Notes: generated by a model not told the origin, from the sequence alone. A stretch of 64,000 bases of DNA from Candidatus Krumholzibacteriia bacterium (GCA_963770685.1 CAVYQN010000002.1:64020-128019), one strand, 5' to 3'; counted from the stretch's first letter, positions 1 to 64,000 are shown. Program-made: numbers and translations.

Positions 1-645
1 TCGTCCTTCTGGCTTTTTTACGTCAATATAGAGGGGTTCGAAACTGGTGTTTCGATCGAGAGCGGTTCGCCTCTCATCACCGATTGCAGCCTGAAGGACA
101 ACGTAACGGGAATATATGTCGGCGGCGGATCCTCCTCTCCGAGCCTTTCGAGAAACATCATCGAGAATTTCACGACGGCGGTCGCGATAGAGGGCGGAGT
201 GGTGTCGCTGAGGAATCATACGATCGTGGAGGGTGGGACGGGGATAAGCGTGTCGGGAGGGACGGTCGACGCCTTCCGCAACATCATCTACAGGTGCGTG
301 ACGGGAGCGCGTTGCACGGCCGGTTCCCTCGCGCTTTCGTGCAACGATCTCTGGGAGAATACGGCCGACTACAGCGGGTGCGGGCCGGGGACGGGGGATA
401 TTTATGAAATGCCCCGTTTCTGCTATGAAGCCACAATGCAGCCCGGGCCGTATTATCTTCATGTGGATTCCCCCTGCTGGGCCGCCAACAACCCGTGCGG
501 CGTGAATATCGGGGCTCTGACGATCCTGGCCGGTTGCAGCGGCACGGCGGCCGAGCGAGGCATCCTGGGGGAGCATCAAGGGGATCTTCAGGGAATAATG
601 ACGGGCCGAGAACGAGCCGCCGGATCCGGCAGGGGGGAAGGATGA
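1..645 (+). CDS. Right-handed parallel beta-helix (PbH1) repeat protein, C-terminal part; 5' end outside window
   Basis: Frame 1 is open from base 1 to TGA 643-645 (track lists it only from 199). Periodic units such as NIIENFTTAVAIEGG / NHTIVEGGTGISVSGG / NIIYRCVTGARC are typical of pectate-lyase-fold repeats. Confidence 0.6.
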   Translation, partial: SSFWLFYVNIEGFETGVSIESGSPLITDCSLKDNVTGIYVGGGSSSPSLSRNIIENFTTAVAIEGGVVSLRNHTIVEGGTGISVSGGTVDAFRNIIYRCVTGARCTAGSLALSCNDLWENTADYSGCGPGTGDIYEMPRFCYEATMQPGPYYLHVDSPCWAANNPCGVNIGALTILAGCSGTAAERGILGEHQGDLQGIMTGRERAAGSGRGEG

Positions 646-2354
646 AAGGAAGATTAATCGTCTGCTCGCTTTTGATCCTGTCATCGGCCCGCCCCGCGGC
701 GGGCGCCGGGGAACAGGGCAGGGCCGGTGCGCGCGAGAAGGAAGGGAAAGCGGTGGAAGCGTTATTTTATAACGGCAGGATAATCACGATGGACCCGCGA
801 AGGCCGGTCGCGGGGGCGATATACGCGAGGGGAGGAAGGATAGCGGGAGTCGGTTCCACGGAGGAGATGGCGGCGCTCGCCGGCGCGGGCGCCGAGAGAT
901 ACGATCTCAAGGGGATGACCGTCATACCCGGGTTGACGGACGCGCACGCCCATTTCCAGGGATACGCGCTGAGCCTTGCCGACCTCGACCTTTCGGGCAC
1001 CGGTTCGTTCGAAGAGATATTGGAGATGGTGCGTTCAAAGGCCGCCGAAGTGGAAAAGGGAAAATGGATATCGGGCAGGGGATGGGACCAGAACGACTGG
1101 GCCTCGAAGGATTTCCCGGACAGGACCGGCCTCGACCTGGCGAGCCCGGATAATCCCGTGCTGCTGGTCAGGGTCTGCGGGCACGCCGCTCTCGCCAATT
1201 CCGCCGCTCTCGAACTCGGGGGGATCGATTCGTCGACAGTGGATCCGGAGGGCGGCAGGATCGTGCGCGGGGTTTCGGATCGGCCCACAGGCCTGCTTCT
1301 CGACGAAGCCATATCGATGGTGAGAAAGCTCATCCCGCCGGTATCGAGGGAGGAGAAGAAGCGCCTCTTCGCGAGAGCGGCCCGAAATTGCCTCGAGGCG
1401 GGTCTCACCGGCGTCCACGACATGGGGATCGGGAGCGAGACGGCCTCCATTTACAGGGAAATGTTCGACGAGGGGACCCTGCCCCTGAGGTTGACAGTCT
1501 ACTATAATTACGACGAGGAGGATCTCGACAGCCTCGTCGCGGCGGGGCTCGTCGGCGGTTACGCGGACGATCATTACGCGGTAGCGGGGGTGAAGTTCTT
1601 CGTCGACGGTTCCCTCGGAGCGAGAAGCGCAGCGCTCCTTGGCGACTATTCGGACGACCCCGGGAACCGGGGCCTTCTCATGATGGATCCCGAAGAGCTC
1701 CTGGTGCGGATCAGGGCCGTCCATGAGAAGGGGTTCCAGGTCGCGGTGCACGCCATCGGCGACAGGGGGAACAGGACTATTCTCGATATATTCGAAAAGG
1801 TGCTCGCCGACTCTCCGCGCGGCGAGATGAGGCACAGGGTCGAGCACGCGCAGGTCATTTCGCCCGGGGATATCGGAAGGTTCGCCGGCCTCGGCGTAAT
1901 CCCGTCGATGCAGTTCGTCCATTGCACTTCGGACATGCCGTGGGCGCCGGAGAGGCTTGGAGAGGAGCGGCTCGCGGGCGCCTACGCCTGGAGATCGCTC
2001 ATCATGACGGGATGCAGGATCCCCGGCGGCTCTGATTTCCCCGTCGAGTCGATAGATCCGTTCCGCGGGATATATGCCGCCGTCACGAGAATGGACGACA
2101 GCGGGGAGCCGGCGTCGGGATGGTTCCCCGCGCAGAGGCTGACCGTCGAAGAGGCACTTCGTTCCTTCACCATCGACGCCGCGTGGGCGGCGCGCCAGGA
2201 GGAGACAAGGGGCTCGATCGAAAAGGGAAAACTGGCCGATTTCGTCGTCATATCCGAGGATATAACCTCGATCGATCCCGCGCGGATCCTGGAGATCGAA
2301 GTGATCGCCACGGTGCTCGGCCAGGAGATCGTCTACGATTCAGGGAGATTCTGA
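642..2354 (+). CDS. Secreted amidohydrolase family protein (Amidohydro_3 / YtcJ-like metal-dependent hydrolase)
   Basis: Track ORF 495..2354. The in-frame ATG at 642 overlaps the upstream stop (ATGA) and gives the signal peptide MKGRLIVCSLLILSSARPAAG. Motifs DAHAHF, VAVHAIGDRGN, HRVEHAQ. Confidence 0.85.
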   Translation: MKGRLIVCSLLILSSARPAAGAGEQGRAGAREKEGKAVEALFYNGRIITMDPRRPVAGAIYARGGRIAGVGSTEEMAALAGAGAERYDLKGMTVIPGLTDAHAHFQGYALSLADLDLSGTGSFEEILEMVRSKAAEVEKGKWISGRGWDQNDWASKDFPDRTGLDLASPDNPVLLVRVCGHAALANSAALELGGIDSSTVDPEGGRIVRGVSDRPTGLLLDEAISMVRKLIPPVSREEKKRLFARAARNCLEAGLTGVHDMGIGSETASIYREMFDEGTLPLRLTVYYNYDEEDLDSLVAAGLVGGYADDHYAVAGVKFFVDGSLGARSAALLGDYSDDPGNRGLLMMDPEELLVRIRAVHEKGFQVAVHAIGDRGNRTILDIFEKVLADSPRGEMRHRVEHAQVISPGDIGRFAGLGVIPSMQFVHCTSDMPWAPERLGEERLAGAYAWRSLIMTGCRIPGGSDFPVESIDPFRGIYAAVTRMDDSGEPASGWFPAQRLTVEEALRSFTIDAAWAARQEETRGSIEKGKLADFVVISEDITSIDPARILEIEVIATVLGQEIVYDSGRF

Positions 2355-2366
2355 GGCGCGGCTGTT

Positions 2367-3369
2367 TCACCTCGTCTGCTTGAGCGTGACGGCGCCCTCT
2401 TCGGTCCGGATGCGGATGTTACCGCGTCCTCCGGGGAGTCTGCCCGACAGCCAGTTTTCCCCCTTCTGGAGATTCACGGCGGAGGGCAGATCGGTGCGGA
2501 TCACGCCGCCGTCGGAATCGATGGTGAATACGGCGCCGAGGCCCTCGGCGAATCTTATCATGACGTCCCCGTCTGCCGTCCGGACATCCATGTCGATCGT
2601 GTCGGTATTGTGCAATTCGATATCGACCTTCCCGTCGGAGGTCAGTATATCGATCCTTCCCGCCTTTACACGGTAGAGATCTATATTGCCGTCGTCCGTC
2701 TCTATCCCGAAATCGCCCTCCGAATCCCTGACGACGACCTCGCCGTCCCCGCCGCTGATGACGCATCGGGGCATCCTGCTTCCGAGGATGCTGATCGGGC
2801 CGTCATCGACTTCGATGTCGAGGTTTCCCTCGTGATTCTCAACCTCGATCTCCCCGTCACCGCTCCTTATCCTGGTATCGGCCGAGCGGGCGCCGGTCAG
2901 CAGGATGTCCCCGTCATCCAGGTCGATCTCGACATCCCCTTTCCATCCTTCGATGTCGACGCTTCCGTCTTCGCCCGTGATATCCAGAATGACATAATCG
3001 GGGGCCTTTATCGTGTACGTATATTCCTTCACGTTGAATATGAGGAATCCCACGGTCGCCTCGCTTTTCTCGCGCCCCTCGACCTCGACGATCCTCTCCT
3101 CCTGAGCGAACTCGACGGTAAAATCGCGCTCTCCGGAACCGAACGACTTGAATTCGGCCAGATAATGCACCTCGATATCGATGACGTCCCGGTCCCATTT
3201 CCTGACCGTCACATCCCCGTCTCCATTCCTGAGACGCAGGATGCATCCCCGATCGACCCGGAAACTCTCGTGATAATCCCTCCTGATTTCGGCGCGAACG
3301 CGCCTCGGGGGAGGCCGCCGTCGCGGCCAGCGCCGCGACCAGCAAAACCGTGAGATGTCTTATTTGCAT
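2367..3369 (-). CDS. DUF4097-type beta-strand repeat protein (putative adhesin) with signal peptide; frame-broken near 3295-3305
   Basis: Track ORF 2367..3212 (GTG start) has repeated DG-D/E-I/V strand units. The frame stays open upstream (..RAEIRRDYHESFRVDRGCILRLRNGDGD) without a start. ATG 3369 in another frame encodes MQIRHLTVLLVAALAATAASPEA and then turns to Arg-rich junk. Confidence 0.7.
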
Positions 3370-3427
3370 ATATTTCCTCCGTTCACAGTGGAGTACGTCA
3401 TGCCGCGCCGCATTGTTTCAAGATTCC

Positions 3428-5121
3428 CTATTTCACGGCCGACATTGTGAGGGGGAGCGCGGCTCGCTCGAGCATCAGTTCGCGGATCCTTGCCAGCGGC
3501 CTGCTTTCGCCGCTTGTCCCGGATACCTCCTGAACGGCCTGTTCGATCAGGATCGCGGCGATTCCCGGCATACGCGACCGAAGGCGAGGAGGCCGCGATG
3601 GAAACCCTTCTTGACGCGTCCTCCCTTTCCGCGCCGATCGCGGAGACCAGGTAATCGACGGCGGCGTCCACGGTGAACCTGCCGGAATGAAGCCCGAAGA
3701 CGGTCACCATCATGGCAAGGTCCCGGGAATTTTCTTCGAGGAATCTTTTCCGCTGCCGCATGAGCAGGATCGGGGAAGATCTGGCACAGCTCCTTCATGA
3801 GAAGGTAATCCCAGCCCAGGGCGTAAAGCCGGGACGCGAAAACGGTCCTCAGCCTGTCATCGCGCCGGCAGAGGATCCTTTCCGGCTCCGACGCGCAGGC
3901 GCTGACCCTCAGAAGGTCGTGGATGAATTCCCCCGGACCGGCTCTCTCAGCTCCCGGAGGCACGATGATCGTCGTGCCGCACGATCCGCCGGCGAATGCG
4001 GAGGTGGATATCGAGAAGACCGGATACGAATCGCCGGCCGGCACCGAGAGGTGGGGATTCGAAGGGAGGCCCCGCTGAACCGGAAGCGCCGCTCTTCTTA
4101 TGACCGCAAGGCTCGTCTCTTTCCCGGATCCGGGAAGCCCCTTCGACGAACAGATGCCGCCTATGCTGTCAATCATGGCCTGCAGCGGGGGAATGTCATT
4201 TTTCGCGGTCGTCCCCGCGCCCGGGGGGCGGCTTCGTTCGATGGAGGCGATCTGCCCCATGTTCTTCCTGATCGATTTCTCCGCCTCGGCGGTGAACTCG
4301 TCGAGATCCAGGTCGAGGTGCTCGGAATAAAGCAGGATGTCCGAGATCTTTTCCGTGCCCAGGATGTAGCTCCCTGCGTTCCCGAGGCGAGAGCGCCGCG
4401 AAGATAATCCCCGAACGATTCCACGCTTTTGACCGCCTCGTCGAACGAGGCGGGAAGGGTTCCGTATCGCAGCTTCAGGACGGCGCGCAGCTCGCCGGCC
4501 TTTTCAAGGATGGCGCCGATCCTTTCAAGGGACGGCTCGATCTGTATCGCCGGGGGATCGCGCAGATTCAGCCCGGCGTTTTCAAGAAGCGCCGGGAACG
4601 CGGCCGAGGCGGCGCTCGTAGGAGCGCAGTTCACCCGCTCCGGGCGCCTCGATCCGGGACGGTATCCCGAAGAGGGCCTCCTCGGCCATCCAGCAATAGA
4701 GCAGGGGGTTCGTTTCCCAGGCGCGAAGTTTCCGCAACGCGAAGAGTTCCCCCCGAGCCAGTCGATCAGGATCGCGGAATCGTCGATCGCCCTCGCTCCG
4801 AAATGGTTCGCGGGCAGACGCGATATCCTCTCGAGGAGGGAATCGCACCTTGCTCCGCAGTAATCGATCTCATCGGCGGAGAAGGTGAAAAGAAGGGAAT
4901 CGGAGCCCGTGATCCCCAGCCTCGAGCTCCTGAGCGGGTGGATCTCCCCGTACAGTTCAAGCGCCTCGCCGACTATCGATTCGAAAGAGCGCAGGTACCC
5001 GCTCGAGTCGTCCCGGCCGCCGCACCCCGAGACGGCAATCGAGATCGCCAGCATCGAAAAGAGCGCCAAAACGCGGCCCGCCGGCGCTCCGCCCCGGTTC
5101 CTTCAAGAATCCGCCTTTCAT
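3428..5121 (-). pseudogene. DUF885-family lipoprotein, reconstructed across at least 6 frame breaks
   Basis: Fragments in track ORFs 4173..5069, 4582..4848, 3547..4260 and 3360..3761, plus a third-frame tail ..IAAILIEQAVQEVSG..LARIRELMLERAALPLTMSAVK* ending at 3428. N-terminus MKGGFLKEPGRSAGGPR + LALFSMLAISIAVSGC (lipobox) is split by a break. WETNPLLY and GWDYLLMKEL segments resemble DUF885. Confidence 0.55.
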
Positions 5122-5255
5122 CGATACGGTATTCATATGCGCCTGATATTACGGGTTCCGAAGGATTATGCAAAGATCTTTCCTCGCCGAAGTTCCTGTT
5201 GTAATGCGGCTTCGGGAAAGGTTAATATCATCATCATCGTATCGGGGAGGCAGGC

Positions 5256-6718
5256 ATGTCGCTGAAGATCACATCAAAGCCGGGCGGGATCGTAGGCCAG
5301 AGATTCGCCGTCTTTGTCATATCCCTTCTTTTCGCCGCCACCGCGGCGGGGTGGCTGCTGACGGAATTGTTCCCGCGCGATTTTTCCCGGAATATCGAAA
5401 TCTACAGGGAATCCTGGGGCGGCCCGGCCGTCACGGCCTCCCAATGGCTGAGGCTGGATGACCCGTTCCATTCCGTATGGTACACGGCGCTTCTCGTCCT
5501 TTTTTTCCTGACCCTTCTTCTCTGCATCGCGACCGGATGGAAATCGTTCGTGAGGAAGGCGCTCTTCGTCGAGCCCCCCGCAGGCATGGATGACCTGCCG
5601 TCCGGGGGGAGGGCGCCGAGATCCTCTGGATCGATCCGCTCGGCTCCTCATCGTCCGGGAAGGATCCGACGGCTCACTTCGCCGGGAAACACAAGACGGC
5701 GAGCGCGGCGGATGAAAAGACCAGGGGGCTGATCTACGAAGCGGTACTCAGCATATTGAGGAAAAAGGGATATTCGGTGGCGAGGGCGGAAGACAACGGG
5801 ACCATTCTTTTCACGGCGGCGGCGGGAAGATGGAGGTACCTCGGCAACCTGCTCTTTCATGCCGGGCTTCTCGCGCTGACGGCAGGGGGCATGCTCGGCA
5901 GCATCGCGGGGAAAAGCGAATTTCTATACGGGAGGCGCGGCGATCTTCTGCCGCTCCATGGAAGCGAAAACTCGATTCGCGTCGATGATTTCAGGATTAT
6001 CAAGGCCTCAGGCGGCCAGGTCAGGGATTACGTCTCGACCCTCTCCGTCGTCGACAAGGGAGGCGCCGCGGTCAGGACGGCCGCTATCGAGGTGAACAAG
6101 CCTCTGAAATTCGGCGGATTCAACATTTATCAGAGCGCCTATTACGTGGATGAGGAGATGGAGTGGGCGGCGCTGCGGTACGAGCCGGCCGCAGGCGCGC
6201 CGGTTCGTTTCAAGCTCAAGCGCGGCTCGGGAGCCGACATCGACGGAACCGGATACAGGATTGCCGCGGGAAGGTTTTTCCCGGACTTCAGGATGGGGCG
6301 CGGCGGTCCCTTCTCCGCCTCCCCCCAGATGACGAATCCGGCGCTGGAGGTCAGCCTTTTCTCGGCGGCGGATACAATGTCGGGATACCTGTTCCTCATG
6401 CATCCGAAATTCAATACGGCCTTCGGCGTCGCGGGCTCGCTGTTTCTCGAAGACCTCGAGCCGGTCTACTACACGGGGCTCGAGATATCCTCGAATCCAG
6501 GGGCTTCGTTGATGCTGTGGGGAATGGGCATTTCCTCCGCCGGCCTGCTCCTTCTTTACGCCTTCATCTATAAAAAGCTGAAGGGGCACATATCGGGCGA
6601 CAGGATGGCGATTCGCTCCGCGCAGGGACGCCGCGCGGCGCGAATGTCCGGGGAGATCGCATCCATCGAGAAGGAGATCAGGGCGGCGGCCGCCGCCATT
6701 CTGGGCGGCCGGTCATGA
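5256..6718 (+). CDS. resB: Cytochrome c biogenesis protein ResB/Ccs1; one frame break at the G6 run 5604-5609
   Basis: Track ORFs 5256..5732 (N-terminal TM part) and 5756..6718 (KPLKFGGFNIYQSAYY). Frame 2 reads on as ..EGAEILWIDPLGSSSSGKDPTAHFAGKHK.. directly after the G run. GGAGG lies upstream of ATG 5256. Confidence 0.8.
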
Positions 6719-6761
6719 GGGCGAGGGCAACCTGTGCGGCGGACACGGTGAAGGAGGATCA

Positions 6762-7571
6762 TTGAAAACACAGATCGATATAGATCTTTTCTGGGCATGT
6801 TTCTGGATCTACCTGGCGTCGTTTCTTCTTTTCAGCGTCTATTCGGCGTCGAGGAAGAGACCTGTCGGCGCCGCCGCGATCATTCTATTCTCGGCCGGGC
6901 TTCTTCTGCACACCGCCGGCCTCATTGCCCGGTGGACGATAAGCTCCCATCCGCCTCTCGCCACGATGTACGAGTATTCCCTCACGATGGCCTGGTTCAT
7001 CGGGGCGGCGTTCGCGTACCTCGCGGCAAGGACGCGCAGGATCGGCCTCGGAGTGGTCGTTTCGCCGGTGCTCCTGATGGTCCTCGTCATCGCTTCGATG
7101 CTTCCCAAACACGCTTCGGGCCTCATGCCGGCCCTTCAGAGCTACTGGTTCTACATACATGTCTCGCTCGCCGCCGTCTCTGAGAGCGCCTTCCTGGTCG
7201 CGTCGGGAGCGGGGATACTTTTCCTGCTGAAGAGGCGCGATGGCGGGCGTCCGGGCGCGCTCCCGTCATCCGAACTCCTCGAGGAGATCATCTCGAGGTC
7301 GATAAGGATAGGTTATCCGCTGTTCACGATAGGAGCGCTCTTCGCCGGAGCAATATGGGCGCAGTACGCGTGGGGACGTTTCTGGAGCTGGGATCCCAAG
7401 GAGACGGGAGCGCTCGTGATCTGGCTCTTTTACACCCTCGTGCTGCACCAGAACGCGGCGGGAAGATGGCGCGGAAAGGCCCTTGCCGTCGCGTCGGTGA
7501 TCGGGCTGGCCATAATCCTGCTTTCATTCCTGGGAAACCTTTTCCTCGGCGGGCTTCATTCGTATATCTGA
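6762..7571 (+). CDS. ccsA: Cytochrome c assembly protein CcsA/ResC (heme handling, WWD motif)
   Basis: TTG start 6762 preceded by GAAGGAGG. Trp-rich motif WGRFWSWDPKETGALVIWLFY. Polytopic membrane protein adjacent to resB. Confidence 0.9.
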   Translation: MKTQIDIDLFWACFWIYLASFLLFSVYSASRKRPVGAAAIILFSAGLLLHTAGLIARWTISSHPPLATMYEYSLTMAWFIGAAFAYLAARTRRIGLGVVVSPVLLMVLVIASMLPKHASGLMPALQSYWFYIHVSLAAVSESAFLVASGAGILFLLKRRDGGRPGALPSSELLEEIISRSIRIGYPLFTIGALFAGAIWAQYAWGRFWSWDPKETGALVIWLFYTLVLHQNAAGRWRGKALAVASVIGLAIILLSFLGNLFLGGLHSYI

Positions 7572-7577
7572 CGGGTT

Positions 7578-9053
7578 CTATCGGAGCAGAAGTATCTTGG
7601 CGGATGCCGACATCTTGCCGGCCATCGCCTTTGCCATGTAGACTCCCCCCGCGACCCTCCTGCCGGCGCCGTCCCTTCCGTCCCATATGAACGGATGCGT
7701 TCCCCCGGGGCACGACACGGAGGCGATCCTTCTCACGAACCGTCCCCTGATGTCGTAGATGCGGATGTCGACGGCGAGCTCTTCGGGCACCCCGAGCGTT
7801 ATCGTCGTGCTCCCGTTGAAAGGATTGGGACTCGCCTGGATCGTAAGGGCCGGGAAGGCCGGGACGGGGCCCGGTGGTTCGTCCTGATCTTCCACGCCCG
7901 TTCCCGGCGGCAGGTATGTGTTGTAATAAATCTCCTCGTTCCCGTCCCTGTCGTCCTTCCAGGCGGCGTGAAGAATCCCGTCCTCCTCCGCGGCTATTGA
8001 ACAGATCGACGCGCGTGACGACTCGGAGGATATGCGAAGGGGGGAGCTCCAGAGAGCGTTTTCCCTCTCCATGAAGAAGACCCCGGGATTCGATACGGAA
8101 GGGTCGTTCGCCCAGAAGACGAGGCGAAGCCCGCCGTCCTGAGCGGGCCAGGCGCGGATGGTAATTCGTGCACTGGACGCTGGTCAGGCAGACCTCCTCC
8201 TCCCATCCCGAGGTGGCCGCGATATCGATAATATATCTGTTCGAAGATACCCCTTTTATCGATCCACACGACGTGGACATGCCCGCTGTCGTCGACGACG
8301 ATGTTGGGGCGCATCGCTTCGGCTTCCGGCCCGGAGATGGTCTCCTCGGGAGACCACTCCCCGATCTTTTCCCTGTAGCGTATCCTATTGAAATCGATCC
8401 CTTCCGGGTCCTCGCCCGTGTTCCACCATGCCACGTGGACCGATCCGCCCGGTCCGGTCGCCACGGTGGGGACCATCGCTCTTCCCGATTCGACGGAGGA
8501 GAGATATTCGGGAGCAGACCACGCGAAGAGGTCGAAGCTTCTGTATACGATCCGAATGGTGCCGTCCACATCCTCCTGGTAGACCATGTGAATGTTGTAT
8601 CCATCGGACGCGAGCGAGGACGCGTACGAATCGGCGTCCGAGAAGGAGACCCGTTTCTCCGGGCGCCAGGAGCCGTCCCACATCATGTGGTAGATCTCCA
8701 TGTTGCCGTCTCTTTGATCGTTCCACGCGAGGTGAATCCTTCCGAGGATGTCGACGACGAGATTGGGCCTTTTGGAATCGGCCGGATCGAAGGTCAGCCT
8801 CGTATCCTCCGACCAGGCCCCTTCCGACCAGGAACTTGTGGTAAATCTCGTAATTCTTGTCGCGGGAATCGGCCCAGACGACATGGACCCGCCCGGCGCC
8901 GTCGACGGCGATATATTTGCAATTGTTCGGCGGAGGGAAGGAGCTCTCAGGATCGTTCGTAAGCCTCAGGTCGACCTGCCATCCGTCGGCCGGGTAAAGC
9001 GGCGACGGCAGAAAGGCGGAAAGGATGCAGGCGGCGTAAAAGACGGGTATCAT
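7578..9053 (-). CDS. Secreted beta-propeller-like repeat protein (W.D.RDGN.EIY repeats, BNR/sialidase-like) with FlgD-Ig/T9SS-type C-terminal sorting domain; at least 3 frame breaks
   Basis: Pieces in track ORFs 8385..9335 (MIPVFYAACILSAF.. signal, VHVVWADSRDKNYEIYHK), 7994..8884, a short piece of 7324..8604, and 7578..8072 (..AWKDDRDGNEEIYY.. then ASPNPFNGSTTITL..YDIRGRFV..FIWDGRD). The start could instead be ATG 9149. Confidence 0.65.
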
Positions 9054-9384
9054 CCGGGAAAAGGCCGCGCGCTTGCGCGCGCCGGATCGCCGCCGCCCGG
9101 CAGGCAGGGAGCGCGGCGGGCTTCCAAGGTGAAAATTATACCCCGTCATCTCCGTTTCCTCGAGGAAGAGCCTTGATCCTTCATGAGTTAATGATACAGT
9201 GCGGGGATTTAAGCCGCAATCCGAATTATCCCGGTGAATATGCGGGGCCGCGCTCCCGGAATCACTTTTCTGGCATGCAATTGGCATGAATTCCTGACGG
9301 GTTGGAATATCCACACGCCGATACACGGGAGGCATCGATGCCGGCGACGCGCAAAATTAGCTGATATATTTAGCCGTAATTCTA

Positions 9385-11013
9385 TTGCTTGCAGGCGGTT
9401 GTGGCCGGGATGGGGGAGACGCGGACGGGCAGGGCAAGGGAAGGGGAGGGGCCGGGGTGGCGGGGAAGGTTGGCGGAAGGCTGGTCATCGGCATGCAGCA
9501 GGAGCCGGAGATACTCAACGAAGCCGTCAACTCGATGGTCGCCGGCATCTATGTTTGCAACATGATCTTCAGCAAATTCGTCAAGCACAACGACCGGATG
9601 GAGCTGGTCCCCGACCTTATAACGGCCATCCCGACCGTGGAGAACGGGGGCATCTCGCCGGACCATCTCACGTACACTTATCATCTCAGGGAAAACGCCG
9701 CCTGGCACGACGGGGTGCCGCTGACATCGGCCGACGTCGAATTCACCTGGCGGCTGATGATGCATCCAGACGTCAACGTCGAAACAAGACAGGGATGGGA
9801 CATTATAGACAGCGTCGACACGCCGGACGAGCATACGGTCGTCTTCCATCTGAGGGAGGTCTACGCGAACTTCGCGGGGGACTGTTTCTACGACGAATCG
9901 GTGCTGCCGGCCCACCTGCTCGGCGGGAAGCTCGGGCCGGAATTCCAGGGGCTCGATTTTCACCGGAGCCCCGTCGGGTCGGGGCCGTTCATCTTCAGCG
10001 AATGGGTCCCAGGCTCCCACATCACCGTCAGGGCGAATGGGGACTGGTACGGCGGCGAACCAGGGCTTCGTGAGATCGTCATCGTCTTCATCCCCGACGC
10101 CAACGCCCTGCTGATGCGGCTCGAGGCTGGTGAGGTGATGGCAGTGGACAACGCTCCGAACGAGCTTCTGAAGGTCGCCGAGAGGATAAGCGGCGTGACG
10201 GTACATCGCAACGCGGCGCTCTTCAACGAACACCTGGATGTCAATTTCGAAAATGAGATACTGTCCGACAGGAGGGTCAGGGCCGCCCTGGCCCGGGGGA
10301 TAGACCGCGAGGAGCTTTCGGAAAGGATATACGACGGTGTATGGATCCCGGCGTGGGGGGATGAGCATCCCTCATCGCCATATTACAGCGACGTTGGAAG
10401 GAAAAATTTCACCTTCGATCCCGCGGCCTCCCGGAAGCTGCTGGGCGAAGCGGGATGGGTGGACTCAGACGGGGACGGGATCAGGGAAAAGAACGGGAAA
10501 AGGCTGAGCATCGAGATCTCGACCACGACCGGCTCGCTGAACCGTGAAAGGACAGAGGTGGTCCTTCAGGAACAGTTCCGGTCCCTCGGTGTTGACCTTC
10601 GGATAAGGAACCACCACCCGACCGTCATGTTCGGCAGCTACGACGAGGGCGGTATATTGAAGACGGGGAGGTTCGATCTGGCGCTCTACGCATTTCTCGC
10701 TCCGCCGGATCCTTCGACGAAGGACGGAAGTTATTCGGAGCGGTTCATACCGCCCGCCGGCCAGAACTATTCGCGCATACGAAACGCGAGGCTCACGGAT
10801 CTTCTCGCGAGGGGCGGGAGAACCTTCGATTTTGCCGAGAGGAAGAGGATCTACGACGAGGTCGCGATGATCGTCGCCGATGAGATCCCGATCATACCGC
10901 TGCTGTGGGTGACCCAGCTCGACGCGATGCCTTCATCCCTCAGGGGGTACAGGCCGAATCCGACGCAGTCGGGGGACACCTGGAACGTCGCCGAGTGGCG
11001 GCTGGAGGAATGA
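9385..11013 (+). CDS. ABC transporter substrate-binding protein, family 5 (peptide/nickel, OppA/DppA-like), lipoprotein
   Basis: Track ORF 9385..11013 (TTG). The frame is open from 9361 (LIYLAVILLLAGGCG) with no ATG. ATG 9338 (MPATRKIS) is out of frame, so the signal-peptide start is probably lost to a 1-nt error. SBP_bac_5-like body. Confidence 0.85.
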   Translation: MLAGGCGRDGGDADGQGKGRGGAGVAGKVGGRLVIGMQQEPEILNEAVNSMVAGIYVCNMIFSKFVKHNDRMELVPDLITAIPTVENGGISPDHLTYTYHLRENAAWHDGVPLTSADVEFTWRLMMHPDVNVETRQGWDIIDSVDTPDEHTVVFHLREVYANFAGDCFYDESVLPAHLLGGKLGPEFQGLDFHRSPVGSGPFIFSEWVPGSHITVRANGDWYGGEPGLREIVIVFIPDANALLMRLEAGEVMAVDNAPNELLKVAERISGVTVHRNAALFNEHLDVNFENEILSDRRVRAALARGIDREELSERIYDGVWIPAWGDEHPSSPYYSDVGRKNFTFDPAASRKLLGEAGWVDSDGDGIREKNGKRLSIEISTTTGSLNRERTEVVLQEQFRSLGVDLRIRNHHPTVMFGSYDEGGILKTGRFDLALYAFLAPPDPSTKDGSYSERFIPPAGQNYSRIRNARLTDLLARGGRTFDFAERKRIYDEVAMIVADEIPIIPLLWVTQLDAMPSSLRGYRPNPTQSGDTWNVAEWRLEE

Positions 11014-12464
11014 ATCAGATGGCAGGGGGAACACGGCGTCTGAAATGGATCGCGCCGGCCGCGTTCGCGGCGGCGGTCTTTTACCTCCTGTCCCCGCAGC
11101 CGCGGGCTTCGGGCGGGACAGTCGTGACATTTCTCGGAGCCGCGGGGGAGGTCGGCGGCTCCTGCCACATGGTCGAAACCGGGATGCAGCGTTTCATCGT
11201 CGATTGCGGCGCCCTCGGCAAGGCGGGCGCCGCGGCGCTCCCCGAGGAACCTTCGGCCCTCTCCTTCGTAATTCTCACACACGGCCACAGCGACCACTGC
11301 GGCCTTCTGCCGGAGCTTTTCGAGGCCGGGTTCAGAGGCCCGGTCTACTGCACCGAGCCGACCGCGGCGATCGTGCCGGTGATGCTGAGGATGTCGCGGA
11401 ATTTCTCGAAGGACAGGGTCTCCAAGGAATCGTTCGAATCGTCGATCACGAGCTTCACCACATGCGCGTTCGGGGAATGGACGCGATCCGGAGACATCGC
11501 CTTCAGGTTCCGCAGGGCCGGCCATCTGCTTGGTGCGGCCTTCGTCGAGATAGCGATAGATGACGGCGGACGCGCTCTGACGGTCGTTTTCTCGGGGGAC
11601 CTCGGAACGGACGAGTCCCTTCTGCTGCAGCCCATGGAAAGATGCGGGCGGGCCGATTACCTGATCATCGAATCGACCTACGGAGGGATAACGAGGCCCG
11701 ACGGCGCGAGCGGCTCCGCGGGCAGCCACGCGGCTTTCGGAGCGGCGGTCGCCGAGGCTCTCGGGAGGGGAGGGGACGTTCTGGTCCCGGCGTTCACCCT
11801 GGGAAGAACGCAGGAGGTGATCGCCGCGCTCGATCTGTATTCCCGAAGCGGGCTGATCCCCCCCGGCACGGAAATCTTCACCGACAGCCCGACGGCCGGG
11901 AAGATAAGCGAGATATACAGGAGTTTTCCCTACCATCTTTCGGAATGGACGAACGGTTTTTACGGGGGAAAGATCCTCCGGTCGCCCGGTTTGCGGGAGG
12001 TAAGCAGCAAAACATCGATGAAGGCGCATTCGAGAAAGCACAGGCCGGCCGTTTTCATCTCATCGAGCGGGGATCTCGGCCACGCCAATTCGCCGAGGCA
12101 TTTCATGCGGATGTGCGCCGACTCGCTCAATCTTCTCTGCCTTGTCGGCTATCAGCCGCCCGGGTCGACCGGCCGAAGGCTCCAGGATGGCTGTTCGCCG
12201 GTTCTTGTCCGGCATCAGGAGGGCAGGACGATCGAGAAGGACTGGGTGGCGCCGGCGATAAGGATACAGAGGTTCAATTCGTTCTCGAGCCATGCCGACC
12301 AGGCGGGCCTGATCGACTGGCTTTCAGATATCGACGGCTTGAAGAAGGTGTTCATAGTTCACGGAGAGAAGGGGCAGTCGGAGGCCCTTGGAGCGAGGGT
12401 AAGGAGCGATCTCGGCCTCAAGGTCGAGATACCGGCGCGCGGCAGCTCTTTTGTGCTGCGCTGA
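11010..12464 (+). CDS. MBL-fold beta-CASP family hydrolase (RNase J/CPSF-like) with N-terminal membrane anchor or signal
   Basis: ATG 11010 overlaps the SBP stop (ATGA). WIAPAAFAAAVFYLL hydrophobic segment. HGHSDH motif, beta-CASP-like middle region, C-terminal SFSSHAD. Confidence 0.8.
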   Translation: MNQMAGGTRRLKWIAPAAFAAAVFYLLSPQPRASGGTVVTFLGAAGEVGGSCHMVETGMQRFIVDCGALGKAGAAALPEEPSALSFVILTHGHSDHCGLLPELFEAGFRGPVYCTEPTAAIVPVMLRMSRNFSKDRVSKESFESSITSFTTCAFGEWTRSGDIAFRFRRAGHLLGAAFVEIAIDDGGRALTVVFSGDLGTDESLLLQPMERCGRADYLIIESTYGGITRPDGASGSAGSHAAFGAAVAEALGRGGDVLVPAFTLGRTQEVIAALDLYSRSGLIPPGTEIFTDSPTAGKISEIYRSFPYHLSEWTNGFYGGKILRSPGLREVSSKTSMKAHSRKHRPAVFISSSGDLGHANSPRHFMRMCADSLNLLCLVGYQPPGSTGRRLQDGCSPVLVRHQEGRTIEKDWVAPAIRIQRFNSFSSHADQAGLIDWLSDIDGLKKVFIVHGEKGQSEALGARVRSDLGLKVEIPARGSSFVLR

Positions 12465-12530
12465 AGGGCGACCGGGCGCCGGCCGCGAGGCGGCGGCGCT
12501 TCGGGGCGCGAGCCCTGAAAAGGAAGAGCG

Positions 12531-13538
12531 ATGAGACGGTTTCTGCTCAGAAGACTCGCCTATACGGTGCCACTCGTGGTGCTCGTTTCCATCGTGGGGT
12601 TTGCTTTTCTTCACCTCGCGCCGGGCGGGCCGGCGGGTGTCATGACGGGCAACCCGAAGGTGACCGGCGAGGACCTGGACAGGATCGCGTCGAACTACGG
12701 GCTCGACAGGCCGCTGCCCGTGCAGTACCTGTGCTGGTTCAGGCAGGTCTTTCTTCGCTTCGACTTCGGCAGAAGCTACGTGACCGGCCGGAGCGTCTCC
12801 TCGATGATTCTCGAACGGCTCCCGGCCACCCTGGAGCTGATGTTTTCCGCCTTCGTCCTGGCGGTCATCGCGGGCGTTCTGATCGGAACGGTTTCGGCGG
12901 TGAAAAAGGGGAGCCTCCTCGATCAGGTTCTTTCGGTCGTGACGATGACCGGCATGTCGGTACCCGTCTTCTGGCTGGGCCTCGTGGCCATCTACCTGTT
13001 TTCGCTCAAGCTCGGCATATTCCCGGCCGGCGGAAGATCGGCTATCGGAATGGACGGTTCGCCGGCGGACCGCGTCATGCATCTCGCGCTTCCGGCTTCG
13101 GTGCTTTCCCTCGTCTACCTTTCCTCATGGGCGAGGTATATCCGGGACGGCCTTCTTGAAGCCTTCGAAGGGGAGTTCATAAGGACGGCGAGGGCCAAGG
13201 GGCTCGGCGAACGGGCCGTGATATTGAAACACGCGCTTAAGAACGCTGTTTTACCGGCCGTGACCGTGGTCTTCATGCAGCTCCCGACGCTTTTTACCGG
13301 GGCGGTGATAACGGAAACGGTTTTCTCGTGGCCGGGGATGGGGCGGCTCTTCTTCGAGGGGCTGCAGAGGCAGGATCATACGAGGGTGCTCGGCATAATC
13401 GTGGTCTCGTCGCTGCTGATAATTCTGTTCAACCTCGCGGGGGATCTTCTCGGCATGGCGATCGATCCAAGGATCGACAAAGGACGGTCCGGCCTGCCGG
13501 GAGCAGGGTCGCAGAAAAGGTCCCCGGCGATAACGTGA
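12531..13538 (+). CDS. ABC transporter permease (DppB/OppB-like)
   Basis: Track ORF intact. Six-TM BPD_transp_1-type sequence with MRRFLLRRLAYTVPLV start and EFIRTARAKGL loop. Confidence 0.9.
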   Translation: MRRFLLRRLAYTVPLVVLVSIVGFAFLHLAPGGPAGVMTGNPKVTGEDLDRIASNYGLDRPLPVQYLCWFRQVFLRFDFGRSYVTGRSVSSMILERLPATLELMFSAFVLAVIAGVLIGTVSAVKKGSLLDQVLSVVTMTGMSVPVFWLGLVAIYLFSLKLGIFPAGGRSAIGMDGSPADRVMHLALPASVLSLVYLSSWARYIRDGLLEAFEGEFIRTARAKGLGERAVILKHALKNAVLPAVTVVFMQLPTLFTGAVITETVFSWPGMGRLFFEGLQRQDHTRVLGIIVVSSLLIILFNLAGDLLGMAIDPRIDKGRSGLPGAGSQKRSPAIT

Positions 13539-13557
13539 AGTGACTGGAGAATATTCG

Positions 13558-14454
13558 ATGAGAGCGGCGTCGATCGGCACAGGAAGAGCGTTGAGCGGGA
13601 TTTTCCCCTCCGTATCGGCAGGGGAGAAAGCCGGCCCGCTGCGCCGTTTCTTCGATGACAGGCCGGCCTCGATCGCCCTCATGCTGATACTGCTCGTCGC
13701 CGGCATCTCCGTCCTCGCGCCCCTTTTCACGCCTTACGGAGCGAACGGCATAGACCTTCGGAACATCTCGTCGTCCCCGACCCCGGAGCACGTCCTCGGC
13801 ACGGACGAACTGGGGCGGGATCTTTTTACAAGGCTCCTTTACGGCGGCAGATTCTCGCTTCTTGTATCCTTCCTATCGGTGCTGACCGGGGCGGCGATCG
13901 GGATCGCCCTCGGGAGCCTCGCGGGGTATTTCAGGGGCGCAGTCGATATGGCGGTCGCCTGCCTCATCGATCTTTTTCTCTCGATCCCCGTTTTCCTCGT
14001 GCTTCTCGTGGCCGCCGCCGCGGCGAGGGGAAGCTTCTGGGTCATCCCGATGGTCATCGGGGCCACCTCGTGGATGGAGACGGCGAGGCTCGTGAGGGCG
14101 AGGCTGATGCAGCTCGAAGGCGAGGAATACGTCGACGCGGCGAGATCGCTCGGCGTGGGCGGCGCGGGGATCGTCATAAGGCACCTGCTGCCGCAGGCCC
14201 TGCTTCCCGTCACGGTTTCGGCGACGGTCGGATTCGCCAACGCGATGCTGATGGAGAGCTCCCTGAGCTTCCTCGGATTCGGGATACAGCCCCCCATGCC
14301 CACGTGGGGGAACATGCTGAGCAACGCACAGGCGCTGCTGAGGTCCTCGCCGGCTGCGGCGTTCGCGCCCGGATTGATGATTTTCATGATCTGCCTTTCG
14401 TTCAATCTCGTCGGAAACGGGATCAAACGAGCCCTTGCGCCTCGCGAGCAATAA
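13558..14454 (+). CDS. ABC transporter permease (DppC/OppC-like)
   Basis: Track ORF 13540..14454 (GTG). ATG 13558 has GGAGA 8 nt upstream. HVLGTDELGRD and EYVDAARSLG motifs. Confidence 0.88.
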   Translation: MRAASIGTGRALSGIFPSVSAGEKAGPLRRFFDDRPASIALMLILLVAGISVLAPLFTPYGANGIDLRNISSSPTPEHVLGTDELGRDLFTRLLYGGRFSLLVSFLSVLTGAAIGIALGSLAGYFRGAVDMAVACLIDLFLSIPVFLVLLVAAAAARGSFWVIPMVIGATSWMETARLVRARLMQLEGEEYVDAARSLGVGGAGIVIRHLLPQALLPVTVSATVGFANAMLMESSLSFLGFGIQPPMPTWGNMLSNAQALLRSSPAAAFAPGLMIFMICLSFNLVGNGIKRALAPREQ

Positions 14455-14545
14455 TATTACCCTTCGTCCGTCGACAAGCGTGCGGTTTTTCCGCATGGGC
14501 CGCCGCGCGCGATCTCATTCCTTCCGGCGGCGGGCACGGGCGTTG

Positions 14546-15603
14546 ATGTCGAAGGAGGGGCGATCTGGCTTCCAAGGTCAAAGGTATAGGCCTGATATCG
14601 GGCGGCCTCGATTCGCTGCTGGCCGTGGCCGTGCTTAAATCGCAGGGGATCGAGCTTGCCGGCATCCACGTCCTCATAGGCTTTTCGCAGGAAGACATGA
14701 AAAGAAGGGTTTGCGAAGGAGTTCCGCCCGCGCAAATCGCCGAAGAAAAAAGCCGCCGGTTCTCCGATCTGCTCGGCATCCCGGTCGAGGCCCCCGATCT
14801 CTCGCGCGAATTCCTCGAAATCCTGCGAAACCCGAGGCACGGTTACGGCAGGAATATCAATCCCTGCATCGACTGCAAGATATTCATGATGAGGAAGGCG
14901 AGGGAACGGATGGACGCCCTGAATGCCGATTTCGTCTTCACCGGCGAGGTCCTCGGGCAGCGCCCCATGTCGCAGAACAGGGAGGCCCTGAGAACGGTGG
15001 AAAGGGAAAGCGGCCTCGTCGGGCGCCTTCTCAGGCCCCTCTCCGCGCTGCTTCTGCCTCCGACCGAGGTTGAGCAGAAGGGCCTCGTGGACAGGACGAA
15101 ACTGCTCGACATCCAGGGGAGATCGAGGAAAAGGCAGCTCGAGCTCGCACCGCTCCTCGGCGTCACCGGTTACGGGGCGCCGGCGGGGGGATGCGCCCTG
15201 ACCGACGAGAATTTCGCGCGAAGGTACCTCGACAGGGTCGGGATATCCCGGTCCGGAGCCTCCCGGTCCGGAGGATATGTTTCTGATGTCGATGGGAAGG
15301 CACCTCAGGATCTCCCCGCGGACCCTTCTTGTCGTCGGCAGAAATCTCCGCGAGAACGAATATCTGGAGAGCGTATGGGCGCGCGGGACTCTCGCTTCGA
15401 CTCCCGACCACCCGGGACCGACGGTCCTTATAATCGGCGATCCCGACGAGGCGGATCTCGAGGCCGCGGCCTCCGTGACCGCGAGGTATTCGGACGGCAA
15501 GGGGATGCCTTCGGTGAAGGTGATCGTCTCGGGCGGGAGAGAGACTCGGGAGTTCGACGCGGTCCCCGCGGGGGACGGCGACCTGGATCGATGGAGGATC
15601 TAA
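14546..15603 (+). CDS. PP-loop ATP pyrophosphatase, ThiI C-terminal-domain-like (no THUMP domain); 2 frame breaks
   Basis: ATG 14546 (MSKEG). Removing one G from the G4 run at 14557-14560 gives DLASKVKGIGLISGGLDSLLAV (SGGxDS PP-loop). NPCIDCKIFMMRKA, FTGEVLGQRPMSQ. Second break near 15235-15240 joins to track ORF 15277..15603. Confidence 0.65.
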
Positions 15604-16107
15604 GAGCCCTGCCGCAAAGATTTCCTTATCAGCAGCTCATGGCTCCTGAAAGCGAGGGGTGGCAGGGCGCCCAGCTCGAAGAAGGCCGCGTCGGCCGCGT
15701 CGTCGCCCGCGACCGGAGTTCCCTCGCTTCTCGCGAACCGGTATCCGGTGATCACCAGGGACGTCCCGTAGAATTCGCTTTCCTCATGTATGACGTCGAC
15801 CAGGACCGGCTCGTAACCCTTGACCCCCGTCTCTTCCTCCAGCTCCCTCGCCGCGGCTGCGGCGGGGCTTTCGCCTATCTCGATAAATCCGCCCGGAAGG
15901 GCCCAGCGTCCGGAGCCCGGTTCCCGGTTTCGCAGCACGAGAAGGATCCGACCTTTGTCATCGAACACGACCGCCGTGGACGCGGGCACGGGGTTGTCGT
16001 AAATGAAACGTTTCTTCCGGGACGCAGAAGATGCGTTCCCTGCCTTCGTCCAACTTCTTCGAAAGCTCCCTGCCGCAGAAGGGGCAGTATTGCCATCTTT
16101 CCTTCAC
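15600..16107 (-). CDS. NUDIX hydrolase with N-terminal Cys4-type zinc ribbon; one frame break near 16005-16015
   Basis: Track ORF 15600..15989 has the Nudix box GGFIEIGESPAAAAARELEEETGV. The upstream piece in another frame reads VKERWQYCPFCGRELSKKLDEGRERIFCVPE. GTG 16107 is the likely start. Confidence 0.75.
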
Positions 16108-16310
16108 CGTATCCTCCGGTTCCGCGCGCCTCGGCCGGCGCGGCGATGGTTCTTGACGTAATAATAGCCGATCGGCCTTCGCCCGCAAGGTTGAAGTTGC
16201 CGCGCCCTCCCCGGGCGATGTAAAATCCCGGCGGGCGGAAAACGGAGAAGGGGGTGAAATCGCCGCGGAGGTCCCGGCGGAGGCCGGATCTTCCCGGGGC
16301 GGGAAGAGGC

Positions 16311-17243
16311 ATGGAAAGATCATTCGACGCGGTGGCGTTCGGGTATACGGCGGTCGATTTTCTCGCCACGGTGCCCGGCATCCCCGAAATCGACACGAAG
16401 ATGGAGATCGATCATCTCGATATACAGGGTGGAGGCCCGGCGGCGACGGCGGCAGTCACCATGAGCAGGCTCGGCCTGAAGACGGCATTCGCCGGCAAGG
16501 TGGGGGACGATATAGCGGGATCGATGATGCTTCGCTCGCTCGAGTCCGAAGGGGTCGACGTGTCGGGCGCAATCGTGGAGAAAGGCGGAAGGTCCCAGAT
16601 CGCGTTCATAATGGTAGACCGGACGACGGCCTCGAGGACGATTCTCTGGACGCGGGGCTCCGTCTCCCCGATCGATCCGGACGAGCTGGATCTCGGGATC
16701 ATAAGGAGATCGCGCGGGCTGCTGATCGATTCGCTCGAGCCGCGCGCCGCTCTTGCCGCCGCGAAAACGGCCGGGGAAAGCGGCGTCCCGGTCGTAATCG
16801 ACGCCGGCACGCTCAGGGAAGGGATAATCGAGATACTGCCTTTCTGCGATTACATAGTGGCCAGTTCCCTTTTCGCTTCGCAGATATCGCGCGGGGGAAC
16901 GAACGACGACGCCTTGAGGATCATCGGAGGCTTCGGCCCGAAAGCCTCGGTGATAACTCTCGGCGGCGGCGGATGCGTCGCGATGGCGGGCGGGTCGAGG
17001 ATCGAGTCGGCCGCCTTCGCGGTCGACGCCGTCGATACGACCGGAGCGGGGGACGTGTTCCACGGCGCTTTCCTCTTCGGGGTGATCCGGGGGTGGGACG
17101 TCGAAAGGATTATGGTTTTCTCGAACGCCGTGGCCGCGATGAAATGCCGGAAGACGGGTGGAAGGGCGGGCATCCCGGATTTCGGCGAAGCCCTGTCCTT
17201 TCTCCGCGAGAGGGCGCCGCTCTTCGATTTCGGCGTTTCGTGA
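16311..17243 (+). CDS. PfkB-family carbohydrate/nucleoside kinase
   Basis: In-frame ATG 16311 (MERSFDAVAFGYTAVDF). DTTGAGDVFHGAF signature. Confidence 0.85.
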   Translation: MERSFDAVAFGYTAVDFLATVPGIPEIDTKMEIDHLDIQGGGPAATAAVTMSRLGLKTAFAGKVGDDIAGSMMLRSLESEGVDVSGAIVEKGGRSQIAFIMVDRTTASRTILWTRGSVSPIDPDELDLGIIRRSRGLLIDSLEPRAALAAAKTAGESGVPVVIDAGTLREGIIEILPFCDYIVASSLFASQISRGGTNDDALRIIGGFGPKASVITLGGGGCVAMAGGSRIESAAFAVDAVDTTGAGDVFHGAFLFGVIRGWDVERIMVFSNAVAAMKCRKTGGRAGIPDFGEALSFLRERAPLFDFGVS

Positions 17244-17254
17244 CCCGCCGCGAC

Positions 17255-17749
17255 TCACCGCGGAAGCTCTACGTGCTCCACGCTGCCGCTGACGGTATCG
17301 AACAGGGCGAATCCCGCGTCCTCGAAAAGCCCCAGGAGCTCGCCGGGATTGATGTGGATCGCAGGGCCCGCGCCCTCCGCGAGCCGCCTGTGGGTGTGGC
17401 CCGAAAAAACCGCCAGGTAACGGCCGGTGGCGGCGAGGCCTCCTCCGAACTCCGGCCGATGCGTGAAGGCTATCGTCCCCTCGTCCGTTTCGATTTCGCC
17501 CATCTCTCCATGCACCTTGACGTTGGAATGCGCGGCGGCGAACTTCACGATGGCCACCCGGTCGCCGTCGTTGTTCCCGAAGACGATGTGGACCGGTCCC
17601 GCGAACCGCGCCAGCCTCTCTATCATGAACGGCGAGCAGATATCCCCGCAATGAACGAGGATGCCGGCGCCGGACAGGTTTATCAGGTCGATCGCCTTCT
17701 CCACATGTTCGAGATGGTCGTGAGAATCGCTTATCACCGCTATCTTCAT
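17255..17749 (-). CDS. Metallophosphoesterase, YfcE/MJ0936 family
   Basis: ATG 17749 gives MKIAVISDSHD. Also GDI, GNNDGD, GHTH motifs. The upstream part of track ORF 17255..17983 is Arg/Pro junk. Confidence 0.85.
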   Translation of the reverse strand: MKIAVISDSHDHLEHVEKAIDLINLSGAGILVHCGDICSPFMIERLARFAGPVHIVFGNNDGDRVAIVKFAAAHSNVKVHGEMGEIETDEGTIAFTHRPEFGGGLAATGRYLAVFSGHTHRRLAEGAGPAIHINPGELLGLFEDAGFALFDTVSGSVEHVELPR

Positions 17750-18060
17750 TGCCAACGCTCCTGTTCTTTTTCCGGCGCCGGGCCGGGGGGGCAGCCGGGC
17801 CGGTTCGGGACCGGGCTCTCGCGGCCCGGCCGTCCTCATGCGGGCCGCTTCCGCTGCGCGGCCGGGTGGCCCGGTCATTCCGCCACCGGCGATTGTACAC
17901 GCGCCGGACGGTTGTTTACACTGGAAAAGATGAGCCGGCGCGCCGGCCCGGCGCGCTCCCGTCCGAATCATTTTGACATTCATCCGTCTTTTCGATTAAT
18001 CTCGGTCCCGGCAGCCATCGCATTTCCATCGCGCTGGCGTACCGTGAAGGGGGCGGTTAC

Positions 18061-18906
18061 GTGGCCGGAAAAAAAGACGGAAAAGAATCGCCGGTCATAG
18101 CGTTGCTGACCGATTTCGGATGGTCGAGCTGGTACATCGGCGTGATGAAGGGGGTCGTCTGCTCGATAAACCCGTCGGCCCGAATAATAGACCTGTGCCA
18201 TAACGTCTCCCTACACGACGTGAGGGAGGGCGGTTTCATCCTGGGCAACAGCTTCAGGTACTTCCCCGAAGGGACGATATTTCTCTGCATCGTCGATCCG
18301 GGTGTGGGCGGGAAGCGAAGGAACCTGATCGCCGAGACGGAAAACCACTATTTTGTCGCCCCGGACAACGGCATACTCAGCTCCGTCTTCGAGAAGGAAC
18401 CGGCGAGGAGCGTTTTCGAGTTCTCGCCGGGGGAATACACGCTGGCCCCGCACGGCTCGACATTCCACGGAAGGGATCTGTTCGCCCCGATAGCGGCGCA
18501 CCTGTCGCTGGGCGTGCCTCCCGCGGCCATGGGCACGGAGGTCAAATCCGTTCTCACCGTGCCGGCCGTGATGCCATACCTCAACAAGAACAGGGACGTG
18601 TCCGGCAGGGCGGTCTATGTCGACACCTTCGGGAATATCATAACGAATATAAGCGAGGAATTTCTCGATTCGGCCTTCGCGGGGCGATGGAGCCCGGAAA
18701 AGCTCACGATAAGGCTCGCCGGGAGATCGATCAACGGCATTCAAAGGTACTACGAACAGGGGGAAAGCGGCGGACTGATGGCCCTGATAAACAGCTGGGG
18801 TTACCTCGAGATAGCGGTGAACCGAGGGAACGCCTTTCAGAGCCTCGGCCTGCCGGAGAAAAGGTCGCTCGAAATAATAGTGTCGGGGGAATATTCCGCC
18901 GGATGA
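18061..18906 (+). CDS. SAM hydroxide adenosyltransferase / SAM hydrolase family protein (DUF62)
   Basis: IALLTDFGWSSWYIGVMKGV, PHGSTFHGRDLFAPIAAHL, INSWGYLEIAVNRGNA. Confidence 0.85.
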   Translation: MAGKKDGKESPVIALLTDFGWSSWYIGVMKGVVCSINPSARIIDLCHNVSLHDVREGGFILGNSFRYFPEGTIFLCIVDPGVGGKRRNLIAETENHYFVAPDNGILSSVFEKEPARSVFEFSPGEYTLAPHGSTFHGRDLFAPIAAHLSLGVPPAAMGTEVKSVLTVPAVMPYLNKNRDVSGRAVYVDTFGNIITNISEEFLDSAFAGRWSPEKLTIRLAGRSINGIQRYYEQGESGGLMALINSWGYLEIAVNRGNAFQSLGLPEKRSLEIIVSGEYSAG

Positions 18907-18980
18907 TCCCGGCGGCCGGCCGGCGGCGGAAATTTATCAATGAATAAATCTGTCAGGAAGTCTGTAGTACAGGTGTAAGG

Positions 18981-19535
18981 ATGACGGACGAGTCGGCGGG
19001 AATAGGCAAGGAAACCCTGGTCGCCTGGATAAAGGGCGATCAGAAGGCTTTCGAAGAGATTGTGAGGGCGTCGATGAAAAAGGCGTACGCCATGGCTCTC
19101 GGGCTGGTCGGAAACGTGGAGGACGCGCGGGACCTTTCCCAGGAGGCGTTCATGGCGGCCCACCGGGCCAGGGGGAGCTTCGATCCCGATCGCCCGTTCT
19201 TCCCCTGGTTCTACAGGATCCTTAGGAACAGGTGCCTGAATTTCATCCGAACCAGGTCGAAACGCGGCGAGATATCGATGGACGTCCTCGTCGAGAAGGA
19301 ATGCGGGCGGCCGCGGCCCGACGCGGTCGTAATGAACAGGGAGGATTCGAACGCCCTGTGGAAGGCGTTGTTCGGCCTGTCCGAGGAACACAGGGAGATA
19401 ATCGTGCTGCGAAATTTCCAGGGCCTTTCCTACAGGGAACTCTCCGAAGCTCTCGACATCTCGGAAGGGACCGTGATGTCGAGGTTGTTCTACGCGAGAA
19501 AAGCTCTTTACGACGCCCTGAAGGACAGGTTCTGA
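18981..19535 (+). CDS. RNA polymerase sigma-70 factor, ECF subfamily
   Basis: Region 2 (FFPWFYRILRNRCLNF) and region 4 (LSYRELSEALDISEGTVMSRLFYARKAL). Confidence 0.9.
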   Translation: MTDESAGIGKETLVAWIKGDQKAFEEIVRASMKKAYAMALGLVGNVEDARDLSQEAFMAAHRARGSFDPDRPFFPWFYRILRNRCLNFIRTRSKRGEISMDVLVEKECGRPRPDAVVMNREDSNALWKALFGLSEEHREIIVLRNFQGLSYRELSEALDISEGTVMSRLFYARKALYDALKDRF

Positions 19536-19559
19536 AAGCGGCGGCAATGAGAAGGTAGG

Positions 19560-19998
19560 ATGATGAGTTGTGACAGAATGGAAAATGACGGGATGCGCTA
19601 TATCGACGGCGAGATGACGCCGGCGCAGGCGGCCGAATTCGAGAGGCATCTCGAAGGTTGCGAAACATGCATGCGCTCGATCGCCGAACTCGGAAGGGTG
19701 GACTCCATGGCCGGCAGGATGCGCATAGCGGATCCGATGGATGTTTTCTGGGAAGGATACTGGAAATCGATATACAAGAGGGGCGAGCGCAGGACCGCGT
19801 GGATCCTGATCGTCGCTGGAGCGGCCGCGACCGTCCTGTTCGGGATCTTCGAGATAGGCCGGAATTTCGGTCCCGGTGACCTTCGTCAAGGTGGCCGCCA
19901 CGGTTCTGGCGGCCGGCATGGCGCTGCTGCTCGTTTCAGTGGTCAGGGAACGGGTTCATCAGAAGAAAACGGACAAGTACAGGGATATCATACGTTAG
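19560..19998 (+). CDS. Anti-sigma factor (zf-HC2 type, membrane-spanning); one frame break near 19865-19880
   Basis: HLEGCETCMRSI zinc-finger motif. TM helix WILIVAGAAATVLFGIF. After the break another frame gives VTFVKVAATVLAAGMALLLVSVVRERVHQKKTDKYRDIIR* (stop 19996-19998). Confidence 0.7.
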
Positions 19999-20032
19999 CG
20001 ACGGAGTATCTTTTACCGAGAGGTGTCATTCC

Positions 20033-20358
20033 ATGCTTATCGTCACGACAGACGGCGTACCCGGGAAAAAAATCGTCCGCGTGCTGGGCCTTGTGAAGGG
20101 AAATACCGTCCGGGCCCGCAACATCGGCAGGGACGTCATGGCCTTTTTGAGGAATGTCGCCGGCGGCGAGATCGTGGAGTACACCAAGATGCTCGCCGAA
20201 TCGCGCGAGCAATCCCTCGACAGGATGGTCGTCGAAGCGGAGGAGATGGGGGCGAACGCGATCGTCGCGTGCAGGTTCACGACGGCGTCGATGATGGAAG
20301 GGCGCCGCCGAGCTGCTCGTTTACGGCACGGGGGTGGTTGGTGGAGGACGATAAATGA
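20033..20358 (+). CDS. YbjQ/UPF0145 family protein; two frame breaks in the last 60 nt
   Basis: MLIVTTDGVPGKKIVRVLGLVKGNTVRARNIGRD..GANAIVACRFTTASMMEG, then AAELLVYGTGVV and VEDDK* in the other two frames. Stop 20356-20358 overlaps the next ATG. Confidence 0.7.
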
Positions 20359-21218
20359 TATTGGGAGGGTTCAGGCTTCAGGCGATCGAGACCGGCTCGT
20401 TCAGGCTCGACGGCGGCGCGATGTTCGGCGTGGTTCCGAAGGCTCTGTGGGAGAAGACGAATCCCGCGGACGCGGGCAACCGCATCTCGATGCACATGAG
20501 AATGCTTTACGGCGAGAAGGGAAACCGCAGGTTCGCCGTGGACAGCGGAGCGGGGACGAAGCTCGACGAAAAGATGATGAAGAACTACGAGATCGAATGC
20601 GGCCCGCTCGGAGAGCTGCTCCTGTCGAAGGAGATAGACCCGGAGGCGGTGACGGACGTCATCGTCACCCATCTTCATTTCGACCACGCCGGCGGGTACA
20701 CCTATTTCGACGGGGACGGCAGGGTCAGGCTGACCTTCCCCAACGCCGTCCACCACATCCAGAGACGGCAGTGGGAGGCGGCGCTGGAGCCGAACGAAAA
20801 GGACAGGGCGAGCTTTTTCCCGGTCGATTTCCTCCCGATCAGGGACGAGGGGCGGCTCGATCTCGTCGACGGCGAGAAGGAGATTTTCGAGGGAGTCCGC
20901 CTGGTCCCCACCGACGGACATACCCCGGGGCACCAGGTGGCCCTCGTGGAGTCGGAAGGCCGGACGCTTATGTACTGCGCCGACCTGATCCCGCTCGCTT
21001 CGCACGTCAACCTGCCGTGGATAATGGCGTACGATCATTTCCCGCTGTACACGCTGGCCGAAAAGAAGAAGCTTCTCGCGAGGGCCGCGGAAGGGGGATG
21101 GATCCTTTTCTTCGAGCACGACCCAGCCGTCGCCGCGTGCCGGGTGGCGCGCAACGAAAAGGGAAGGTACGACATCATCTCGATCCTCTCCACGGAGGAA
21201 TTCCAGGAGATGAAATAG
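20355..21218 (+). CDS. MBL-fold metallo-hydrolase
   Basis: Intact track ORF. VTHLHFDHAGG motif, TDGHTPGH. Confidence 0.85.
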   Translation: MILGGFRLQAIETGSFRLDGGAMFGVVPKALWEKTNPADAGNRISMHMRMLYGEKGNRRFAVDSGAGTKLDEKMMKNYEIECGPLGELLLSKEIDPEAVTDVIVTHLHFDHAGGYTYFDGDGRVRLTFPNAVHHIQRRQWEAALEPNEKDRASFFPVDFLPIRDEGRLDLVDGEKEIFEGVRLVPTDGHTPGHQVALVESEGRTLMYCADLIPLASHVNLPWIMAYDHFPLYTLAEKKKLLARAAEGGWILFFEHDPAVAACRVARNEKGRYDIISILSTEEFQEMK

Positions 21219-21230
21219 GGGCGCGGGCGG

Positions 21231-21917
21231 TTACCACAGCCTGAAACCGGCCGTGATGTAATAATACACTCCGCTGAAATCGAGAACCACGGGATCCCCG
21301 GAAATGTAATGTTCGGCGATTTCGTCGAATTTGTTTTTCAAGTCGGAGATCTCGAGGCTCCTGTATCCGAGCATGAATCCCACTTCGACCGGACGGATGA
21401 AGGTCGATGTCGCCTCCGCGAAAAGATCCCATCCATAGGAGTTGTTTTTGTATTCCTCGAGCGACGAGTTGTGCGTGAATTCGTTGGAGCCGTAGACCGT
21501 GCTGCCGAAGAGGCCCCGGGCGGAGAGATTGACGTCGAGAAGGTCGGGAACCTCGTAGACCTTCACCGCCGCTCCGAGAAGGAGCGTGTTCGTGGGAGCT
21601 TTGAACAGGAGCCCGTAGGAGCCGGCGTCTATCGACGCCTCTATCCAGTAGTGCTCCCAGCCCGCGACGGCTGCCACGCGGTTGTAAAACCAGACCCTCC
21701 CCTCGAGATAAACCTGGAATCCGTTGTCGATGGAGACGAGATCGGTGCCGAGGTTCTCCCTTAGCAGGCTGAAATGATCGTTGATGGCGCCCATCGATAC
21801 GTAAGCCTGGCCTATGCCCCCCTTGGCCGAGAAGCTCACCGGCACCTTTCCGGCATGGCAGGCTGATGCGGCCGCCAGCATCGATACGACAACCAGGGTT
21901 CCGAGACTTCTTTTCAC
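21231..21917 (-). CDS. Predicted outer-membrane beta-barrel protein (hypothetical)
   Basis: GTG 21917 preceded by AAAGGAG. Signal VKRSLGTLVVVSMLAAASACHA. Alternating-hydrophobic strands. C-terminal ..YYYITAGFRLW* aromatic terminus. The rest of track ORF 21231..22451 is junk. Confidence 0.6.
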   Translation of the reverse strand: MKRSLGTLVVVSMLAAASACHAGKVPVSFSAKGGIGQAYVSMGAINDHFSLLRENLGTDLVSIDNGFQVYLEGRVWFYNRVAAVAGWEHYWIEASIDAGSYGLLFKAPTNTLLLGAAVKVYEVPDLLDVNLSARGLFGSTVYGSNEFTHNSSLEEYKNNSYGWDLFAEATSTFIRPVEVGFMLGYRSLEISDLKNKFDEIAEHYISGDPVVLDFSGVYYYITAGFRLW

Positions 21918-21955
21918 CGGGGTCTCCTTTCGTTGAGAACAGCCGCGTCGCCTCC

Positions 21956-23107
21956 TCAGACTGCGCACCGGCCCTCGAGATATCCTTCCAGCCTGTCCAT
22001 CCCTTCCTTCAGGTTTTCCAGCGAATTGGCGTACGAGATTCTGAGATACCCTTCGCCTCTCTCTCCGAAATCGATTCCCGGGGTGAGGGCGACCCCCGCC
22101 TTCTCGAGGATATCGAAGGCGAGGCGGTACGAGTTCGAATCGATGTGCCCGGCTCTGACGAATATGTAGAAGGCTCCCTTCGGTTCGACTGCGCAGCGAA
22201 GGCCGAGCGACTCGAGGCGGCCGAGAAGAAAGAGCCGACGTTCGTCGTACAACGCGACCATTTCGCCGATTTCGGGATGGCTCTGCCGGAGCGCCGCGAC
22301 GGCGGCTCTTTGAACGAACGATCCGGGGCAGATGAAAAAATTCTGTTGAAGGATCTGGATCCTCCTCAGCGCGCCCTCGGGCAGTATGGCGTATCCGAGG
22401 CGCCATCCGGTCATCGCGAATAGTTTCGAGAAGCCGTTGAGGACGTAGCACCGGTCGCTGAATTCGAGCGCCGAGCGCTCCCTCTCGCCGTATACGAGGC
22501 CGTGATATATCTCGTCGCTTATGACGGGCACGCCCAGCGACACTATCGCTTCGATGTCTTCCGGAGGAATCAGGGTCCCCGTGGGATTCGCCGGGGAATT
22601 GATCATGACGGCCCTGGTCGCCGGCCCGATCGCCTTCCGACGTCGGCGGGCCTTAGCTGAAATCCCTCCTCCTCCCTTGTCGGGATGAATTTCGGCCTTG
22701 CTCCGACGTACCTCGTGAAGTTGGGATAGCACGGATAGCATGGGTCGCCCATGATGATCTCGTCGCCGTTATTTTCCGCGAGCGAAGAAAGGACGAGAAG
22801 CAGGGCCGGGGAGACCCCCATCGTCACGATCACCCTTTCGGGATCGACGGTGGCGCCGTACCGTTTCGCCGCAGTATTCCGCGATGGCGAGGCGAAGTTC
22901 GGGAATGCCCCTGCTGTCCGTGTAATGCGTGTCGCCCGCCAGAAGCGATTCGATCCCCGCCCGGATTATTTTTTTTGGAGTGGGGAAATCGGGTTCGCCG
23001 ATCTCCATGTGAATTATCGAACGTCCCTTTTTCTCGAGCTCGAGCGCCCGTTCGAGGACTTCCATTACCATGAAGGGTTTTATCGACTCAATGACGGTCC
23101 TGTCCAT
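21956..23107 (-). CDS. Class I/II pyridoxal-phosphate aminotransferase; 2 frame breaks (near 22650 and 22860)
   Basis: Fragments in track ORFs 22769..23173 (MDRTVIESIKPFMVMEVLE..HMEIGEPDFPTP), 22603..22833 and 21956..22741 (NSPANPTG, NGFSKLFAMTGWRLGY). Confidence 0.75.
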
Positions 23108-23177
23108 CAGATCGCACTCTTTTCCGCAAAGCCCTGAAGAAAAATAATCCCTGCGCGGGAACAAGTCAAACATATCG

Positions 23178-23948
23178 TCATGGGGAAGGTCCGATAGCGG
23201 CGATCGTCCAGTGCCTTCCAGTCCTGCCTCCGTCCCTCCGGTACGAATAGCAAAGGTCCGCGCTGCACGAAGTGCAGAGGCCGGCGCTCTTGACGTTCTC
23301 CCGCCTCAGGCCCGCCTTCAGCAGTTCCATCTCGCAGAAGCGAAGGAGATCGAGGCGATGTATCCCGTTTTCCGTTCTGACCGTTTCGGTGGGGAATCCG
23401 GCGGCGTCGTCCCCGCTCACAGCGTAACAGTCCCCGCATATCCCGGGGCCGGCGACGGCGATCGCTGTATACGGATCGATATGATACGCGTCGTAGAGGA
23501 TGCCGAAGGCCTTGCCGATGATGCCGGCGCCCGCCCCCGCGCGCCCGACGTGAAGGGCGGCGAGCACCTTTTCCGTGGGCGAGTAAATGAACACCGGATA
23601 GCAGTCAGCCGTGCTGATCGCGAGGGCGAGGCCCCTTCGCGTCGTGATCAGGCCGTCGGTCCCCTCGCGGAGGCCCCCCGAGTCGACCGTCTCGATTCGC
23701 GTCCCGTGCACCTGCCGCCCCCTCGCGACCGCTTCGGGCGCGAATCCGATCGAATCGAGCAGTTTCCCCCGGTTGAGCCGCACCGCTTCCGGATCGTCGC
23801 CGAGCCCTTCGCCGAGATTGAGCGAATCGAAGGGAGGCTCGCTGAATCCTCCGATCCTGGAGCAGAAAATGAGGTCGAGCTCCGGCGCGAGTATCCCGAG
23901 CGAAACGAAACCGCCCAGCTTCAATCCGTTCTTTTCGGTCCAGTGCAT
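23178..23948 (-). CDS. pgeF: YfiH/PgeF (DUF152) purine nucleoside phosphorylase / peptidoglycan editing factor family
   Basis: Intact ORF. QVHGTRI, ISTADCYPVF, ALHVGRAG, YSYRRDG motifs. Confidence 0.85.
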   Translation of the reverse strand: MHWTEKNGLKLGGFVSLGILAPELDLIFCSRIGGFSEPPFDSLNLGEGLGDDPEAVRLNRGKLLDSIGFAPEAVARGRQVHGTRIETVDSGGLREGTDGLITTRRGLALAISTADCYPVFIYSPTEKVLAALHVGRAGAGAGIIGKAFGILYDAYHIDPYTAIAVAGPGICGDCYAVSGDDAAGFPTETVRTENGIHRLDLLRFCEMELLKAGLRRENVKSAGLCTSCSADLCYSYRRDGGRTGRHWTIAAIGPSP

Positions 23949-24033
23949 TTTGCGCCTTCGAGTTCGGTTGACAACAAAGCCCGGTTGAGGGATAACTTGT
24001 CACGGGAAACGATGATAACATGCCGGGAGGAAT

Positions 24034-25227
24034 ATGATGAGCTTTTTCGAAGGGTACAGATGCGGCAATTGCGAAAGGGAGGTTCCCGAAGGGTCGCTCG
24101 CGGGGGAGTGTCCGTCATGTTCGGGCCCGCTTCTCGGACGGTACGATCTCGCGATGCTCCGCGGCAGCGTGACTAGGGAGGAGTTTCTCTCGGCGGGGGA
24201 GGGGATATGGAGGTTCAGGGAGCTGCTCCCTCCCTTCAGGCGGGAGATTTCGCTCGGAGAGGGAAGCACCCCGATGATCGACGCCCGCAGGCTGGCCGGG
24301 AAAACGGGCATGAAACGGCTTTTCATAAAGGACGAGTCGGCCAACCCCACCGGGTCCTTCAAGGCGCGCGGGATGGCGGCCGCCGTCTCGAGGGCCGTGG
24401 ACCTGGGAGCCCGCCGCGTATGGATGCCTTCGGCCGGCAACGCAGGCCTCGCGCTTTCCGCATATGCCGCTTCGTGCGGCCTCGAGGCGAGAATCTATGT
24501 GCCGGAGTCGACGCCGCAGGGCGTCGCGGAGGAATGCAGGGCGTACGGCGCCGAGGTGGTCGTCTGCCCGGGCATGCTGCCCAACGCGGCCGCCCGGATG
24601 CGCGCCGATATGACGGGCGGCGACGAGGTCGATCTCGGGACCTTCAGGGAGCCCTGCCGGGTCGAGGGGAAAAAGACGATCGCGTTCGAGATCGAGGATC
24701 AGCTCGGCGGCGATTCCCCCGACTGGATCATATTCCCGACCGGAGGCGGGACCGGCATCGTGGCGATCTGGAAAGCGTACAGGGAAATGGAAGAGCTTGG
24801 ATGGCTTCGCGGGAAACGCCCGGGGATGATCGCCGTTCAATCGACCGGTTGCGCCCCCGTGGTAAGGGCGATCGAGTCGGGGGCCGGGGCGGTCGAGACA
24901 TGGCGGGACCCGGAGACGGTCGCTTCGGGGATCAGGGTCCCGGGCTCCAGAGCAGGCAGGCAGATACTGGAAGGCCTTCGCGACACCGGTGGTACGGCCG
25001 TGGCGGTGGCTGACAAGGACATTATCGGCGCCGCGGGGATGATGGCCGCTTTCAGCGGCGTGTTCCCGTCCCCCGAAGGGGCCGCCGCCCTCGCCGGCCT
25101 GATTTCCCTCCTCGAATCGGGCCGCGTCGACCCGTCCGACAGGGTTGTGCTCGTCAACACGGCCGGATGGTCCCGGTACAGGTTCATGCTCGACCCATTC
25201 AGCGGCGGGCCTTCGTTCAGCCGCTGA
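24034..25227 (+). CDS. thrC: Threonine synthase (PLP-dependent), with N-terminal Cys4 zinc ribbon
   Basis: YRCGNCEREV..CPSCSG; NPTGSFKARG (PLP lysine). Intact ORF. Confidence 0.85.
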   Translation: MMSFFEGYRCGNCEREVPEGSLAGECPSCSGPLLGRYDLAMLRGSVTREEFLSAGEGIWRFRELLPPFRREISLGEGSTPMIDARRLAGKTGMKRLFIKDESANPTGSFKARGMAAAVSRAVDLGARRVWMPSAGNAGLALSAYAASCGLEARIYVPESTPQGVAEECRAYGAEVVVCPGMLPNAAARMRADMTGGDEVDLGTFREPCRVEGKKTIAFEIEDQLGGDSPDWIIFPTGGGTGIVAIWKAYREMEELGWLRGKRPGMIAVQSTGCAPVVRAIESGAGAVETWRDPETVASGIRVPGSRAGRQILEGLRDTGGTAVAVADKDIIGAAGMMAAFSGVFPSPEGAAALAGLISLLESGRVDPSDRVVLVNTAGWSRYRFMLDPFSGGPSFSR

Positions 25228-25312
25228 CATGCCGGGACGCTTTGAGGCGGGAGCCCGGACAGCCACGGGCGGATAGCGGGAACCCGCCCCCGTGGAATCG
25301 AGCTCCGGCGAT

Positions 25313-25340
25313 AAAAAAAGGGGATGCAGGCCGCATCCCC
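25313..25340 (-). terminator. Rho-independent terminator for the minus-strand gene ending at 25368 (may also serve thrC)
   Basis: Perfect 8-bp stem 25320-25327/25333-25340 (GGGGATGC/GCATCCCC), 5-nt loop, A7 at 25313-25319 = U7 on the minus strand. Lies 28 nt after the stop. Confidence 0.7.
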
Positions 25341-25367
25341 TTGGAATCATTCGCCGTATTAAGATAT

Positions 25368-27277
25368 TCAGCGTTTCTTTGCCCGTCCGGAGTCGCCGCT
25401 CCTGCCCGTCGAGGAGGAGCCGCTCCTGCCTCCGCCGTTGCTCGGGCTGGACGATGAACGCGAGGGGGACGGGTTTGAAGAGGAATTATATTTCCTCACC
25501 GATTCGTTGCCGCCGTTGCCTCGGGTTTCCCGCGAAGGGGTCTCGGGCTTCCTGACCGTCCGCTCCGGAGTCGAGACCCTTTCGGTCCTTTTCCTCGGCT
25601 CGGGTTCCCTTTTCCTGGTCTCGGTTTCCCTTGTCCTGTTGGGAGAGACGGCTCTTTCCCTCGCCGGATCGGAGCGGTCCGCGTCCCTGCTCTTCCATAT
25701 GCGGCTCCTCGAACTCTTTTCCGAGCCGGAAGATTTCCGGGTCTCCATGCGCCTCGTGCCGGAGTCGGACGACGGCGCCGCCCTGTCAACGGTTCGGCTC
25801 CGCCGCGTCTCGCCGGATCCGGCCGACGATCCGGTCCTTCCGTCGCTGCCGTAAATCACCCTCCTGCGGGCCGTGTTGTTTTCCGTTCCCCGCATGGAGG
25901 ATCCGTCCAGCGCGCTTCTTCGCGCCGCGATGTTTTCGGCGGTGCTTTTCACCCGTTCCTGTCTCCTGGCCGACGCCGCGGCGGTCTTCGTCTCGCCCAG
26001 CCTGCTGTCGGCGATCGTCTTGGCTCTGGACGATCTGACCGTGGAAGCGTTGTAGTCCATGCTTCGCTTGGTGAAGCTCCTGCCGGCGTATATCGATCTG
26101 CGGTCGCGTTCGTTATCGTAGTCGTAATAATCATGGAAATAATTGTGGTGGTGCCAGGGCGAGAACCCCCATCCGGTGTAACAGTAATTGTAGCCGTACA
26201 TGCAGTTCCAGTTGTACCAGTCGTAGCGGTATGCGTACCAGGAATGGTACGGCCAGCGATGGTAATAATAATCGTCCCAGCCCCACGTGGTGTAAAATCC
26301 CCATCCCCACGGATCGTAGTCCCATCCCCACGGGTCGTAGGAGGAGAAATACCAGCTTCTGTAGGCCGGATAGTAGAACCTGTAGGGGTAGTCGTAGTTG
26401 GTGTAATATATCGAGAGGTATACGTTCGAATCGTAGTCGTTGTAATAATCCTCGTCGTCCCAGCCGCCCGAGATGTCGTCCGCGTAGCCGGGAGAAGCGT
26501 AATAATCGTCCTCTTCATCCACGTGCCTGACGGCGTAGAGCGCCGGGTACGGGTAACTCAGGTCGTCCTCGTTCTCGAATTCGAATCTCTCTATGTATAT
26601 CTCCGGGCATTCCATGGCGTAGGGATCGCTGATCTTTCCCTCGCCATGGCATTTCGAACAGAGATAGCGGGGATAATCGACCTTTTTATTGATGTAGAAC
26701 CAGGTGTAGTCGGTCGCCGGCGGAAAATCCGGGGCGTCGTGTATCAGAGCCTCGTCTATCATGTTGAACGCGAGGAGCGGATCGGAATCGATCACGAGGC
26801 GGCTGCCTTCGGGAGCGCCGGCGTTTCGCGCCAGATGAAGCAATTCGCTCGGTGTCGATCCTGCTCGCGCCGGTGACGGCGACGGCGTGGATGTATTCGA
26901 CGCCGGTCCTGCCGCCCGCGCGCCACTTTATCCCTCCGTCCCTTTCGGGGAGGAAATGGACATTGTTACCCGGAACCTTCTTCAGGATCCCGCCGTTCGG
27001 GAAGAGGAGCTGGACGACACCCTTCGCTGTCTATGCCGTAGACGATGACGTAGGCGTCCTTGCTCGTCTGGAAGGTAAGGTTGATTTCCCGCCCCGGCAT
27101 GAATACCGAGCCCTTGCCTCCTATAAGGCGAAGCGAAAGCTCCACGTCGCCGGGTGCCCGCGAATATGAGGCGGATGAATTCGTCGTGATCTCGACGGGG
27201 TAAGCGGACGCGGCGCCCGCATGTATCGCGAAAACGACCAGAAGGAAGAGCAACAGCCTTGGTTTCATTACACTCAC
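25368..27277 (-). CDS. Secreted DUF4384-like protein with Tyr/Trp/Asp-rich core (WGW-type repeats) and Ser/Arg-rich tail; 2 frame breaks
   Basis: Track ORF 26966..27277 (signal MSVMKPRLLLFLLVVFAIHAGAASA; ..YVIVYGIDSEG). An intermediate frame reads VVQLLFPNGGILKKVPGNNVHFLPERDGGIKWRAGGRTGVEYIHAVAVTG. Then track ORF 25368..26843. Confidence 0.6.
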
Positions 27278-27599
27278 TCCCTCCAGGGGTTGTTAAGCCG
27301 TGAAGTGTCCCGCGCCTCCGCCGTCCGGTGGCCCGGGAACCCCTCATCACTAGTAGTATAGTGATATTCGGCGATTATTACAAGGCAAACCCGGGTTCCC
27401 AGCCATCATCCGCCCCCTCCCTGTCCGGAAAGGCGCGCCCCGACGGTTCGCTCCATACTATTTGTACGTTTGAGCGCGCCCGAAGTTTCGGTTTTGGAAC
27501 CGTTTCGGGACCGCCGGCCTGCGGCCCGAATGAAACTAACTTGACCCCGGATATGTACAATGGTAAGGTGCGCTGTGGCATTGCAAAAGGAGGATGTTT

Positions 27600-28290
27600 A
27601 TGGGGTTCGACGGGTCGCCGATTTTCATGCAGACGTCCGGCAGCTTCGCGGAGCTGGTTTTCAATACAGGCGCGCTGGCGATGATCATCCTGATCATTCT
27701 TGTCCTGCTCTCGGTCGTGTCGTGGACGATAATGTTCGAGAAGGTCAGGTTGTTCGCCAGATCCGGAAGGCAGAGCGCCGCGTTCCTCAATCTTTTCAGG
27801 GGCGAGAAGATCCCTGAAGCAGCTCACCGTGGTGGCCGGGACCTTTCCCGATTCCCTCGAAGCGAGATTGACACAATCCCTTGGAAAGGAAATCGCCGAC
27901 GGAGAATTGAGGGACCTGTCGAACCTCGACGCGGTCATCGAGTCCAGGATCGGCATGCTCGTCTCGGAATGGGAATCGTATCTGATATTCCTTTCGACGA
28001 CGGCGACCGTCTCGCCGTTTCTGGGGCTTCTCGGCACGGTATGGGGCATCATGAGCTCCTTCATGAGCATGGGGGACAAGGGCTCGGCCGATCTCTACGT
28101 GATAGGGCCGGGGATCGCGGACGCCCTGATCACCACGATATTCGGCCTCGGGGCCGCGATTCCAGCCGTCATCGGATACAACGCGATCCTGAGAGTCGTC
28201 AGGAGAAGGAGCGATGAGTTGTCCTCCTTCTCGGTCCGCCTCAAGACGCGCATCCTCGAGCGCAGGTACTCGGAACTCGAAAAAAGCTAG
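27600..28290 (+). CDS. tolQ: Tol-Pal system protein TolQ (MotA/TolQ/ExbB proton channel); frame break at the C3 run 27812-27814
   Basis: Track ORFs 27594..28217 (N-terminal part) and 27829..28290 (LGLLGTVWGIMSSF, GIADALITTIFGL). AAGGAGG lies 6 nt upstream of ATG 27600. Confidence 0.85.
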
Positions 28291-28351
28291 GCGGCCCGAA
28301 CGCCGCCCCGGCGGCCGGGGATCGGTCGGCCGTCAATCACTTCAGGAGGAA

Positions 28352-28754
28352 ATGATGATGCGCAGTCGCTATTCATCGATGGCGGAAATCAACATAACCA
28401 ACCTGGTGGACGTCATGATGGTGCTGCTGATCGTGTTCATGCTCACCGCCCCCTTCCTTCAGGCCGGGGTCAGGCTGAGCCTACCGAAGGCCGAGGCCAA
28501 GGTTATCGAAGAGCGCGAGGGAGTGACGATCTCCATAGACAAGGAAGGGGATGATATTCATCGGGAAGGAGCAGGTCAAGTGGGAGGATTTCGCCTCGAA
28601 GCTTCGCAAGGCTCTTGAAACGGACGAATCGAGGGTCTTTCTCAGGGCCGACAAGGACGCGAGGTACGGTTCGGTGATGAGGGTCATCGCGCGCGTAAAG
28701 ATGCTGGGGATCGAGGATCTCGGGCTGATAGCGGAGCAGGATGAGAAACGCTGA
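28352..28754 (+). CDS. tolR: Tol-Pal system protein TolR (ExbD/TolR family); frame break at the G4 run 28547-28550
   Basis: MMMRSRYSSMAEINITNLVDVMMVLLIVFM..GVTISIDKEG, then track ORF 28551..28754 (VFLRADKDARYGSVMRVIARV). Confidence 0.85.
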
Positions 28755-28778
28755 TCCCGAAGCGGAGGGTCCGGGAGG

Positions 28779-29411
28779 ATGAGGCAATCATTAATCATTT
28801 CCGTCGTCGTTCACGTGCTGGTTCTCGCCGCGCTCTTTTTCGTGGTGAAGACCGTGCCGGAGATGCGACTTCCGCAGAACATATATTCGGTGAAGATATT
28901 TCAGCCGGCCGCCGTGAAGACCGAACCGGAAAAATCGAGCAAGCCGGAGGCGAAGGCCGCCGAGCCGGCCGTCCCGAAGCCGAAGACGGAGAAGAAGAAG
29001 GAGCCGGAAAAGAAACCGGAGGTCGTGAAGGAAAAGAAGGCCGACGCCGCGACGGAGGAGAAGGGGATGGACGTCAGCGTCGCCGGCGATCCATCGGGGC
29101 TGACCTCGATGGCGATCGACGCCCCGCGCTTCCCGTTTTCCTACTATCTCTCGGCGGTCGAGAGGAAGGTGTCCCAGAACTGGTTTTCATCGGAGTCCGG
29201 GAGGGGAGAGGGATATTCCTGCGTCGTATACTTCAGGCTCGCGAGGGACGGCTCCGTGGGCGACGTCAGCGTGGAAAAGAGCTCGGGGAACCAGTATTTC
29301 GACAGGTCGGCGCAGAGAGCGGTGAGAAGCTCGGCGCCATTCCCCCCGCTGCCCAGGGCGTTCGAGGATCCCTGGCTGGGGATCCATTTCACATTCATAC
29401 AGAAGGATTGA
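28779..29411 (+). CDS. TolA-like / TonB C-terminal domain protein
   Basis: N-terminal TM. Lys/Pro/Glu-rich linker (KPEAKAAEPAVPKPKTEKKKEPEKKPE). TonB_C-like end (..FPPLPRAF..). Its position lies between tolR and tolB. Confidence 0.8.
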   Translation: MRQSLIISVVVHVLVLAALFFVVKTVPEMRLPQNIYSVKIFQPAAVKTEPEKSSKPEAKAAEPAVPKPKTEKKKEPEKKPEVVKEKKADAATEEKGMDVSVAGDPSGLTSMAIDAPRFPFSYYLSAVERKVSQNWFSSESGRGEGYSCVVYFRLARDGSVGDVSVEKSSGNQYFDRSAQRAVRSSAPFPPLPRAFEDPWLGIHFTFIQKD

Positions 29412-29440
29412 TCCGGAAAGATCGGGAAATGATCAACAGA

Positions 29441-30695
29441 ATGAAGAAGACGGCATACGCGGCGGCCCTGCTCGCCGCCATCATCCAGGCCGGTCCCGCC
29501 GCGGGGCAGACCGATATCCATCTGAGCACCGAGAAGCCGGGAGGGGGGCTTGTGCCGATAGTCGTAAGAGACCTCGGCGCGGCGAACGAAAAGCTGTCCG
29601 GGACCGCCTCGTACATGACCGGCGTTCTTCTGAAGGACCTCCTGTACACCAGCATCTTCGACCCGCTCCGGTTCGAAAGCGGGACCGACGGCCTGTCCGG
29701 CGGAAGGACGGCCACGGCGATAGTCGAGGGAACCGTGTCGGCCGAGGGGGAGAGGTATTATCTCGACGCGAAGCTGCTCGATTACACGAGCAGGGAGGTG
29801 ATCTTTTCCAAGAGGTACAGTTTCGTGGAGGCCGCGAAGAGGACAGTCGCCCATCATCTCAGCGACGAGATCCTTTTCTTCCTGATGGGGGAGAAGGGGG
29901 TCGCGACGACCCGTATTCTCTTCACGAGAAGGGAAGGGCAGCACAAGAATCTGCACGTGGCGGACTACGACGGGTACGCGGAGAGGCGCATTACGAGCGG
30001 CGAGCTCGTTGTCTCGCCCGAATGGCTCGACGCGCAGAGGCTCTGCTTCACGTCTTACAGGAGGGAAAATCCCGACTGCTATCTCATGGATCTCGCGGCC
30101 AACACCAGGACGAACATCTCACATCGCCAGGGAATCAACATCGCCGGGAGCTGGTCCCAGGGGAGCGGAGAGCTGGCGATGACGCTGAGCCTCAAGGGCA
30201 ACAGCGAGATATACCTTATAAGGCCGGACGGGGAGATCGTGAGGAGACTCACCGACAACCGCGCGATAGATTGTTCCCCCTCCTGGGCTCCGAACGGCAG
30301 GGAGCTCGTTTTCGTCTCCGACAGGACCGGGGGCCCTCAGCTTTACGTGATGGACAAGTACGGAGGCAACACGAGACGGCTCACCTTCAACGGCTCGTAC
30401 AACACATCCCCCGCGTGGTCCCCGGCGGGTGACATGATCGCATATGTCTCCAGGGTCGGGGGGATCTTCCAGCTGAGCCTCATCGCGCCGGACGGAAAGT
30501 GGGAGGATAGGGTTTTCGAGAATCAAATGAGCTGCGAGGATCCATCCTGGGCTCCGGATGGAAGGCACATCGCCGCCACGGTGAAGTACGGGGGGAAGCC
30601 GTGGATAGTGATCATCGACGTCGAGACGGGGAACCTGAGGAGGCTGTGCGGAGGGGGAAACGGCGGCATGGTCGCCGCTGGGGGATCTTCGCTGA
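29441..30695 (+). CDS. tolB: Tol-Pal system beta-propeller protein TolB; frame break at the G5 run 30653-30657
   Basis: Track ORF 29408..30793. ATG 29441 (or 29429) gives MKKTAYAAALLAAIIQAGPAAG. PD40 repeats (SPSWAPNGRELVFVSDRTG, SPAWSPAGDMIAYV). The corrected tail ..RLCGGETAAWSPLGDLR* stops at 30693-30695. Confidence 0.85.
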
Positions 30696-30908
30696 GAACG
30701 GGGATTCGCCGGCGGCCGCCCGCGCGGCGGGCCTCAGGGTGGCGGTATCGGAGAACGAAACCGCCGAATGCGGAAATCGTGTTTCTGCGATAAAATAATT
30801 GTTTTCAACATCGCCTTTTTTTGGTTATGATGCCTGTCGTATGAATCTTTGGGAAGACTTGAAGAGACGGTTCTTCCCGGGTAACCTGAAAGATGGAGGT
30901 GTTTCACC

Positions 30909-31416
30909 ATGACTCGCGCAAGCATGTTCTTTCTGATTCTGGTACTTGCAGCCGCTATGATATTGCCGGGCTGCGGCAAGAAGGATACCGTGGAGATCCA
31001 GGAGATCGAGCCCGCCGAGGAAATTGTTCCTCCCCCGCCTCCGCTGGACGAGCCGGTAAAGACGGAACCGGTGGTGGAAAAGAAGGTCGAACTGCAGGAC
31101 ATCTATTTCGATTACGACAAGTTCAACATCAAGGACGAATTCAAGCAGGTGCTGGCTGCGAACGCCGAGATCCTCATGGACAACCCCGAGGTGAATATTC
31201 TTGTTGAAGGGCATTGCGATGAGCGCGGCACTTCGGAATACAACCTGGCGCTCGGCGAGAAAAGGGCCAAGGCCGTGCTCGATTTCTTCGTCGCTTACGG
31301 CGTGAACGCCCGCAGGCTCTCCATGGTGAGTTACGGCGAGGAAAGGCCGTTTCGACGCGGGCCATAACGAAAGCGCATGGGCGAATAACCGCCGCGCCCA
31401 TATGGTTGTAAAATAA
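30909..31416 (+). CDS. pal: Peptidoglycan-associated lipoprotein Pal (OmpA family); frame break at the T3 run 31350-31352
   Basis: Lipobox LPGC. NILVEGHCDERGTSEYNLALGEKRA. The corrected tail PFDAGHNESAWANNRRAHMVVK* stops at 31414-31416. Confidence 0.85.
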
Positions 31417-31420
31417 CGAT

Positions 31421-32255
31421 ATGAAAAAGAAAGAGTTATATCGTCTTGGGCTGTTTGCCGCCCTGCTGTCCGCTCTGGCTCTGGATTCGGGATGCTGGGG
31501 AAGGAAATTCTTCAGGGCGCCCGGCGAGGCCATCGAGACTTCGACGAAGGTCGATTCGCTCCTGAAGGAGAACATGATCCTTCAGAGGAGGGTTTACAAT
31601 CTCGAGAAGATGCTGTCGTCCCAGCAGGATTATGACCGAAGCGTGAACGCCCAGACGAGGCTCGACCTTGAGGAGCTCAAGGACAGGTTGAACGCTCTTT
31701 CGCAGATGCTCGAGGAAAGCGGCGCGAGGCCGGCGGCGGGATCGGCCGCCGGCCGCTCCCGCACGCTGCCTTCGGCGTCCGCAGGCACGGCCGCGTCCCA
31801 CCGATACCCTTGCCGGTTCAGGCCCGGGGGGCGCCGCGGGAGCCGATCCCGGAAGCCGGACCGGGTCCGTCCCCGTCCCTTCGGCCGAGGAGATCCACCG
31901 GCAGACCTACCTTGACTTCAGCAGGATGGAATACCAGATAGCCCTGGACGAATCCCAGGCCTTTCTGGAGAATTACCCGGATCATCCGCTTGGCGAGGAG
32001 GTCCGGTTCGTTCGCGGCGAATGCTACATGGAACTGGGAAAGCATTTCGACGCGTTGAAGGAATTCTCCGCGGTGCTGCAGGATTATCCGCGCGGGAAAA
32101 AGGTTCCCCCCTCGCTTCTTCGCATGGCGGTCTGCTACGACGCGATCGGCGACCGCGGCCTGTCGGCGGGAGTCGTAAGGCGCCTTGTGAGGGAGTATCC
32201 CGCGAGCGAGGAGGCGGCGGTCGCGAAGGAACGTTTTGCCGACCTTCTCGAATGA
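31421..32255 (+). CDS. ybgF: Tol-Pal system protein YbgF/CpoB (coiled coil + TPR-like); at least 1 frame break in the low-complexity linker (about 31740-31810)
   Basis: Track ORFs 31421..31915 (signal/lipobox LDSGC, coiled coil) and 31926..32255. The frame reads ..PSAEEIHRQTYLDFSRMEYQIALDESQAFLENYPDHPL upstream of 31926. Confidence 0.75.
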
Positions 32256-32336
32256 CCTGTTTCGGATTCCGGGACCGACCTTCCATCGGTTTTCTTACGT
32301 CGCGGATGAGGCTGATGCCGGATCCGCGGGAAGGTT

Positions 32337-34586
32337 GTGAACGCTGAGTTGGAAATCACGGCGCACCTCTTCCTGCTTTTATCGATCGCGGCCCTCCTTG
32401 TGCTTTCCGCGTTTTTTTCCGGTTCGGAAACCGCCCTCTTTTCCCTGTCGAGATCATCGATCATCGAAATGAAGAAAGCCGGCAGGCGCGGAAAGCAGGT
32501 CGGCGAGCTTCTCTCGAAGCCGCGGATGCTTCTGGTGACCATCCTGTTCGGGAATCTCCTGGTCAATATCGCGAGCACGAGCGCCGTCACGGCCCTCGCG
32601 ATCGAGCTTTTCGGCGAGAAGGGAATCGGGTACGCCATGGTCTCGATGACCTTCCTGATATTGGTATTCGGGGAGATCACGCCGAAAAGCGTCGCGCTCA
32701 GGCACGCCCGCGTCATGGCCCCGGCGATGGCTCCCTTCCTGAAGGGATTGATGTTCGTTTTGACGCCGGTGCGGCTTTTCCTCGGCTCCATCGCCGATTT
32801 CACCGTCGAAAAGAGCAGAAGGATTCTCGGCGAAAGACGCGAGATTTACGCTTCGAGCGAGCTTGCGACCGCCGTGGAGACGGGACATATCGACGGCATC
32901 TTCGACGAATTCGAGAAGGAGATCCTCACGAACCTGTTTTCCTTCATGGAGACGGCGGTATACGAGATACAGACGCCGAGGGTCGACGTATTCACGCTCG
33001 ACGCCGATACGAGTCTCTCGGAAGCGATAAAGCGCGTGAAGGATCGCGGGTACACAAGGGTGCCTCTGATCGAACGCTCGTCGTTCAGCGTGGTCGGGAT
33101 CCTCCACGCGAGGGACCTTCTCAGGCATCAGAAGAACGAGAAAATGTCCGTCATGGACGTGATGCGTCCCGTGAAATTCGTACCGGAGACGAGAAAGATC
33201 AGGAGCCTTCTCGGGGAATTCATCTCCGAAAAGGAGCATATGGCGGTCACCGTCGACGAGCACGGCTCCTTCGAGGGGATCGTGACCCTGGAGGACATTC
33301 TCGAGGAGATTTTCGGCGAGATCCGGGACAGGCGCGAACCGAAGGTGGACGAATACAACCTTCTCGACGAGGATCATATAGTCGTGGAGGGGGCGATGCG
33401 GCTGGAAGACCTTAACGAACTGTTCGGCACATCCCTCGACTCGGACGAGGTGGAAACCGTCGGAGGGTACGTGACCGAGATGACCGGGAGGATTCCGAGG
33501 GAGGGCGAGGCGTTCAATTTCAACGGTTTGCGGTTTCTCGTGATTTCAGCGGATCCCGCGAAGATCAACAAGCTGAAGATCGAAAGGGAGCCGGGCGCGG
33601 GGGAGAAGATGGGAACGTTTGATTCGGTGTTGATAATCATTCTGATGATATTGTTGTCCGGATTCTTCTCCGGCGCGGAGACGGCGCTCGTGTCCTGCAG
33701 CAGGATCAAGATGCGCAACCTGGCGAAGCGCGGGTCATGGAGGGCCGGTATAATAGAAAAGCTTCTCGATTCGCCGGAGCGTTTTTTCAGCATCGTGCTG
33801 GTCGGGACCAATCTCTCGGTGATAATCTGCTCGGTGACGGCTACCGCCCTGGCGATCTCGCTTTTCGGCGAAGGCGGCGCCGTCATCGCCACGGTCGTCG
33901 TCACTCCGCTTATCCTTATATTCGGCGAGGTGGTTCCAAAGGCCATATTCCTTTATCACGCCGACCGCGTTTCGATTTCGGTCGCGCCCTACCTCAGGAT
34001 CATGCTTTATCTTCTCTGGCCCGTCGTGATGCCCGTCACGGGAATCGCCAGGCTTATCGCGGGCCGCTCGGCGGACGAGGAGAGAAAGATGAATCTCATC
34101 GCCACGAGGGAGGAACTGATCTATCTGTACAGCAGGGGAAGGGAGAAGGGCGAGACGGAAAAACGCGAAACGGACATGATCGACAGGGTCTTCAATTTCG
34201 GGGTGATGCGCGCCGGCGACCTGATGATCCCGATGGAAAAGGTGGAAACCTTTCCCGTCACCTCTTCGGTCGACGAGGTCCGCGCGAGAGCCGACGCCTC
34301 CTCATTCTCGAGATATCCGCTCGTCTCCCCGGAAACCGGGCGCGTCGCCGGCGTCATATCCCTCTTCGACCTGCTCGGCCTCGACGGCGGCGAGCGCCTT
34401 TCCTCCGTCATGCACAGGCCTTTCACGGCCTCCGCCGACGAACCGGCGGAGAGGCTGCTGATCAGGATGAAGGACGATCCGCTCCACTTCGCCGTCGTCA
34501 TGGACAGGGACGGCGAAGCTCTGGGGATAGTCACCCTCGAGGATATCCTGGAAAACATCGTCGGGGATATCGCGACGGGGCATTGA
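32337..34586 (+). CDS. Tandem CNNM/HlyC-CorC family protein (DUF21-CBS-CorC_HlyC followed by DUF21-CBS) read as one 749-aa ORF
   Basis: Two SGFFSG(S/A)ETAL DUF21 starts (residues about 25 and about 445). CBS pairs after each. The CorC_HlyC-like segment VEGAMRLEDLNELFG..FLVISADPAKINKLKIE occurs only after the first. Confidence 0.8.
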   Translation: MNAELEITAHLFLLLSIAALLVLSAFFSGSETALFSLSRSSIIEMKKAGRRGKQVGELLSKPRMLLVTILFGNLLVNIASTSAVTALAIELFGEKGIGYAMVSMTFLILVFGEITPKSVALRHARVMAPAMAPFLKGLMFVLTPVRLFLGSIADFTVEKSRRILGERREIYASSELATAVETGHIDGIFDEFEKEILTNLFSFMETAVYEIQTPRVDVFTLDADTSLSEAIKRVKDRGYTRVPLIERSSFSVVGILHARDLLRHQKNEKMSVMDVMRPVKFVPETRKIRSLLGEFISEKEHMAVTVDEHGSFEGIVTLEDILEEIFGEIRDRREPKVDEYNLLDEDHIVVEGAMRLEDLNELFGTSLDSDEVETVGGYVTEMTGRIPREGEAFNFNGLRFLVISADPAKINKLKIEREPGAGEKMGTFDSVLIIILMILLSGFFSGAETALVSCSRIKMRNLAKRGSWRAGIIEKLLDSPERFFSIVLVGTNLSVIICSVTATALAISLFGEGGAVIATVVVTPLILIFGEVVPKAIFLYHADRVSISVAPYLRIMLYLLWPVVMPVTGIARLIAGRSADEERKMNLIATREELIYLYSRGREKGETEKRETDMIDRVFNFGVMRAGDLMIPMEKVETFPVTSSVDEVRARADASSFSRYPLVSPETGRVAGVISLFDLLGLDGGERLSSVMHRPFTASADEPAERLLIRMKDDPLHFAVVMDRDGEALGIVTLEDILENIVGDIATGH

Positions 34587-34620
34587 TCGTTCCGGCCGGC
34601 TCATCGCCGGAGCCGGCTGC

Positions 34621-36163
34621 TCACTCGAGGCTTCCGACGACCTTCTCGACCTCATCGAGTATCTCGCACGACCTCACGAGTTCCTGCATCTTCGTATGGT
34701 CGGGGTAGAGTGGCCTGTCGATATCGAGGAAATCGACGTGGCGCCTTATCACCTCGCGCGCCTTGGCCGTGCCCGCGCCGAAGCTGTAATCGCGGAAGTC
34801 CATCGCCTGGGCCGCCGCCATCAGCTCGATCCCCAGAATGCCGTAGGCGTTCCCGAGAATCTGGAAGTTCTTGATGGCCGTGTTCATCCCCATCGACACG
34901 AAGTCCTCCTGGTCCGCGGCGGCGGGGATGGACTGGATGGAGGCCGGGACCGACAGTATCCTCTGCTCGACTATCTGCATGTCGGCGGTGTACTGGCTGA
35001 GCATGAGCCCGGAGAACATCCCGGCGCCCTTGGTGAGAAAGGCGGGAAGGCCGACGCTGAGCGCGGGGTTGTTGAGCCTGTTCATCCTTCTTTCCGACAT
35101 GACGCTGACCATTGTGACCGCCGCTCCGATCATGTCCATCGGAAGCGATACCGGCGTGCCCTGGAAATTCGCGCCGGAAAGCTGGAGGTTCTTGTCGGGG
35201 AAAAAGATCGGGTTGTCGCCGACCCCGTTGAGCTCGATCTCGACCTGCGAACGGGCGAAGACGAGGGCGTCATGGGCGGCGCCGATCACCTGCGGCGTGG
35301 AGCGCATCGAATAGGCGTCCTGGACCTTGCACTTGACCCTGCCCTCGGCGAGGTCGCCGCCCGCGACCAGCTTCCTGATCGCCGCGGCGCTTCGCTGGGC
35401 GCCCTTGAAACCGCGCACCTCGTGCAGCAGGTGGTTGTACGGCCTCATGTTCGCCTTGAGCGCCTCGAGCGACATGGCGGCGCCGATCTCGGCCTGTTTG
35501 AGCCATCTGTTCGTGTCATAGAGCATTATGGCGCTCATGGCGGTCAGAAGGTTCGATCCGTTGATGGTCGCAAGACCGTCCCTCGCATGGAGCCCGGGAA
35601 CCGGGATCCCCGCGCGGTCGAGGGCTTCTTTGCCGTCGAGAAGCTCGCCCTTGTACCAGGCCTTGCCCTTCTCCCATCATGAGAAGGGCTATCTGTGACA
35701 TCGGGGCGAGGTCGCCGCACGCGCCGACCGAGCCCTTCTGGCAGACGAAGGGGGTGACCCCCCGGTTGAGCATCTCCACCAGGGTCAGGGTTATCTCCGG
35801 GCGGTTGCCGGAGTTGCCGTGGGCGTGGACGTTGATCCTGCTCGCCATGGCGCCCCTGACGTACTCCTCGGGAGCCGGATCGCCGATCCCCGCGGCGTGG
35901 TTGTAAACGAGGTATTTCTGAAAATCCTTTATCTGACTGTCGTCGAGGACGACCTCCGAGAATTCGCCTATCCCGGTGTTGACGCCGTACATGATCTCGT
36001 GCGCCGCTATCTTTTTCTCGAGCATCGCCCTGCAGGCTTTGATGCGTTCGAGGGCCGCCGAGGATAATTCGACCTTTTCATGATGCCTCGCGATTCTCAC
36101 CAGTTTTTCGATCGTAAAGCCCGAACCGTCGAGTGTTATCGCCACTATGATCCCCCCTGTCAC
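34621..36163 (-). CDS. hutH: Histidine ammonia-lyase family (aromatic amino acid lyase, MIO-type) enzyme; frame break at the C3 run 35666-35668
   Basis: Track ORFs 35516..36163 (..GSVGACGDLAPMSQIALLMMGEG) and 34621..35538. The corrected junction reads GEGKAWYKGELLDGKEALDRAGIPVPGLHARDGLATINGSN. The start may be GTG 36145 rather than GTG 36163. Confidence 0.8.
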
Positions 36164-36211
36164 GGTAATCTATGAATGAAACCTCGGTAACTTGCGTTTA
36201 CGCATACCCAT

Positions 36212-36240
36212 TGATATATCATTCCGCGGCCGGCAAGGCA
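36212..36240 (-). promoter_or_regulatory. Candidate sigma70-type promoter for hutH (TTGCCT-N17-TATATC on the minus strand)
   Basis: Minus-strand -35 at 36235-36240 and -10 at 36212-36217. It follows a GGGCGC/GCGCCC hairpin plus T5 that could terminate the upstream membrane-protein gene. Confidence 0.3.
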
Positions 36241-36284
36241 AGAATGAAAAATCGGGGCGCGGCGTGCCTGCGCCCTCCGGCGGG

Positions 36285-36590
36285 TCAGGCCTGAATAAAC
36301 CCGATAACGAGGGATAGGGCGAGGGTCGCGAGGGACGCGGCCTGGAGTATGCCGGCCGCGAGCGTCAGCCTGCCCGCTTTCTTCCCGTCGAGCCGCATCA
36401 GGTCATGCACGCGCGGCGCCTTCAGGAAGTGGGATATGCCGAGGCAGAGAAATGAGATCGCCCAGAGGGGAATGCCCCCGACAATGATGACATTCCTGAA
36501 AAAGGCCATGATCCCCATTATGGTGAACAGGGTTCCCCACAAAAGATGCCCGCCGCCGTGCCCGGCCGTTTTGCCCTCTTGATCCTCCAT
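36285..36590 (-). CDS. Small integral membrane protein (hypothetical, about 3 TM)
   Basis: Intact 101-aa ORF with hydrophobic segments LLWGTLFTIMGIMAFF, IVGGIPLWAISFLCLGI, LTLAAGILQAASLATLALSLVIGF. Confidence 0.5.
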   Translation of the reverse strand: MEDQEGKTAGHGGGHLLWGTLFTIMGIMAFFRNVIIVGGIPLWAISFLCLGISHFLKAPRVHDLMRLDGKKAGRLTLAAGILQAASLATLALSLVIGFIQA

Positions 36591-36663
36591 GAAACGGCAT
36601 TGTGCATCACATGCGCGCCCGGCTGCAACGGTATTTTCGCGGGGAATGGCGATTTTCGGCCGA

Positions 36664-37679
36664 TCAATCGAGCCGAACCGCGCTCGAGGGGTCCAGGCAG
36701 ATCCTGAAAAACCTGCAGCCGGCGCATCGCGGCCCGCGGTTTCGCGGGAAATGGCCCGGGGGGAGCGGCTCGTTGCGCCGGATGTCGGAATCGGCCAGAA
36801 CGCCCTTCAATTTGCCGATTCCCGAACGGACGTGTTCGAGGAAGAAGTCGATGTTGCCGTCGTCTATCCGGTGCTCCGCGCGGGAGCCTCCGGCGAGCAG
36901 GTTTATCTCGAGGAGCCTTATCTTCTCGAGGGGCTCATCCGTCACCCGGGCGGCGAACAATCCGTATACGCCCATCTGGATGCCGGCCTTCCCTTCGTCC
37001 GGCCCGGCAGCTTTCCGCTCCGTCGGGGCCGGGACCGCTGAATGTCTTCCAGTCGACGATGTTGTACGTGCCGTCGTTCCCCCTGAAGATGAAATCGGTC
37101 TTGGCGAATACCCTCGCCCCCTCGAACTCGAAGGCCTGCGCGAATTCGGCGAGATCGATATTCTCGATGACCCAGGCTGCAGGGTCGGTATCCATGATTT
37201 CCGCGAGGATCGAGCTTCGGAGAAGCCCCCTTGCCCCCTCGACGCATTCATCGAGGGTCTTTTCCCGTCTTTCGTCCGTGACCTCGCGCCCGTATTCGTG
37301 ATCGAGAAGTGCGAGCCAGTCGATGTTGAGGCGGCCGCCCTGTTTCTTGGGAGACGGTCAGGTAGCCGCGGCTCTCGGAGAAGGCGAATTGCTTCCCGAA
37401 CCTTTCGGCGATATATCCGGTGACGTCGTCTTCGGCGGGGATCCGCCCCTTCCTTCGCATCGATTCGAGAACCTTGGACGCAACGTAGTGAACGAGCTGC
37501 CCGCGCCACAATGGAAGGGAGTTCAGGCGCTTCAGGAGGAAGGCTTCCCTGCGCAAAGGGGGTGAGGAGGCATTCCAGCCTCCCCAACTCAGGTAATAAT
37601 GGAAATAATAACTGCGCCTGCAATCATCGAAGATCGATTCCCGGGAGATCGACCATCCGAACTCGTTCCTTAATGCCAT
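36664..37679 (-). CDS. Cas4/AddB-like PD-(D/E)XK nuclease with Fe-S cysteine set; at least 2 frame breaks
   Basis: Track ORFs 37248..37679 (..IFDDCRRSYYFHYYL), 36935..37195 (AKTDFIFRGNDGTYNIVDWKT = D..DxK core) and 36664..37623 tail (QMGVYGL; ..PRCAGCRFFRIC = CxxCx5C). Confidence 0.65.
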
Positions 37680-38138
37680 CTATTTGTCGAAGACCCCCCG
37701 GTAGATCCTGTTTTCGAGTATGTAACCTTCGAACTCGTAGTCGAATTTCATCGACTGGGGGCCTCTGAGCGCCACGTCCTTGTTCGTGTACATGTAGAGG
37801 TGGTATTTGCCCCCCGCCTTCTGTTGCGCGAACTTCACGTATTCCTGTCCGCTGAAGATCCATATGCGCAGGGTGCTCAGGTCGACGCACGCGATATGGT
37901 CGGCCTCATGCTCGATCGGGACCCACCAGTCGAGGGCCATCTTTCCCTTGCCGCCCGCCTTCTTGGGCTGAAGGTTGGTGGTGACGAGCATCTTCCACAA
38001 GCGCTTCGGTTTTGTCAGCGTAACTTCGATATCGTATCCCGTTCCGGCGAGCCGGCACGGGATCCCCTGCCTGAGAAGCATCGAATTTACGAACATTTTC
38101 CCGCTTACACCGATCATGCTTTTTGGTACTTCCAGCAT
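37680..38138 (-). CDS. Hypothetical 152-aa protein (possible degenerate endonuclease-like fold)
   Basis: Intact ORF. Its stop abuts the nuclease ATG (TAGATG), and its start lies 2 nt after the acpS stop. The GYDIEVTL..WKMLVTTN..ADHIACVD layout is only weakly reminiscent of Hjc-like proteins. Confidence 0.5.
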   Translation of the reverse strand: MLEVPKSMIGVSGKMFVNSMLLRQGIPCRLAGTGYDIEVTLTKPKRLWKMLVTTNLQPKKAGGKGKMALDWWVPIEHEADHIACVDLSTLRIWIFSGQEYVKFAQQKAGGKYHLYMYTNKDVALRGPQSMKFDYEFEGYILENRIYRGVFDK

Positions 38139-38140
38139 GA

Positions 38141-38521
38141 CTATCCTCCTTCCAGGATGACGAGAGCCTGGGCCAGGTCCGCTTCGTGAGTGAGGCTTAA
38201 ATGCGAGAAGGCGATATTTCTTTGCTCCAGGGCCTGCCTTATCCTGTCAGAAAAGACAAAACCGGGCATGCCCTGCGACCCCCTGACTACGCGCACTTCT
38301 TTCAGGGAAATACCACGGCCCCAGCCCGTTCCCAGGGCCTTGAAGAACGCTTCCCTGGCCGCGAATCTCGCGGCAAAGAATTGTGCGCAATCCCTTCGCT
38401 CGAAACCTTCCCGAATCTCATCCTCCGAAAAGATCTTCCGAAGAAACCGTTCCCCGAACCGATCGATAAGCTTTGAGATCCTCGATATGGACACCGTATC
38501 GATGCCCGTTCCATATATCAT
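38141..38521 (-). CDS. acpS: Holo-[acyl-carrier-protein] synthase (4'-phosphopantetheinyl transferase)
   Basis: MIYGTGIDTVSISRI.., FAARFAAREAFFKALG, LSLTHE motifs. 126 aa. Confidence 0.85.
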   Translation of the reverse strand: MIYGTGIDTVSISRISKLIDRFGERFLRKIFSEDEIREGFERRDCAQFFAARFAAREAFFKALGTGWGRGISLKEVRVVRGSQGMPGFVFSDRIRQALEQRNIAFSHLSLTHEADLAQALVILEGG

Positions 38522-38647
38522 TGTCCCACCGAATGCCTTGCCGGCATTTTTCCAGTTGAAGCCCTGAGGCTTTGCAGGTAAATTCAGGGTATCACCATAT
38601 TGTTACCGTTAAAAGATAAATCTGTAAATTATTTTTTACAGGGCGGG

Positions 38648-39527
38648 ATGATGGAATACGATATGCCGCTTTACAGGCCCCCCAGCGAAGCCGATTCGCT
38701 TATTCTCCAGGCGACGATCGGGTGTTCGCACAACCGGTGCCGCTTTTGTTACATGTATAAGGACAAATCGTTCAGGGCGCGCCCATGGGCGTCGCTCAAG
38801 GCGGATATAGACGAGGTTTCCGCCGCGCGACGCCGGCGATTCGCCGCGTCTTTCTCGCCGACGGGGACGCGTTCAGCCTTTCCACCGCGAGGCTCGAGGA
38901 GATACTCGACTACCTGGGCCGCCGGTTTCCCGATCTTCAGCGCGTCGGCGCGTACGCCAACCCTTCGAGCCTGCTGGCGAAGAGCGTTCCCGAGATGGAA
39001 AGGTTGAAGAGGGATGAAGCTTTCCATCCTCTATTACGGAGTCGAGACGGGGGATCCGGCCCTCCTTGAAAGGATAGACAAGGGGGCCTGCTCCGGACGA
39101 GATGGCCGAAGGGTGCGCCAGGGCCTCCGAGGCGGGGATCAAGCTGTCGGTGACAGTGATCCTGGGGCTCGGGGGGAGGAGGGGAAGCCTCGACCACGCG
39201 GTGAAAACGGCCGGACTCGTCAGCAGGATCTCCCCCCGCTACCTTTCCGCCCTGACCCTGATGCTGGGGCCGTATGCCGGGCCCTACGCGGAGGCCATGG
39301 GGCCGGGGTTCGAATTCAACGGCGCGATCGACGACGTGAAGGAGCTGCGAACGATGGTGGAGCATCTCGATCTCGACCGGTGCATATTCCGAAGCAACCA
39401 CGCCTCCAATCATCTTGCCCTGGCGGGGACCCTTTCCAGGGACAGGCAGGCTCTTCTGGGCACGATCGACCTCGCCCTCGAAAGGCCGCGGGATTATTTC
39501 AGGGATGAATGGATGAGGGGGCTTTAG
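38648..39527 (+). CDS. Radical SAM protein (about 290 aa, function unknown); 3 frame breaks
   Basis: MMEYDMPLYRPPSEADSLILQATIGCSHNRCRFCYMY (CxxxCxxC). Continues in track ORFs 38785..39069, 39014..39508 (MKLSILYYGVETGDPALLERIDKG) and 39102..39527. Confidence 0.7.
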
Positions 39528-39571
39528 GGGGGAAGCGCCGCGATGAGCCGGGCCGGAGGCCGCGGCGGCAC

Positions 39572-40536
39572 TCATCTCGACGAGACGATCTTCCTCAACC
39601 AGGAATCCGAGAGATAGGTGTCGTAGGCGACCCTCACCCCGCCCCAGCGTTCCTTGTAATCTATCAGGCTGTGCGCGTACGGCGGCGAGGCCCCGAGGTT
39701 TATGGTCGTGATTCCCTCTTCGATACCCTTCCTGATCGCCTCGGAGAGCAGGACGTGGTTCGGTTTGAGGTTCCTGTACTCGTAATTCGAGACGGTTTGC
39801 CAGTTGAAGAGGGTTTTGTTGTAGATGAACTTGATGCAGGAACCGATCATATCCCCCTCGTACATCAGGCAGTTCCAGCGCAGCATTCCCGTGCCGCCGA
39901 GATGCTTGAGGATGCTGGCGAAGAAATGCTTGCTGTAAAGCGGCCTGATCGAGCCGTGGCGTTTTTCGGTCATCTCGTAAAGCCTGTAGAAATCCCTGAG
40001 CTGATCCCTGGTTTCGACGAGCATGATCTCGGTATTGGCCCGCTGTCCCGGCGCGGATGTGCCCGTTTATCTTCCTGTCGGGCGGGATGTGCACGCCGTT
40101 TCCGTTGATCTCGATGATATGCGTGAACGATTCGGTATGGCTGAGGAACGGTTCGCTCAGCCTCGAAAAATTCCTGTCGAAGTCGGTTATGGCGATGCGG
40201 GAGAAGCGGCCCCTTTTGAAGATACTTGACGAGGAAGACGTAGAATTCGTCGCGCTGCGATTCTTCGGTGCCCTCGGCCATCACCACTTCGCCGTAGGTT
40301 CCGTAGGGCATCGAATAGAAAGACTTGAAGCCGAATTTCTTCGTTATGACCGAAGGCATGCCGGCGACCAGCCTGCCTCCGTCGAATCCGCACAGGAATT
40401 CGGCGTGTGCGCCGGGGGAAAGCCCGTCGACACAGGTGTCGACCCACTGGTGGCTGTGGAAGAAGGAGCTGCTGGATGTAAGTCTTTCCCAGGCCTTGAC
40501 ATCCAGATTTTTACGGTCTATTATCCTGAATTCCAT
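39572..40536 (-). CDS. FemAB-like / GNAT (Acetyltransf_6-type) family protein; frame breaks at the C4 run 40210-40213 and the C3 run 40047-40049
   Basis: MEFRIIDRKNLDVKAWERL..FFHSHQW.. (track 39970..40584), a middle piece RFSRIAITDFDRNFSRLSEPF..HIPPDRKINGHIRAG, and a C-terminal piece in track 39572..40024 (LKPNHVLLSEAIRKGIEEGITTINLGAS). Confidence 0.55.
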
Positions 40537-40805
40537 TCCCTCTCCGGGCCGGGGTATGCCGGGCCGCAAACAATCTGAATCCAAGGCAGACGAAAGGTCC
40601 GGACGGTTCTCTTTTTATTTACATGCGAATCTAATATAGGCCGCGGGGGGTGTCAATGATTTCCATTTTTATACCATCCCGGCGCCTCCTTGAAAAGACT
40701 TGATTAGTTGCCGGACCTGTATTAACTTCATCCCGTTTCTTTATCGGAGCCGGCGCCTGTCGGCAGCCGGCGGCGGGGAACAACGGATAGCAGCGAAGGT
40801 GTCGA

Positions 40806-41387
40806 ATGCCGAAACTGATTCTGATCATTATCAGCGCGGTCCTCGTAAACAATTTCATCCTTCAGAGGTTTCTCGGGATTTGCCCTTTTCTCGGCGTGTC
40901 GAGAAGGGTTCCCACTGCGCTCGGAATGAGCGGAGCCGTTCTTTTCGTGATGACGATGACATCGGTCGTCACGTGGCCCGTCTACCATTTCGTCCTTGTC
41001 AGGTTCCACCTCGAATATCTTCAGACGATCGTCTTCATACTGGTCATCGCCTCCCTCGTTCAACTCGTGGAACTGGCTCTTCAGAAGTTGAGCCCCGCCC
41101 TTTACAAGGCCCTCGGGATATTTCTCCCCCTTATCACGACGAACTGCGCGGTGCTCGGCGTGGCCGTGCTGAATATCCAGAAAAAATACAGTTTCATCGA
41201 AAGCGTGGTTTTCGGCATGGGCGGCGCCCTGGGATTCGGCCTCGCCATGATTCTTTTCTCCGGGATCAGGGAGCGCCTCGATCTCGGCGACACGCCGCTG
41301 CCGCTCAGAGGGACGGCGATAGGCCTCGTGACCGCGGGGCTTCTTTCCCTGGCTTTTATGGGTTTCACGGGGCTCGTCAAGATCTAG
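40806..41387 (+). CDS. rnfA: Rnf electron transport complex subunit A
   Basis: Intact. LVNNFILQRFLGICPFLGVS, LGIFLPLITTNCAVLG. Confidence 0.92.
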   Translation: MPKLILIIISAVLVNNFILQRFLGICPFLGVSRRVPTALGMSGAVLFVMTMTSVVTWPVYHFVLVRFHLEYLQTIVFILVIASLVQLVELALQKLSPALYKALGIFLPLITTNCAVLGVAVLNIQKKYSFIESVVFGMGGALGFGLAMILFSGIRERLDLGDTPLPLRGTAIGLVTAGLLSLAFMGFTGLVKI

Positions 41388-41470
41388 GTGCCCGGGCGCT
41401 GGAGAAGCGGGAGACGCCGCGCTTTCACACTGACGGGCGGGCTCCGGGCGATGTGGAGGATAGAAGTATA

Positions 41471-42310
41471 ATGCTGACTGCTGTTGTCGCGCTTGCGGCG
41501 CTCGGCCTTGTCGCCGCCTTCGGGCTGGCGATGGCGGCGCGCCTCTTCGCCGTCGAGACCGATCCGCGGATCCAGCTCGTGGAGGAGGCCCTTCCGGGCG
41601 CCAACTGCGGCGCCTGCGGTTACCCGGGATGTTCCGGCCTGGCGAAGGCGATAGTGGAGGGCAGCGTCGAGATAGGCAACTGCCCCGCGGGCGGCGAAGA
41701 CGTGGCTCAGGCCATCGCGAAGATAATGGGAGTGAGTTACAGCGGCGGGGGCGAGAGGATGGTGGCCCTCGTTCTTTGCGGCGGGACCGACCAGGTGGCG
41801 CGGAAGAAGTTCATGTACAACGGCGTCCGTGACTGCGCCTCGGCGGCGATGATATTCGGCGGGGACAAGTATTGCAGGTACGGATGCCTCGGTCTCGGGA
41901 CGTGCGCCGGGATATGCCCGTTCGGCGCGATCAGGATGCTTCCGGGCGGGCTCGCAGAGGTCGACCCCGCGAAATGCACGGGATGCGGCAAATGCGTCGC
42001 CTCCTGCCCCAAGAAGATAATAAAGATGGTCCCCGCGAAGCGGACCGTGCACATACTCTGTTCCTCGCACGACAAGGGAGCGGCGGCGAGGAAGGCGTGC
42101 GGCAACGCCTGCATAGCCTGCGGCAAATGCGTCAAGGCCGCGCCACCCGGAGCGATAACGATCGATAATTTCCTGGCCGTCGTGAGCTACGACGCGGAAA
42201 TTCCCGAAGAAGTGGCGGGAGAATGCCCGATGAACACGATAGTCGTCAGAAAAGAGGCGTCCGGTTGCGAATCCTGCGCCGGGGCCGTTTCCGGGGGTGA
42301 TGCCGTATGA
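41471..42310 (+). CDS. rnfB: Rnf complex subunit B (polyferredoxin type)
   Basis: ATG 41471 within track ORF 40700..42310. N-terminal TM, LPGANCGACGYPGCSGLA, several CxxCxxCxxxCP motifs. Confidence 0.9.
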   Translation: MLTAVVALAALGLVAAFGLAMAARLFAVETDPRIQLVEEALPGANCGACGYPGCSGLAKAIVEGSVEIGNCPAGGEDVAQAIAKIMGVSYSGGGERMVALVLCGGTDQVARKKFMYNGVRDCASAAMIFGGDKYCRYGCLGLGTCAGICPFGAIRMLPGGLAEVDPAKCTGCGKCVASCPKKIIKMVPAKRTVHILCSSHDKGAAARKACGNACIACGKCVKAAPPGAITIDNFLAVVSYDAEIPEEVAGECPMNTIVVRKEASGCESCAGAVSGGDAV

Positions 42311-43632
42311 AGAAATGGCGTTTCTTCGGCGGGATCCATCCGGTGTACAGCAAGGAGATGGCCAGCGGCGAGGCGACGGTCGAAATGCCACTGCCGGGCG
42401 AGCTGGTGGTCTATATCTCGCAGAATCTCGGAGCTCCTTCAAAACCGATCGTGAAAAAGGGAGATACGGTTAAAAAAGGGCAGATGATCGCGGAGGCGGG
42501 TGGCTTCGTCTCCGCCCCCGTGCACGCCCCCACCTCCGGCGCGATAAAGGCCGTCGAGAAGAGGCCTTTCCCGCTCGGCGACGACATGGACGCGGTCGTC
42601 ATCGAGCCCGACGGGCTCGATGAATGGGAGGAGGGGCGCAACGTCGAACGCCCGATCGAAGGTCTCGACGCGGCGGCGATAAAGAAACTCATTCATGAAG
42701 GCGGGATCGTCGGGCTCGGAGGGGCGACCTTCCCGACTCACGTCAAACTCTCCCCGCCGGATGGCAAGAAGATAGACCTGCTCGTTATCAACGGAGCCGA
42801 ATGCGAGCCATTCCTCACCGCGGACCACAGGCTGATGCTGGAAAGGCCGCGGGATATCGTCGAGGGCGCCTCGCTGCTCGCCGCCGCGATCGGCGTCGAC
42901 AGGGTCGTGGTTGCCGTGGAAAAGAACAAGCCTGACGCCATAGCCGCGATGCGGGAGGCTGTGAAGGGGCGGGACGGGTACGTCGTCGCGGACATGGACG
43001 TGATATATCCGCAGGGAGCGGAAAAGCAGCTCATATACGCGGTATCCGGGAGAAAGGTCCCGGCCGGAGGGCTCCCGATGGATGTCGGGGTCCTGGTGCA
43101 GAATGTCGGCACCGCGGCGGCGGCCTTCGAGGCGGTCAGGTTCAACAGGCCGCTCATCGGAAGAATCGTGACCGTCACGGGAAGCGGCATCGCGAGGCCG
43201 GGGAACGTTCTCGCGAGGGTGGGGACGAAATTCGCCGATCTCGTGGAGTTCCGGGGCGGATGCAGCGAGGATACCGGGAAGATCATAAACGGCGGCCCGA
43301 TGATGGGTGTCGCGCAGCCGTCGCTCGAGGCCGCGATGATGAAGGGGACGAGCGGGCTCGTGCTGCTTCGCCGGGACGAGGCCGGGCAGTACGCCGGCGG
43401 CCCCTGCATAAGGTGCGGAAGGTGCGTGGAGGCTTGCCCGATGCGGCTCAACCCTTCGGCGATAAGCATATTCGCCGAGCGCCTGCGTTTTGAAGACGCC
43501 AACGAATTCAACGTCATGGACTGCATCGAGTGCGGCTGCTGCGCCTATGTCTGCCCGTCGCGCAGGCCGATGGTCCATCATTTCCGCAGGGCCAAGGCCG
43601 AGATAAGGAAGATGCCCAAAAAAACGGGGTGA
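42307..43632 (+). CDS. rnfC: Rnf complex subunit C (NADH-binding, 2x[4Fe-4S])
   Basis: Intact. GIVGLGGATFPTHVKL, CIRCGRCVEACP, CIECGCCAYVCP. Start overlaps the rnfB stop. Confidence 0.92.
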   Translation: MKKWRFFGGIHPVYSKEMASGEATVEMPLPGELVVYISQNLGAPSKPIVKKGDTVKKGQMIAEAGGFVSAPVHAPTSGAIKAVEKRPFPLGDDMDAVVIEPDGLDEWEEGRNVERPIEGLDAAAIKKLIHEGGIVGLGGATFPTHVKLSPPDGKKIDLLVINGAECEPFLTADHRLMLERPRDIVEGASLLAAAIGVDRVVVAVEKNKPDAIAAMREAVKGRDGYVVADMDVIYPQGAEKQLIYAVSGRKVPAGGLPMDVGVLVQNVGTAAAAFEAVRFNRPLIGRIVTVTGSGIARPGNVLARVGTKFADLVEFRGGCSEDTGKIINGGPMMGVAQPSLEAAMMKGTSGLVLLRRDEAGQYAGGPCIRCGRCVEACPMRLNPSAISIFAERLRFEDANEFNVMDCIECGCCAYVCPSRRPMVHHFRRAKAEIRKMPKKTG

Positions 43633-43647
43633 CAGGCCCCCGTTCGC

Positions 43648-44727
43648 GTGGAGGTTCTTTTGGAAGAGAGCATGGAAGGAAAAGGTCCCGGGGAAAAACG
43701 GGAGACCCCGCCGAAAAAGGCGGCCGAGAGCGAAAGGATCTTCCTCGTCAGCTCGTCGCCGCACCTGCACGACGGCCGGACGGTCGCCTCGGTCATGAAG
43801 CTCGTCCTCTGGGCGCTTCTGCCGGCGAGCCTTTTCTCGATATACGCGTTCGGATTCGACGCACTGAGGGTGATTCTGATCTCCATCGTGTCGGCTGCCG
43901 CGCTCGAGGCGGTGAGCCGGAAGGTGATGGGGAAAGAGGCGAGCGTGGGGGATTTCAGCGCCGTGCTGACAGGGCTTCTTCTCGCCCTGAACCTTCCTCC
44001 GACCGTTCCCTGGTGGATGATCGTGGTCGGGAACATATTCGCCATCGTGATCGCCAAGCAAATCTACGGAGGGCTGGGATACAACCCCTTCAACCCGGCG
44101 CTGGTCGGCAGGGTCGTCCTGCTCGTCTCCTTCCCGGTGCACATGACGGCGCGGTGGGTCACCGCGGCGCCCTGGGGAGTCGACGCGGTCACCACAGCCA
44201 CTCCGCTCGGGATGGCGAGGGACAGCCTCGCCAGGCTGGGGCACATCGAGATGCAGTTCGGCCGGGAGGAGATCGTGAACCTTCTCGTCGGCACGCGGGC
44301 CGGATGCATCGGCGAGGTCTCAGTCATACTCCTTCTCGCCGGAGGGCTTTTCCTCCTGTGGAAGAAGGTCATTTCCTGGCACGCGCCTGTCGCCTTCATC
44401 GGGACGGTCTGGGCCGTCACGGGGATATTCCACCTGGCCGATCCGTCCCGCTACGCCGATCCGGCTTTCCACGTGATAAGCGGGGGCCTCTTCCTCGGCG
44501 CGATATTCATGGCGACCGATTACGTCACCACGCCGATCACGAAGAGCGGCATGTTGATCTTCGGTTTCGGATGCGGGATGATCACGGTCATTATAAGGCT
44601 TTTCGGCGGATTTCCCGAGGGCGTCAGTTTCGCCATATTGCTGATGAACGCGGCGACGCCGCTCATAGACAAGATGACGAAGCCCGCGGTCTTCGGCAGG
44701 ATCGAGAAAAAGAAGGCGGCTGCATGA
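43648..44727 (+). CDS. rnfD: Rnf complex subunit D
   Basis: Intact. SSSPHLHDGRTV, FNPALVGRVVLL, ATDYVTTP (flavinylation region). An alternative ATG lies at 43672. Confidence 0.9.
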   Translation: MEVLLEESMEGKGPGEKRETPPKKAAESERIFLVSSSPHLHDGRTVASVMKLVLWALLPASLFSIYAFGFDALRVILISIVSAAALEAVSRKVMGKEASVGDFSAVLTGLLLALNLPPTVPWWMIVVGNIFAIVIAKQIYGGLGYNPFNPALVGRVVLLVSFPVHMTARWVTAAPWGVDAVTTATPLGMARDSLARLGHIEMQFGREEIVNLLVGTRAGCIGEVSVILLLAGGLFLLWKKVISWHAPVAFIGTVWAVTGIFHLADPSRYADPAFHVISGGLFLGAIFMATDYVTTPITKSGMLIFGFGCGMITVIIRLFGGFPEGVSFAILLMNAATPLIDKMTKPAVFGRIEKKKAAA

Positions 44728-44761
44728 AGCCTTTCGTCGTTTCGCGGAGGTGTTTTCAGGA

Positions 44762-45367
44762 ATGAAGGAGATATTCCGTCTCTGTCTCGTGCTCACCGTC
44801 CTTTGCGCCGTGTCGGCGGGGGTGCTCGCCTTCGTCAGCGGCAAGACCGCGGAGCCGATAGCGAAAGCCCTCCTGCAGGAAAAGCTCGAGGCGCTGCGAA
44901 CGGTTCTGCCCCCCTTCGACAACGATCCGTTCAACGACATGGTCAGGGTCGGGGCCGGCGGCGCGGACTCCGTGGAGGTCTACAGGGCGAAGATGGAGGG
45001 GAAGATAGTCGGAGCCGCGTTCGAGGTGGTCGCTCCCGACGGTTACGCCGGCGATATCAATTTCATGGTCGGAGTGAACGTGGACGGGGTGATACAGGGG
45101 ATAAAAATCCTGAAGTATTCCGAGACGCCGGGCCTCGGGTCGAAGATCGCGGGGGAAGACTTCACGAAACAGTACCTCGGCAGGAGCCTCGCCGATCCCG
45201 CGAACTGGGCCGTGACCAAGGACGGCGGCACCTTCGTCCCGATCACGGGGGCGACGATATCGTCGAGGGCGGTCACGAAGGCGGCCGCGCGGGGGCTCGG
45301 GATCTACGCGGCCGGCAGGGAGAGGATAACGGGCGCGGATGACGCCGAAGGCGAGGAGGATCGATGA
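44762..45367 (+). CDS. rnfG: Rnf complex subunit G (FMN-binding)
   Basis: Track ORF from GTG 44750; ATG 44762 is preferred. SETPGLGSKI and TGATISSRAV (FMN attachment motif). Confidence 0.88.
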   Translation: MKEIFRLCLVLTVLCAVSAGVLAFVSGKTAEPIAKALLQEKLEALRTVLPPFDNDPFNDMVRVGAGGADSVEVYRAKMEGKIVGAAFEVVAPDGYAGDINFMVGVNVDGVIQGIKILKYSETPGLGSKIAGEDFTKQYLGRSLADPANWAVTKDGGTFVPITGATISSRAVTKAAARGLGIYAAGRERITGADDAEGEEDR

Positions 45368-46059
45368 GAGCCTGGAAGGAATTGACGAAGGGTCTCTGGA
45401 ACGAGAACCCGACCTTCAGACTGGTCCTGGGATTGTGCCCGGTGCTCGCCGTCACGACATCCGTCGCGAACGGCATAGGCATGGGGCTCGCCACGACCTT
45501 CGTCCTGGTCTGTTCGAACATAGTCATCTCGTCCCTTCGAAACGCCATCCCCAAGAAGGTCCGAATCCCGGCTTTCATCGTCGCGATATCCACCTTCGTG
45601 ACGATCGTGGAACTCGTGATGAACGGTTACTTTCATCCTCTGTACAAGGCTCTCGGGCTTTTCATCCCGCTTATCGTCGTGAACTGCATCATCCTCGGCA
45701 GGGCGGAAGCCTTCGCTTCCAAGAATTCCATCGGCCTGTCGATGCTCGACGGCCTCGGTATGGGAGTCGGATTCACCCTCGCCCTGATGGTCGTCGGCGG
45801 GATAAGGGAGCTTCTGGGGAACGGAACGATACTTGGATTCGGGGTCTTCGGGCAGGGGTACAACCCTCTTCTTCTGATGGTGCTCCCGCCGGGCGCCTTC
45901 GTCCTGCTCGGGCTGCTTCTCGGCGTGATGAACAGGATCGAGATATCGATGGCCCTGAGGCAGGGGCGTGTTCCGTCCATACGAAAGGAACACGATTGCT
46001 CGTCATGCGTCATGCACCGGAAGTGGTTCGATTTCTCCTCCGGCAAGGAAGGCAACTGA
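45364..46059 (+). CDS. rnfE: Rnf complex subunit E
   Basis: Intact. NPTFRLVLGLCPVLAVTT, LGLFIPLIVVNCIILGRAEAF. Start overlaps the rnfG stop. Confidence 0.92.
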   Translation: MRAWKELTKGLWNENPTFRLVLGLCPVLAVTTSVANGIGMGLATTFVLVCSNIVISSLRNAIPKKVRIPAFIVAISTFVTIVELVMNGYFHPLYKALGLFIPLIVVNCIILGRAEAFASKNSIGLSMLDGLGMGVGFTLALMVVGGIRELLGNGTILGFGVFGQGYNPLLLMVLPPGAFVLLGLLLGVMNRIEISMALRQGRVPSIRKEHDCSSCVMHRKWFDFSSGKEGN

Positions 46060-46282
46060 GCCGCCGGCAATCCTTTCCGGCCTCCTGATCGGGTACGCGC
46101 AGTGGCGTCGACGCGCCTGTGAGGCAGTTGCGTTCGCGCAACGCCGAACCGAAGCCGCCGCCTGTCAAATCACATATCCCTCCTTGACGGGCCAGTTCCG
46201 GGTATATATTGTTGATTGCGTTTCGAACGGCATTATTTTTACGGGATATCGTAATTACGGAATTTATTGAACTGGAGGGAAG

Positions 46283-47167
46283 ATGAGCAAACCGGATGAA
46301 GACGGAAAGCTGCGATCGAGGCTCGAACTGATCAGGCACAAGGTGCTGGTCCTGTCCGGCAAGGGAGGGGTCGGCAAGAGCACGGTCGCGGTCAACCTCG
46401 CGGTGGCGCTCGCGGCCGCGGGGAAAAAGGTCGGGCTCCTCGACATAGACCTTCACGGCCCCAGCGTCCCCAAGATGCTCGGCATAGAAGGGATGCCTCT
46501 TCACGGCGGCGAGAAATCGATCAGGCCCTTCGTGGTCGGAGACAATCTGCTCGTCATGTCGATCGGGTTTCTTCTGCGCGGGAACGATGAGGCCGTGATC
46601 TGGCGCGGGCCGCTGAAGATGGGCGTAATCAAGCAATTCCTGGCGGACGTCGAGTGGGGGCCCCTCGACTACCTCGTCGTCGATTCTCCTCCGGGGACCG
46701 GAGACGAGCCCCTGTCGATCGTCCAGTTGATCCCCGAGGCCGACGGAGCGGTCATCGTGACGACCCCGCAGGACGTCGCCCTGCTCGACGTGCGAAGATG
46801 CATAACCTTCTGCCGCCAGTTGAAGCTGCCGGTCCTCGGGGTGGTGGAGAACATGAGCGGGTTTGCCTGCCCCCATTGCGGGAAGCCCGTCGATCTTTTC
46901 GGGAGCGGAGGCGGGGAGAAGATGGCCGCCGATATGGGCGTTCCGTTCATCGGACGGATACCCTTCGACCCCCGCATCGTGACGACGGCCGACGATGGCC
47001 GGCCTTTCGTCATCGCTCACCAGTCGACCGATGCCGGGAAGATGCTCTCAGAGCTGGCCGCCCCCATTCTGGCCCTGCCCGAGAAGGCGGCGCGGCCCCG
47101 AAGGTTCCGGAAAGGACGGAAGGCGTCCCGTTCAGGATCGGGATACCGGTCGACAAGGGAGCGATAA
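46283..47167 (+). CDS. apbC: Mrp/NBP35/ApbC-family Fe-S cluster carrier ATPase
   Basis: [12 protein letters not shown] (deviant Walker A), [16 protein letters not shown]. The last 25 or so residues of this frame are Arg-rich and probably off-frame (see next feature). Confidence 0.85.
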
Positions 47168-47519
47168 GCGCTCACTTCGGCCACGCCGAGAAGTTCGTCA
47201 TATTCGATATCGACCGCAGAGAGCTGCGAGGTCGCCGGATCGACCGAGCTCGATCCTCCCGAGCACGGGGTCGGCGTGATACCGGAATGGCTCAAGTCGG
47301 AGGGGGTGACCCTGGTGATCGCCGGGGGGATCGGTCAGCAGGCCAGGGATCTTTTCTCGAGATCCGGCATAGAGGTCGATCTCGGGAGTGACTTTAACAG
47401 ATCCGGCCGAAGCGGTGCAGGCATGGCTCGATGGTGAAATCGCCGGAACGGACACGACATGCAATCACGATCACGGCAAAGGTTGCGGCCACGGCGGCGG
47501 TTGCGGAAAGGCGGAATGA
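47098..47519 (+). CDS. NifB/NifX-like cofactor-binding domain with His/Cys/Gly-rich tail; no start codon of its own, at least 2 frame breaks, possibly fused to Mrp
   Basis: [30 protein letters not shown].., then [44 protein letters not shown], then [43 protein letters not shown] (stop 47517-47519), spread over three frames. Confidence 0.55.
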
Positions 47520-48709
47520 CGATGGAAGACATCAGAAGCAGATCGAAGGAAACAAAGTGCGTGCACGGAAGCTTCATACCCGACGGGTCGGGAGCCGTGG
47601 TGACGCCGATATACCAGACCTCGACATTCAGTTTCCGCAACGTCGACCACGGCGCGTCGCTTTTCGCCGGGAAGCAGGACGGATACATTTACACCAGGCT
47701 CGGCAACCCGACCGTCAAGGGGGTCGAGCAGGCCGTCGCGGTCCTCGAAGGGGGCTTCGGCGGCATTGGGTGCGCCTCGGGGATGGCGGCCCTTCACCTG
47801 GCCTTCGCCTCGGTGGTCAAAACGGGCGAGCATGTCATATGCAGCGAGTCGGTCTACGGGCCCGTGGTCGGGCTTCTGAGGGAGCAGATGGGGAATTTCG
47901 GGATCGACGTGTCTTTCGTGGACACCCCCGACATAGGCGCGATTAAAAAGGTGCTCACCCCTAAGACGACCCTGATACACATCGAGACGCCGGCCAACCC
48001 GACGATGGCGGTTACCGATATTTCCGAGGCGGCGGCGATCGCGCACGCTCACGGAGCGAGGCTTTCCGTCGACAATACCTTCATGAGCCCGATCCTGCAG
48101 CGGCCCTTCGAGCACGGAGCCGACATCGTGATCCATTCGATGACGAAATTCCTCAACGGGCACGCCGACGTCGTGGCCGGGATGGTCGTCGCGAAGGACG
48201 AGCAGGATTACAGGCTTTTCAGGAAGATGTCGAACGCATTCGGCGGGACGATCGATCCCTTCAACTCGTTCCTCGTGGCGAGGGGGATCAAGACGCTGGC
48301 GCTGCGAATGGAGCGGCACGTCGCGAACGGGATGAAGGTGGCGAACTTCCTCGAAGGCCATCAGAAGGTGTCGAAGGTCATGTACCCCGGGCTCGAATCC
48401 CATCCGCAGTACGAGACGCACAGGAAACAGTCTGACGGGCCGGGAGGGCTTATCAGCTTCGAGCTCAAGGGAGGCGTCGAGGCGGGAAAGGTGCTCATGA
48501 ACTCCGTTCACATGTGCGCCCTGGCCGTGAGCCTCGGAGGGGTCGAGACGCTGATCCAGCACCCCGCTTCGATGACGCACGCGAGCATGGACCCCGCCCT
48601 GAGGAAACAGGCCGGCATCACCGACGGGCTGGTCAGGATATCGGTCGGGATCGAGGACGCGCGGGAGATCATCGCCGATCTCGAGCAGGGTCTCGCGAAG
48701 GTGAAGTGA
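47516..48709 (+). CDS. PLP-dependent Cys/Met-metabolism enzyme, methionine gamma-lyase / cystathionine gamma-synthase family
   Basis: ATG 47516 overlaps the upstream stop. YTRLGNPT, SMTKFLNGHAD (PLP lysine), RISVGIED. Confidence 0.85.
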   Translation: MTMEDIRSRSKETKCVHGSFIPDGSGAVVTPIYQTSTFSFRNVDHGASLFAGKQDGYIYTRLGNPTVKGVEQAVAVLEGGFGGIGCASGMAALHLAFASVVKTGEHVICSESVYGPVVGLLREQMGNFGIDVSFVDTPDIGAIKKVLTPKTTLIHIETPANPTMAVTDISEAAAIAHAHGARLSVDNTFMSPILQRPFEHGADIVIHSMTKFLNGHADVVAGMVVAKDEQDYRLFRKMSNAFGGTIDPFNSFLVARGIKTLALRMERHVANGMKVANFLEGHQKVSKVMYPGLESHPQYETHRKQSDGPGGLISFELKGGVEAGKVLMNSVHMCALAVSLGGVETLIQHPASMTHASMDPALRKQAGITDGLVRISVGIEDAREIIADLEQGLAKVK

Positions 48710-48751
48710 AAGATCAAGCGGCTCCTGATCACGGGCGCCGGTGGAGGTGCG

Positions 48752-49433
48752 ATGGTTTCAGCGAAGGGATTCTTCAAATGGGCCGGCGCCGAAAGCGCCC
48801 TTGTGCCCTTCGAGCCGCCTGACCGCATGCTTGAAGAGTACAGGGCGCGCAGGAAGGAACGCGACAGGCTCTTCCTCGATCACGGCATAGACCGCCCCGG
48901 GATGATTGAATTCGTCCTCGGCGCGGCCGGGGAGATCGGCGGCCCCGCCCTCGACATCGGCACGGGGAGAGGGCTGACGGCCTTCGCGCTGGCCAGCAGG
49001 GGGATTCGCGTCGCCACGATCGATATCTCCGAGGACGATCTGAAGGGGGCTATGGCGGGAGCCGCCGCCGAGGGGGCGGCCGCGGTCGATCGATTTCCAT
49101 CTAGCCGACGCGAACGACCTCCCGTTCCCGGACGCGAGTTTCAGGCTCGTCACCATGGTCAATGTCCTTCACCACATGGAGGCGGGGGAGAACCTTCTCT
49201 CCGAAGTGTCCAGGGTCCTCGCCCCCGGGGGAAGGTTCGTCGTCGCCGATTTCGACGAGGAAGGATTCAGGATACTGGCAAGGCTCCATTCCGGCGAGGG
49301 GGAGGAGCATAAAAGGCTCGCGGTCGAGACGATCGACGGCATAGAGGGGAAACTGCCTCTCCACGGCCTAAAGCATGCGGGGCGGTTTTCAGGGTATTGC
49401 CAGGACGTGTTGGTGGCGGAAAAGATCGTTTGA
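48752..49433 (+). CDS. Class I SAM-dependent methyltransferase; one frame break near 49085-49100
   Basis: ALDIGTGRGLTAFALA (motif I) in track 48752..49312. Continues ..IDFHLADANDLPFPDASFRLVTMVNVLHHM in track 49155..49433. Confidence 0.75.
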
Positions 49434-49472
49434 CGGCGGCGGCCCCAAGGCCCGCGCCCGGTGACCCAGGCC

Positions 49473-50473
49473 CTATCGCCCGAAATTGAGCCTGTCCCCG
49501 AAGTCCCCGGCGACGACTCGCTCACCGTTCTCCAGCAGGAAGACGGCCCTCACCCCCGGGATCTTTTCGGCGGCTGCGGGGGCCTTCCACCGGGCCGAGC
49601 ACGAAAAGGCCGGTCGACAGCGCGTCGGCGGCCGTCGCGGTCGGGGCGGTCACGGTGACGCTGAGCTGGCCGTTCACGGTCAGGCCGGAGCGCGGATCGA
49701 CGATGTGGCCGTATCTCTTTCCATCGATCACGACGAAATTCTCGTAATTGCCGGAGGTCGCGACGGCCTCGTCCTTCAGGAGGAGATTTCCCGCCAGGCC
49801 TTCCCCGCCGCGCGGGTCGCGTATGCCGATCGTCCACGCCCTTTTCCCCGGCGGGGCCCCCAACGCGTACATGTTCCCCCCGAGGTTGACGAGCGCGCTC
49901 TCGACCCCGCTCTCCCTCAGAATGGCGACGCACCTGTCGACCCCGTACCCCTTCCCGATCCCCGCGAGGTCGAACTGCATCCCCTCGGGGCGCTCGACGG
50001 CGAGATTTTCCGCGTCGAGCCGGACCTTGCCGAAGCCGACGAGGCCGAGAGCCGCCGATATCTTTTCCGCTGACGGAAGGGCGGCGGCGCCCCCCTGGAA
50101 TCCCCACATCCGAACGAGCGGCCTTGCCGTGATATCGAAAGCCCCGCCGGTCAGCTCCGACCAGCGCAGCGATTCCTCCAGTATGCCGAAGAGTTCGCGC
50201 GAGACGGCGAAGGGGGCGCTGCCGGGCGAGCCGTTGAGCGCCGAGATCTCGCTGTCGGCGTTCCACGTGCTCATAACCGTTTCGATGCGGTGAAGCTCGT
50301 GCATGGCCCGGCCGGCAGCCTCTCCCGCGCGCCGTTCGTCCATCCCGTATATCGTGACGACGCACCTCGTGCCCATCACGAAGGTTTCCCTGGTGAACGG
50401 AACGGCGGACGGGGCGCAGCCGGTATGCGGCTGAAGGAGCAGGGCGGCGGCAAGGAGGATTCGCGCTATTCAT
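49473..50473 (-). CDS. apbE: FAD:protein FMN transferase ApbE (lipoprotein); frame breaks near 50465 and at the G5 run 49578-49582
   Basis: Track ORF 49522..50379 (GGAFDIT, DLAGIGKGYGVD, TSGNYE). The upstream frame reads IARILLAAALLLQPHTGC with ATG 50473 one base out of frame. The corrected tail ..AAAEKIPGVRAVFLLENGERVVAGDFGDRLNFGR* stops at 49473-49475. Confidence 0.8.
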
Positions 50474-50475
50474 GC

Positions 50476-51748
50476 TCAGGCCCCCGGCTTGCCGAGAAGC
50501 CTGAACATCCTCGACTTGTATTCCTCGACCCCCGGCTGGTTGAACGGATTGATCCCCATCATCCTGCCGGTGACCGCGACGGCGATCTCGAAGAAGACGA
50601 AGAGCTCGCCGATCGAGTCGGGGGTTATCGAGGGCACCTCTATCGTCACGACAGGCAGCCCTCCCGATTCGTGGGCGGCTCTCGTTCCCTCGAACGCCTT
50701 CGAATTTATCTCTCCGAGGGAGCGTCCCGCCAGGTAGTTGAGACCGTCGAGGTCCGCGTCGTCGCCGGGCACGGTCAGGTCCCTCGGGGGATGTGAGGCG
50801 ACGAGGAAGGTCTCCAGGATATCCCTCGCGCCCTCCTGAAGAAGCTGCCCGAGGGAATGAAGGTCGGTCGTCATGACCGTGGAGGCGGGGAAGAGGCCCC
50901 TGCCGTCCTTTCCCTCCGACTCTCCCGCGAGCTGTTTCCACCACTCGCAGAAGAGGGCCAGTTCCGGGTGGAAGGTCGAAAGGACCTCGATCTTCGTGCC
51001 CCTCTCGTGAAGGAGGGTCCTCGCGGCTGCGTAGCGCAGGGCGTCGTTCTCCACGCTTTCCATCGAAAATGATCCGAGGGCCGCGCGCGCCCCGGCGAGC
51101 ATCCCCTTGATCGGTATCCCGGCCGCGGCGCACGGGAGGAGGCCGACGGGGGAGAGGATGCTGAAACGCCCCCCGACGTCGGGCGGGATGGAAAAGGTCT
51201 TCCAGCCTTCCTCGGAGGCCATCCGCCGCAGGGCGCCCTTCGCGGGGTCGGTGACGGCGAAGATCCTGCTCCGCGACCGCGCGCGGGCCGAAGGTCTCGA
51301 CCAGTTTTCTCCGCAGCAGGCGGAACGCTATGGCGGGCTCCGTCGTGGTCCCCGATTTCGAGATCACGCAGACGGCGAATTTTTTGCCCTCGAGGCCCGA
51401 GATCAGCCTGTCGTGATAGACGGGGGAGAGGCTGTTCCCCGCGAAGAGAACGGGGAAGCCGGCCTCGAAGGGGAGGGCCTCTATGGCGGCCCGCGCCCCG
51501 AGGTACGATCCGCCGATGCCGACGACGACGAGGCAGTCGTTTTCGCCGCGGATCCTTTTGCCGGTCTCCGCGATCTCGTCGACATCCTTTTCGGGCATGA
51601 GCGGGAGATCGAGCCAGCCGAGCATCTCCGAACCGGCGCCCTCCCTGCGGAGGAGGGAAGAGAGGGCCCGGGCGGCGTCCGCCGTCCTGCCCGATATATC
51701 CTTTTCGCTCGCGTGGGCGAACACCCTGTCGATATCGAGTCTGATCAA
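50476..51748 (-). CDS. pgi: Glucose-6-phosphate isomerase; one frame break near 51240-51270
   Basis: N-terminal part in track ORF 49550..51748 (VVVGIGGSYLGARA, SKSGTTTEP). C-terminal part in track ORF 50476..51222 (DVGGRFS..). Confidence 0.85.
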
Positions 51749-51844
51749 GGCCCGCGTCCTTTCGCCTGAAGGCCGTGATTCGATTGAAACGGCGCGCTGT
51801 CCGAACGAAGCGCCGCCCGGCCGTTCCGCCGGGCCTGCGCCCGG

Positions 51845-53514
51845 TTATTTCGCGATCGATTTCTCGACCATGCGCATCGTCTCGGCAACGTGCGCGGCGA
51901 CCTCTGCGCGGATCTTTTCCGCCTCGCCCCGCGCGGCCTCCGCGAAATCACGGTCTTTGATGCCGGCGAGATTGATGATGACGTTGAGGTAGGCGCCCTC
52001 CGCGGCCGTTCTCGCGGCGAGGGCCGCGACCCCCGCGTCGCTCGCCGAGTTGCGGTTCCCCTTCTCGCCGACGATCCGCGCGATCCCGCCGCCTCCATCG
52101 TCCTTCTCAGGACACCGAGAGGTATCGTCGTCGCTTCCTTCGTCCGTTCCTCGATGGCGCGGTCCCTGGCCTCTTTCTCGGCGTCGGTCTTCTTCTTCAT
52201 CCTCATCGCATCCATGACCCGGTTGAAGGCCTCCGTGTCGCGGTCCACGTCGGCGAGGAACTCCTCCTTGAGGCGCTGGCCGACGACGCTCACGCGTTCC
52301 ATCTCGGCGTAATCCTTCTCGTACCCTTTCTTGCCGTGCGTCAGAGCGCAGACCATCGCGGAGAGGGCGCCGCTGAGCGCTCCGCACAGGGCCGCGACGC
52401 TCCCCCCGCCGGGGGCGGGGGAGTCGGTCGAAAGGACGTCCGCGAATTTCGTCACGCTCATGGCCGCAAGGCTCTCAGGCCGCTTGAACTGGTACTCTAT
52501 GATCTTCTTGTCCGGTTCGAAGGGGTAAAGGTCGCCGAGGCCCATCGAGAGGGCGGCGACGTGGATCAGTTCCGATTCGGGCACCCCGGTGAGCCTTCCC
52601 ATCTTCCCCAGGTAATGCCTTCCCGCCTGCAGGAGGGCGTCGAGCGGGATAAGCCCCACAAGTTCGCTCCCCGTCACCCGCGCCCCGAGCTCGGAGGCGA
52701 TGCGGCTGCACTCGTCGAAGACGAGATGCGGGGGGGTCACCTTGTAGTTCGTCAGGTTGATCGACACCTGGGCCCTGCCGAAATCCTCCATGTACCACCC
52801 GACCGCCTTGCATTCCCTGAAGATACCCGGCTCCATCAGCGCCTCTCCGTCCCCGCCGCGCATTATCTTCCCTTCCCCGTCCTTTTTCGTCCGTCCCTTC
52901 TCGCGTATCGAAAAGGCGATCTCGCCGGCGATTCTCGTATCCCTGGTGTTGAGGTTCACGTTGTAGGCTATGAGGAATTCCCGTGCGCTTATCGCCGTCG
53001 CGCCGGCGCCCGGGTTGAATTCGGCCGGGCCGCAATCGGGTTTCCACGACGGGTCCGCGAGCCTGCCCGCAAGCCCCTCGTATTCGCCGGCCCTCACCGA
53101 GGCGAGGTTCCTTCTCTCGGGGCGGGACGCCGCGTATTCGTAGAAATAGACCGGGATGCCGAGCTCGTCGCCGACCCTTTTGCCGAGCCTGCGGGCCAGC
53201 TCGACGCAATCGTCCATCGTGACCCCGCTGACGGGCACGAAGGGGCATACGTCGGTGGCCCCCATGCGCGGATGCGCCCCCGTGTGGGTTCTCATGTCGA
53301 TCACCTCGGAGGCCTTCCTTATCGCCCTGAACGCCGCCTCGACGGTCTCGTCGGGGGTTCCTATGAAGGTCACGACGGTCCGGTTGGTGTCCTTACCCGG
53401 GTCCACGTCGAGAAGCCTGACCCCCTCCACGCCCTTTATCTCGTTCGTAATCAATTCTATCTTGGCCATGTCCCGGCCTTCGCTGAAGTTCGGCACGCAT
53501 TCAACCAGTTTCAT
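51845..53514 (-). CDS. ftcD: Bifunctional glutamate formimidoyltransferase / formiminotetrahydrofolate cyclodeaminase; one frame break near 52085
   Basis: AAGGAG lies 9 nt before ATG 53514 (MKLVECVPNFSEGRD). The cyclodeaminase part reads SPAPGGGSVAAL. The true tail is in track ORF 51845..52387 (..GIARIVGEKGNRNSASDAGVAAL..VEKSIAK*). Confidence 0.85.
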
Positions 53515-53599
53515 GTCTGCGATCACTCCTTGTCTTATCGGAAGATATCTGGCAATATGTGCACAGCATAAGACCCGTGCGGATGGAGGTCAAGATACT

Positions 53600-54397
53600 T
53601 TGGAACGTGTCCGCGGCAAAACCGGATTTTATCTCAGCATCCCCTTCGAAAGGCACGAAGAGGGGATCGATTTCGTCGTGAGGAACGGATTCCAGCTCGA
53701 GATAAGGATGACGAAGGTCGATCACATGATGAGCCTCGGCAGGGAGGACCTCGGCCGGATAAGGGAGAGGATCGACGGCTTCGGGCTCTCGGTCTTCACC
53801 CACGGGCCCTTCTTCGGGCTGGACGTGGCGAGCCTCGACCGGAACATCTCCGAATATTCGGCAAGGTGCATCTCCCACGGGCTCGACGTCACGAGGGCCC
53901 TCGGCGGCAAGGTGATGGTGATGCACACCGGGTACCTCCCGCTCTTCTCGCGCGGCGGGAAGAAGCACTGGTTGCGCAACTGGGCCGAACGTATGCCGGC
54001 TATCGTCGGGAAGGCGGGCGAGTGCGGCGTGAGGCTCGCCCTTGAAAACACGTGGGACGACGAGCCCGAGGTGCTTCTCCGGCTGGCCGACCTCGCGGGG
54101 GGCGATAAGATCGGATTCTGCCTGGATGTCGGGCACGTCAACGTCTTCTCGAAACTTCCTCTGGAACGATGGTGGGACGCGCTCTCGCCGCGCGCGGTGG
54201 CGCTTCACATTCACGACAACGACGCCGTCTCCGACGATCACCTCGTCCCGGGCGAGGGGACGTTCGATTTCGCCCGCCTCGGCTCATTGTTGAGGGAGCT
54301 GGGCAGGCCGCTTCTCCTCGACCTGGAGGTCGACATGGCCTCCGCCGTCGAGAGCAGAAAGCGGCTCGAAGGATATTTCGCCGGGGGCGGGGAATGA
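53600..54397 (+). CDS. Sugar phosphate isomerase/epimerase (xylose-isomerase-like TIM barrel)
   Basis: C-terminal 265 aa of track ORF 53156..54397. TTG 53600 has GGAGG 10 nt upstream. LALENT, GFCLDVGH, LHIHDN motifs. Confidence 0.75.
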   Translation: MERVRGKTGFYLSIPFERHEEGIDFVVRNGFQLEIRMTKVDHMMSLGREDLGRIRERIDGFGLSVFTHGPFFGLDVASLDRNISEYSARCISHGLDVTRALGGKVMVMHTGYLPLFSRGGKKHWLRNWAERMPAIVGKAGECGVRLALENTWDDEPEVLLRLADLAGGDKIGFCLDVGHVNVFSKLPLERWWDALSPRAVALHIHDNDAVSDDHLVPGEGTFDFARLGSLLRELGRPLLLDLEVDMASAVESRKRLEGYFAGGGE

Positions 54398-54409
54398 CCC
54401 GGTCGACGA

Positions 54410-55796
54410 ATGGAGGCTGATACTTTGACGGTTCTTTCGATTTTGCTTGTGCTACTCGCCCTGGCGAACGTCGCCATGATCTTTTTCGTCTTCTTCCGGG
54501 TGCCGGGCGGCGGTAAGGGCGGGCTTGAAAAGGACGTCAGGGAGGACCTTCGCTCGGCGAGGGAGGAGGCCGCCGAGGCCGCCAAACTTCTCAGGGAGGA
54601 GGTCTCCGGAGCGCAGAGATCGGCCGCCGGCACGGTGCTCGGCGCCATCGAGGTGATCGGGAAATCCCAGGGCGAGCTTCTGGAATCGGTCTCGAGGCGT
54701 GTCGGGGAGCTGACGGAATCGAACGAGAAGAGGATCGACGGCCTTCGTTCGACGATCGACGAGAAATTGAAGTCGATGCAGGACGGGAACGAGAAGAAGC
54801 TCGACCAGATGAGGGCGACGGTCGAGGAGAAGCTGCAGGACACCCTGGAGAAGAGGCTGGGGGAATCGTTCAGCATGGTGAGCGAAAGGCTCGAGGCGGT
54901 CCAGAGGGGGCTCGGCGAGATGCGGAGCCTCGCGACGGGCGTAGGAGACCTCAAGAAGGTCCTCACGAACGTCAAGACGCGCGGCACCTGGGGCGAGATT
55001 CAGCTCGGGGCCCTTCTCGAGCAGGTGATGACGGCCGATCAGTACGAGAGGAATGTTTGCACCAAGGAAAGCTCATCTGACAGGGTGGAGTTCGCGATAA
55101 GGCTGCCCGGGGCCGACGACGCCCCTGGATCGTGCGTCTGGCTGCCGATCGATTCGAAATTCCCCCAGGAGGATTACCTCCGCCTGGTCGAGGCATCGGA
55201 GGCCGCCGATCCGGAGGCCGTGCAACAGGCGACGGCGGCCCTCGTCAGGGCGGTCCATGCGTCCGCGAAGGATATCAGGGACAAGTATCTCGATCCCCCG
55301 AAGACCACCGATTTCGGGATCATGTTCCTTCCGACCGAGGGACTGTACGCCGAGGTGCTCCGTCAGACTGGCGCGGTGGAGAGGCTTCAGCGCGAATTCA
55401 GGGTCGTCGTGGCGGGCCCGACGACCCTCGCCGCGATACTCAGCAGCCTGAGGATGGGATTCAGGACGCTGGCCATCGAAAAGCGCTCGAGCGAGGTCTG
55501 GACGGTCCTCAGCGCCGTGAAGACCGAGTTCGGCAGGTTCGGCGAGATGCTCGGCAAGGTGAAAAGGCAGCTCAACGCTCGCTTCTAACACGATCGATCA
55601 GACCGGCGTGCGGACGAGGGCGATGGAAAAGAGGCTGCGCGAGGTGGAGGCGCTCCCTGGCCTCGAATCGTCGAGGGTGCTCGGGCTGCCGGAAGGCGGG
55701 GAGGGGGTCGGTTTCGATGCGGACGACATGGACGGGGAGATCGATGAGAGCGCGGCCGGAGGCGGGATCCTTTCCGGCGACGAGGATCCCGATTAG
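54410..55796 (+). CDS. rmuC: DNA recombination protein RmuC; one frame break near 55562-55575 (A4 run)
   Basis: Track ORF 54410..55588 plus 55608..55796. The junction reads ..KVKGSSTLASNTIDQTGVRTRAMEKRLREVEAL after a 1-nt correction. Confidence 0.85.
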
Positions 55797-55963
55797 GCGG
55801 CCCGGAAGCGCGAAGGCAGTCCCGGTCCGGGCCACGGGGATAAATCCCGGGGAAATACCTTTTATTATTCTTCCCAAACGAGTGTCTTTTCGTGTAGTCT
55901 GTCTTCCTGTCATGGAAGGAGCAGGTTTCATCGATCGCCAGGAATTGAAAGGGAGGATGCGTC

Positions 55964-57448
55964 TTGAGAGAATTGGCACAGAAGAAATTGAACGAATCGG
56001 CCGGCCTGAGGTGGTTCGTACTGATTCTTATCAGTACGCTCCTGTTCAGCACATACTGGTTCAATGACGTGCTCGGCCCGCTCAAGGGCCTCATGGAGAG
56101 CCAGCTCGGGTTCGACAGCAGCCAGTTCGGCCTGATCGTCGCCTCGACGACCTGGGCGAACCTTGCCCTGATGATCATCGTCGGCGGCATAGCCCTCGAC
56201 AAGTGGGGCATACGCAAGACGGGGACGGCCTTCGGCCTTCTCGCCACGCTCGGCGCCTTCATCGTCGCCCTCGCGAGCAAGGGCGTCTTCGGCAGCGACG
56301 AGAAGACGATGATGATATGGATGATCGTCGGCAGGATTCTCTTCGGGACCGGCCTCGAGACGGTCTGCGTGATGGTCTCGAGAACGGTCGTGAAGTGGTT
56401 CAAGGGATACGAGCTGGCGCTCGCCATGGCGATCAACGTCGGTTTCGGCCGTCTCGGTTCGGCCGGCACCAACTTCTTCGGCATCGAGATAGCGGACGGA
56501 AAGGTGTCGACGGGCCTTCTCTTCGCGGCGAGCGTCGTAGGCCTTTCGTTCATCGCCTTCCTCGCCTACCTGATATTCGACGCGAAGTACGACAAGCGGG
56601 CCGCCGCCATCGCGGGAACGTCGCAAGCCTCCGCGGACGAGCAGTTCAAGTTCAAGGATCTTACCGATCTCGTCACCAACCATTCGTTCATATTCATCAC
56701 CCTTCTCTGCGTGGCCTTTTACGCGGCGGTCTTCCCCTTCATCCAGTACGCCCCGGACCTTCTGGTAAACAAGTTCGGGTTCACTACCGCCCTTCCCGAC
56801 ATGAGCGGGATGACCTTCTGGCAGAAGGTCACCGCCTTTTTCCATACGGCCCCAAAGGTGACGAGCCTGATCCCGCTCGGAACGATCGTTTTCACTCCGA
56901 TCTTCGGGCGCCTCGTCGACAAGAAGGGCAAGGCCGCGACACTGATGATCATCGGTTCGCTTCTTCTGATCTTCGCGCATCTCGCGCTGTCGGTTTTCAA
57001 TAACGTGATCCTCGGCTACCTGGGTCTTTTCTCCCTCGGCATCGCCTTTTCGCTCGTCCCCGCCGCCATGTGGCCGTCGGTGGCGAAGATCGTCCCGGAA
57101 AACAGGCTCGGCACGGCCTACGCGACGATGTTCACGATCCAGAACTACGGCCTTTCGGTCTTTTTCTGGGGGATCGGGAAGACGCTGGACGTCGTCAATC
57201 CTAAAATCGTGGCGCAAATACAGACGACAAGGGATCAGCTCATCGCCTCGGGAATGAGCCTCGAGCAAATTCCGGGGAGGATAGACGAGCTGAAGGCGAC
57301 TGGGGAGATCCCGCCCTATAACTATACGATTCCGATCCTGATGCTCGTCGTGCTGGGCATCATCTCGATATTCCTGGCCTACCAGCTCAAACGGGCCGAC
57401 AAGAGGCAGGGGTACGGGCTGGAGATGCCGACGGGGCACAAGATGTAG
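55964..57448 (+). CDS. MFS transporter
   Basis: Intact 494-aa ORF. TTG start with GGGAGG 8 nt upstream. About 12 hydrophobic segments. Confidence 0.8.
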   Translation: MRELAQKKLNESAGLRWFVLILISTLLFSTYWFNDVLGPLKGLMESQLGFDSSQFGLIVASTTWANLALMIIVGGIALDKWGIRKTGTAFGLLATLGAFIVALASKGVFGSDEKTMMIWMIVGRILFGTGLETVCVMVSRTVVKWFKGYELALAMAINVGFGRLGSAGTNFFGIEIADGKVSTGLLFAASVVGLSFIAFLAYLIFDAKYDKRAAAIAGTSQASADEQFKFKDLTDLVTNHSFIFITLLCVAFYAAVFPFIQYAPDLLVNKFGFTTALPDMSGMTFWQKVTAFFHTAPKVTSLIPLGTIVFTPIFGRLVDKKGKAATLMIIGSLLLIFAHLALSVFNNVILGYLGLFSLGIAFSLVPAAMWPSVAKIVPENRLGTAYATMFTIQNYGLSVFFWGIGKTLDVVNPKIVAQIQTTRDQLIASGMSLEQIPGRIDELKATGEIPPYNYTIPILMLVVLGIISIFLAYQLKRADKRQGYGLEMPTGHKM

Positions 57449-57479
57449 CGGAGCCCGAGCACGGGACGAAATGAACATG

Positions 57480-57522
57480 CCGGCCCGGCCGGGACGCGGA
57501 GTCCTGATCGGGCCGGTTTTTT
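57480..57522 (+). terminator. Rho-independent terminator after the MFS gene
   Basis: Stem CCGGCCCG (57480-57487) / CGGGCCGG (57509-57516) followed by T6 (57517-57522). Confidence 0.7.
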
Positions 57523-57655
57523 GTGCCGGCCGGTGGGCGGGCGGGCGCCGCCGATCTCTTTCCTCTTGAATAAACGGCCACGTTGTCGGAATATGGGCCT
57601 GTCTCCGGCCTGACGCCGGGGGCGGCCGGAATCCGCAAGCCAGGAGGGGTTAACG

Positions 57656-58213
57656 ATGGAAATCAAAGGCATGATCTTTCATTCCAGGAAGCAATTCGTT
57701 GTGGATCACTTCGGCGAGGAGGCCTGGAACAGGGTCGTGAACGCCCTGCCCACGGAAGACCGGGAACTCCTCGGAGAGGTCATCCTGACGGCAAAGTGGT
57801 ATCCCTTCGATACGGGCAGAAGGCTGGACAAGGCCATAGTCGACGTCCTGGGCGGGGGGAACGCCTCGATATTCAGACAGATCGGCGCCGCCTCGGCCCA
57901 GACGAGCCTGACAAGGGTCCACAAAACCTTCCTCACGCCCGGCGATCCGCAGGCGTTCATGAAGAAGTCGGGGATCATCTACAAGTTTTATTACGACAAG
58001 GGACGCCGCGAATACCAGGAAACGGGGCTGAATTCAGGAGTTGTTACGACCTGCGACGCCGAGACCTTTTCGGAGTCCGACTGCCTTACGGTGATCGGAT
58101 GGTACGAGGAAGCCCTGAGGATGTGCGGCGCGGAGAACGTCGTCGGCATCGAAGAGGAGTGCAGGGCGAAGGGCGGAAAGGTGTGCCGGTATCGTTTCCA
58201 GTGGGAGATATGA
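57656..58213 (+). CDS. Stand-alone small-ligand-sensor-like protein (V4R / H-NOX-like fold suspected), hypothetical
   Basis: Intact 185 aa with AGGAGG upstream. N-terminus MEIKGMIFHSRKQFVVDHFGEEAWNRVV resembles H-NOX/DUF2378 starts. C-terminal C-x-AKGG-x-x-C-x-Y-x-F-x-W resembles V4R ends. No YxSxR heme motif seen. Confidence 0.4.
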   Translation: MEIKGMIFHSRKQFVVDHFGEEAWNRVVNALPTEDRELLGEVILTAKWYPFDTGRRLDKAIVDVLGGGNASIFRQIGAASAQTSLTRVHKTFLTPGDPQAFMKKSGIIYKFYYDKGRREYQETGLNSGVVTTCDAETFSESDCLTVIGWYEEALRMCGAENVVGIEEECRAKGGKVCRYRFQWEI

Positions 58214-58371
58214 CGATTTTGACCGCCGCGGGGAGGGCGTCGGCGCCGCCGCGCGCCGCATGAGCCGGGCGGGCCATAAAACAGTTGAATCGCGAAGACC
58301 GCCGGTCTATAATCCCACCCTTGTATTCGATTCTTTTAATCAAGGTGCGGTTTAATCAAAGGAGTTGGTGG

Positions 58372-60471
58372 ATGAAACATCAATTATTCGTTTCCATTAC
58401 CGCGTTGCTGGCCTTCATGGCCTGCTCGCAGACGGCTCAGAATCCGCTTCTGGGCGAATTCAAGACTCCCTTCGAGGTTCCCCCGTTCGACCAGATAAGG
58501 GAAGAACACTACCTACCCGCGTTCCGCGAGGGGATCCGTGTTCACGACGAGGAGATCGCGAAGATCGCGGGGAACCCGGCGGAGCCGACCTTCGCCAACA
58601 CGATCGAGGCCATCGAATATTCAGGCCGGCTGCTCGGCAGGACTGCCAACATCTTTTTCAGCCTCAATTCGGCGAACACGAACGACAGCATGCAGGCGAT
58701 CGCAAGGGAAGTCGCCCCCCTGCTCGCCGATCACGCCGACAACGTGGCCCTGAACGAGAAGCTGTTCGAGAGGGTCAAGGCCGTGTACGAGAAGAAGGAC
58801 GGCCTCGACCTGACCGTCGAGCAGAAAATGGTTCTCGATAATTATTACCGGAACTTCGTGCGGGGCGGCGCCAATCTCAACGACGAAGACAAGGAAAAGC
58901 TGAGGGCGATCAACAAGGAGCTCTCCACCCTTTCGCTGCAGTTCGGCGAGAATGTCCTCAAGGAGACGAACAAGTTCGAGTTGTTGATAGAGAACGAGGA
59001 GGATCTCGCGGGCCTGCCGGGAGTCGTGAAGGACGGCGCGGCGGAGCTCGCCGCCCAGAAGGGCCATCAGGGGAAGTGGCTTTTCACGATTCAGAAGCCC
59101 AGCATGCTCCCGTTCCTGCAGTACTCGGAAAAGCGGGACCTCAGGGAGAAGATCTACAAGGCTTACACAAACATGGGGGACAACGACGACGAGCTGGACA
59201 ACAAGAAGATCATCTCGACTATGACCGCGCTGCTGGTCGACAAGGCGAACCTGCTCGGATATGAGACGCACGCGGATTTCGTCCTTGAAGAGGGGATGGC
59301 GAAGAAGCCCGGGAACGTTTACGCGTTTCTCGACAAGCTGTGGACGCCCTCCCTCGCCAAAGCGAAGCAGGAGGTTGCGGCGCTTCAGGCGATGATAGAC
59401 GCGGAGAGCGGCGCCTTCAAGCTGGCCAGCTGGGACTGGTGGTATTACGCCGAGAAGGTGAAGAAGGCTCAATACGATCTCGACGAGGAGATGATAAAGC
59501 CCTATTTCGTGCTGGAGAACGTGGTCGACGGCGCCTTCGCTGTGGCCGGGAAATTATGGGGGCTGAAATTCACTGAGAGAAACGATATCCCGAAGTACCA
59601 TCCCGACGTCAGGGTCTTCGAGGTCACCGAGGAGGACGGAAGCCACGTGGGGATACTTTTCACGGACTATTTCCCGAGGGAAAGCAAGAGGGGCGGCGCC
59701 TGGAGCGGCGGTTTGCGCGATCAGATGAAGATGGACGGGAAGATGGTGACGCCGATCATCACCAACGTTGGAAATTTCCAGAAACCGGCCGGGGACCTGC
59801 CGGCGCTTCTCACGTGGGACGACGTGCTCACGCTGTTCCATGAGTTCGGCCACGGCCTTCACGGGCTGCTCTCCGATTGCACCTATCCTTCGGTCTGCGG
59901 GACCTCGGTCGCGACCGATTTCGTCGAGCTGCCGTCGCAGATCATGGAGAACTGGGCGGGAGAGCCCGAAGTGCTCGCGATGTACGCGAAGCATTACAAG
60001 ACGGGCGAGATAATCCCCGAAGAGCTCGTGACGAAGATGAAGAATTCGAGCAAATTCAACCAGGGATTCGAGACGACGGAATATCTGGCCGCTTCTTATC
60101 TCGATCTCGACTGGCACACGCTGAAGGAGCCCGTCGAACAGGACGTGACGGCGTTCGAGAACGCCTGTCTCGGCAGGATCGGCCTTATACCCGAGATAGT
60201 CTCGAGGTACAGAAGCACCTATTTCAGGCATATATTCTCGGGGGGATATGACGCGGGGTATTTCAGCTACATGTGGGCCGAGGTGCTCGACAAGGACGCT
60301 TTCCAGGCGTTCAAGGACTCGGGCGACATCTTCAACCCGGCCCTCGCCGCGTCGTTCAGGGAAAACATACTTTCGAAGGGCGGTTCCGAGGATCCCATGA
60401 CACTCTATGTCAGATTCCGCGGATCGGAGCCACGTATCGAGCCGCTTCTGATAAAAAGAGGCCTCATATAA
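58372..60471 (+). CDS. dcp: M3-family peptidyl-dipeptidase Dcp (lipoprotein)
   Basis: ATG 58372 after AAAGGAG. Signal MKHQLFVSITALLAFMACS. HEFGHGLH zinc motif. Confidence 0.88.
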   Translation: MKHQLFVSITALLAFMACSQTAQNPLLGEFKTPFEVPPFDQIREEHYLPAFREGIRVHDEEIAKIAGNPAEPTFANTIEAIEYSGRLLGRTANIFFSLNSANTNDSMQAIAREVAPLLADHADNVALNEKLFERVKAVYEKKDGLDLTVEQKMVLDNYYRNFVRGGANLNDEDKEKLRAINKELSTLSLQFGENVLKETNKFELLIENEEDLAGLPGVVKDGAAELAAQKGHQGKWLFTIQKPSMLPFLQYSEKRDLREKIYKAYTNMGDNDDELDNKKIISTMTALLVDKANLLGYETHADFVLEEGMAKKPGNVYAFLDKLWTPSLAKAKQEVAALQAMIDAESGAFKLASWDWWYYAEKVKKAQYDLDEEMIKPYFVLENVVDGAFAVAGKLWGLKFTERNDIPKYHPDVRVFEVTEEDGSHVGILFTDYFPRESKRGGAWSGGLRDQMKMDGKMVTPIITNVGNFQKPAGDLPALLTWDDVLTLFHEFGHGLHGLLSDCTYPSVCGTSVATDFVELPSQIMENWAGEPEVLAMYAKHYKTGEIIPEELVTKMKNSSKFNQGFETTEYLAASYLDLDWHTLKEPVEQDVTAFENACLGRIGLIPEIVSRYRSTYFRHIFSGGYDAGYFSYMWAEVLDKDAFQAFKDSGDIFNPALAASFRENILSKGGSEDPMTLYVRFRGSEPRIEPLLIKRGLI

Positions 60472-60488
60472 GAGAATTGATTCGGTAA

Positions 60489-60517
60489 ATCCCGCCGCCG
60501 CATGGCGGCGGCGGGAT
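60489..60517 (+). terminator. Strong GC hairpin downstream of dcp (13-bp perfect stem, 3-nt loop), no U-tract
   Basis: 60489-60501 pairs perfectly with 60505-60517 (ATCCCGCCGCCGC / GCGGCGGCGGGAT). Confidence 0.4.
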
Positions 60518-60547
60518 GACCGAAAAAGATCGCCCGGGAGGACGGGG

Positions 60548-60989
60548 TTGAGCCTGCTGATCCGTCCGTTCATGGAAAAAGACAGGGCAGAGGTGATCGC
60601 GCTCTGGCGGGAGTGCGGCCTGGTGGTTCCATGGAACGATCCTTCGCGGGACATCGACCGGAAACTGCTCGTCGATCCGGATCTTTTTCTCGTCGGTGTG
60701 CCCGATGATGACCCGTCAGGCTGGCGGGGTAGTCGCCGCGGTGATGGGGGGGTACGAGGGGCACAGGGGATGGATCAATTACCTCGCCGTGTCGCCGGGA
60801 TATCGCGGCCTCGGGTACGGCCGGATGATAATGGAGGCCGTCGAGAAAAGGATCGCGGGAAAAGGGTGCCCCAAGATCAACCTGCAGGTGCGAACCTCGA
60901 ACCTCGCCGTCATTCAATTTTACGAACATCTCGGATATTCCAGCGACAACGTGATCGGATTGGGGAAGAGGCTGGTCGACGACAAATGA
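60548..60989 (+). CDS. ypeA: GNAT acetyltransferase, YpeA-like; one frame break near 60690-60710
   Basis: LIRPFMEKDRAEVIALWRECGLVVPWNDPSRDIDRKL..DLFLVG, then track ORF 60696..60989 (VMGGYEGHRGWINYLAVSPGYRGLGYG..GCPKINLQVR..LGKRLVDD). Confidence 0.8.
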
Positions 60990-61035
60990 AACCGAGCGGG
61001 ATCGGAGGGAGGCGCGCCGTATCGGATCGGCGATC

Positions 61036-61237
61036 CTATCCCCCGTGCGCGAGGTGAAAGACGACCACGCTCGAACCGTCTTTCAACGGGAAGCTGCCGT
61101 AATCGTCCTCGGGCACGAGGGCGCCGTCGACGGTGACCGTGATGAGGGCGTAGTCGTACCCCATCTTCCTTCATCAGATCCTCGACGGTCATGCCGTCGC
61201 GCCAATCGATCCTGTCCCTGCCGTTGACGGTGATCAT
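61036..61237 (-). CDS. thiS: ThiS/MoaD-family sulfur carrier protein (C-terminal Gly-Gly); one frame break near 61165
   Basis: MITVNGRDRIDWRDGMTVEDLMK, then KMGYDYALITVTVDGALVPEDDYGSFPLKDGSSVVVFHLAHGG* in the adjacent frame (stop 61036-61038). Confidence 0.75.
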
Positions 61238-61240
61238 CGC

Positions 61241-61849
61241 TTAAATCTCCATGCCGGTGAGAAGCGCTATCGCGACGTTGGCCTGCATGTTCGCCACGAG
61301 CCCGACGCGCGCCGAACAGAGCCCGATCTCCATGCTCGTCTTCTGGTCGCCGACGATATGAATCATCCCCGACGACCTGACGATTATCTCGGAGCTCTTC
61401 CCTATCCCTGATATCCCGCTCGCGCCGACGACGGGCCGTTCCGGGAACGATTTGCACCAGGCCTCGATCAGCCAGCGTTTGCTTTCCGCCCTGTCGAAGG
61501 CCTCGATCAGAAGATCGGCTTCGGCGAACAGTTCCGCCGTGTTGGCGGGCGAGATTTCGATCCGGTGAATATCGAGCCTGATGCCCGGGTTGATCGCCCT
61601 GATCAGCGAGGCGAGCGCATCGACCTTCACCTTTCCGACGTCGGGGAGGAAGTAGCACTGCCTGTTGAGATTCGATTCCTCGACAAGGTCGCGGTCGGCG
61701 AGGATGAGGCGGCCAACCCCGGCGCGCGCGAGGGCGATCGCCGCGTTCGAGCCGAGGCCTCCGCAGCCGGCGATGCCCACCGCCGATCTTCGAAGCTTCT
61801 CCGTCGATCCCGGAACGTTCTTTTCGAATATTCGCGGCGTTATTTCCAT
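61241..61849 (-). CDS. thiF: ThiF/MoeB/HesA-family E1-like adenylyltransferase (short form)
   Basis: Intact 202 aa. IAGCGGLGSNAAIALARAGVG nucleotide-binding motif, NLNRQ. Confidence 0.85.
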   Translation of the reverse strand: MEITPRIFEKNVPGSTEKLRRSAVGIAGCGGLGSNAAIALARAGVGRLILADRDLVEESNLNRQCYFLPDVGKVKVDALASLIRAINPGIRLDIHRIEISPANTAELFAEADLLIEAFDRAESKRWLIEAWCKSFPERPVVGASGISGIGKSSEIIVRSSGMIHIVGDQKTSMEIGLCSARVGLVANMQANVAIALLTGMEI

Positions 61850-61855
61850 ACTCGT

Positions 61856-63855
61856 CTATTGATCGCCCTTTATTATGTCGACAAGCTCCGGAAGGTCGAT
61901 GCCGAGCTGCTTTGAGCCTCGCGATCGTCGGGACCCCGTTCGCTCGTCCATCCGCGGCGCTGGTAGGCGGCGTCGACGGCCTTGTTGTACTGTTTCATCC
62001 GGTGGTCCCTCGTGATCTTCATCTTCTCTTCTGTGGTCTTCCCCGCGGGGTCGACGCCGATGATCTCCTTCATCTGCCTGTCGTAATACTTCTCCGCGCG
62101 CGACTCGTACTCTTCCTTCGTCACGGGGCCGACCGCGCGGTATGGCGGCATGTCGTCCTTGCGCGTCCCGAAGCCGAGCATTCGCGTCATGATCCTCTGA
62201 AGGTTGTGCACCCTCGCCGACTGGGCCAGCATCTTCTCCTCGTCGAGCGGCTCGCCCGTCATCCCCTCGTAGAATTTGAAGAAATCCTCGACGTGCTCGG
62301 GGACCTTGGCGGCCACCTGCGGCGGATAGGTCTTGTTGCTGACCGGGACGATGTCGTTCCAGAGAAGCTTGCAAAGCCCGTGAAGGCCGAACCAGGTCCT
62401 CCACAGGGGATAATAGTAGAGCGCCTCGGCCTTGTCCTCGAAGGTGGGTATCTGGTTGTTCACCATGTCCATGAATATGAGCCACGCCTCGTCGTGCTGC
62501 GGCCCCTTGACGGCCATCGTGTATCCGGCCTGCTGCGCCAGCGACTCCTTGCACATGTATTCGGAGTACTCCAGCCCCTTGACCTCCATCCCGATGTCCT
62601 GGAGGAAGGCCGGATCGGCCCCGAGCTCGCGGGCCCATTTCTCCTTGAGCCGGCGTATCCCCTGGGCGACCTCGACGCCGAACCCCTTTCCCTCGGCGCA
62701 TTCGTGCAGGCACTGAAGGACCTCGGCCGTGGCTCCGAACTTAAGTTTCTTGCCGCCGGTCTCCTTCGTCGTGATGATTCCGTTCTCGAAGCATTCCATG
62801 ACGAAGGCCATGCAGGTCCCCATCGATATCGTGTCGAGGCCGTACGTATCGCAATAGAAGTTGTACTCGATCAGGAAATCGCCGTCGAAACATCCCATGT
62901 TGGCCGACGCGGCGGCCGTCTCGTATTCGGGGCCGTCGACGGCGACGACCTGGCCCTTGTACGGCCCTGTCTTCAGCGTGAATCCGTCGACCACCTTCGC
63001 GCAGGCCATCGAGCATCCCTTCCAGCACCCGTCCGGCGTCCCCTGTGTGACGTATTTCGCCTTGAGCACGGCCGAGCCGATGTTAGGCGTGTCCGGATGC
63101 GACCCGAACCTGTAGTTCTGCACCGGCAGCAGGTCGTACGCGTCCATCACGTCGACGATGTTCGCCGTTCCGACCTCGCGCATCCGGCACTGGCTCCTGT
63201 CGAGGGTCGCCATCTCGGCGTTTATCCTCATCCCATAGTTGCGGATCATCCTCGCGTCGTGCGGATGGTTCATCTCGTCGACGATCTCTATCGCGCCGGT
63301 CGGGCAGACGTAGGCGCAGGAGGTGCAGTTTATGCAGTGCGGGTCGACCTGCCCGAAGGGCATCGTCATGTGGCGCCCCGTGCCGCGCCCCGCGAAATCG
63401 ATGATCTCCTCCATGACGAACTCCCTGCAGGCGCGGACGCAATGCCCGCAGAGAACGCAGGCCTTCGGGTTCGGGTCGGTCAGCTCCGACTTGAACCTTT
63501 CGGCGTCCTTTACGCCGCACATCGCTGCGAGCTCCCTTATCACCGGGACGTTCGGCCACCGCCCGAGCAGCATCCCTGCGAGCGCCTTGCGGCGGCTCTT
63601 GACCCTCTCGGAGGAGGTCTCGACGTTGATGGCATTTCTCACCGGGTAATTGCACGATGTCACGAGGCGCTTTTTACCGCCTTCCTCGATCTCGACCGTG
63701 CAGAGCCTGCAGGTTCCCTCCGGCGTCAGGTCCTTGTGGTTGCAGAGGGTGGGGACGGCGATCCCGTTCTCGCGAAGAACGGTGAGTAGATAAGCGTCCT
63801 TCGCCGCCTGGACTTCCCTGCCGTCGATTCTTATGGTTATCTTTTCCTTCGCCAT
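61856..63855 (-). CDS. Fusion protein: NuoG/HndD-like [2Fe-2S]+2x[4Fe-4S] module joined to aldehyde:ferredoxin oxidoreductase (AOR) family domains 2-3; 2 frame breaks in the last 40 nt
   Basis: ATG 63855 after GGAGGTG. C-x10-C-x2-C-x15-C, CVLCGHCVRAC, CINCTSCAYVCP. Then LPVQNYRFG, CWKGCSMAC, GPEYET, DTYGLD, HGLC. The corrected tail ..RRGWTS-NGVPTIARLK-QLGIDLPELVDIIKGDQ* stops at 61856. Confidence 0.8.
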
Positions 63856-64000
63856 CACTTCACCTCCACAGCGTCGAAGTTGCAGGTCTCGATGCAGATC
63901 CCGCACTTGATGCATTTGCCGTCGTCTATAACGTGGGGCTTCTTTTTCTCTCCGGTTATCGCCTTGACCGGGCAGGCGAGGGCGCAGAGGGTGCACCCCG
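63855..64000 (-). CDS. C-terminal 2x[4Fe-4S] ferredoxin domain of a larger protein (NuoF/HydB-like subunit suspected); 5' part outside window
   Basis: A frame not in the track reads ..CTLCALACPVKAITGEKKKPHVIDDGKCIKCGICIETCNFDAVEVK*. Its TGA overlaps the next ATG (TGATG). Confidence 0.55.
   Translation of the reverse strand, partial: GCTLCALACPVKAITGEKKKPHVIDDGKCIKCGICIETCNFDAVEVK

Follow-up and report, generated by a model that had tools for sequence, protein, structure and literature searches.

We propose, with a probability of roughly 70%, that the fusion protein encoded at the end of the analysed window (64,000 nucleotides of DNA from a Candidatus Krumholzibacteriia bacterium) is one half of a two-chain, split oxidoreductase of the AOR family (tungsten- or molybdenum-pterin), lying within a module of the Bfu/HydABC type. 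This reading is built on domain content, residue conservation, gene order, distribution and purifying selection. What is new is the split and fused architecture, as a five-subunit tungsten AOR of the Bfu type, linked to both NAD and ferredoxin, is already known. The features on which the argument draws are the following.

63855..64000, minus strand: 3' end (47 codons and TGA) of the upstream gene, encoding the C-terminal 2x[4Fe-4S] domain (B3/B4) of a HydB/BfuB-type subunit (Pfam Fer4, dicluster)
63863..63867, minus strand: Shine-Dalgarno-like GGAGG, 8-12 nt 5' of the ATG (read from the sequence)
61856..63855, minus strand: fusion CDS, BfuA/WorA-like Fe-S module and AOR domains 2-3 (translation, Pfam, homologues)
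63610..63846, minus strand: plant-ferredoxin-like [2Fe-2S] domain (cluster A1), residues 4-82 (Pfam Fer2_4, 6e-17)
63286..63465, minus strand: 2x[4Fe-4S] ferredoxin-like domain (A2, A4), residues 131-190 (Pfam Fer4_7, Fer4_21)
61898..63273, minus strand: AOR domains 2-3, residues ~195-652 (Pfam AFOR_C, PF01314, residues 210-652, 1e-88)
61938..61943, minus strand: first 1-nt insertion relative to contigs L082/L083, which shifts the frame within the final 30 codons of the fusion gene (alignments give 61938 or 61943)
61914, minus strand: second 1-nt insertion, a second frameshift (alignment with relatives)
61241..61849, minus strand: ThiF-type E1-like adenylyltransferase, 202 aa, directly 3' of the fusion gene (Pfam ThiF, 5e-36)
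61036..61237, minus strand: ThiS/MoaD-type sulfur carrier, 66 aa, with a GG end, last gene of the operon (three-frame translation, Pfam ThiS)

The N-terminal module of the fusion displays the 2Fe-2S-type pattern and the two CxxCxxCxxxC motifs listed in the preliminary description, and all 12 cysteines are kept in 52 of 52 homologues, both the A1 ligands (C38-x10-C49-x2-C52-x15-C68) and the A2/A4 ligands (C133xxC136xxC139xxxC143 and C174xxC177xxC180xxxC184) being invariant. Its earlier assignment to the type found at the N terminus of NuoG, HndD and formate dehydrogenase alpha subunits holds for these A1, A2 and A4 ligands, but not for the His-ligated cluster of NuoG and HydA. Pfam returned no match to NADH-G_4Fe-4S_3 (PF10588) in the fusion protein even at E<=1, and the motif HxxxCxxCxxxxxC, sought by eye in residues 83-130, is not present there. 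Judging by its motifs, the module is without a His-ligated cluster (A3/N5 type) between the [2Fe-2S] and 2x[4Fe-4S] domains. This is the WorA-like form, since WorA likewise lacks the A3 cluster (PMC12318220), and WorA is also the best match of the module in the PDB (chain 9mqx_A, E = 3.5e-34; the fold search gives 193 aligned columns with 40% identity), followed by HydA (3.4e-26).

The AOR part, which starts at residue 195 as judged by homology to an unsplit relative, matches the folds of 1b25, 9mqx_D, 9g7j and 1aor. All four AOR hallmarks picked out earlier are present: CWKGCSMAC (C277/C281/C285), GPEYET (308-313), DTYGLD (336-341) and HGLC (C495). When mapped onto 1aor and 8c0z, C277, C281, C285 and C495 align with the [4Fe-4S] ligands C288, C291, C295 and C494 of Pyrococcus furiosus AOR (Pf AOR) and are invariant in 52 sequences, with a spacing of Cx3Cx3C versus Cx2Cx3C; equally invariant are E312 (E313 in Pf AOR), H454 (H448) and D336-x2-G-L-D341-T342 (D338...D343, T344). 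The second pterin motif has diverged, from DSAGLC in Pf AOR to W-F-G-L-x-G-L-C, and the position of Pf AOR K450 is occupied by Glu. That this is an AOR devoid of its N-terminal domain, as first supposed, agrees with the Pfam scan, which finds AFOR_C and no AFOR_N (PF02730) anywhere in the fusion protein at E<=1, residues 200-260 included. The AOR part matches no curated family in NCBIfam and belongs to an AOR clade with no characterised member, in which unsplit proteins have ~720 aa and identity to WorL is ~20%. In a single-chain AlphaFold model of the fusion, pLDDT is below 50 at the cluster-binding segments and also at other segments, which would face a chain interface. The fusion is predicted to be the larger piece of the catalytic subunit of a W/Mo-pterin aldehyde oxidoreductase, with both metal and substrate putative.

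The missing AOR domain 1 is probably encoded by the preceding gene. In the window, this gene ends with ...CIKCGICIETCNFDAVEVK-TGA, and its stop codon (63857-63855) shares an A with the ATG of the fusion (63855-63853). This bears out the TGATG overlap reported earlier, to which the GGAGG at -12 to -8 can now be added. The 47 upstream codons in the window specify a sequence identical at 42 of 47 positions to the C terminus of P0121, from a 96%-identical relative of the window (locus L039). P0121 is a 1059-aa AFOR_N::BfuC::BfuB polypeptide in which Pfam recognises, in order, AFOR_N (33-245; profile positions 2-197 of 199), 2Fe-2S_thioredx, Complex1_51K, NADH_4Fe-4S and two Fer4 domains. The claim that the preceding gene encodes a NuoF/HydB-type subunit can therefore be extended, since the product in relatives is a full HydB/BfuB homologue whose BfuB part scores E = 1e-189 against bifurcating HydB and 3.5e-184 against WorB. 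In P0121, the ligands of clusters B1-B5 in BfuB and C1 in BfuC, which make up the invariant BfuBC core of the Bfu family (PMC9304861), are all present, including, by alignment, the five positions that correspond to the B2-site ligands of 7t2r_B; the window itself shows only part of B3/B4. In the AFOR_N part, N93 of Pf AOR is conserved, with Lys in place of R76 and R182. On the near-identical contigs L082 and L083, the partial upstream ORFs have 271 and 144 codons and end short of the FMN motifs; their identity is 94% to P0121 (over the last 271 aa) and 85% to another partner protein, P0122. The window's own partner was not returned among the 120 matches listed when the 1059-aa L039 partner was the query, perhaps because it is frameshifted too. 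The separately encoded AFOR_N whose search had been suggested is thus found upstream in relatives, fused to a NuoE/BfuC-like subunit, and from these 94-96%-identical relatives we infer that domain 1 in the window lineage is likewise encoded upstream and fused to the N terminus of a NuoE/BfuC-like protein.

This architecture is widespread. Relatives are encoded by 579 genome stretches, and the fusion is present in about 50 of the 80 loci fetched from these and in all protein clusters among the matches listed, which number at least 240 at the 90% identity level. Its carriers span many phyla, and the design is common among uncultured anaerobes; the groups concerned include Krumholzibacteriota, Cloacimonadota, Aminicenantes, KSB1, Fermentibacteria, Myxococcota and some Thermoplasmatales. 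An assembly chimera at ~63240, which had been named as a danger for the original reading, is excluded because the same junction recurs in hundreds of independent assemblies. The usual gene order is AFOR_N::NuoE - NuoF - fusion - ThiF - ThiS, and AFOR_N is found upstream in every fusion locus with sufficient 5' flank, either as a separate protein or joined to BfuC or to BfuC-BfuB. Neither the PDB nor NCBIfam nor the full-text literature covered yielded a characterised homologue of the same architecture, in line with the initial remark that no direct NuoG::AOR fusion is known, and the split and fused arrangement is not described in that literature, to which the survey of 92 WOR clades by Schut et al. 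(2021, PNAS) does not belong.

How the two halves relate to an ordinary AOR can be read from an unsplit relative, L067, in which residues 12-251 align to the N terminus of the partner and residues 256-721 to residues 195-662 of the fusion (57% identity). By this alignment, the break removes no AOR sequence, and the bfuC-bfuB-bfuA cassette lies exactly at the boundary between AOR domains 1 and 2. In a tree of AFOR_C, split and unsplit forms are interleaved, so the split state would be old, and some "normal" AORs would have been re-fused. A simple model with a single clean origin of the split finds no support, all split forms being monophyletic in just 1 of 100 NJ bootstrap trees. A fuller history can be offered tentatively, at rather less than even odds. 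A cassette placed inside an AOR gene would have left the active site shared by two chains that form the two ends of the module; several lineages, probably including that of the window, would later have lost the flavin site or the NADH module as a whole, leaving a flavin-free Bfu-derived Fe-S scaffold; and, the split being old, some unsplit AORs would have been re-fused after deletion of the cassette.

Two further genes complete the operon. The ThiF-type protein (NCBIfam NF006395, 207 bits for a cut-off of 159) holds the same place next to the fusion gene in most related loci, and ThiS (TIGR01683, 44.8 bits for a cut-off of 37.45) regains its full length once a 1-nt insertion at ~61165-61169 is removed. 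The pair may supply sulfur for the pterin dithiolene or serve in cofactor maturation; because both proteins exceed NCBI thiamine-pathway cut-offs, what points to a pterin role is their conserved linkage. A Moco/Tuco riboswitch was sought in eight related loci, with no Rfam match at the gathering score.

From these data we infer two-chain docking, metal, substrate, electron path and acceptors as follows. Chain 1, the upstream product, would in the window lineage consist of AOR domain 1, a NuoE/BfuC-like [2Fe-2S] domain and a HydB/BfuB-like domain; chain 2, the fusion, would be a WorA/BfuA-like module joined without a linker to AOR domains 2-3 bearing the AOR [4Fe-4S] cluster, the pterin motif and the catalytic Glu and His. 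Domain 1 of chain 1 is expected to dock non-covalently on domains 2-3 of chain 2, rebuilding the AOR fold around a bis-pterin, and the same docking would link BfuC/B to BfuA. The metal site would oxidise an aldehyde to the acid, and the electrons may then pass from the AOR [4Fe-4S] cluster through A4, A2 and A1 to the BfuB/BfuC clusters, making a WorS polyferredoxin unnecessary, and leave to ferredoxin via the C-terminal B3/B4 domain. Members with an intact FMN site would reduce NAD+ as well, probably by bifurcation as in WorABCSL. In the window lineage the likeliest output would be ferredoxin alone, since the FMN/NADH loop seems deleted, and the Bfu part would act as an Fe-S scaffold and wire.

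One question is how the reading frame of the window copy should be interpreted. The preliminary description gave a 666-aa protein, but the frame in the window is broken by two 1-nt insertions. From the ATG (A at 63855), the deposited frame ends early, at a stop at 61873, after 660 aa; minus the two insertions, the corrected count is 665 aa, and the stop falls at 61856, the end coordinate given at first, with the protein ending in ...RRGWTSNGVPTIARLKQLGIDLPELVDIIKGDQ*. Both insertions lie near the 3' end, where they interrupt the canonical AOR C terminus and together mask the conserved ...NGVPTIARLKQLGIDLPELVDIIKGDQ, which the window copy would lack if the frameshifts were real. These two changes in the last 30 codons and a further one in ThiS could denote a pseudogene, with genuine frameshifts in a decaying operon. 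We regard this as very improbable because the uninterrupted 665-aa form is found in two independent relatives (97% and 98.5% identical) and because similar 1-nt insertions also occur at 60724, in an unrelated GNAT gene, and at 55579, in another ORF. Moreover, across 9.4 kb of the window, otherwise collinear with L083, all indels in the compared coding regions are single-base insertions in the window, save two compensating 2-nt differences in the upstream ORF, and one MAG locus (L053) is broken up in a like manner. Finally, pN/pS is only 0.08 against the 95.7%-identical relative L082 (638 codons): the fusion gene evolves under purifying selection. The insertions in the window (61938/43, 61914 and 61165/69) look like assembly errors.

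A second question is what an intact complex would do. The proposal that it is wired to NAD(P)H and/or ferredoxin fits the HydB/BfuB wiring seen in relatives, but its NAD(P)H part is uncertain for the window lineage, in which the FMN loop is apparently deleted. In NuoF/Nqo1 structures, the CNADEGDPGAFMDR loop touches FMN and NADH. In P0121, P0122 and five other partner proteins, CNADEGDPGAFMDR is replaced by CN(G/S)(L/M)ERN and GAGAFVCGE by RTGSFVSGE. NAD(H) coupling is doubtful in the window lineage because this conserved loop deletion is shared by its closest relatives (94-96% identical). A truly flavin-bifurcating complex in this lineage, delivering electrons from aldehyde oxidation to NAD+ and ferredoxin at once as WorABCSL does, therefore seems to us rather unlikely. 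In its favour, the FMN region of the window's own partner lies beyond the window end; BfuB in relatives keeps the B1, B3/B4 and B5 ligands, the five B2-site positions and the GRGGGGFPTGLKW loop; BfuC keeps the C1 cysteines; and every FMN and NADH motif is kept in 80 of the 120 triple-fusion partner proteins among the matches listed (most other family members keep the CNADEGDPGAFMDR loop, in 26 of 43 loci). Against it stand the two altered motifs in P0121 and P0122, which are the partners most similar to the L082/L083 upstream ORFs, and the parallel loss or truncation of the 51K domain in several other lineages. We find it more improbable still that the enzyme runs in reverse, reducing acids to aldehydes with reduced ferredoxin, joined by NADH in members that retain an intact flavin site, and so feeding alcohol formation. 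AOR-family enzymes are reversible, the hosts are fermentative or syntrophic anaerobes, and AOR reduces acids in Clostridium autoethanogenum and thereby drives its formation of ethanol (PMC12727526). However, the acid/aldehyde couple has a very low potential (about -560 mV; PMC9304861), NADH confurcation would hinder acid reduction, no alcohol dehydrogenase is conserved in the operon, and an NAD-type aldehyde dehydrogenase adjoining some loci (L001, L068) points to aldehyde removal instead. Least credible of all is an AFOR_C part acting without domain 1, for example as an electron-transfer or regulatory module, next to an unrelated AFOR_N gene. This is conceivable only insofar as docking of the two chains is itself deduced, and it sits badly with an AFOR_N upstream in every locus with enough flank, with catalytic and cofactor-binding residues invariant in both halves, and with halves that sum to one unsplit AOR with nothing missing.

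The two-chain split AOR that we favour combines traits of several known systems. The closest is WorABCSL from Acetomicrobium mobile (PDB 9MQX), whose five subunits couple aldehyde oxidation to NAD+ and ferredoxin reduction (PMC12318220; PMC9304861). Both systems combine an AOR-family pterin unit with a BfuA/B/C module, have A1, A2 and A4 without A3 (in WorA and in the N-terminal module of the fusion) and a BfuB part of the WorB kind (in relatives, a 3.5e-184 match with B1-B5 ligands kept), and would share the same chemistry, aldehyde oxidation with ferredoxin and possibly NAD+ as acceptors. The differences are equally clear. The split system is without the WorS polyferredoxin, no polyferredoxin gene having been found in the window or in the L001 gene table, in or beside the operon, and has two to four genes versus five. 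WorL is one chain, whereas here domain 1 is on BfuC(-BfuB) and domains 2-3 are on BfuA; the AOR comes from another clade (~20% identical to WorL); and the FMN site is degenerate in many members, the closest relatives of the window included. In Type 1 Bfu enzymes (HydABC [FeFe]-hydrogenase, Nfn-Bfu and Fdh-Bfu), the catalytic domain is within BfuA, and a survey of the Bfu family lists no Type 1 Wor-Bfu, placing Wor-Bfu solely in Type 2 with S and L as additional subunits (PMC9304861). The fusion resembles Type 1 in that its catalytic domain is C-terminal to the BfuA Fe-S module, presumably feeding electrons through A4, and in its C-B-A gene order and translational coupling, as in hyd operons; unlike in Type 1, this domain is only a piece of an AOR and requires another piece, carried on BfuC. 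With monomeric AORs (P. furiosus AOR, 1AOR) and unsplit relatives (such as Alkaliphilus transvaalensis L067 and Fervidicella metallireducens L073), the split form shares an alignment of domain 1 plus domains 2-3 over their full extent. It also keeps the [4Fe-4S] cysteines, the first pterin motif, Glu313 and His448; ThiF and ThiS neighbours are common to split and unsplit relatives. What sets the split form apart is the ~975 aa of BfuC-BfuB-BfuA and the one to three gene boundaries between domains 1 and 2. In AorABC from Aromatoleum aromaticum (8C0Z) and in BamB-I, too, additional Fe-S or flavin subunits connect an AOR-family catalytic subunit to NAD(H), and BamGHI of the Bam complex (class II benzoyl-CoA reductase) are NuoEFG-like, but AorABC has an unsplit catalytic subunit with a FAD subunit and a polyferredoxin, while BamB is intact and HdrA-like subunits are added.

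These comparisons matter because there is active research on Bfu-type bifurcating enzymes as well as on tungsten AORs, and WorABCSL (2025), the only structurally known pairing of Wor and Bfu, needs a polyferredoxin "nanowire" between its modules. With two to four genes, the split family would be a minimal Wor-Bfu in which the modules are fused directly, attractive for studying how a third substrate enters the bifurcating core, and its natural FMN-less and truncated variants form a deletion series that could help to test what bifurcation requires of the Bfu core. It is also an unusually clean example of a multi-gene cassette lying at a domain boundary, with an active site that would then be common to two chains. 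Because these proteins now bear the labels "(2Fe-2S)-binding protein", "NAD(P)H-dependent oxidoreductase subunit E" or partial AOR, the groups that carry them may have their aldehyde/acid metabolism and their need for tungsten mis-scored or missed.

The AOR appears to be complete across two chains, with no part missing and the break exactly at a domain boundary, as a nearest unsplit relative aligns across both. The nearest unsplit relatives are AFOR_N + AFOR_C proteins of ~720 aa, e.g., those at loci L067 (Alkaliphilus transvaalensis) and L073 (Fervidicella metallireducens); the N terminus of the upstream partner matches L067 residues 12-251, and fusion residues 195-662 match L067 residues 256-721 (57% identity). 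By gene order, BfuC, BfuB, and BfuA N-terminal coding sequence is placed between the codons of AOR domains 1 and 2, and the AOR-derived part starts without a linker right after the last [4Fe-4S] motif (...CPTGAIEIVDE, immediately followed by MNHP...). The preliminary description, which had proposed an AOR lacking its N-terminal domain and a search for that domain encoded separately, is supported and extended: the fusion architecture is recurrent, no Pfam match to AFOR_N or NADH-G_4Fe-4S_3 occurs in the fusion protein even at E<=1, and an AFOR_N coding region lies upstream wherever a fusion locus extends far enough in that direction.

The fusion gene and the Pfam domains of its product are as follows.

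ATG at 63855, stop at 61856 once two insertions are removed, minus strand: fusion gene, 665 aa
Residues 4-82: Fer2_4
Residues 131-190: 2x[4Fe-4S] dicluster domain
Residues 210-652: AFOR_C (1e-88)

A GGAGG motif sits at -12 to -8 of the ATG, which, as described previously, overlaps the upstream TGA in the window sequence (TGATG). The deposited frame encodes 660 aa, with a stop at 61873 and two frame switches within the last 30 codons; once a single base is taken out near 61938-61943 and another at 61914, the frame runs into a typical AOR C terminus (...RRGWTSNGVPTIARLKQLGIDLPELVDIIKGDQ*) and ends at 61856. The 665-aa protein is uninterrupted on two independent contigs, L082 (Logan assembly, 95.7% nucleotide identity to the window) and L083 (JGI metagenome, 96.8% across 9.4 kb that is collinear with the window); their fusion proteins share 97-98.5% identity with that of the window. 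We read the 1-nt insertions as assembly errors because the window differs from both contigs by extra single bases at 61938-61943, 61914, ~61165-61169 (in ThiS), 60724 (in an unrelated GNAT gene), and 55579, a pattern more suggestive of an error-prone, possibly long-read, assembly than of pseudogenes. The GNAT acetyltransferase is broken across ORFs 60548-61057 and 60696-60989, and the 55579 insertion interrupts one further ORF. A pN/pS of 0.08 over 638 codons shows that the fusion gene is under purifying selection.

All cysteines listed previously were found, and all are invariant across an alignment of 52 homologues: C38, C49, C52, and C68; C133, C136, C139, and C143; C174, C177, C180, and C184; and, in the AOR part, C277, C281, C285, and C495. 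Alignment of the AOR part to Aromatoleum aromaticum AorB (8C0Z) and Pyrococcus furiosus AOR (1AOR) places the last four at P. furiosus C288, C291, C295, and C494, respectively, E312 at Glu313, H454 at His448, and D336...T342 at D338-x2-G-L-D343-T344; the functional roles of these P. furiosus residues are those in the 1AOR structure. In an AlphaFold model of P0001, a 97%-identical fusion protein (mean pLDDT 75, pTM 0.67), the C-terminal part matches AOR-family structures and the N-terminal part WorA. The N-terminal module, initially likened to NuoG, HndD, or formate dehydrogenase subunits, does carry the [2Fe-2S] and 2x[4Fe-4S] sites of that description, but the top similarity of its 195 residues is to WorA of the Acetomicrobium mobile bifurcating tungsten AOR WorABCSL (9MQX chain A, E = 3.5e-34), with bifurcating HydA N termini next. 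Like WorA, which is described as having no A3 cluster (PMC12318220), it is without A3.

The fusion is widespread. Fer2_4, Fer4, and AFOR_C occurred in every cluster among the matches listed in two protein searches (120 clusters each, 90% identity level), which rules out an assembly chimera at the junction, a concern raised at the outset. The listed clusters come from Krumholzibacteriota, Eisenbacteria, KSB1, Aminicenantes, Ignavibacteria, Cloacimonadota, Fermentibacteria, Armatimonadota, Planctomycotota (listed as Planctomycetota), and Myxococcota, and no cultured isolate is among the organisms named for fusion-carrying loci or listed clusters. In a scan of species-representative genomes, 579 stretches encode relatives, 80 of which were retrieved. 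The split and fused operon is also seen in uncultured Thermoplasmatales archaeal MAGs (L043 and L050, ~53% identity), which branch apart from the rest of the AFOR_C tree and could reflect horizontal transfer or bin contamination.

Mapping the reference proteins of locus L001 onto all retrieved loci, followed by ORF calling, revealed diverse upstream architectures.

Operon architectures, in gene order
Four-gene form: AFOR_N (260 aa), NuoE (155 aa), NuoF (626 aa), then fusion; L046, L049
Three-gene form: AFOR_N::NuoE (~430 aa), NuoF (~627 aa), then fusion; L001 and many phyla
Two-gene form: AFOR_N::NuoE::NuoF (~1060-1160 aa), then fusion; Krumholzibacteriota, Eisenbacteria
Reduced forms: upstream product of 904, ~780, ~700, or 511 aa, then fusion; L005, L008, L011, L037
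AFOR_N-only form: 264 aa, then fusion; L044

In the Bacteroidota MAGs L046 (4822-9977) and L049 (975-6427), AFOR_N is free-standing (~260 aa) and NuoE separate (155-158 aa), and the AOR split is therefore independent of fusion to BfuC. The partner is AFOR_N alone in L044 (Coatesbacteria, 7192-9977), AFOR_N plus a remnant with only a CxxCxxCR motif in L037 (3288-4823), and a ~700-780-aa protein from which most motifs, or portions of the 51K, NuoE, or B3/B4 domains, are absent in L011 (5743-7884) and L008 (3481-5823). The 904-aa partner in L005 (5254-7968) has no FMN motifs and, judged from its length, probably no B5 domain. These reduced partners look like a stepwise decay of the NADH module with the split AOR retained.

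The closest relative of the window among the retrieved loci, L039 (fusion 96% identical over 401 residues, all that the contig holds), is of the two-gene type. The partner at this locus, P0121 (1059 aa, 4822-8001), contains AFOR_N (33-245), 2Fe-2S_thioredx, Complex1_51K, SLBB, NADH_4Fe-4S, and two Fer4 domains. The NuoE- and NuoF-type domains anticipated by the preliminary description are thus seen in relatives (L001, L039) rather than in the window. The window's own partner is known from its last 47 residues, with 42/47 identities to the P0121 C terminus, and its domain content we infer from relatives. The partner AFOR_N aligns to P. furiosus AOR residues 6-210, with N93 retained and Lys in place of R76 and R182.

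Domain 1 of AOR is the base carrying the bis-pterin cofactor (1AOR), and the enzyme would therefore work only if AFOR_N of chain 1 docks onto domains 2-3 of chain 2, an interaction that would likewise bring BfuC(B) and BfuA together. From the AOR [4Fe-4S], electrons released by aldehyde oxidation would pass to A4, A2, A1, and then the BfuB/C clusters. The BfuB part of relatives is a complete HydB of the bifurcation type (1e-189 to 7q4v_B, 3.5e-184 to WorB), with its N-terminal [2Fe-2S] domain, B1 motif, and C-terminal B3/B4 domain present, and conservation extends to the five positions aligned with the 7t2r_B B2-site ligands (ligand list from PMC9304861). The known Bfu-linked tungsten AOR, WorABCSL, has five subunits, including an intact WorL and the WorS nanowire (2025 structure, PMC12318220), and a Bfu survey gives Wor-Bfu as Type 2 only, with extra S and L subunits (PMC9304861). 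In the split system, by contrast, the AOR is divided over two chains and a direct AOR-to-BfuA route would replace the WorS polyferredoxin. By analogy with WorABCSL, in which coupling of aldehyde oxidation to NAD+ and ferredoxin reduction was measured (PMC9304861, PMC12318220), the same coupling is expected in family members with intact flavin motifs. A Bfu-linked tungsten AOR is already known, and we found no mention of the fused/split form in those two papers, a 2025 tungsten-enzyme review, or full-text literature searches, a scope outside which the 2021 WOR-clade survey falls.

The flavin site is probably altered in the lineage of the window. P0121, P0122, and five more partners (P0124, P0125, P0127, P0130, and P0131) share a deletion of eight residues, by which CNADEGDPGAFMDRSIIE becomes CN(G/S)(L/M)ERNIID and the NuoF FMN/NADH loop CNADEGDPGAFMDR becomes CNGLERN or CNSMERN; it appears as an alignment gap against HydB, NiFe-HydB, and WorB. 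All seven fail the G.G.[YF].CGE pattern, P0121 having RTGSFVSGE at the GAGAFVCGE site of intact members, and all retain the Fe-S ligands. The deletion is real because it recurs in independent assemblies 64-100% identical. The partner of the window most probably carries it too, by bracketing, since the partial upstream ORFs of L082/L083 share 94% identity with P0121 and 83-85% with P0122. Because the missing loop makes contact with FMN and NADH in NuoF, NAD(H) coupling in this lineage is doubtful and ferredoxin, through B3/B4, the likelier acceptor; the deletion-clade partner is probably a Bfu core with the flavin lost. Among the 43 loci whose upstream region is readable, all flavin motifs are retained in 26, the second FMN pattern alone fails in one, both FMN motifs are absent in eight, the upstream product is shortened in seven, and L053 could not be scored because of its fragmentation.

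Downstream of the fusion gene lie the following genes.

61849-61241, minus strand: ThiF, directly following the fusion gene
61237-61036, minus strand: ThiS, following ThiF, with one 1-nt insertion
58285-60471: peptidase M3, beyond the operon 3' end
57656-58213: HNOB-like protein, beyond the operon 3' end
55964-57448: MFS transporter, beyond the operon 3' end

ThiF and ThiS are found at this place in the window and most related loci, and also accompany unsplit relatives; their linkage to this AOR subfamily, split and unsplit, is seen at 61036-61849 and in L060, L061, L064, and L070-L077. Both exceed NCBI thiamine-pathway cut-offs, and neither the window nor the L001 and L083 gene tables show further thi genes next to them. 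The pair plausibly has a MoaD/MoeB-like function, passing sulfur to the cofactor, and may serve the pterin as a dedicated sulfur-carrier system. An NAD-type aldehyde dehydrogenase gene (Aldedh, ~508 aa) adjoins the operon in L001 (12962-14488) and L068 (3141-4661), one of the two adjoining an unsplit relative, which is consistent with aldehyde metabolism. The GNAT, peptidase M3, HNOB-like, and MFS genes (54635-61000), in the same order in L083, are not obviously connected in function with the operon. No Rfam family, including the Moco/Tuco riboswitch, reached gathering score in L001, L002, L003, L007, L009, L022, L039, or L046.

A simple neighbor-joining (NJ) tree of AFOR_C regions (L001-L081) with a single outgroup places split forms in two clades, A and B (85% bootstrap each); all split forms were monophyletic in 1/100 bootstrap replicates and all unsplit forms in 0/100. 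This is only suggestive, but it fits an old insertion followed by stepwise cassette loss, in which the reduced forms and L044 may be intermediates. Because split and unsplit AORs are not reciprocally monophyletic, the tree hints that re-fused AORs may be the end point of cassette loss and that some ordinary-looking AORs may descend from a split ancestor.
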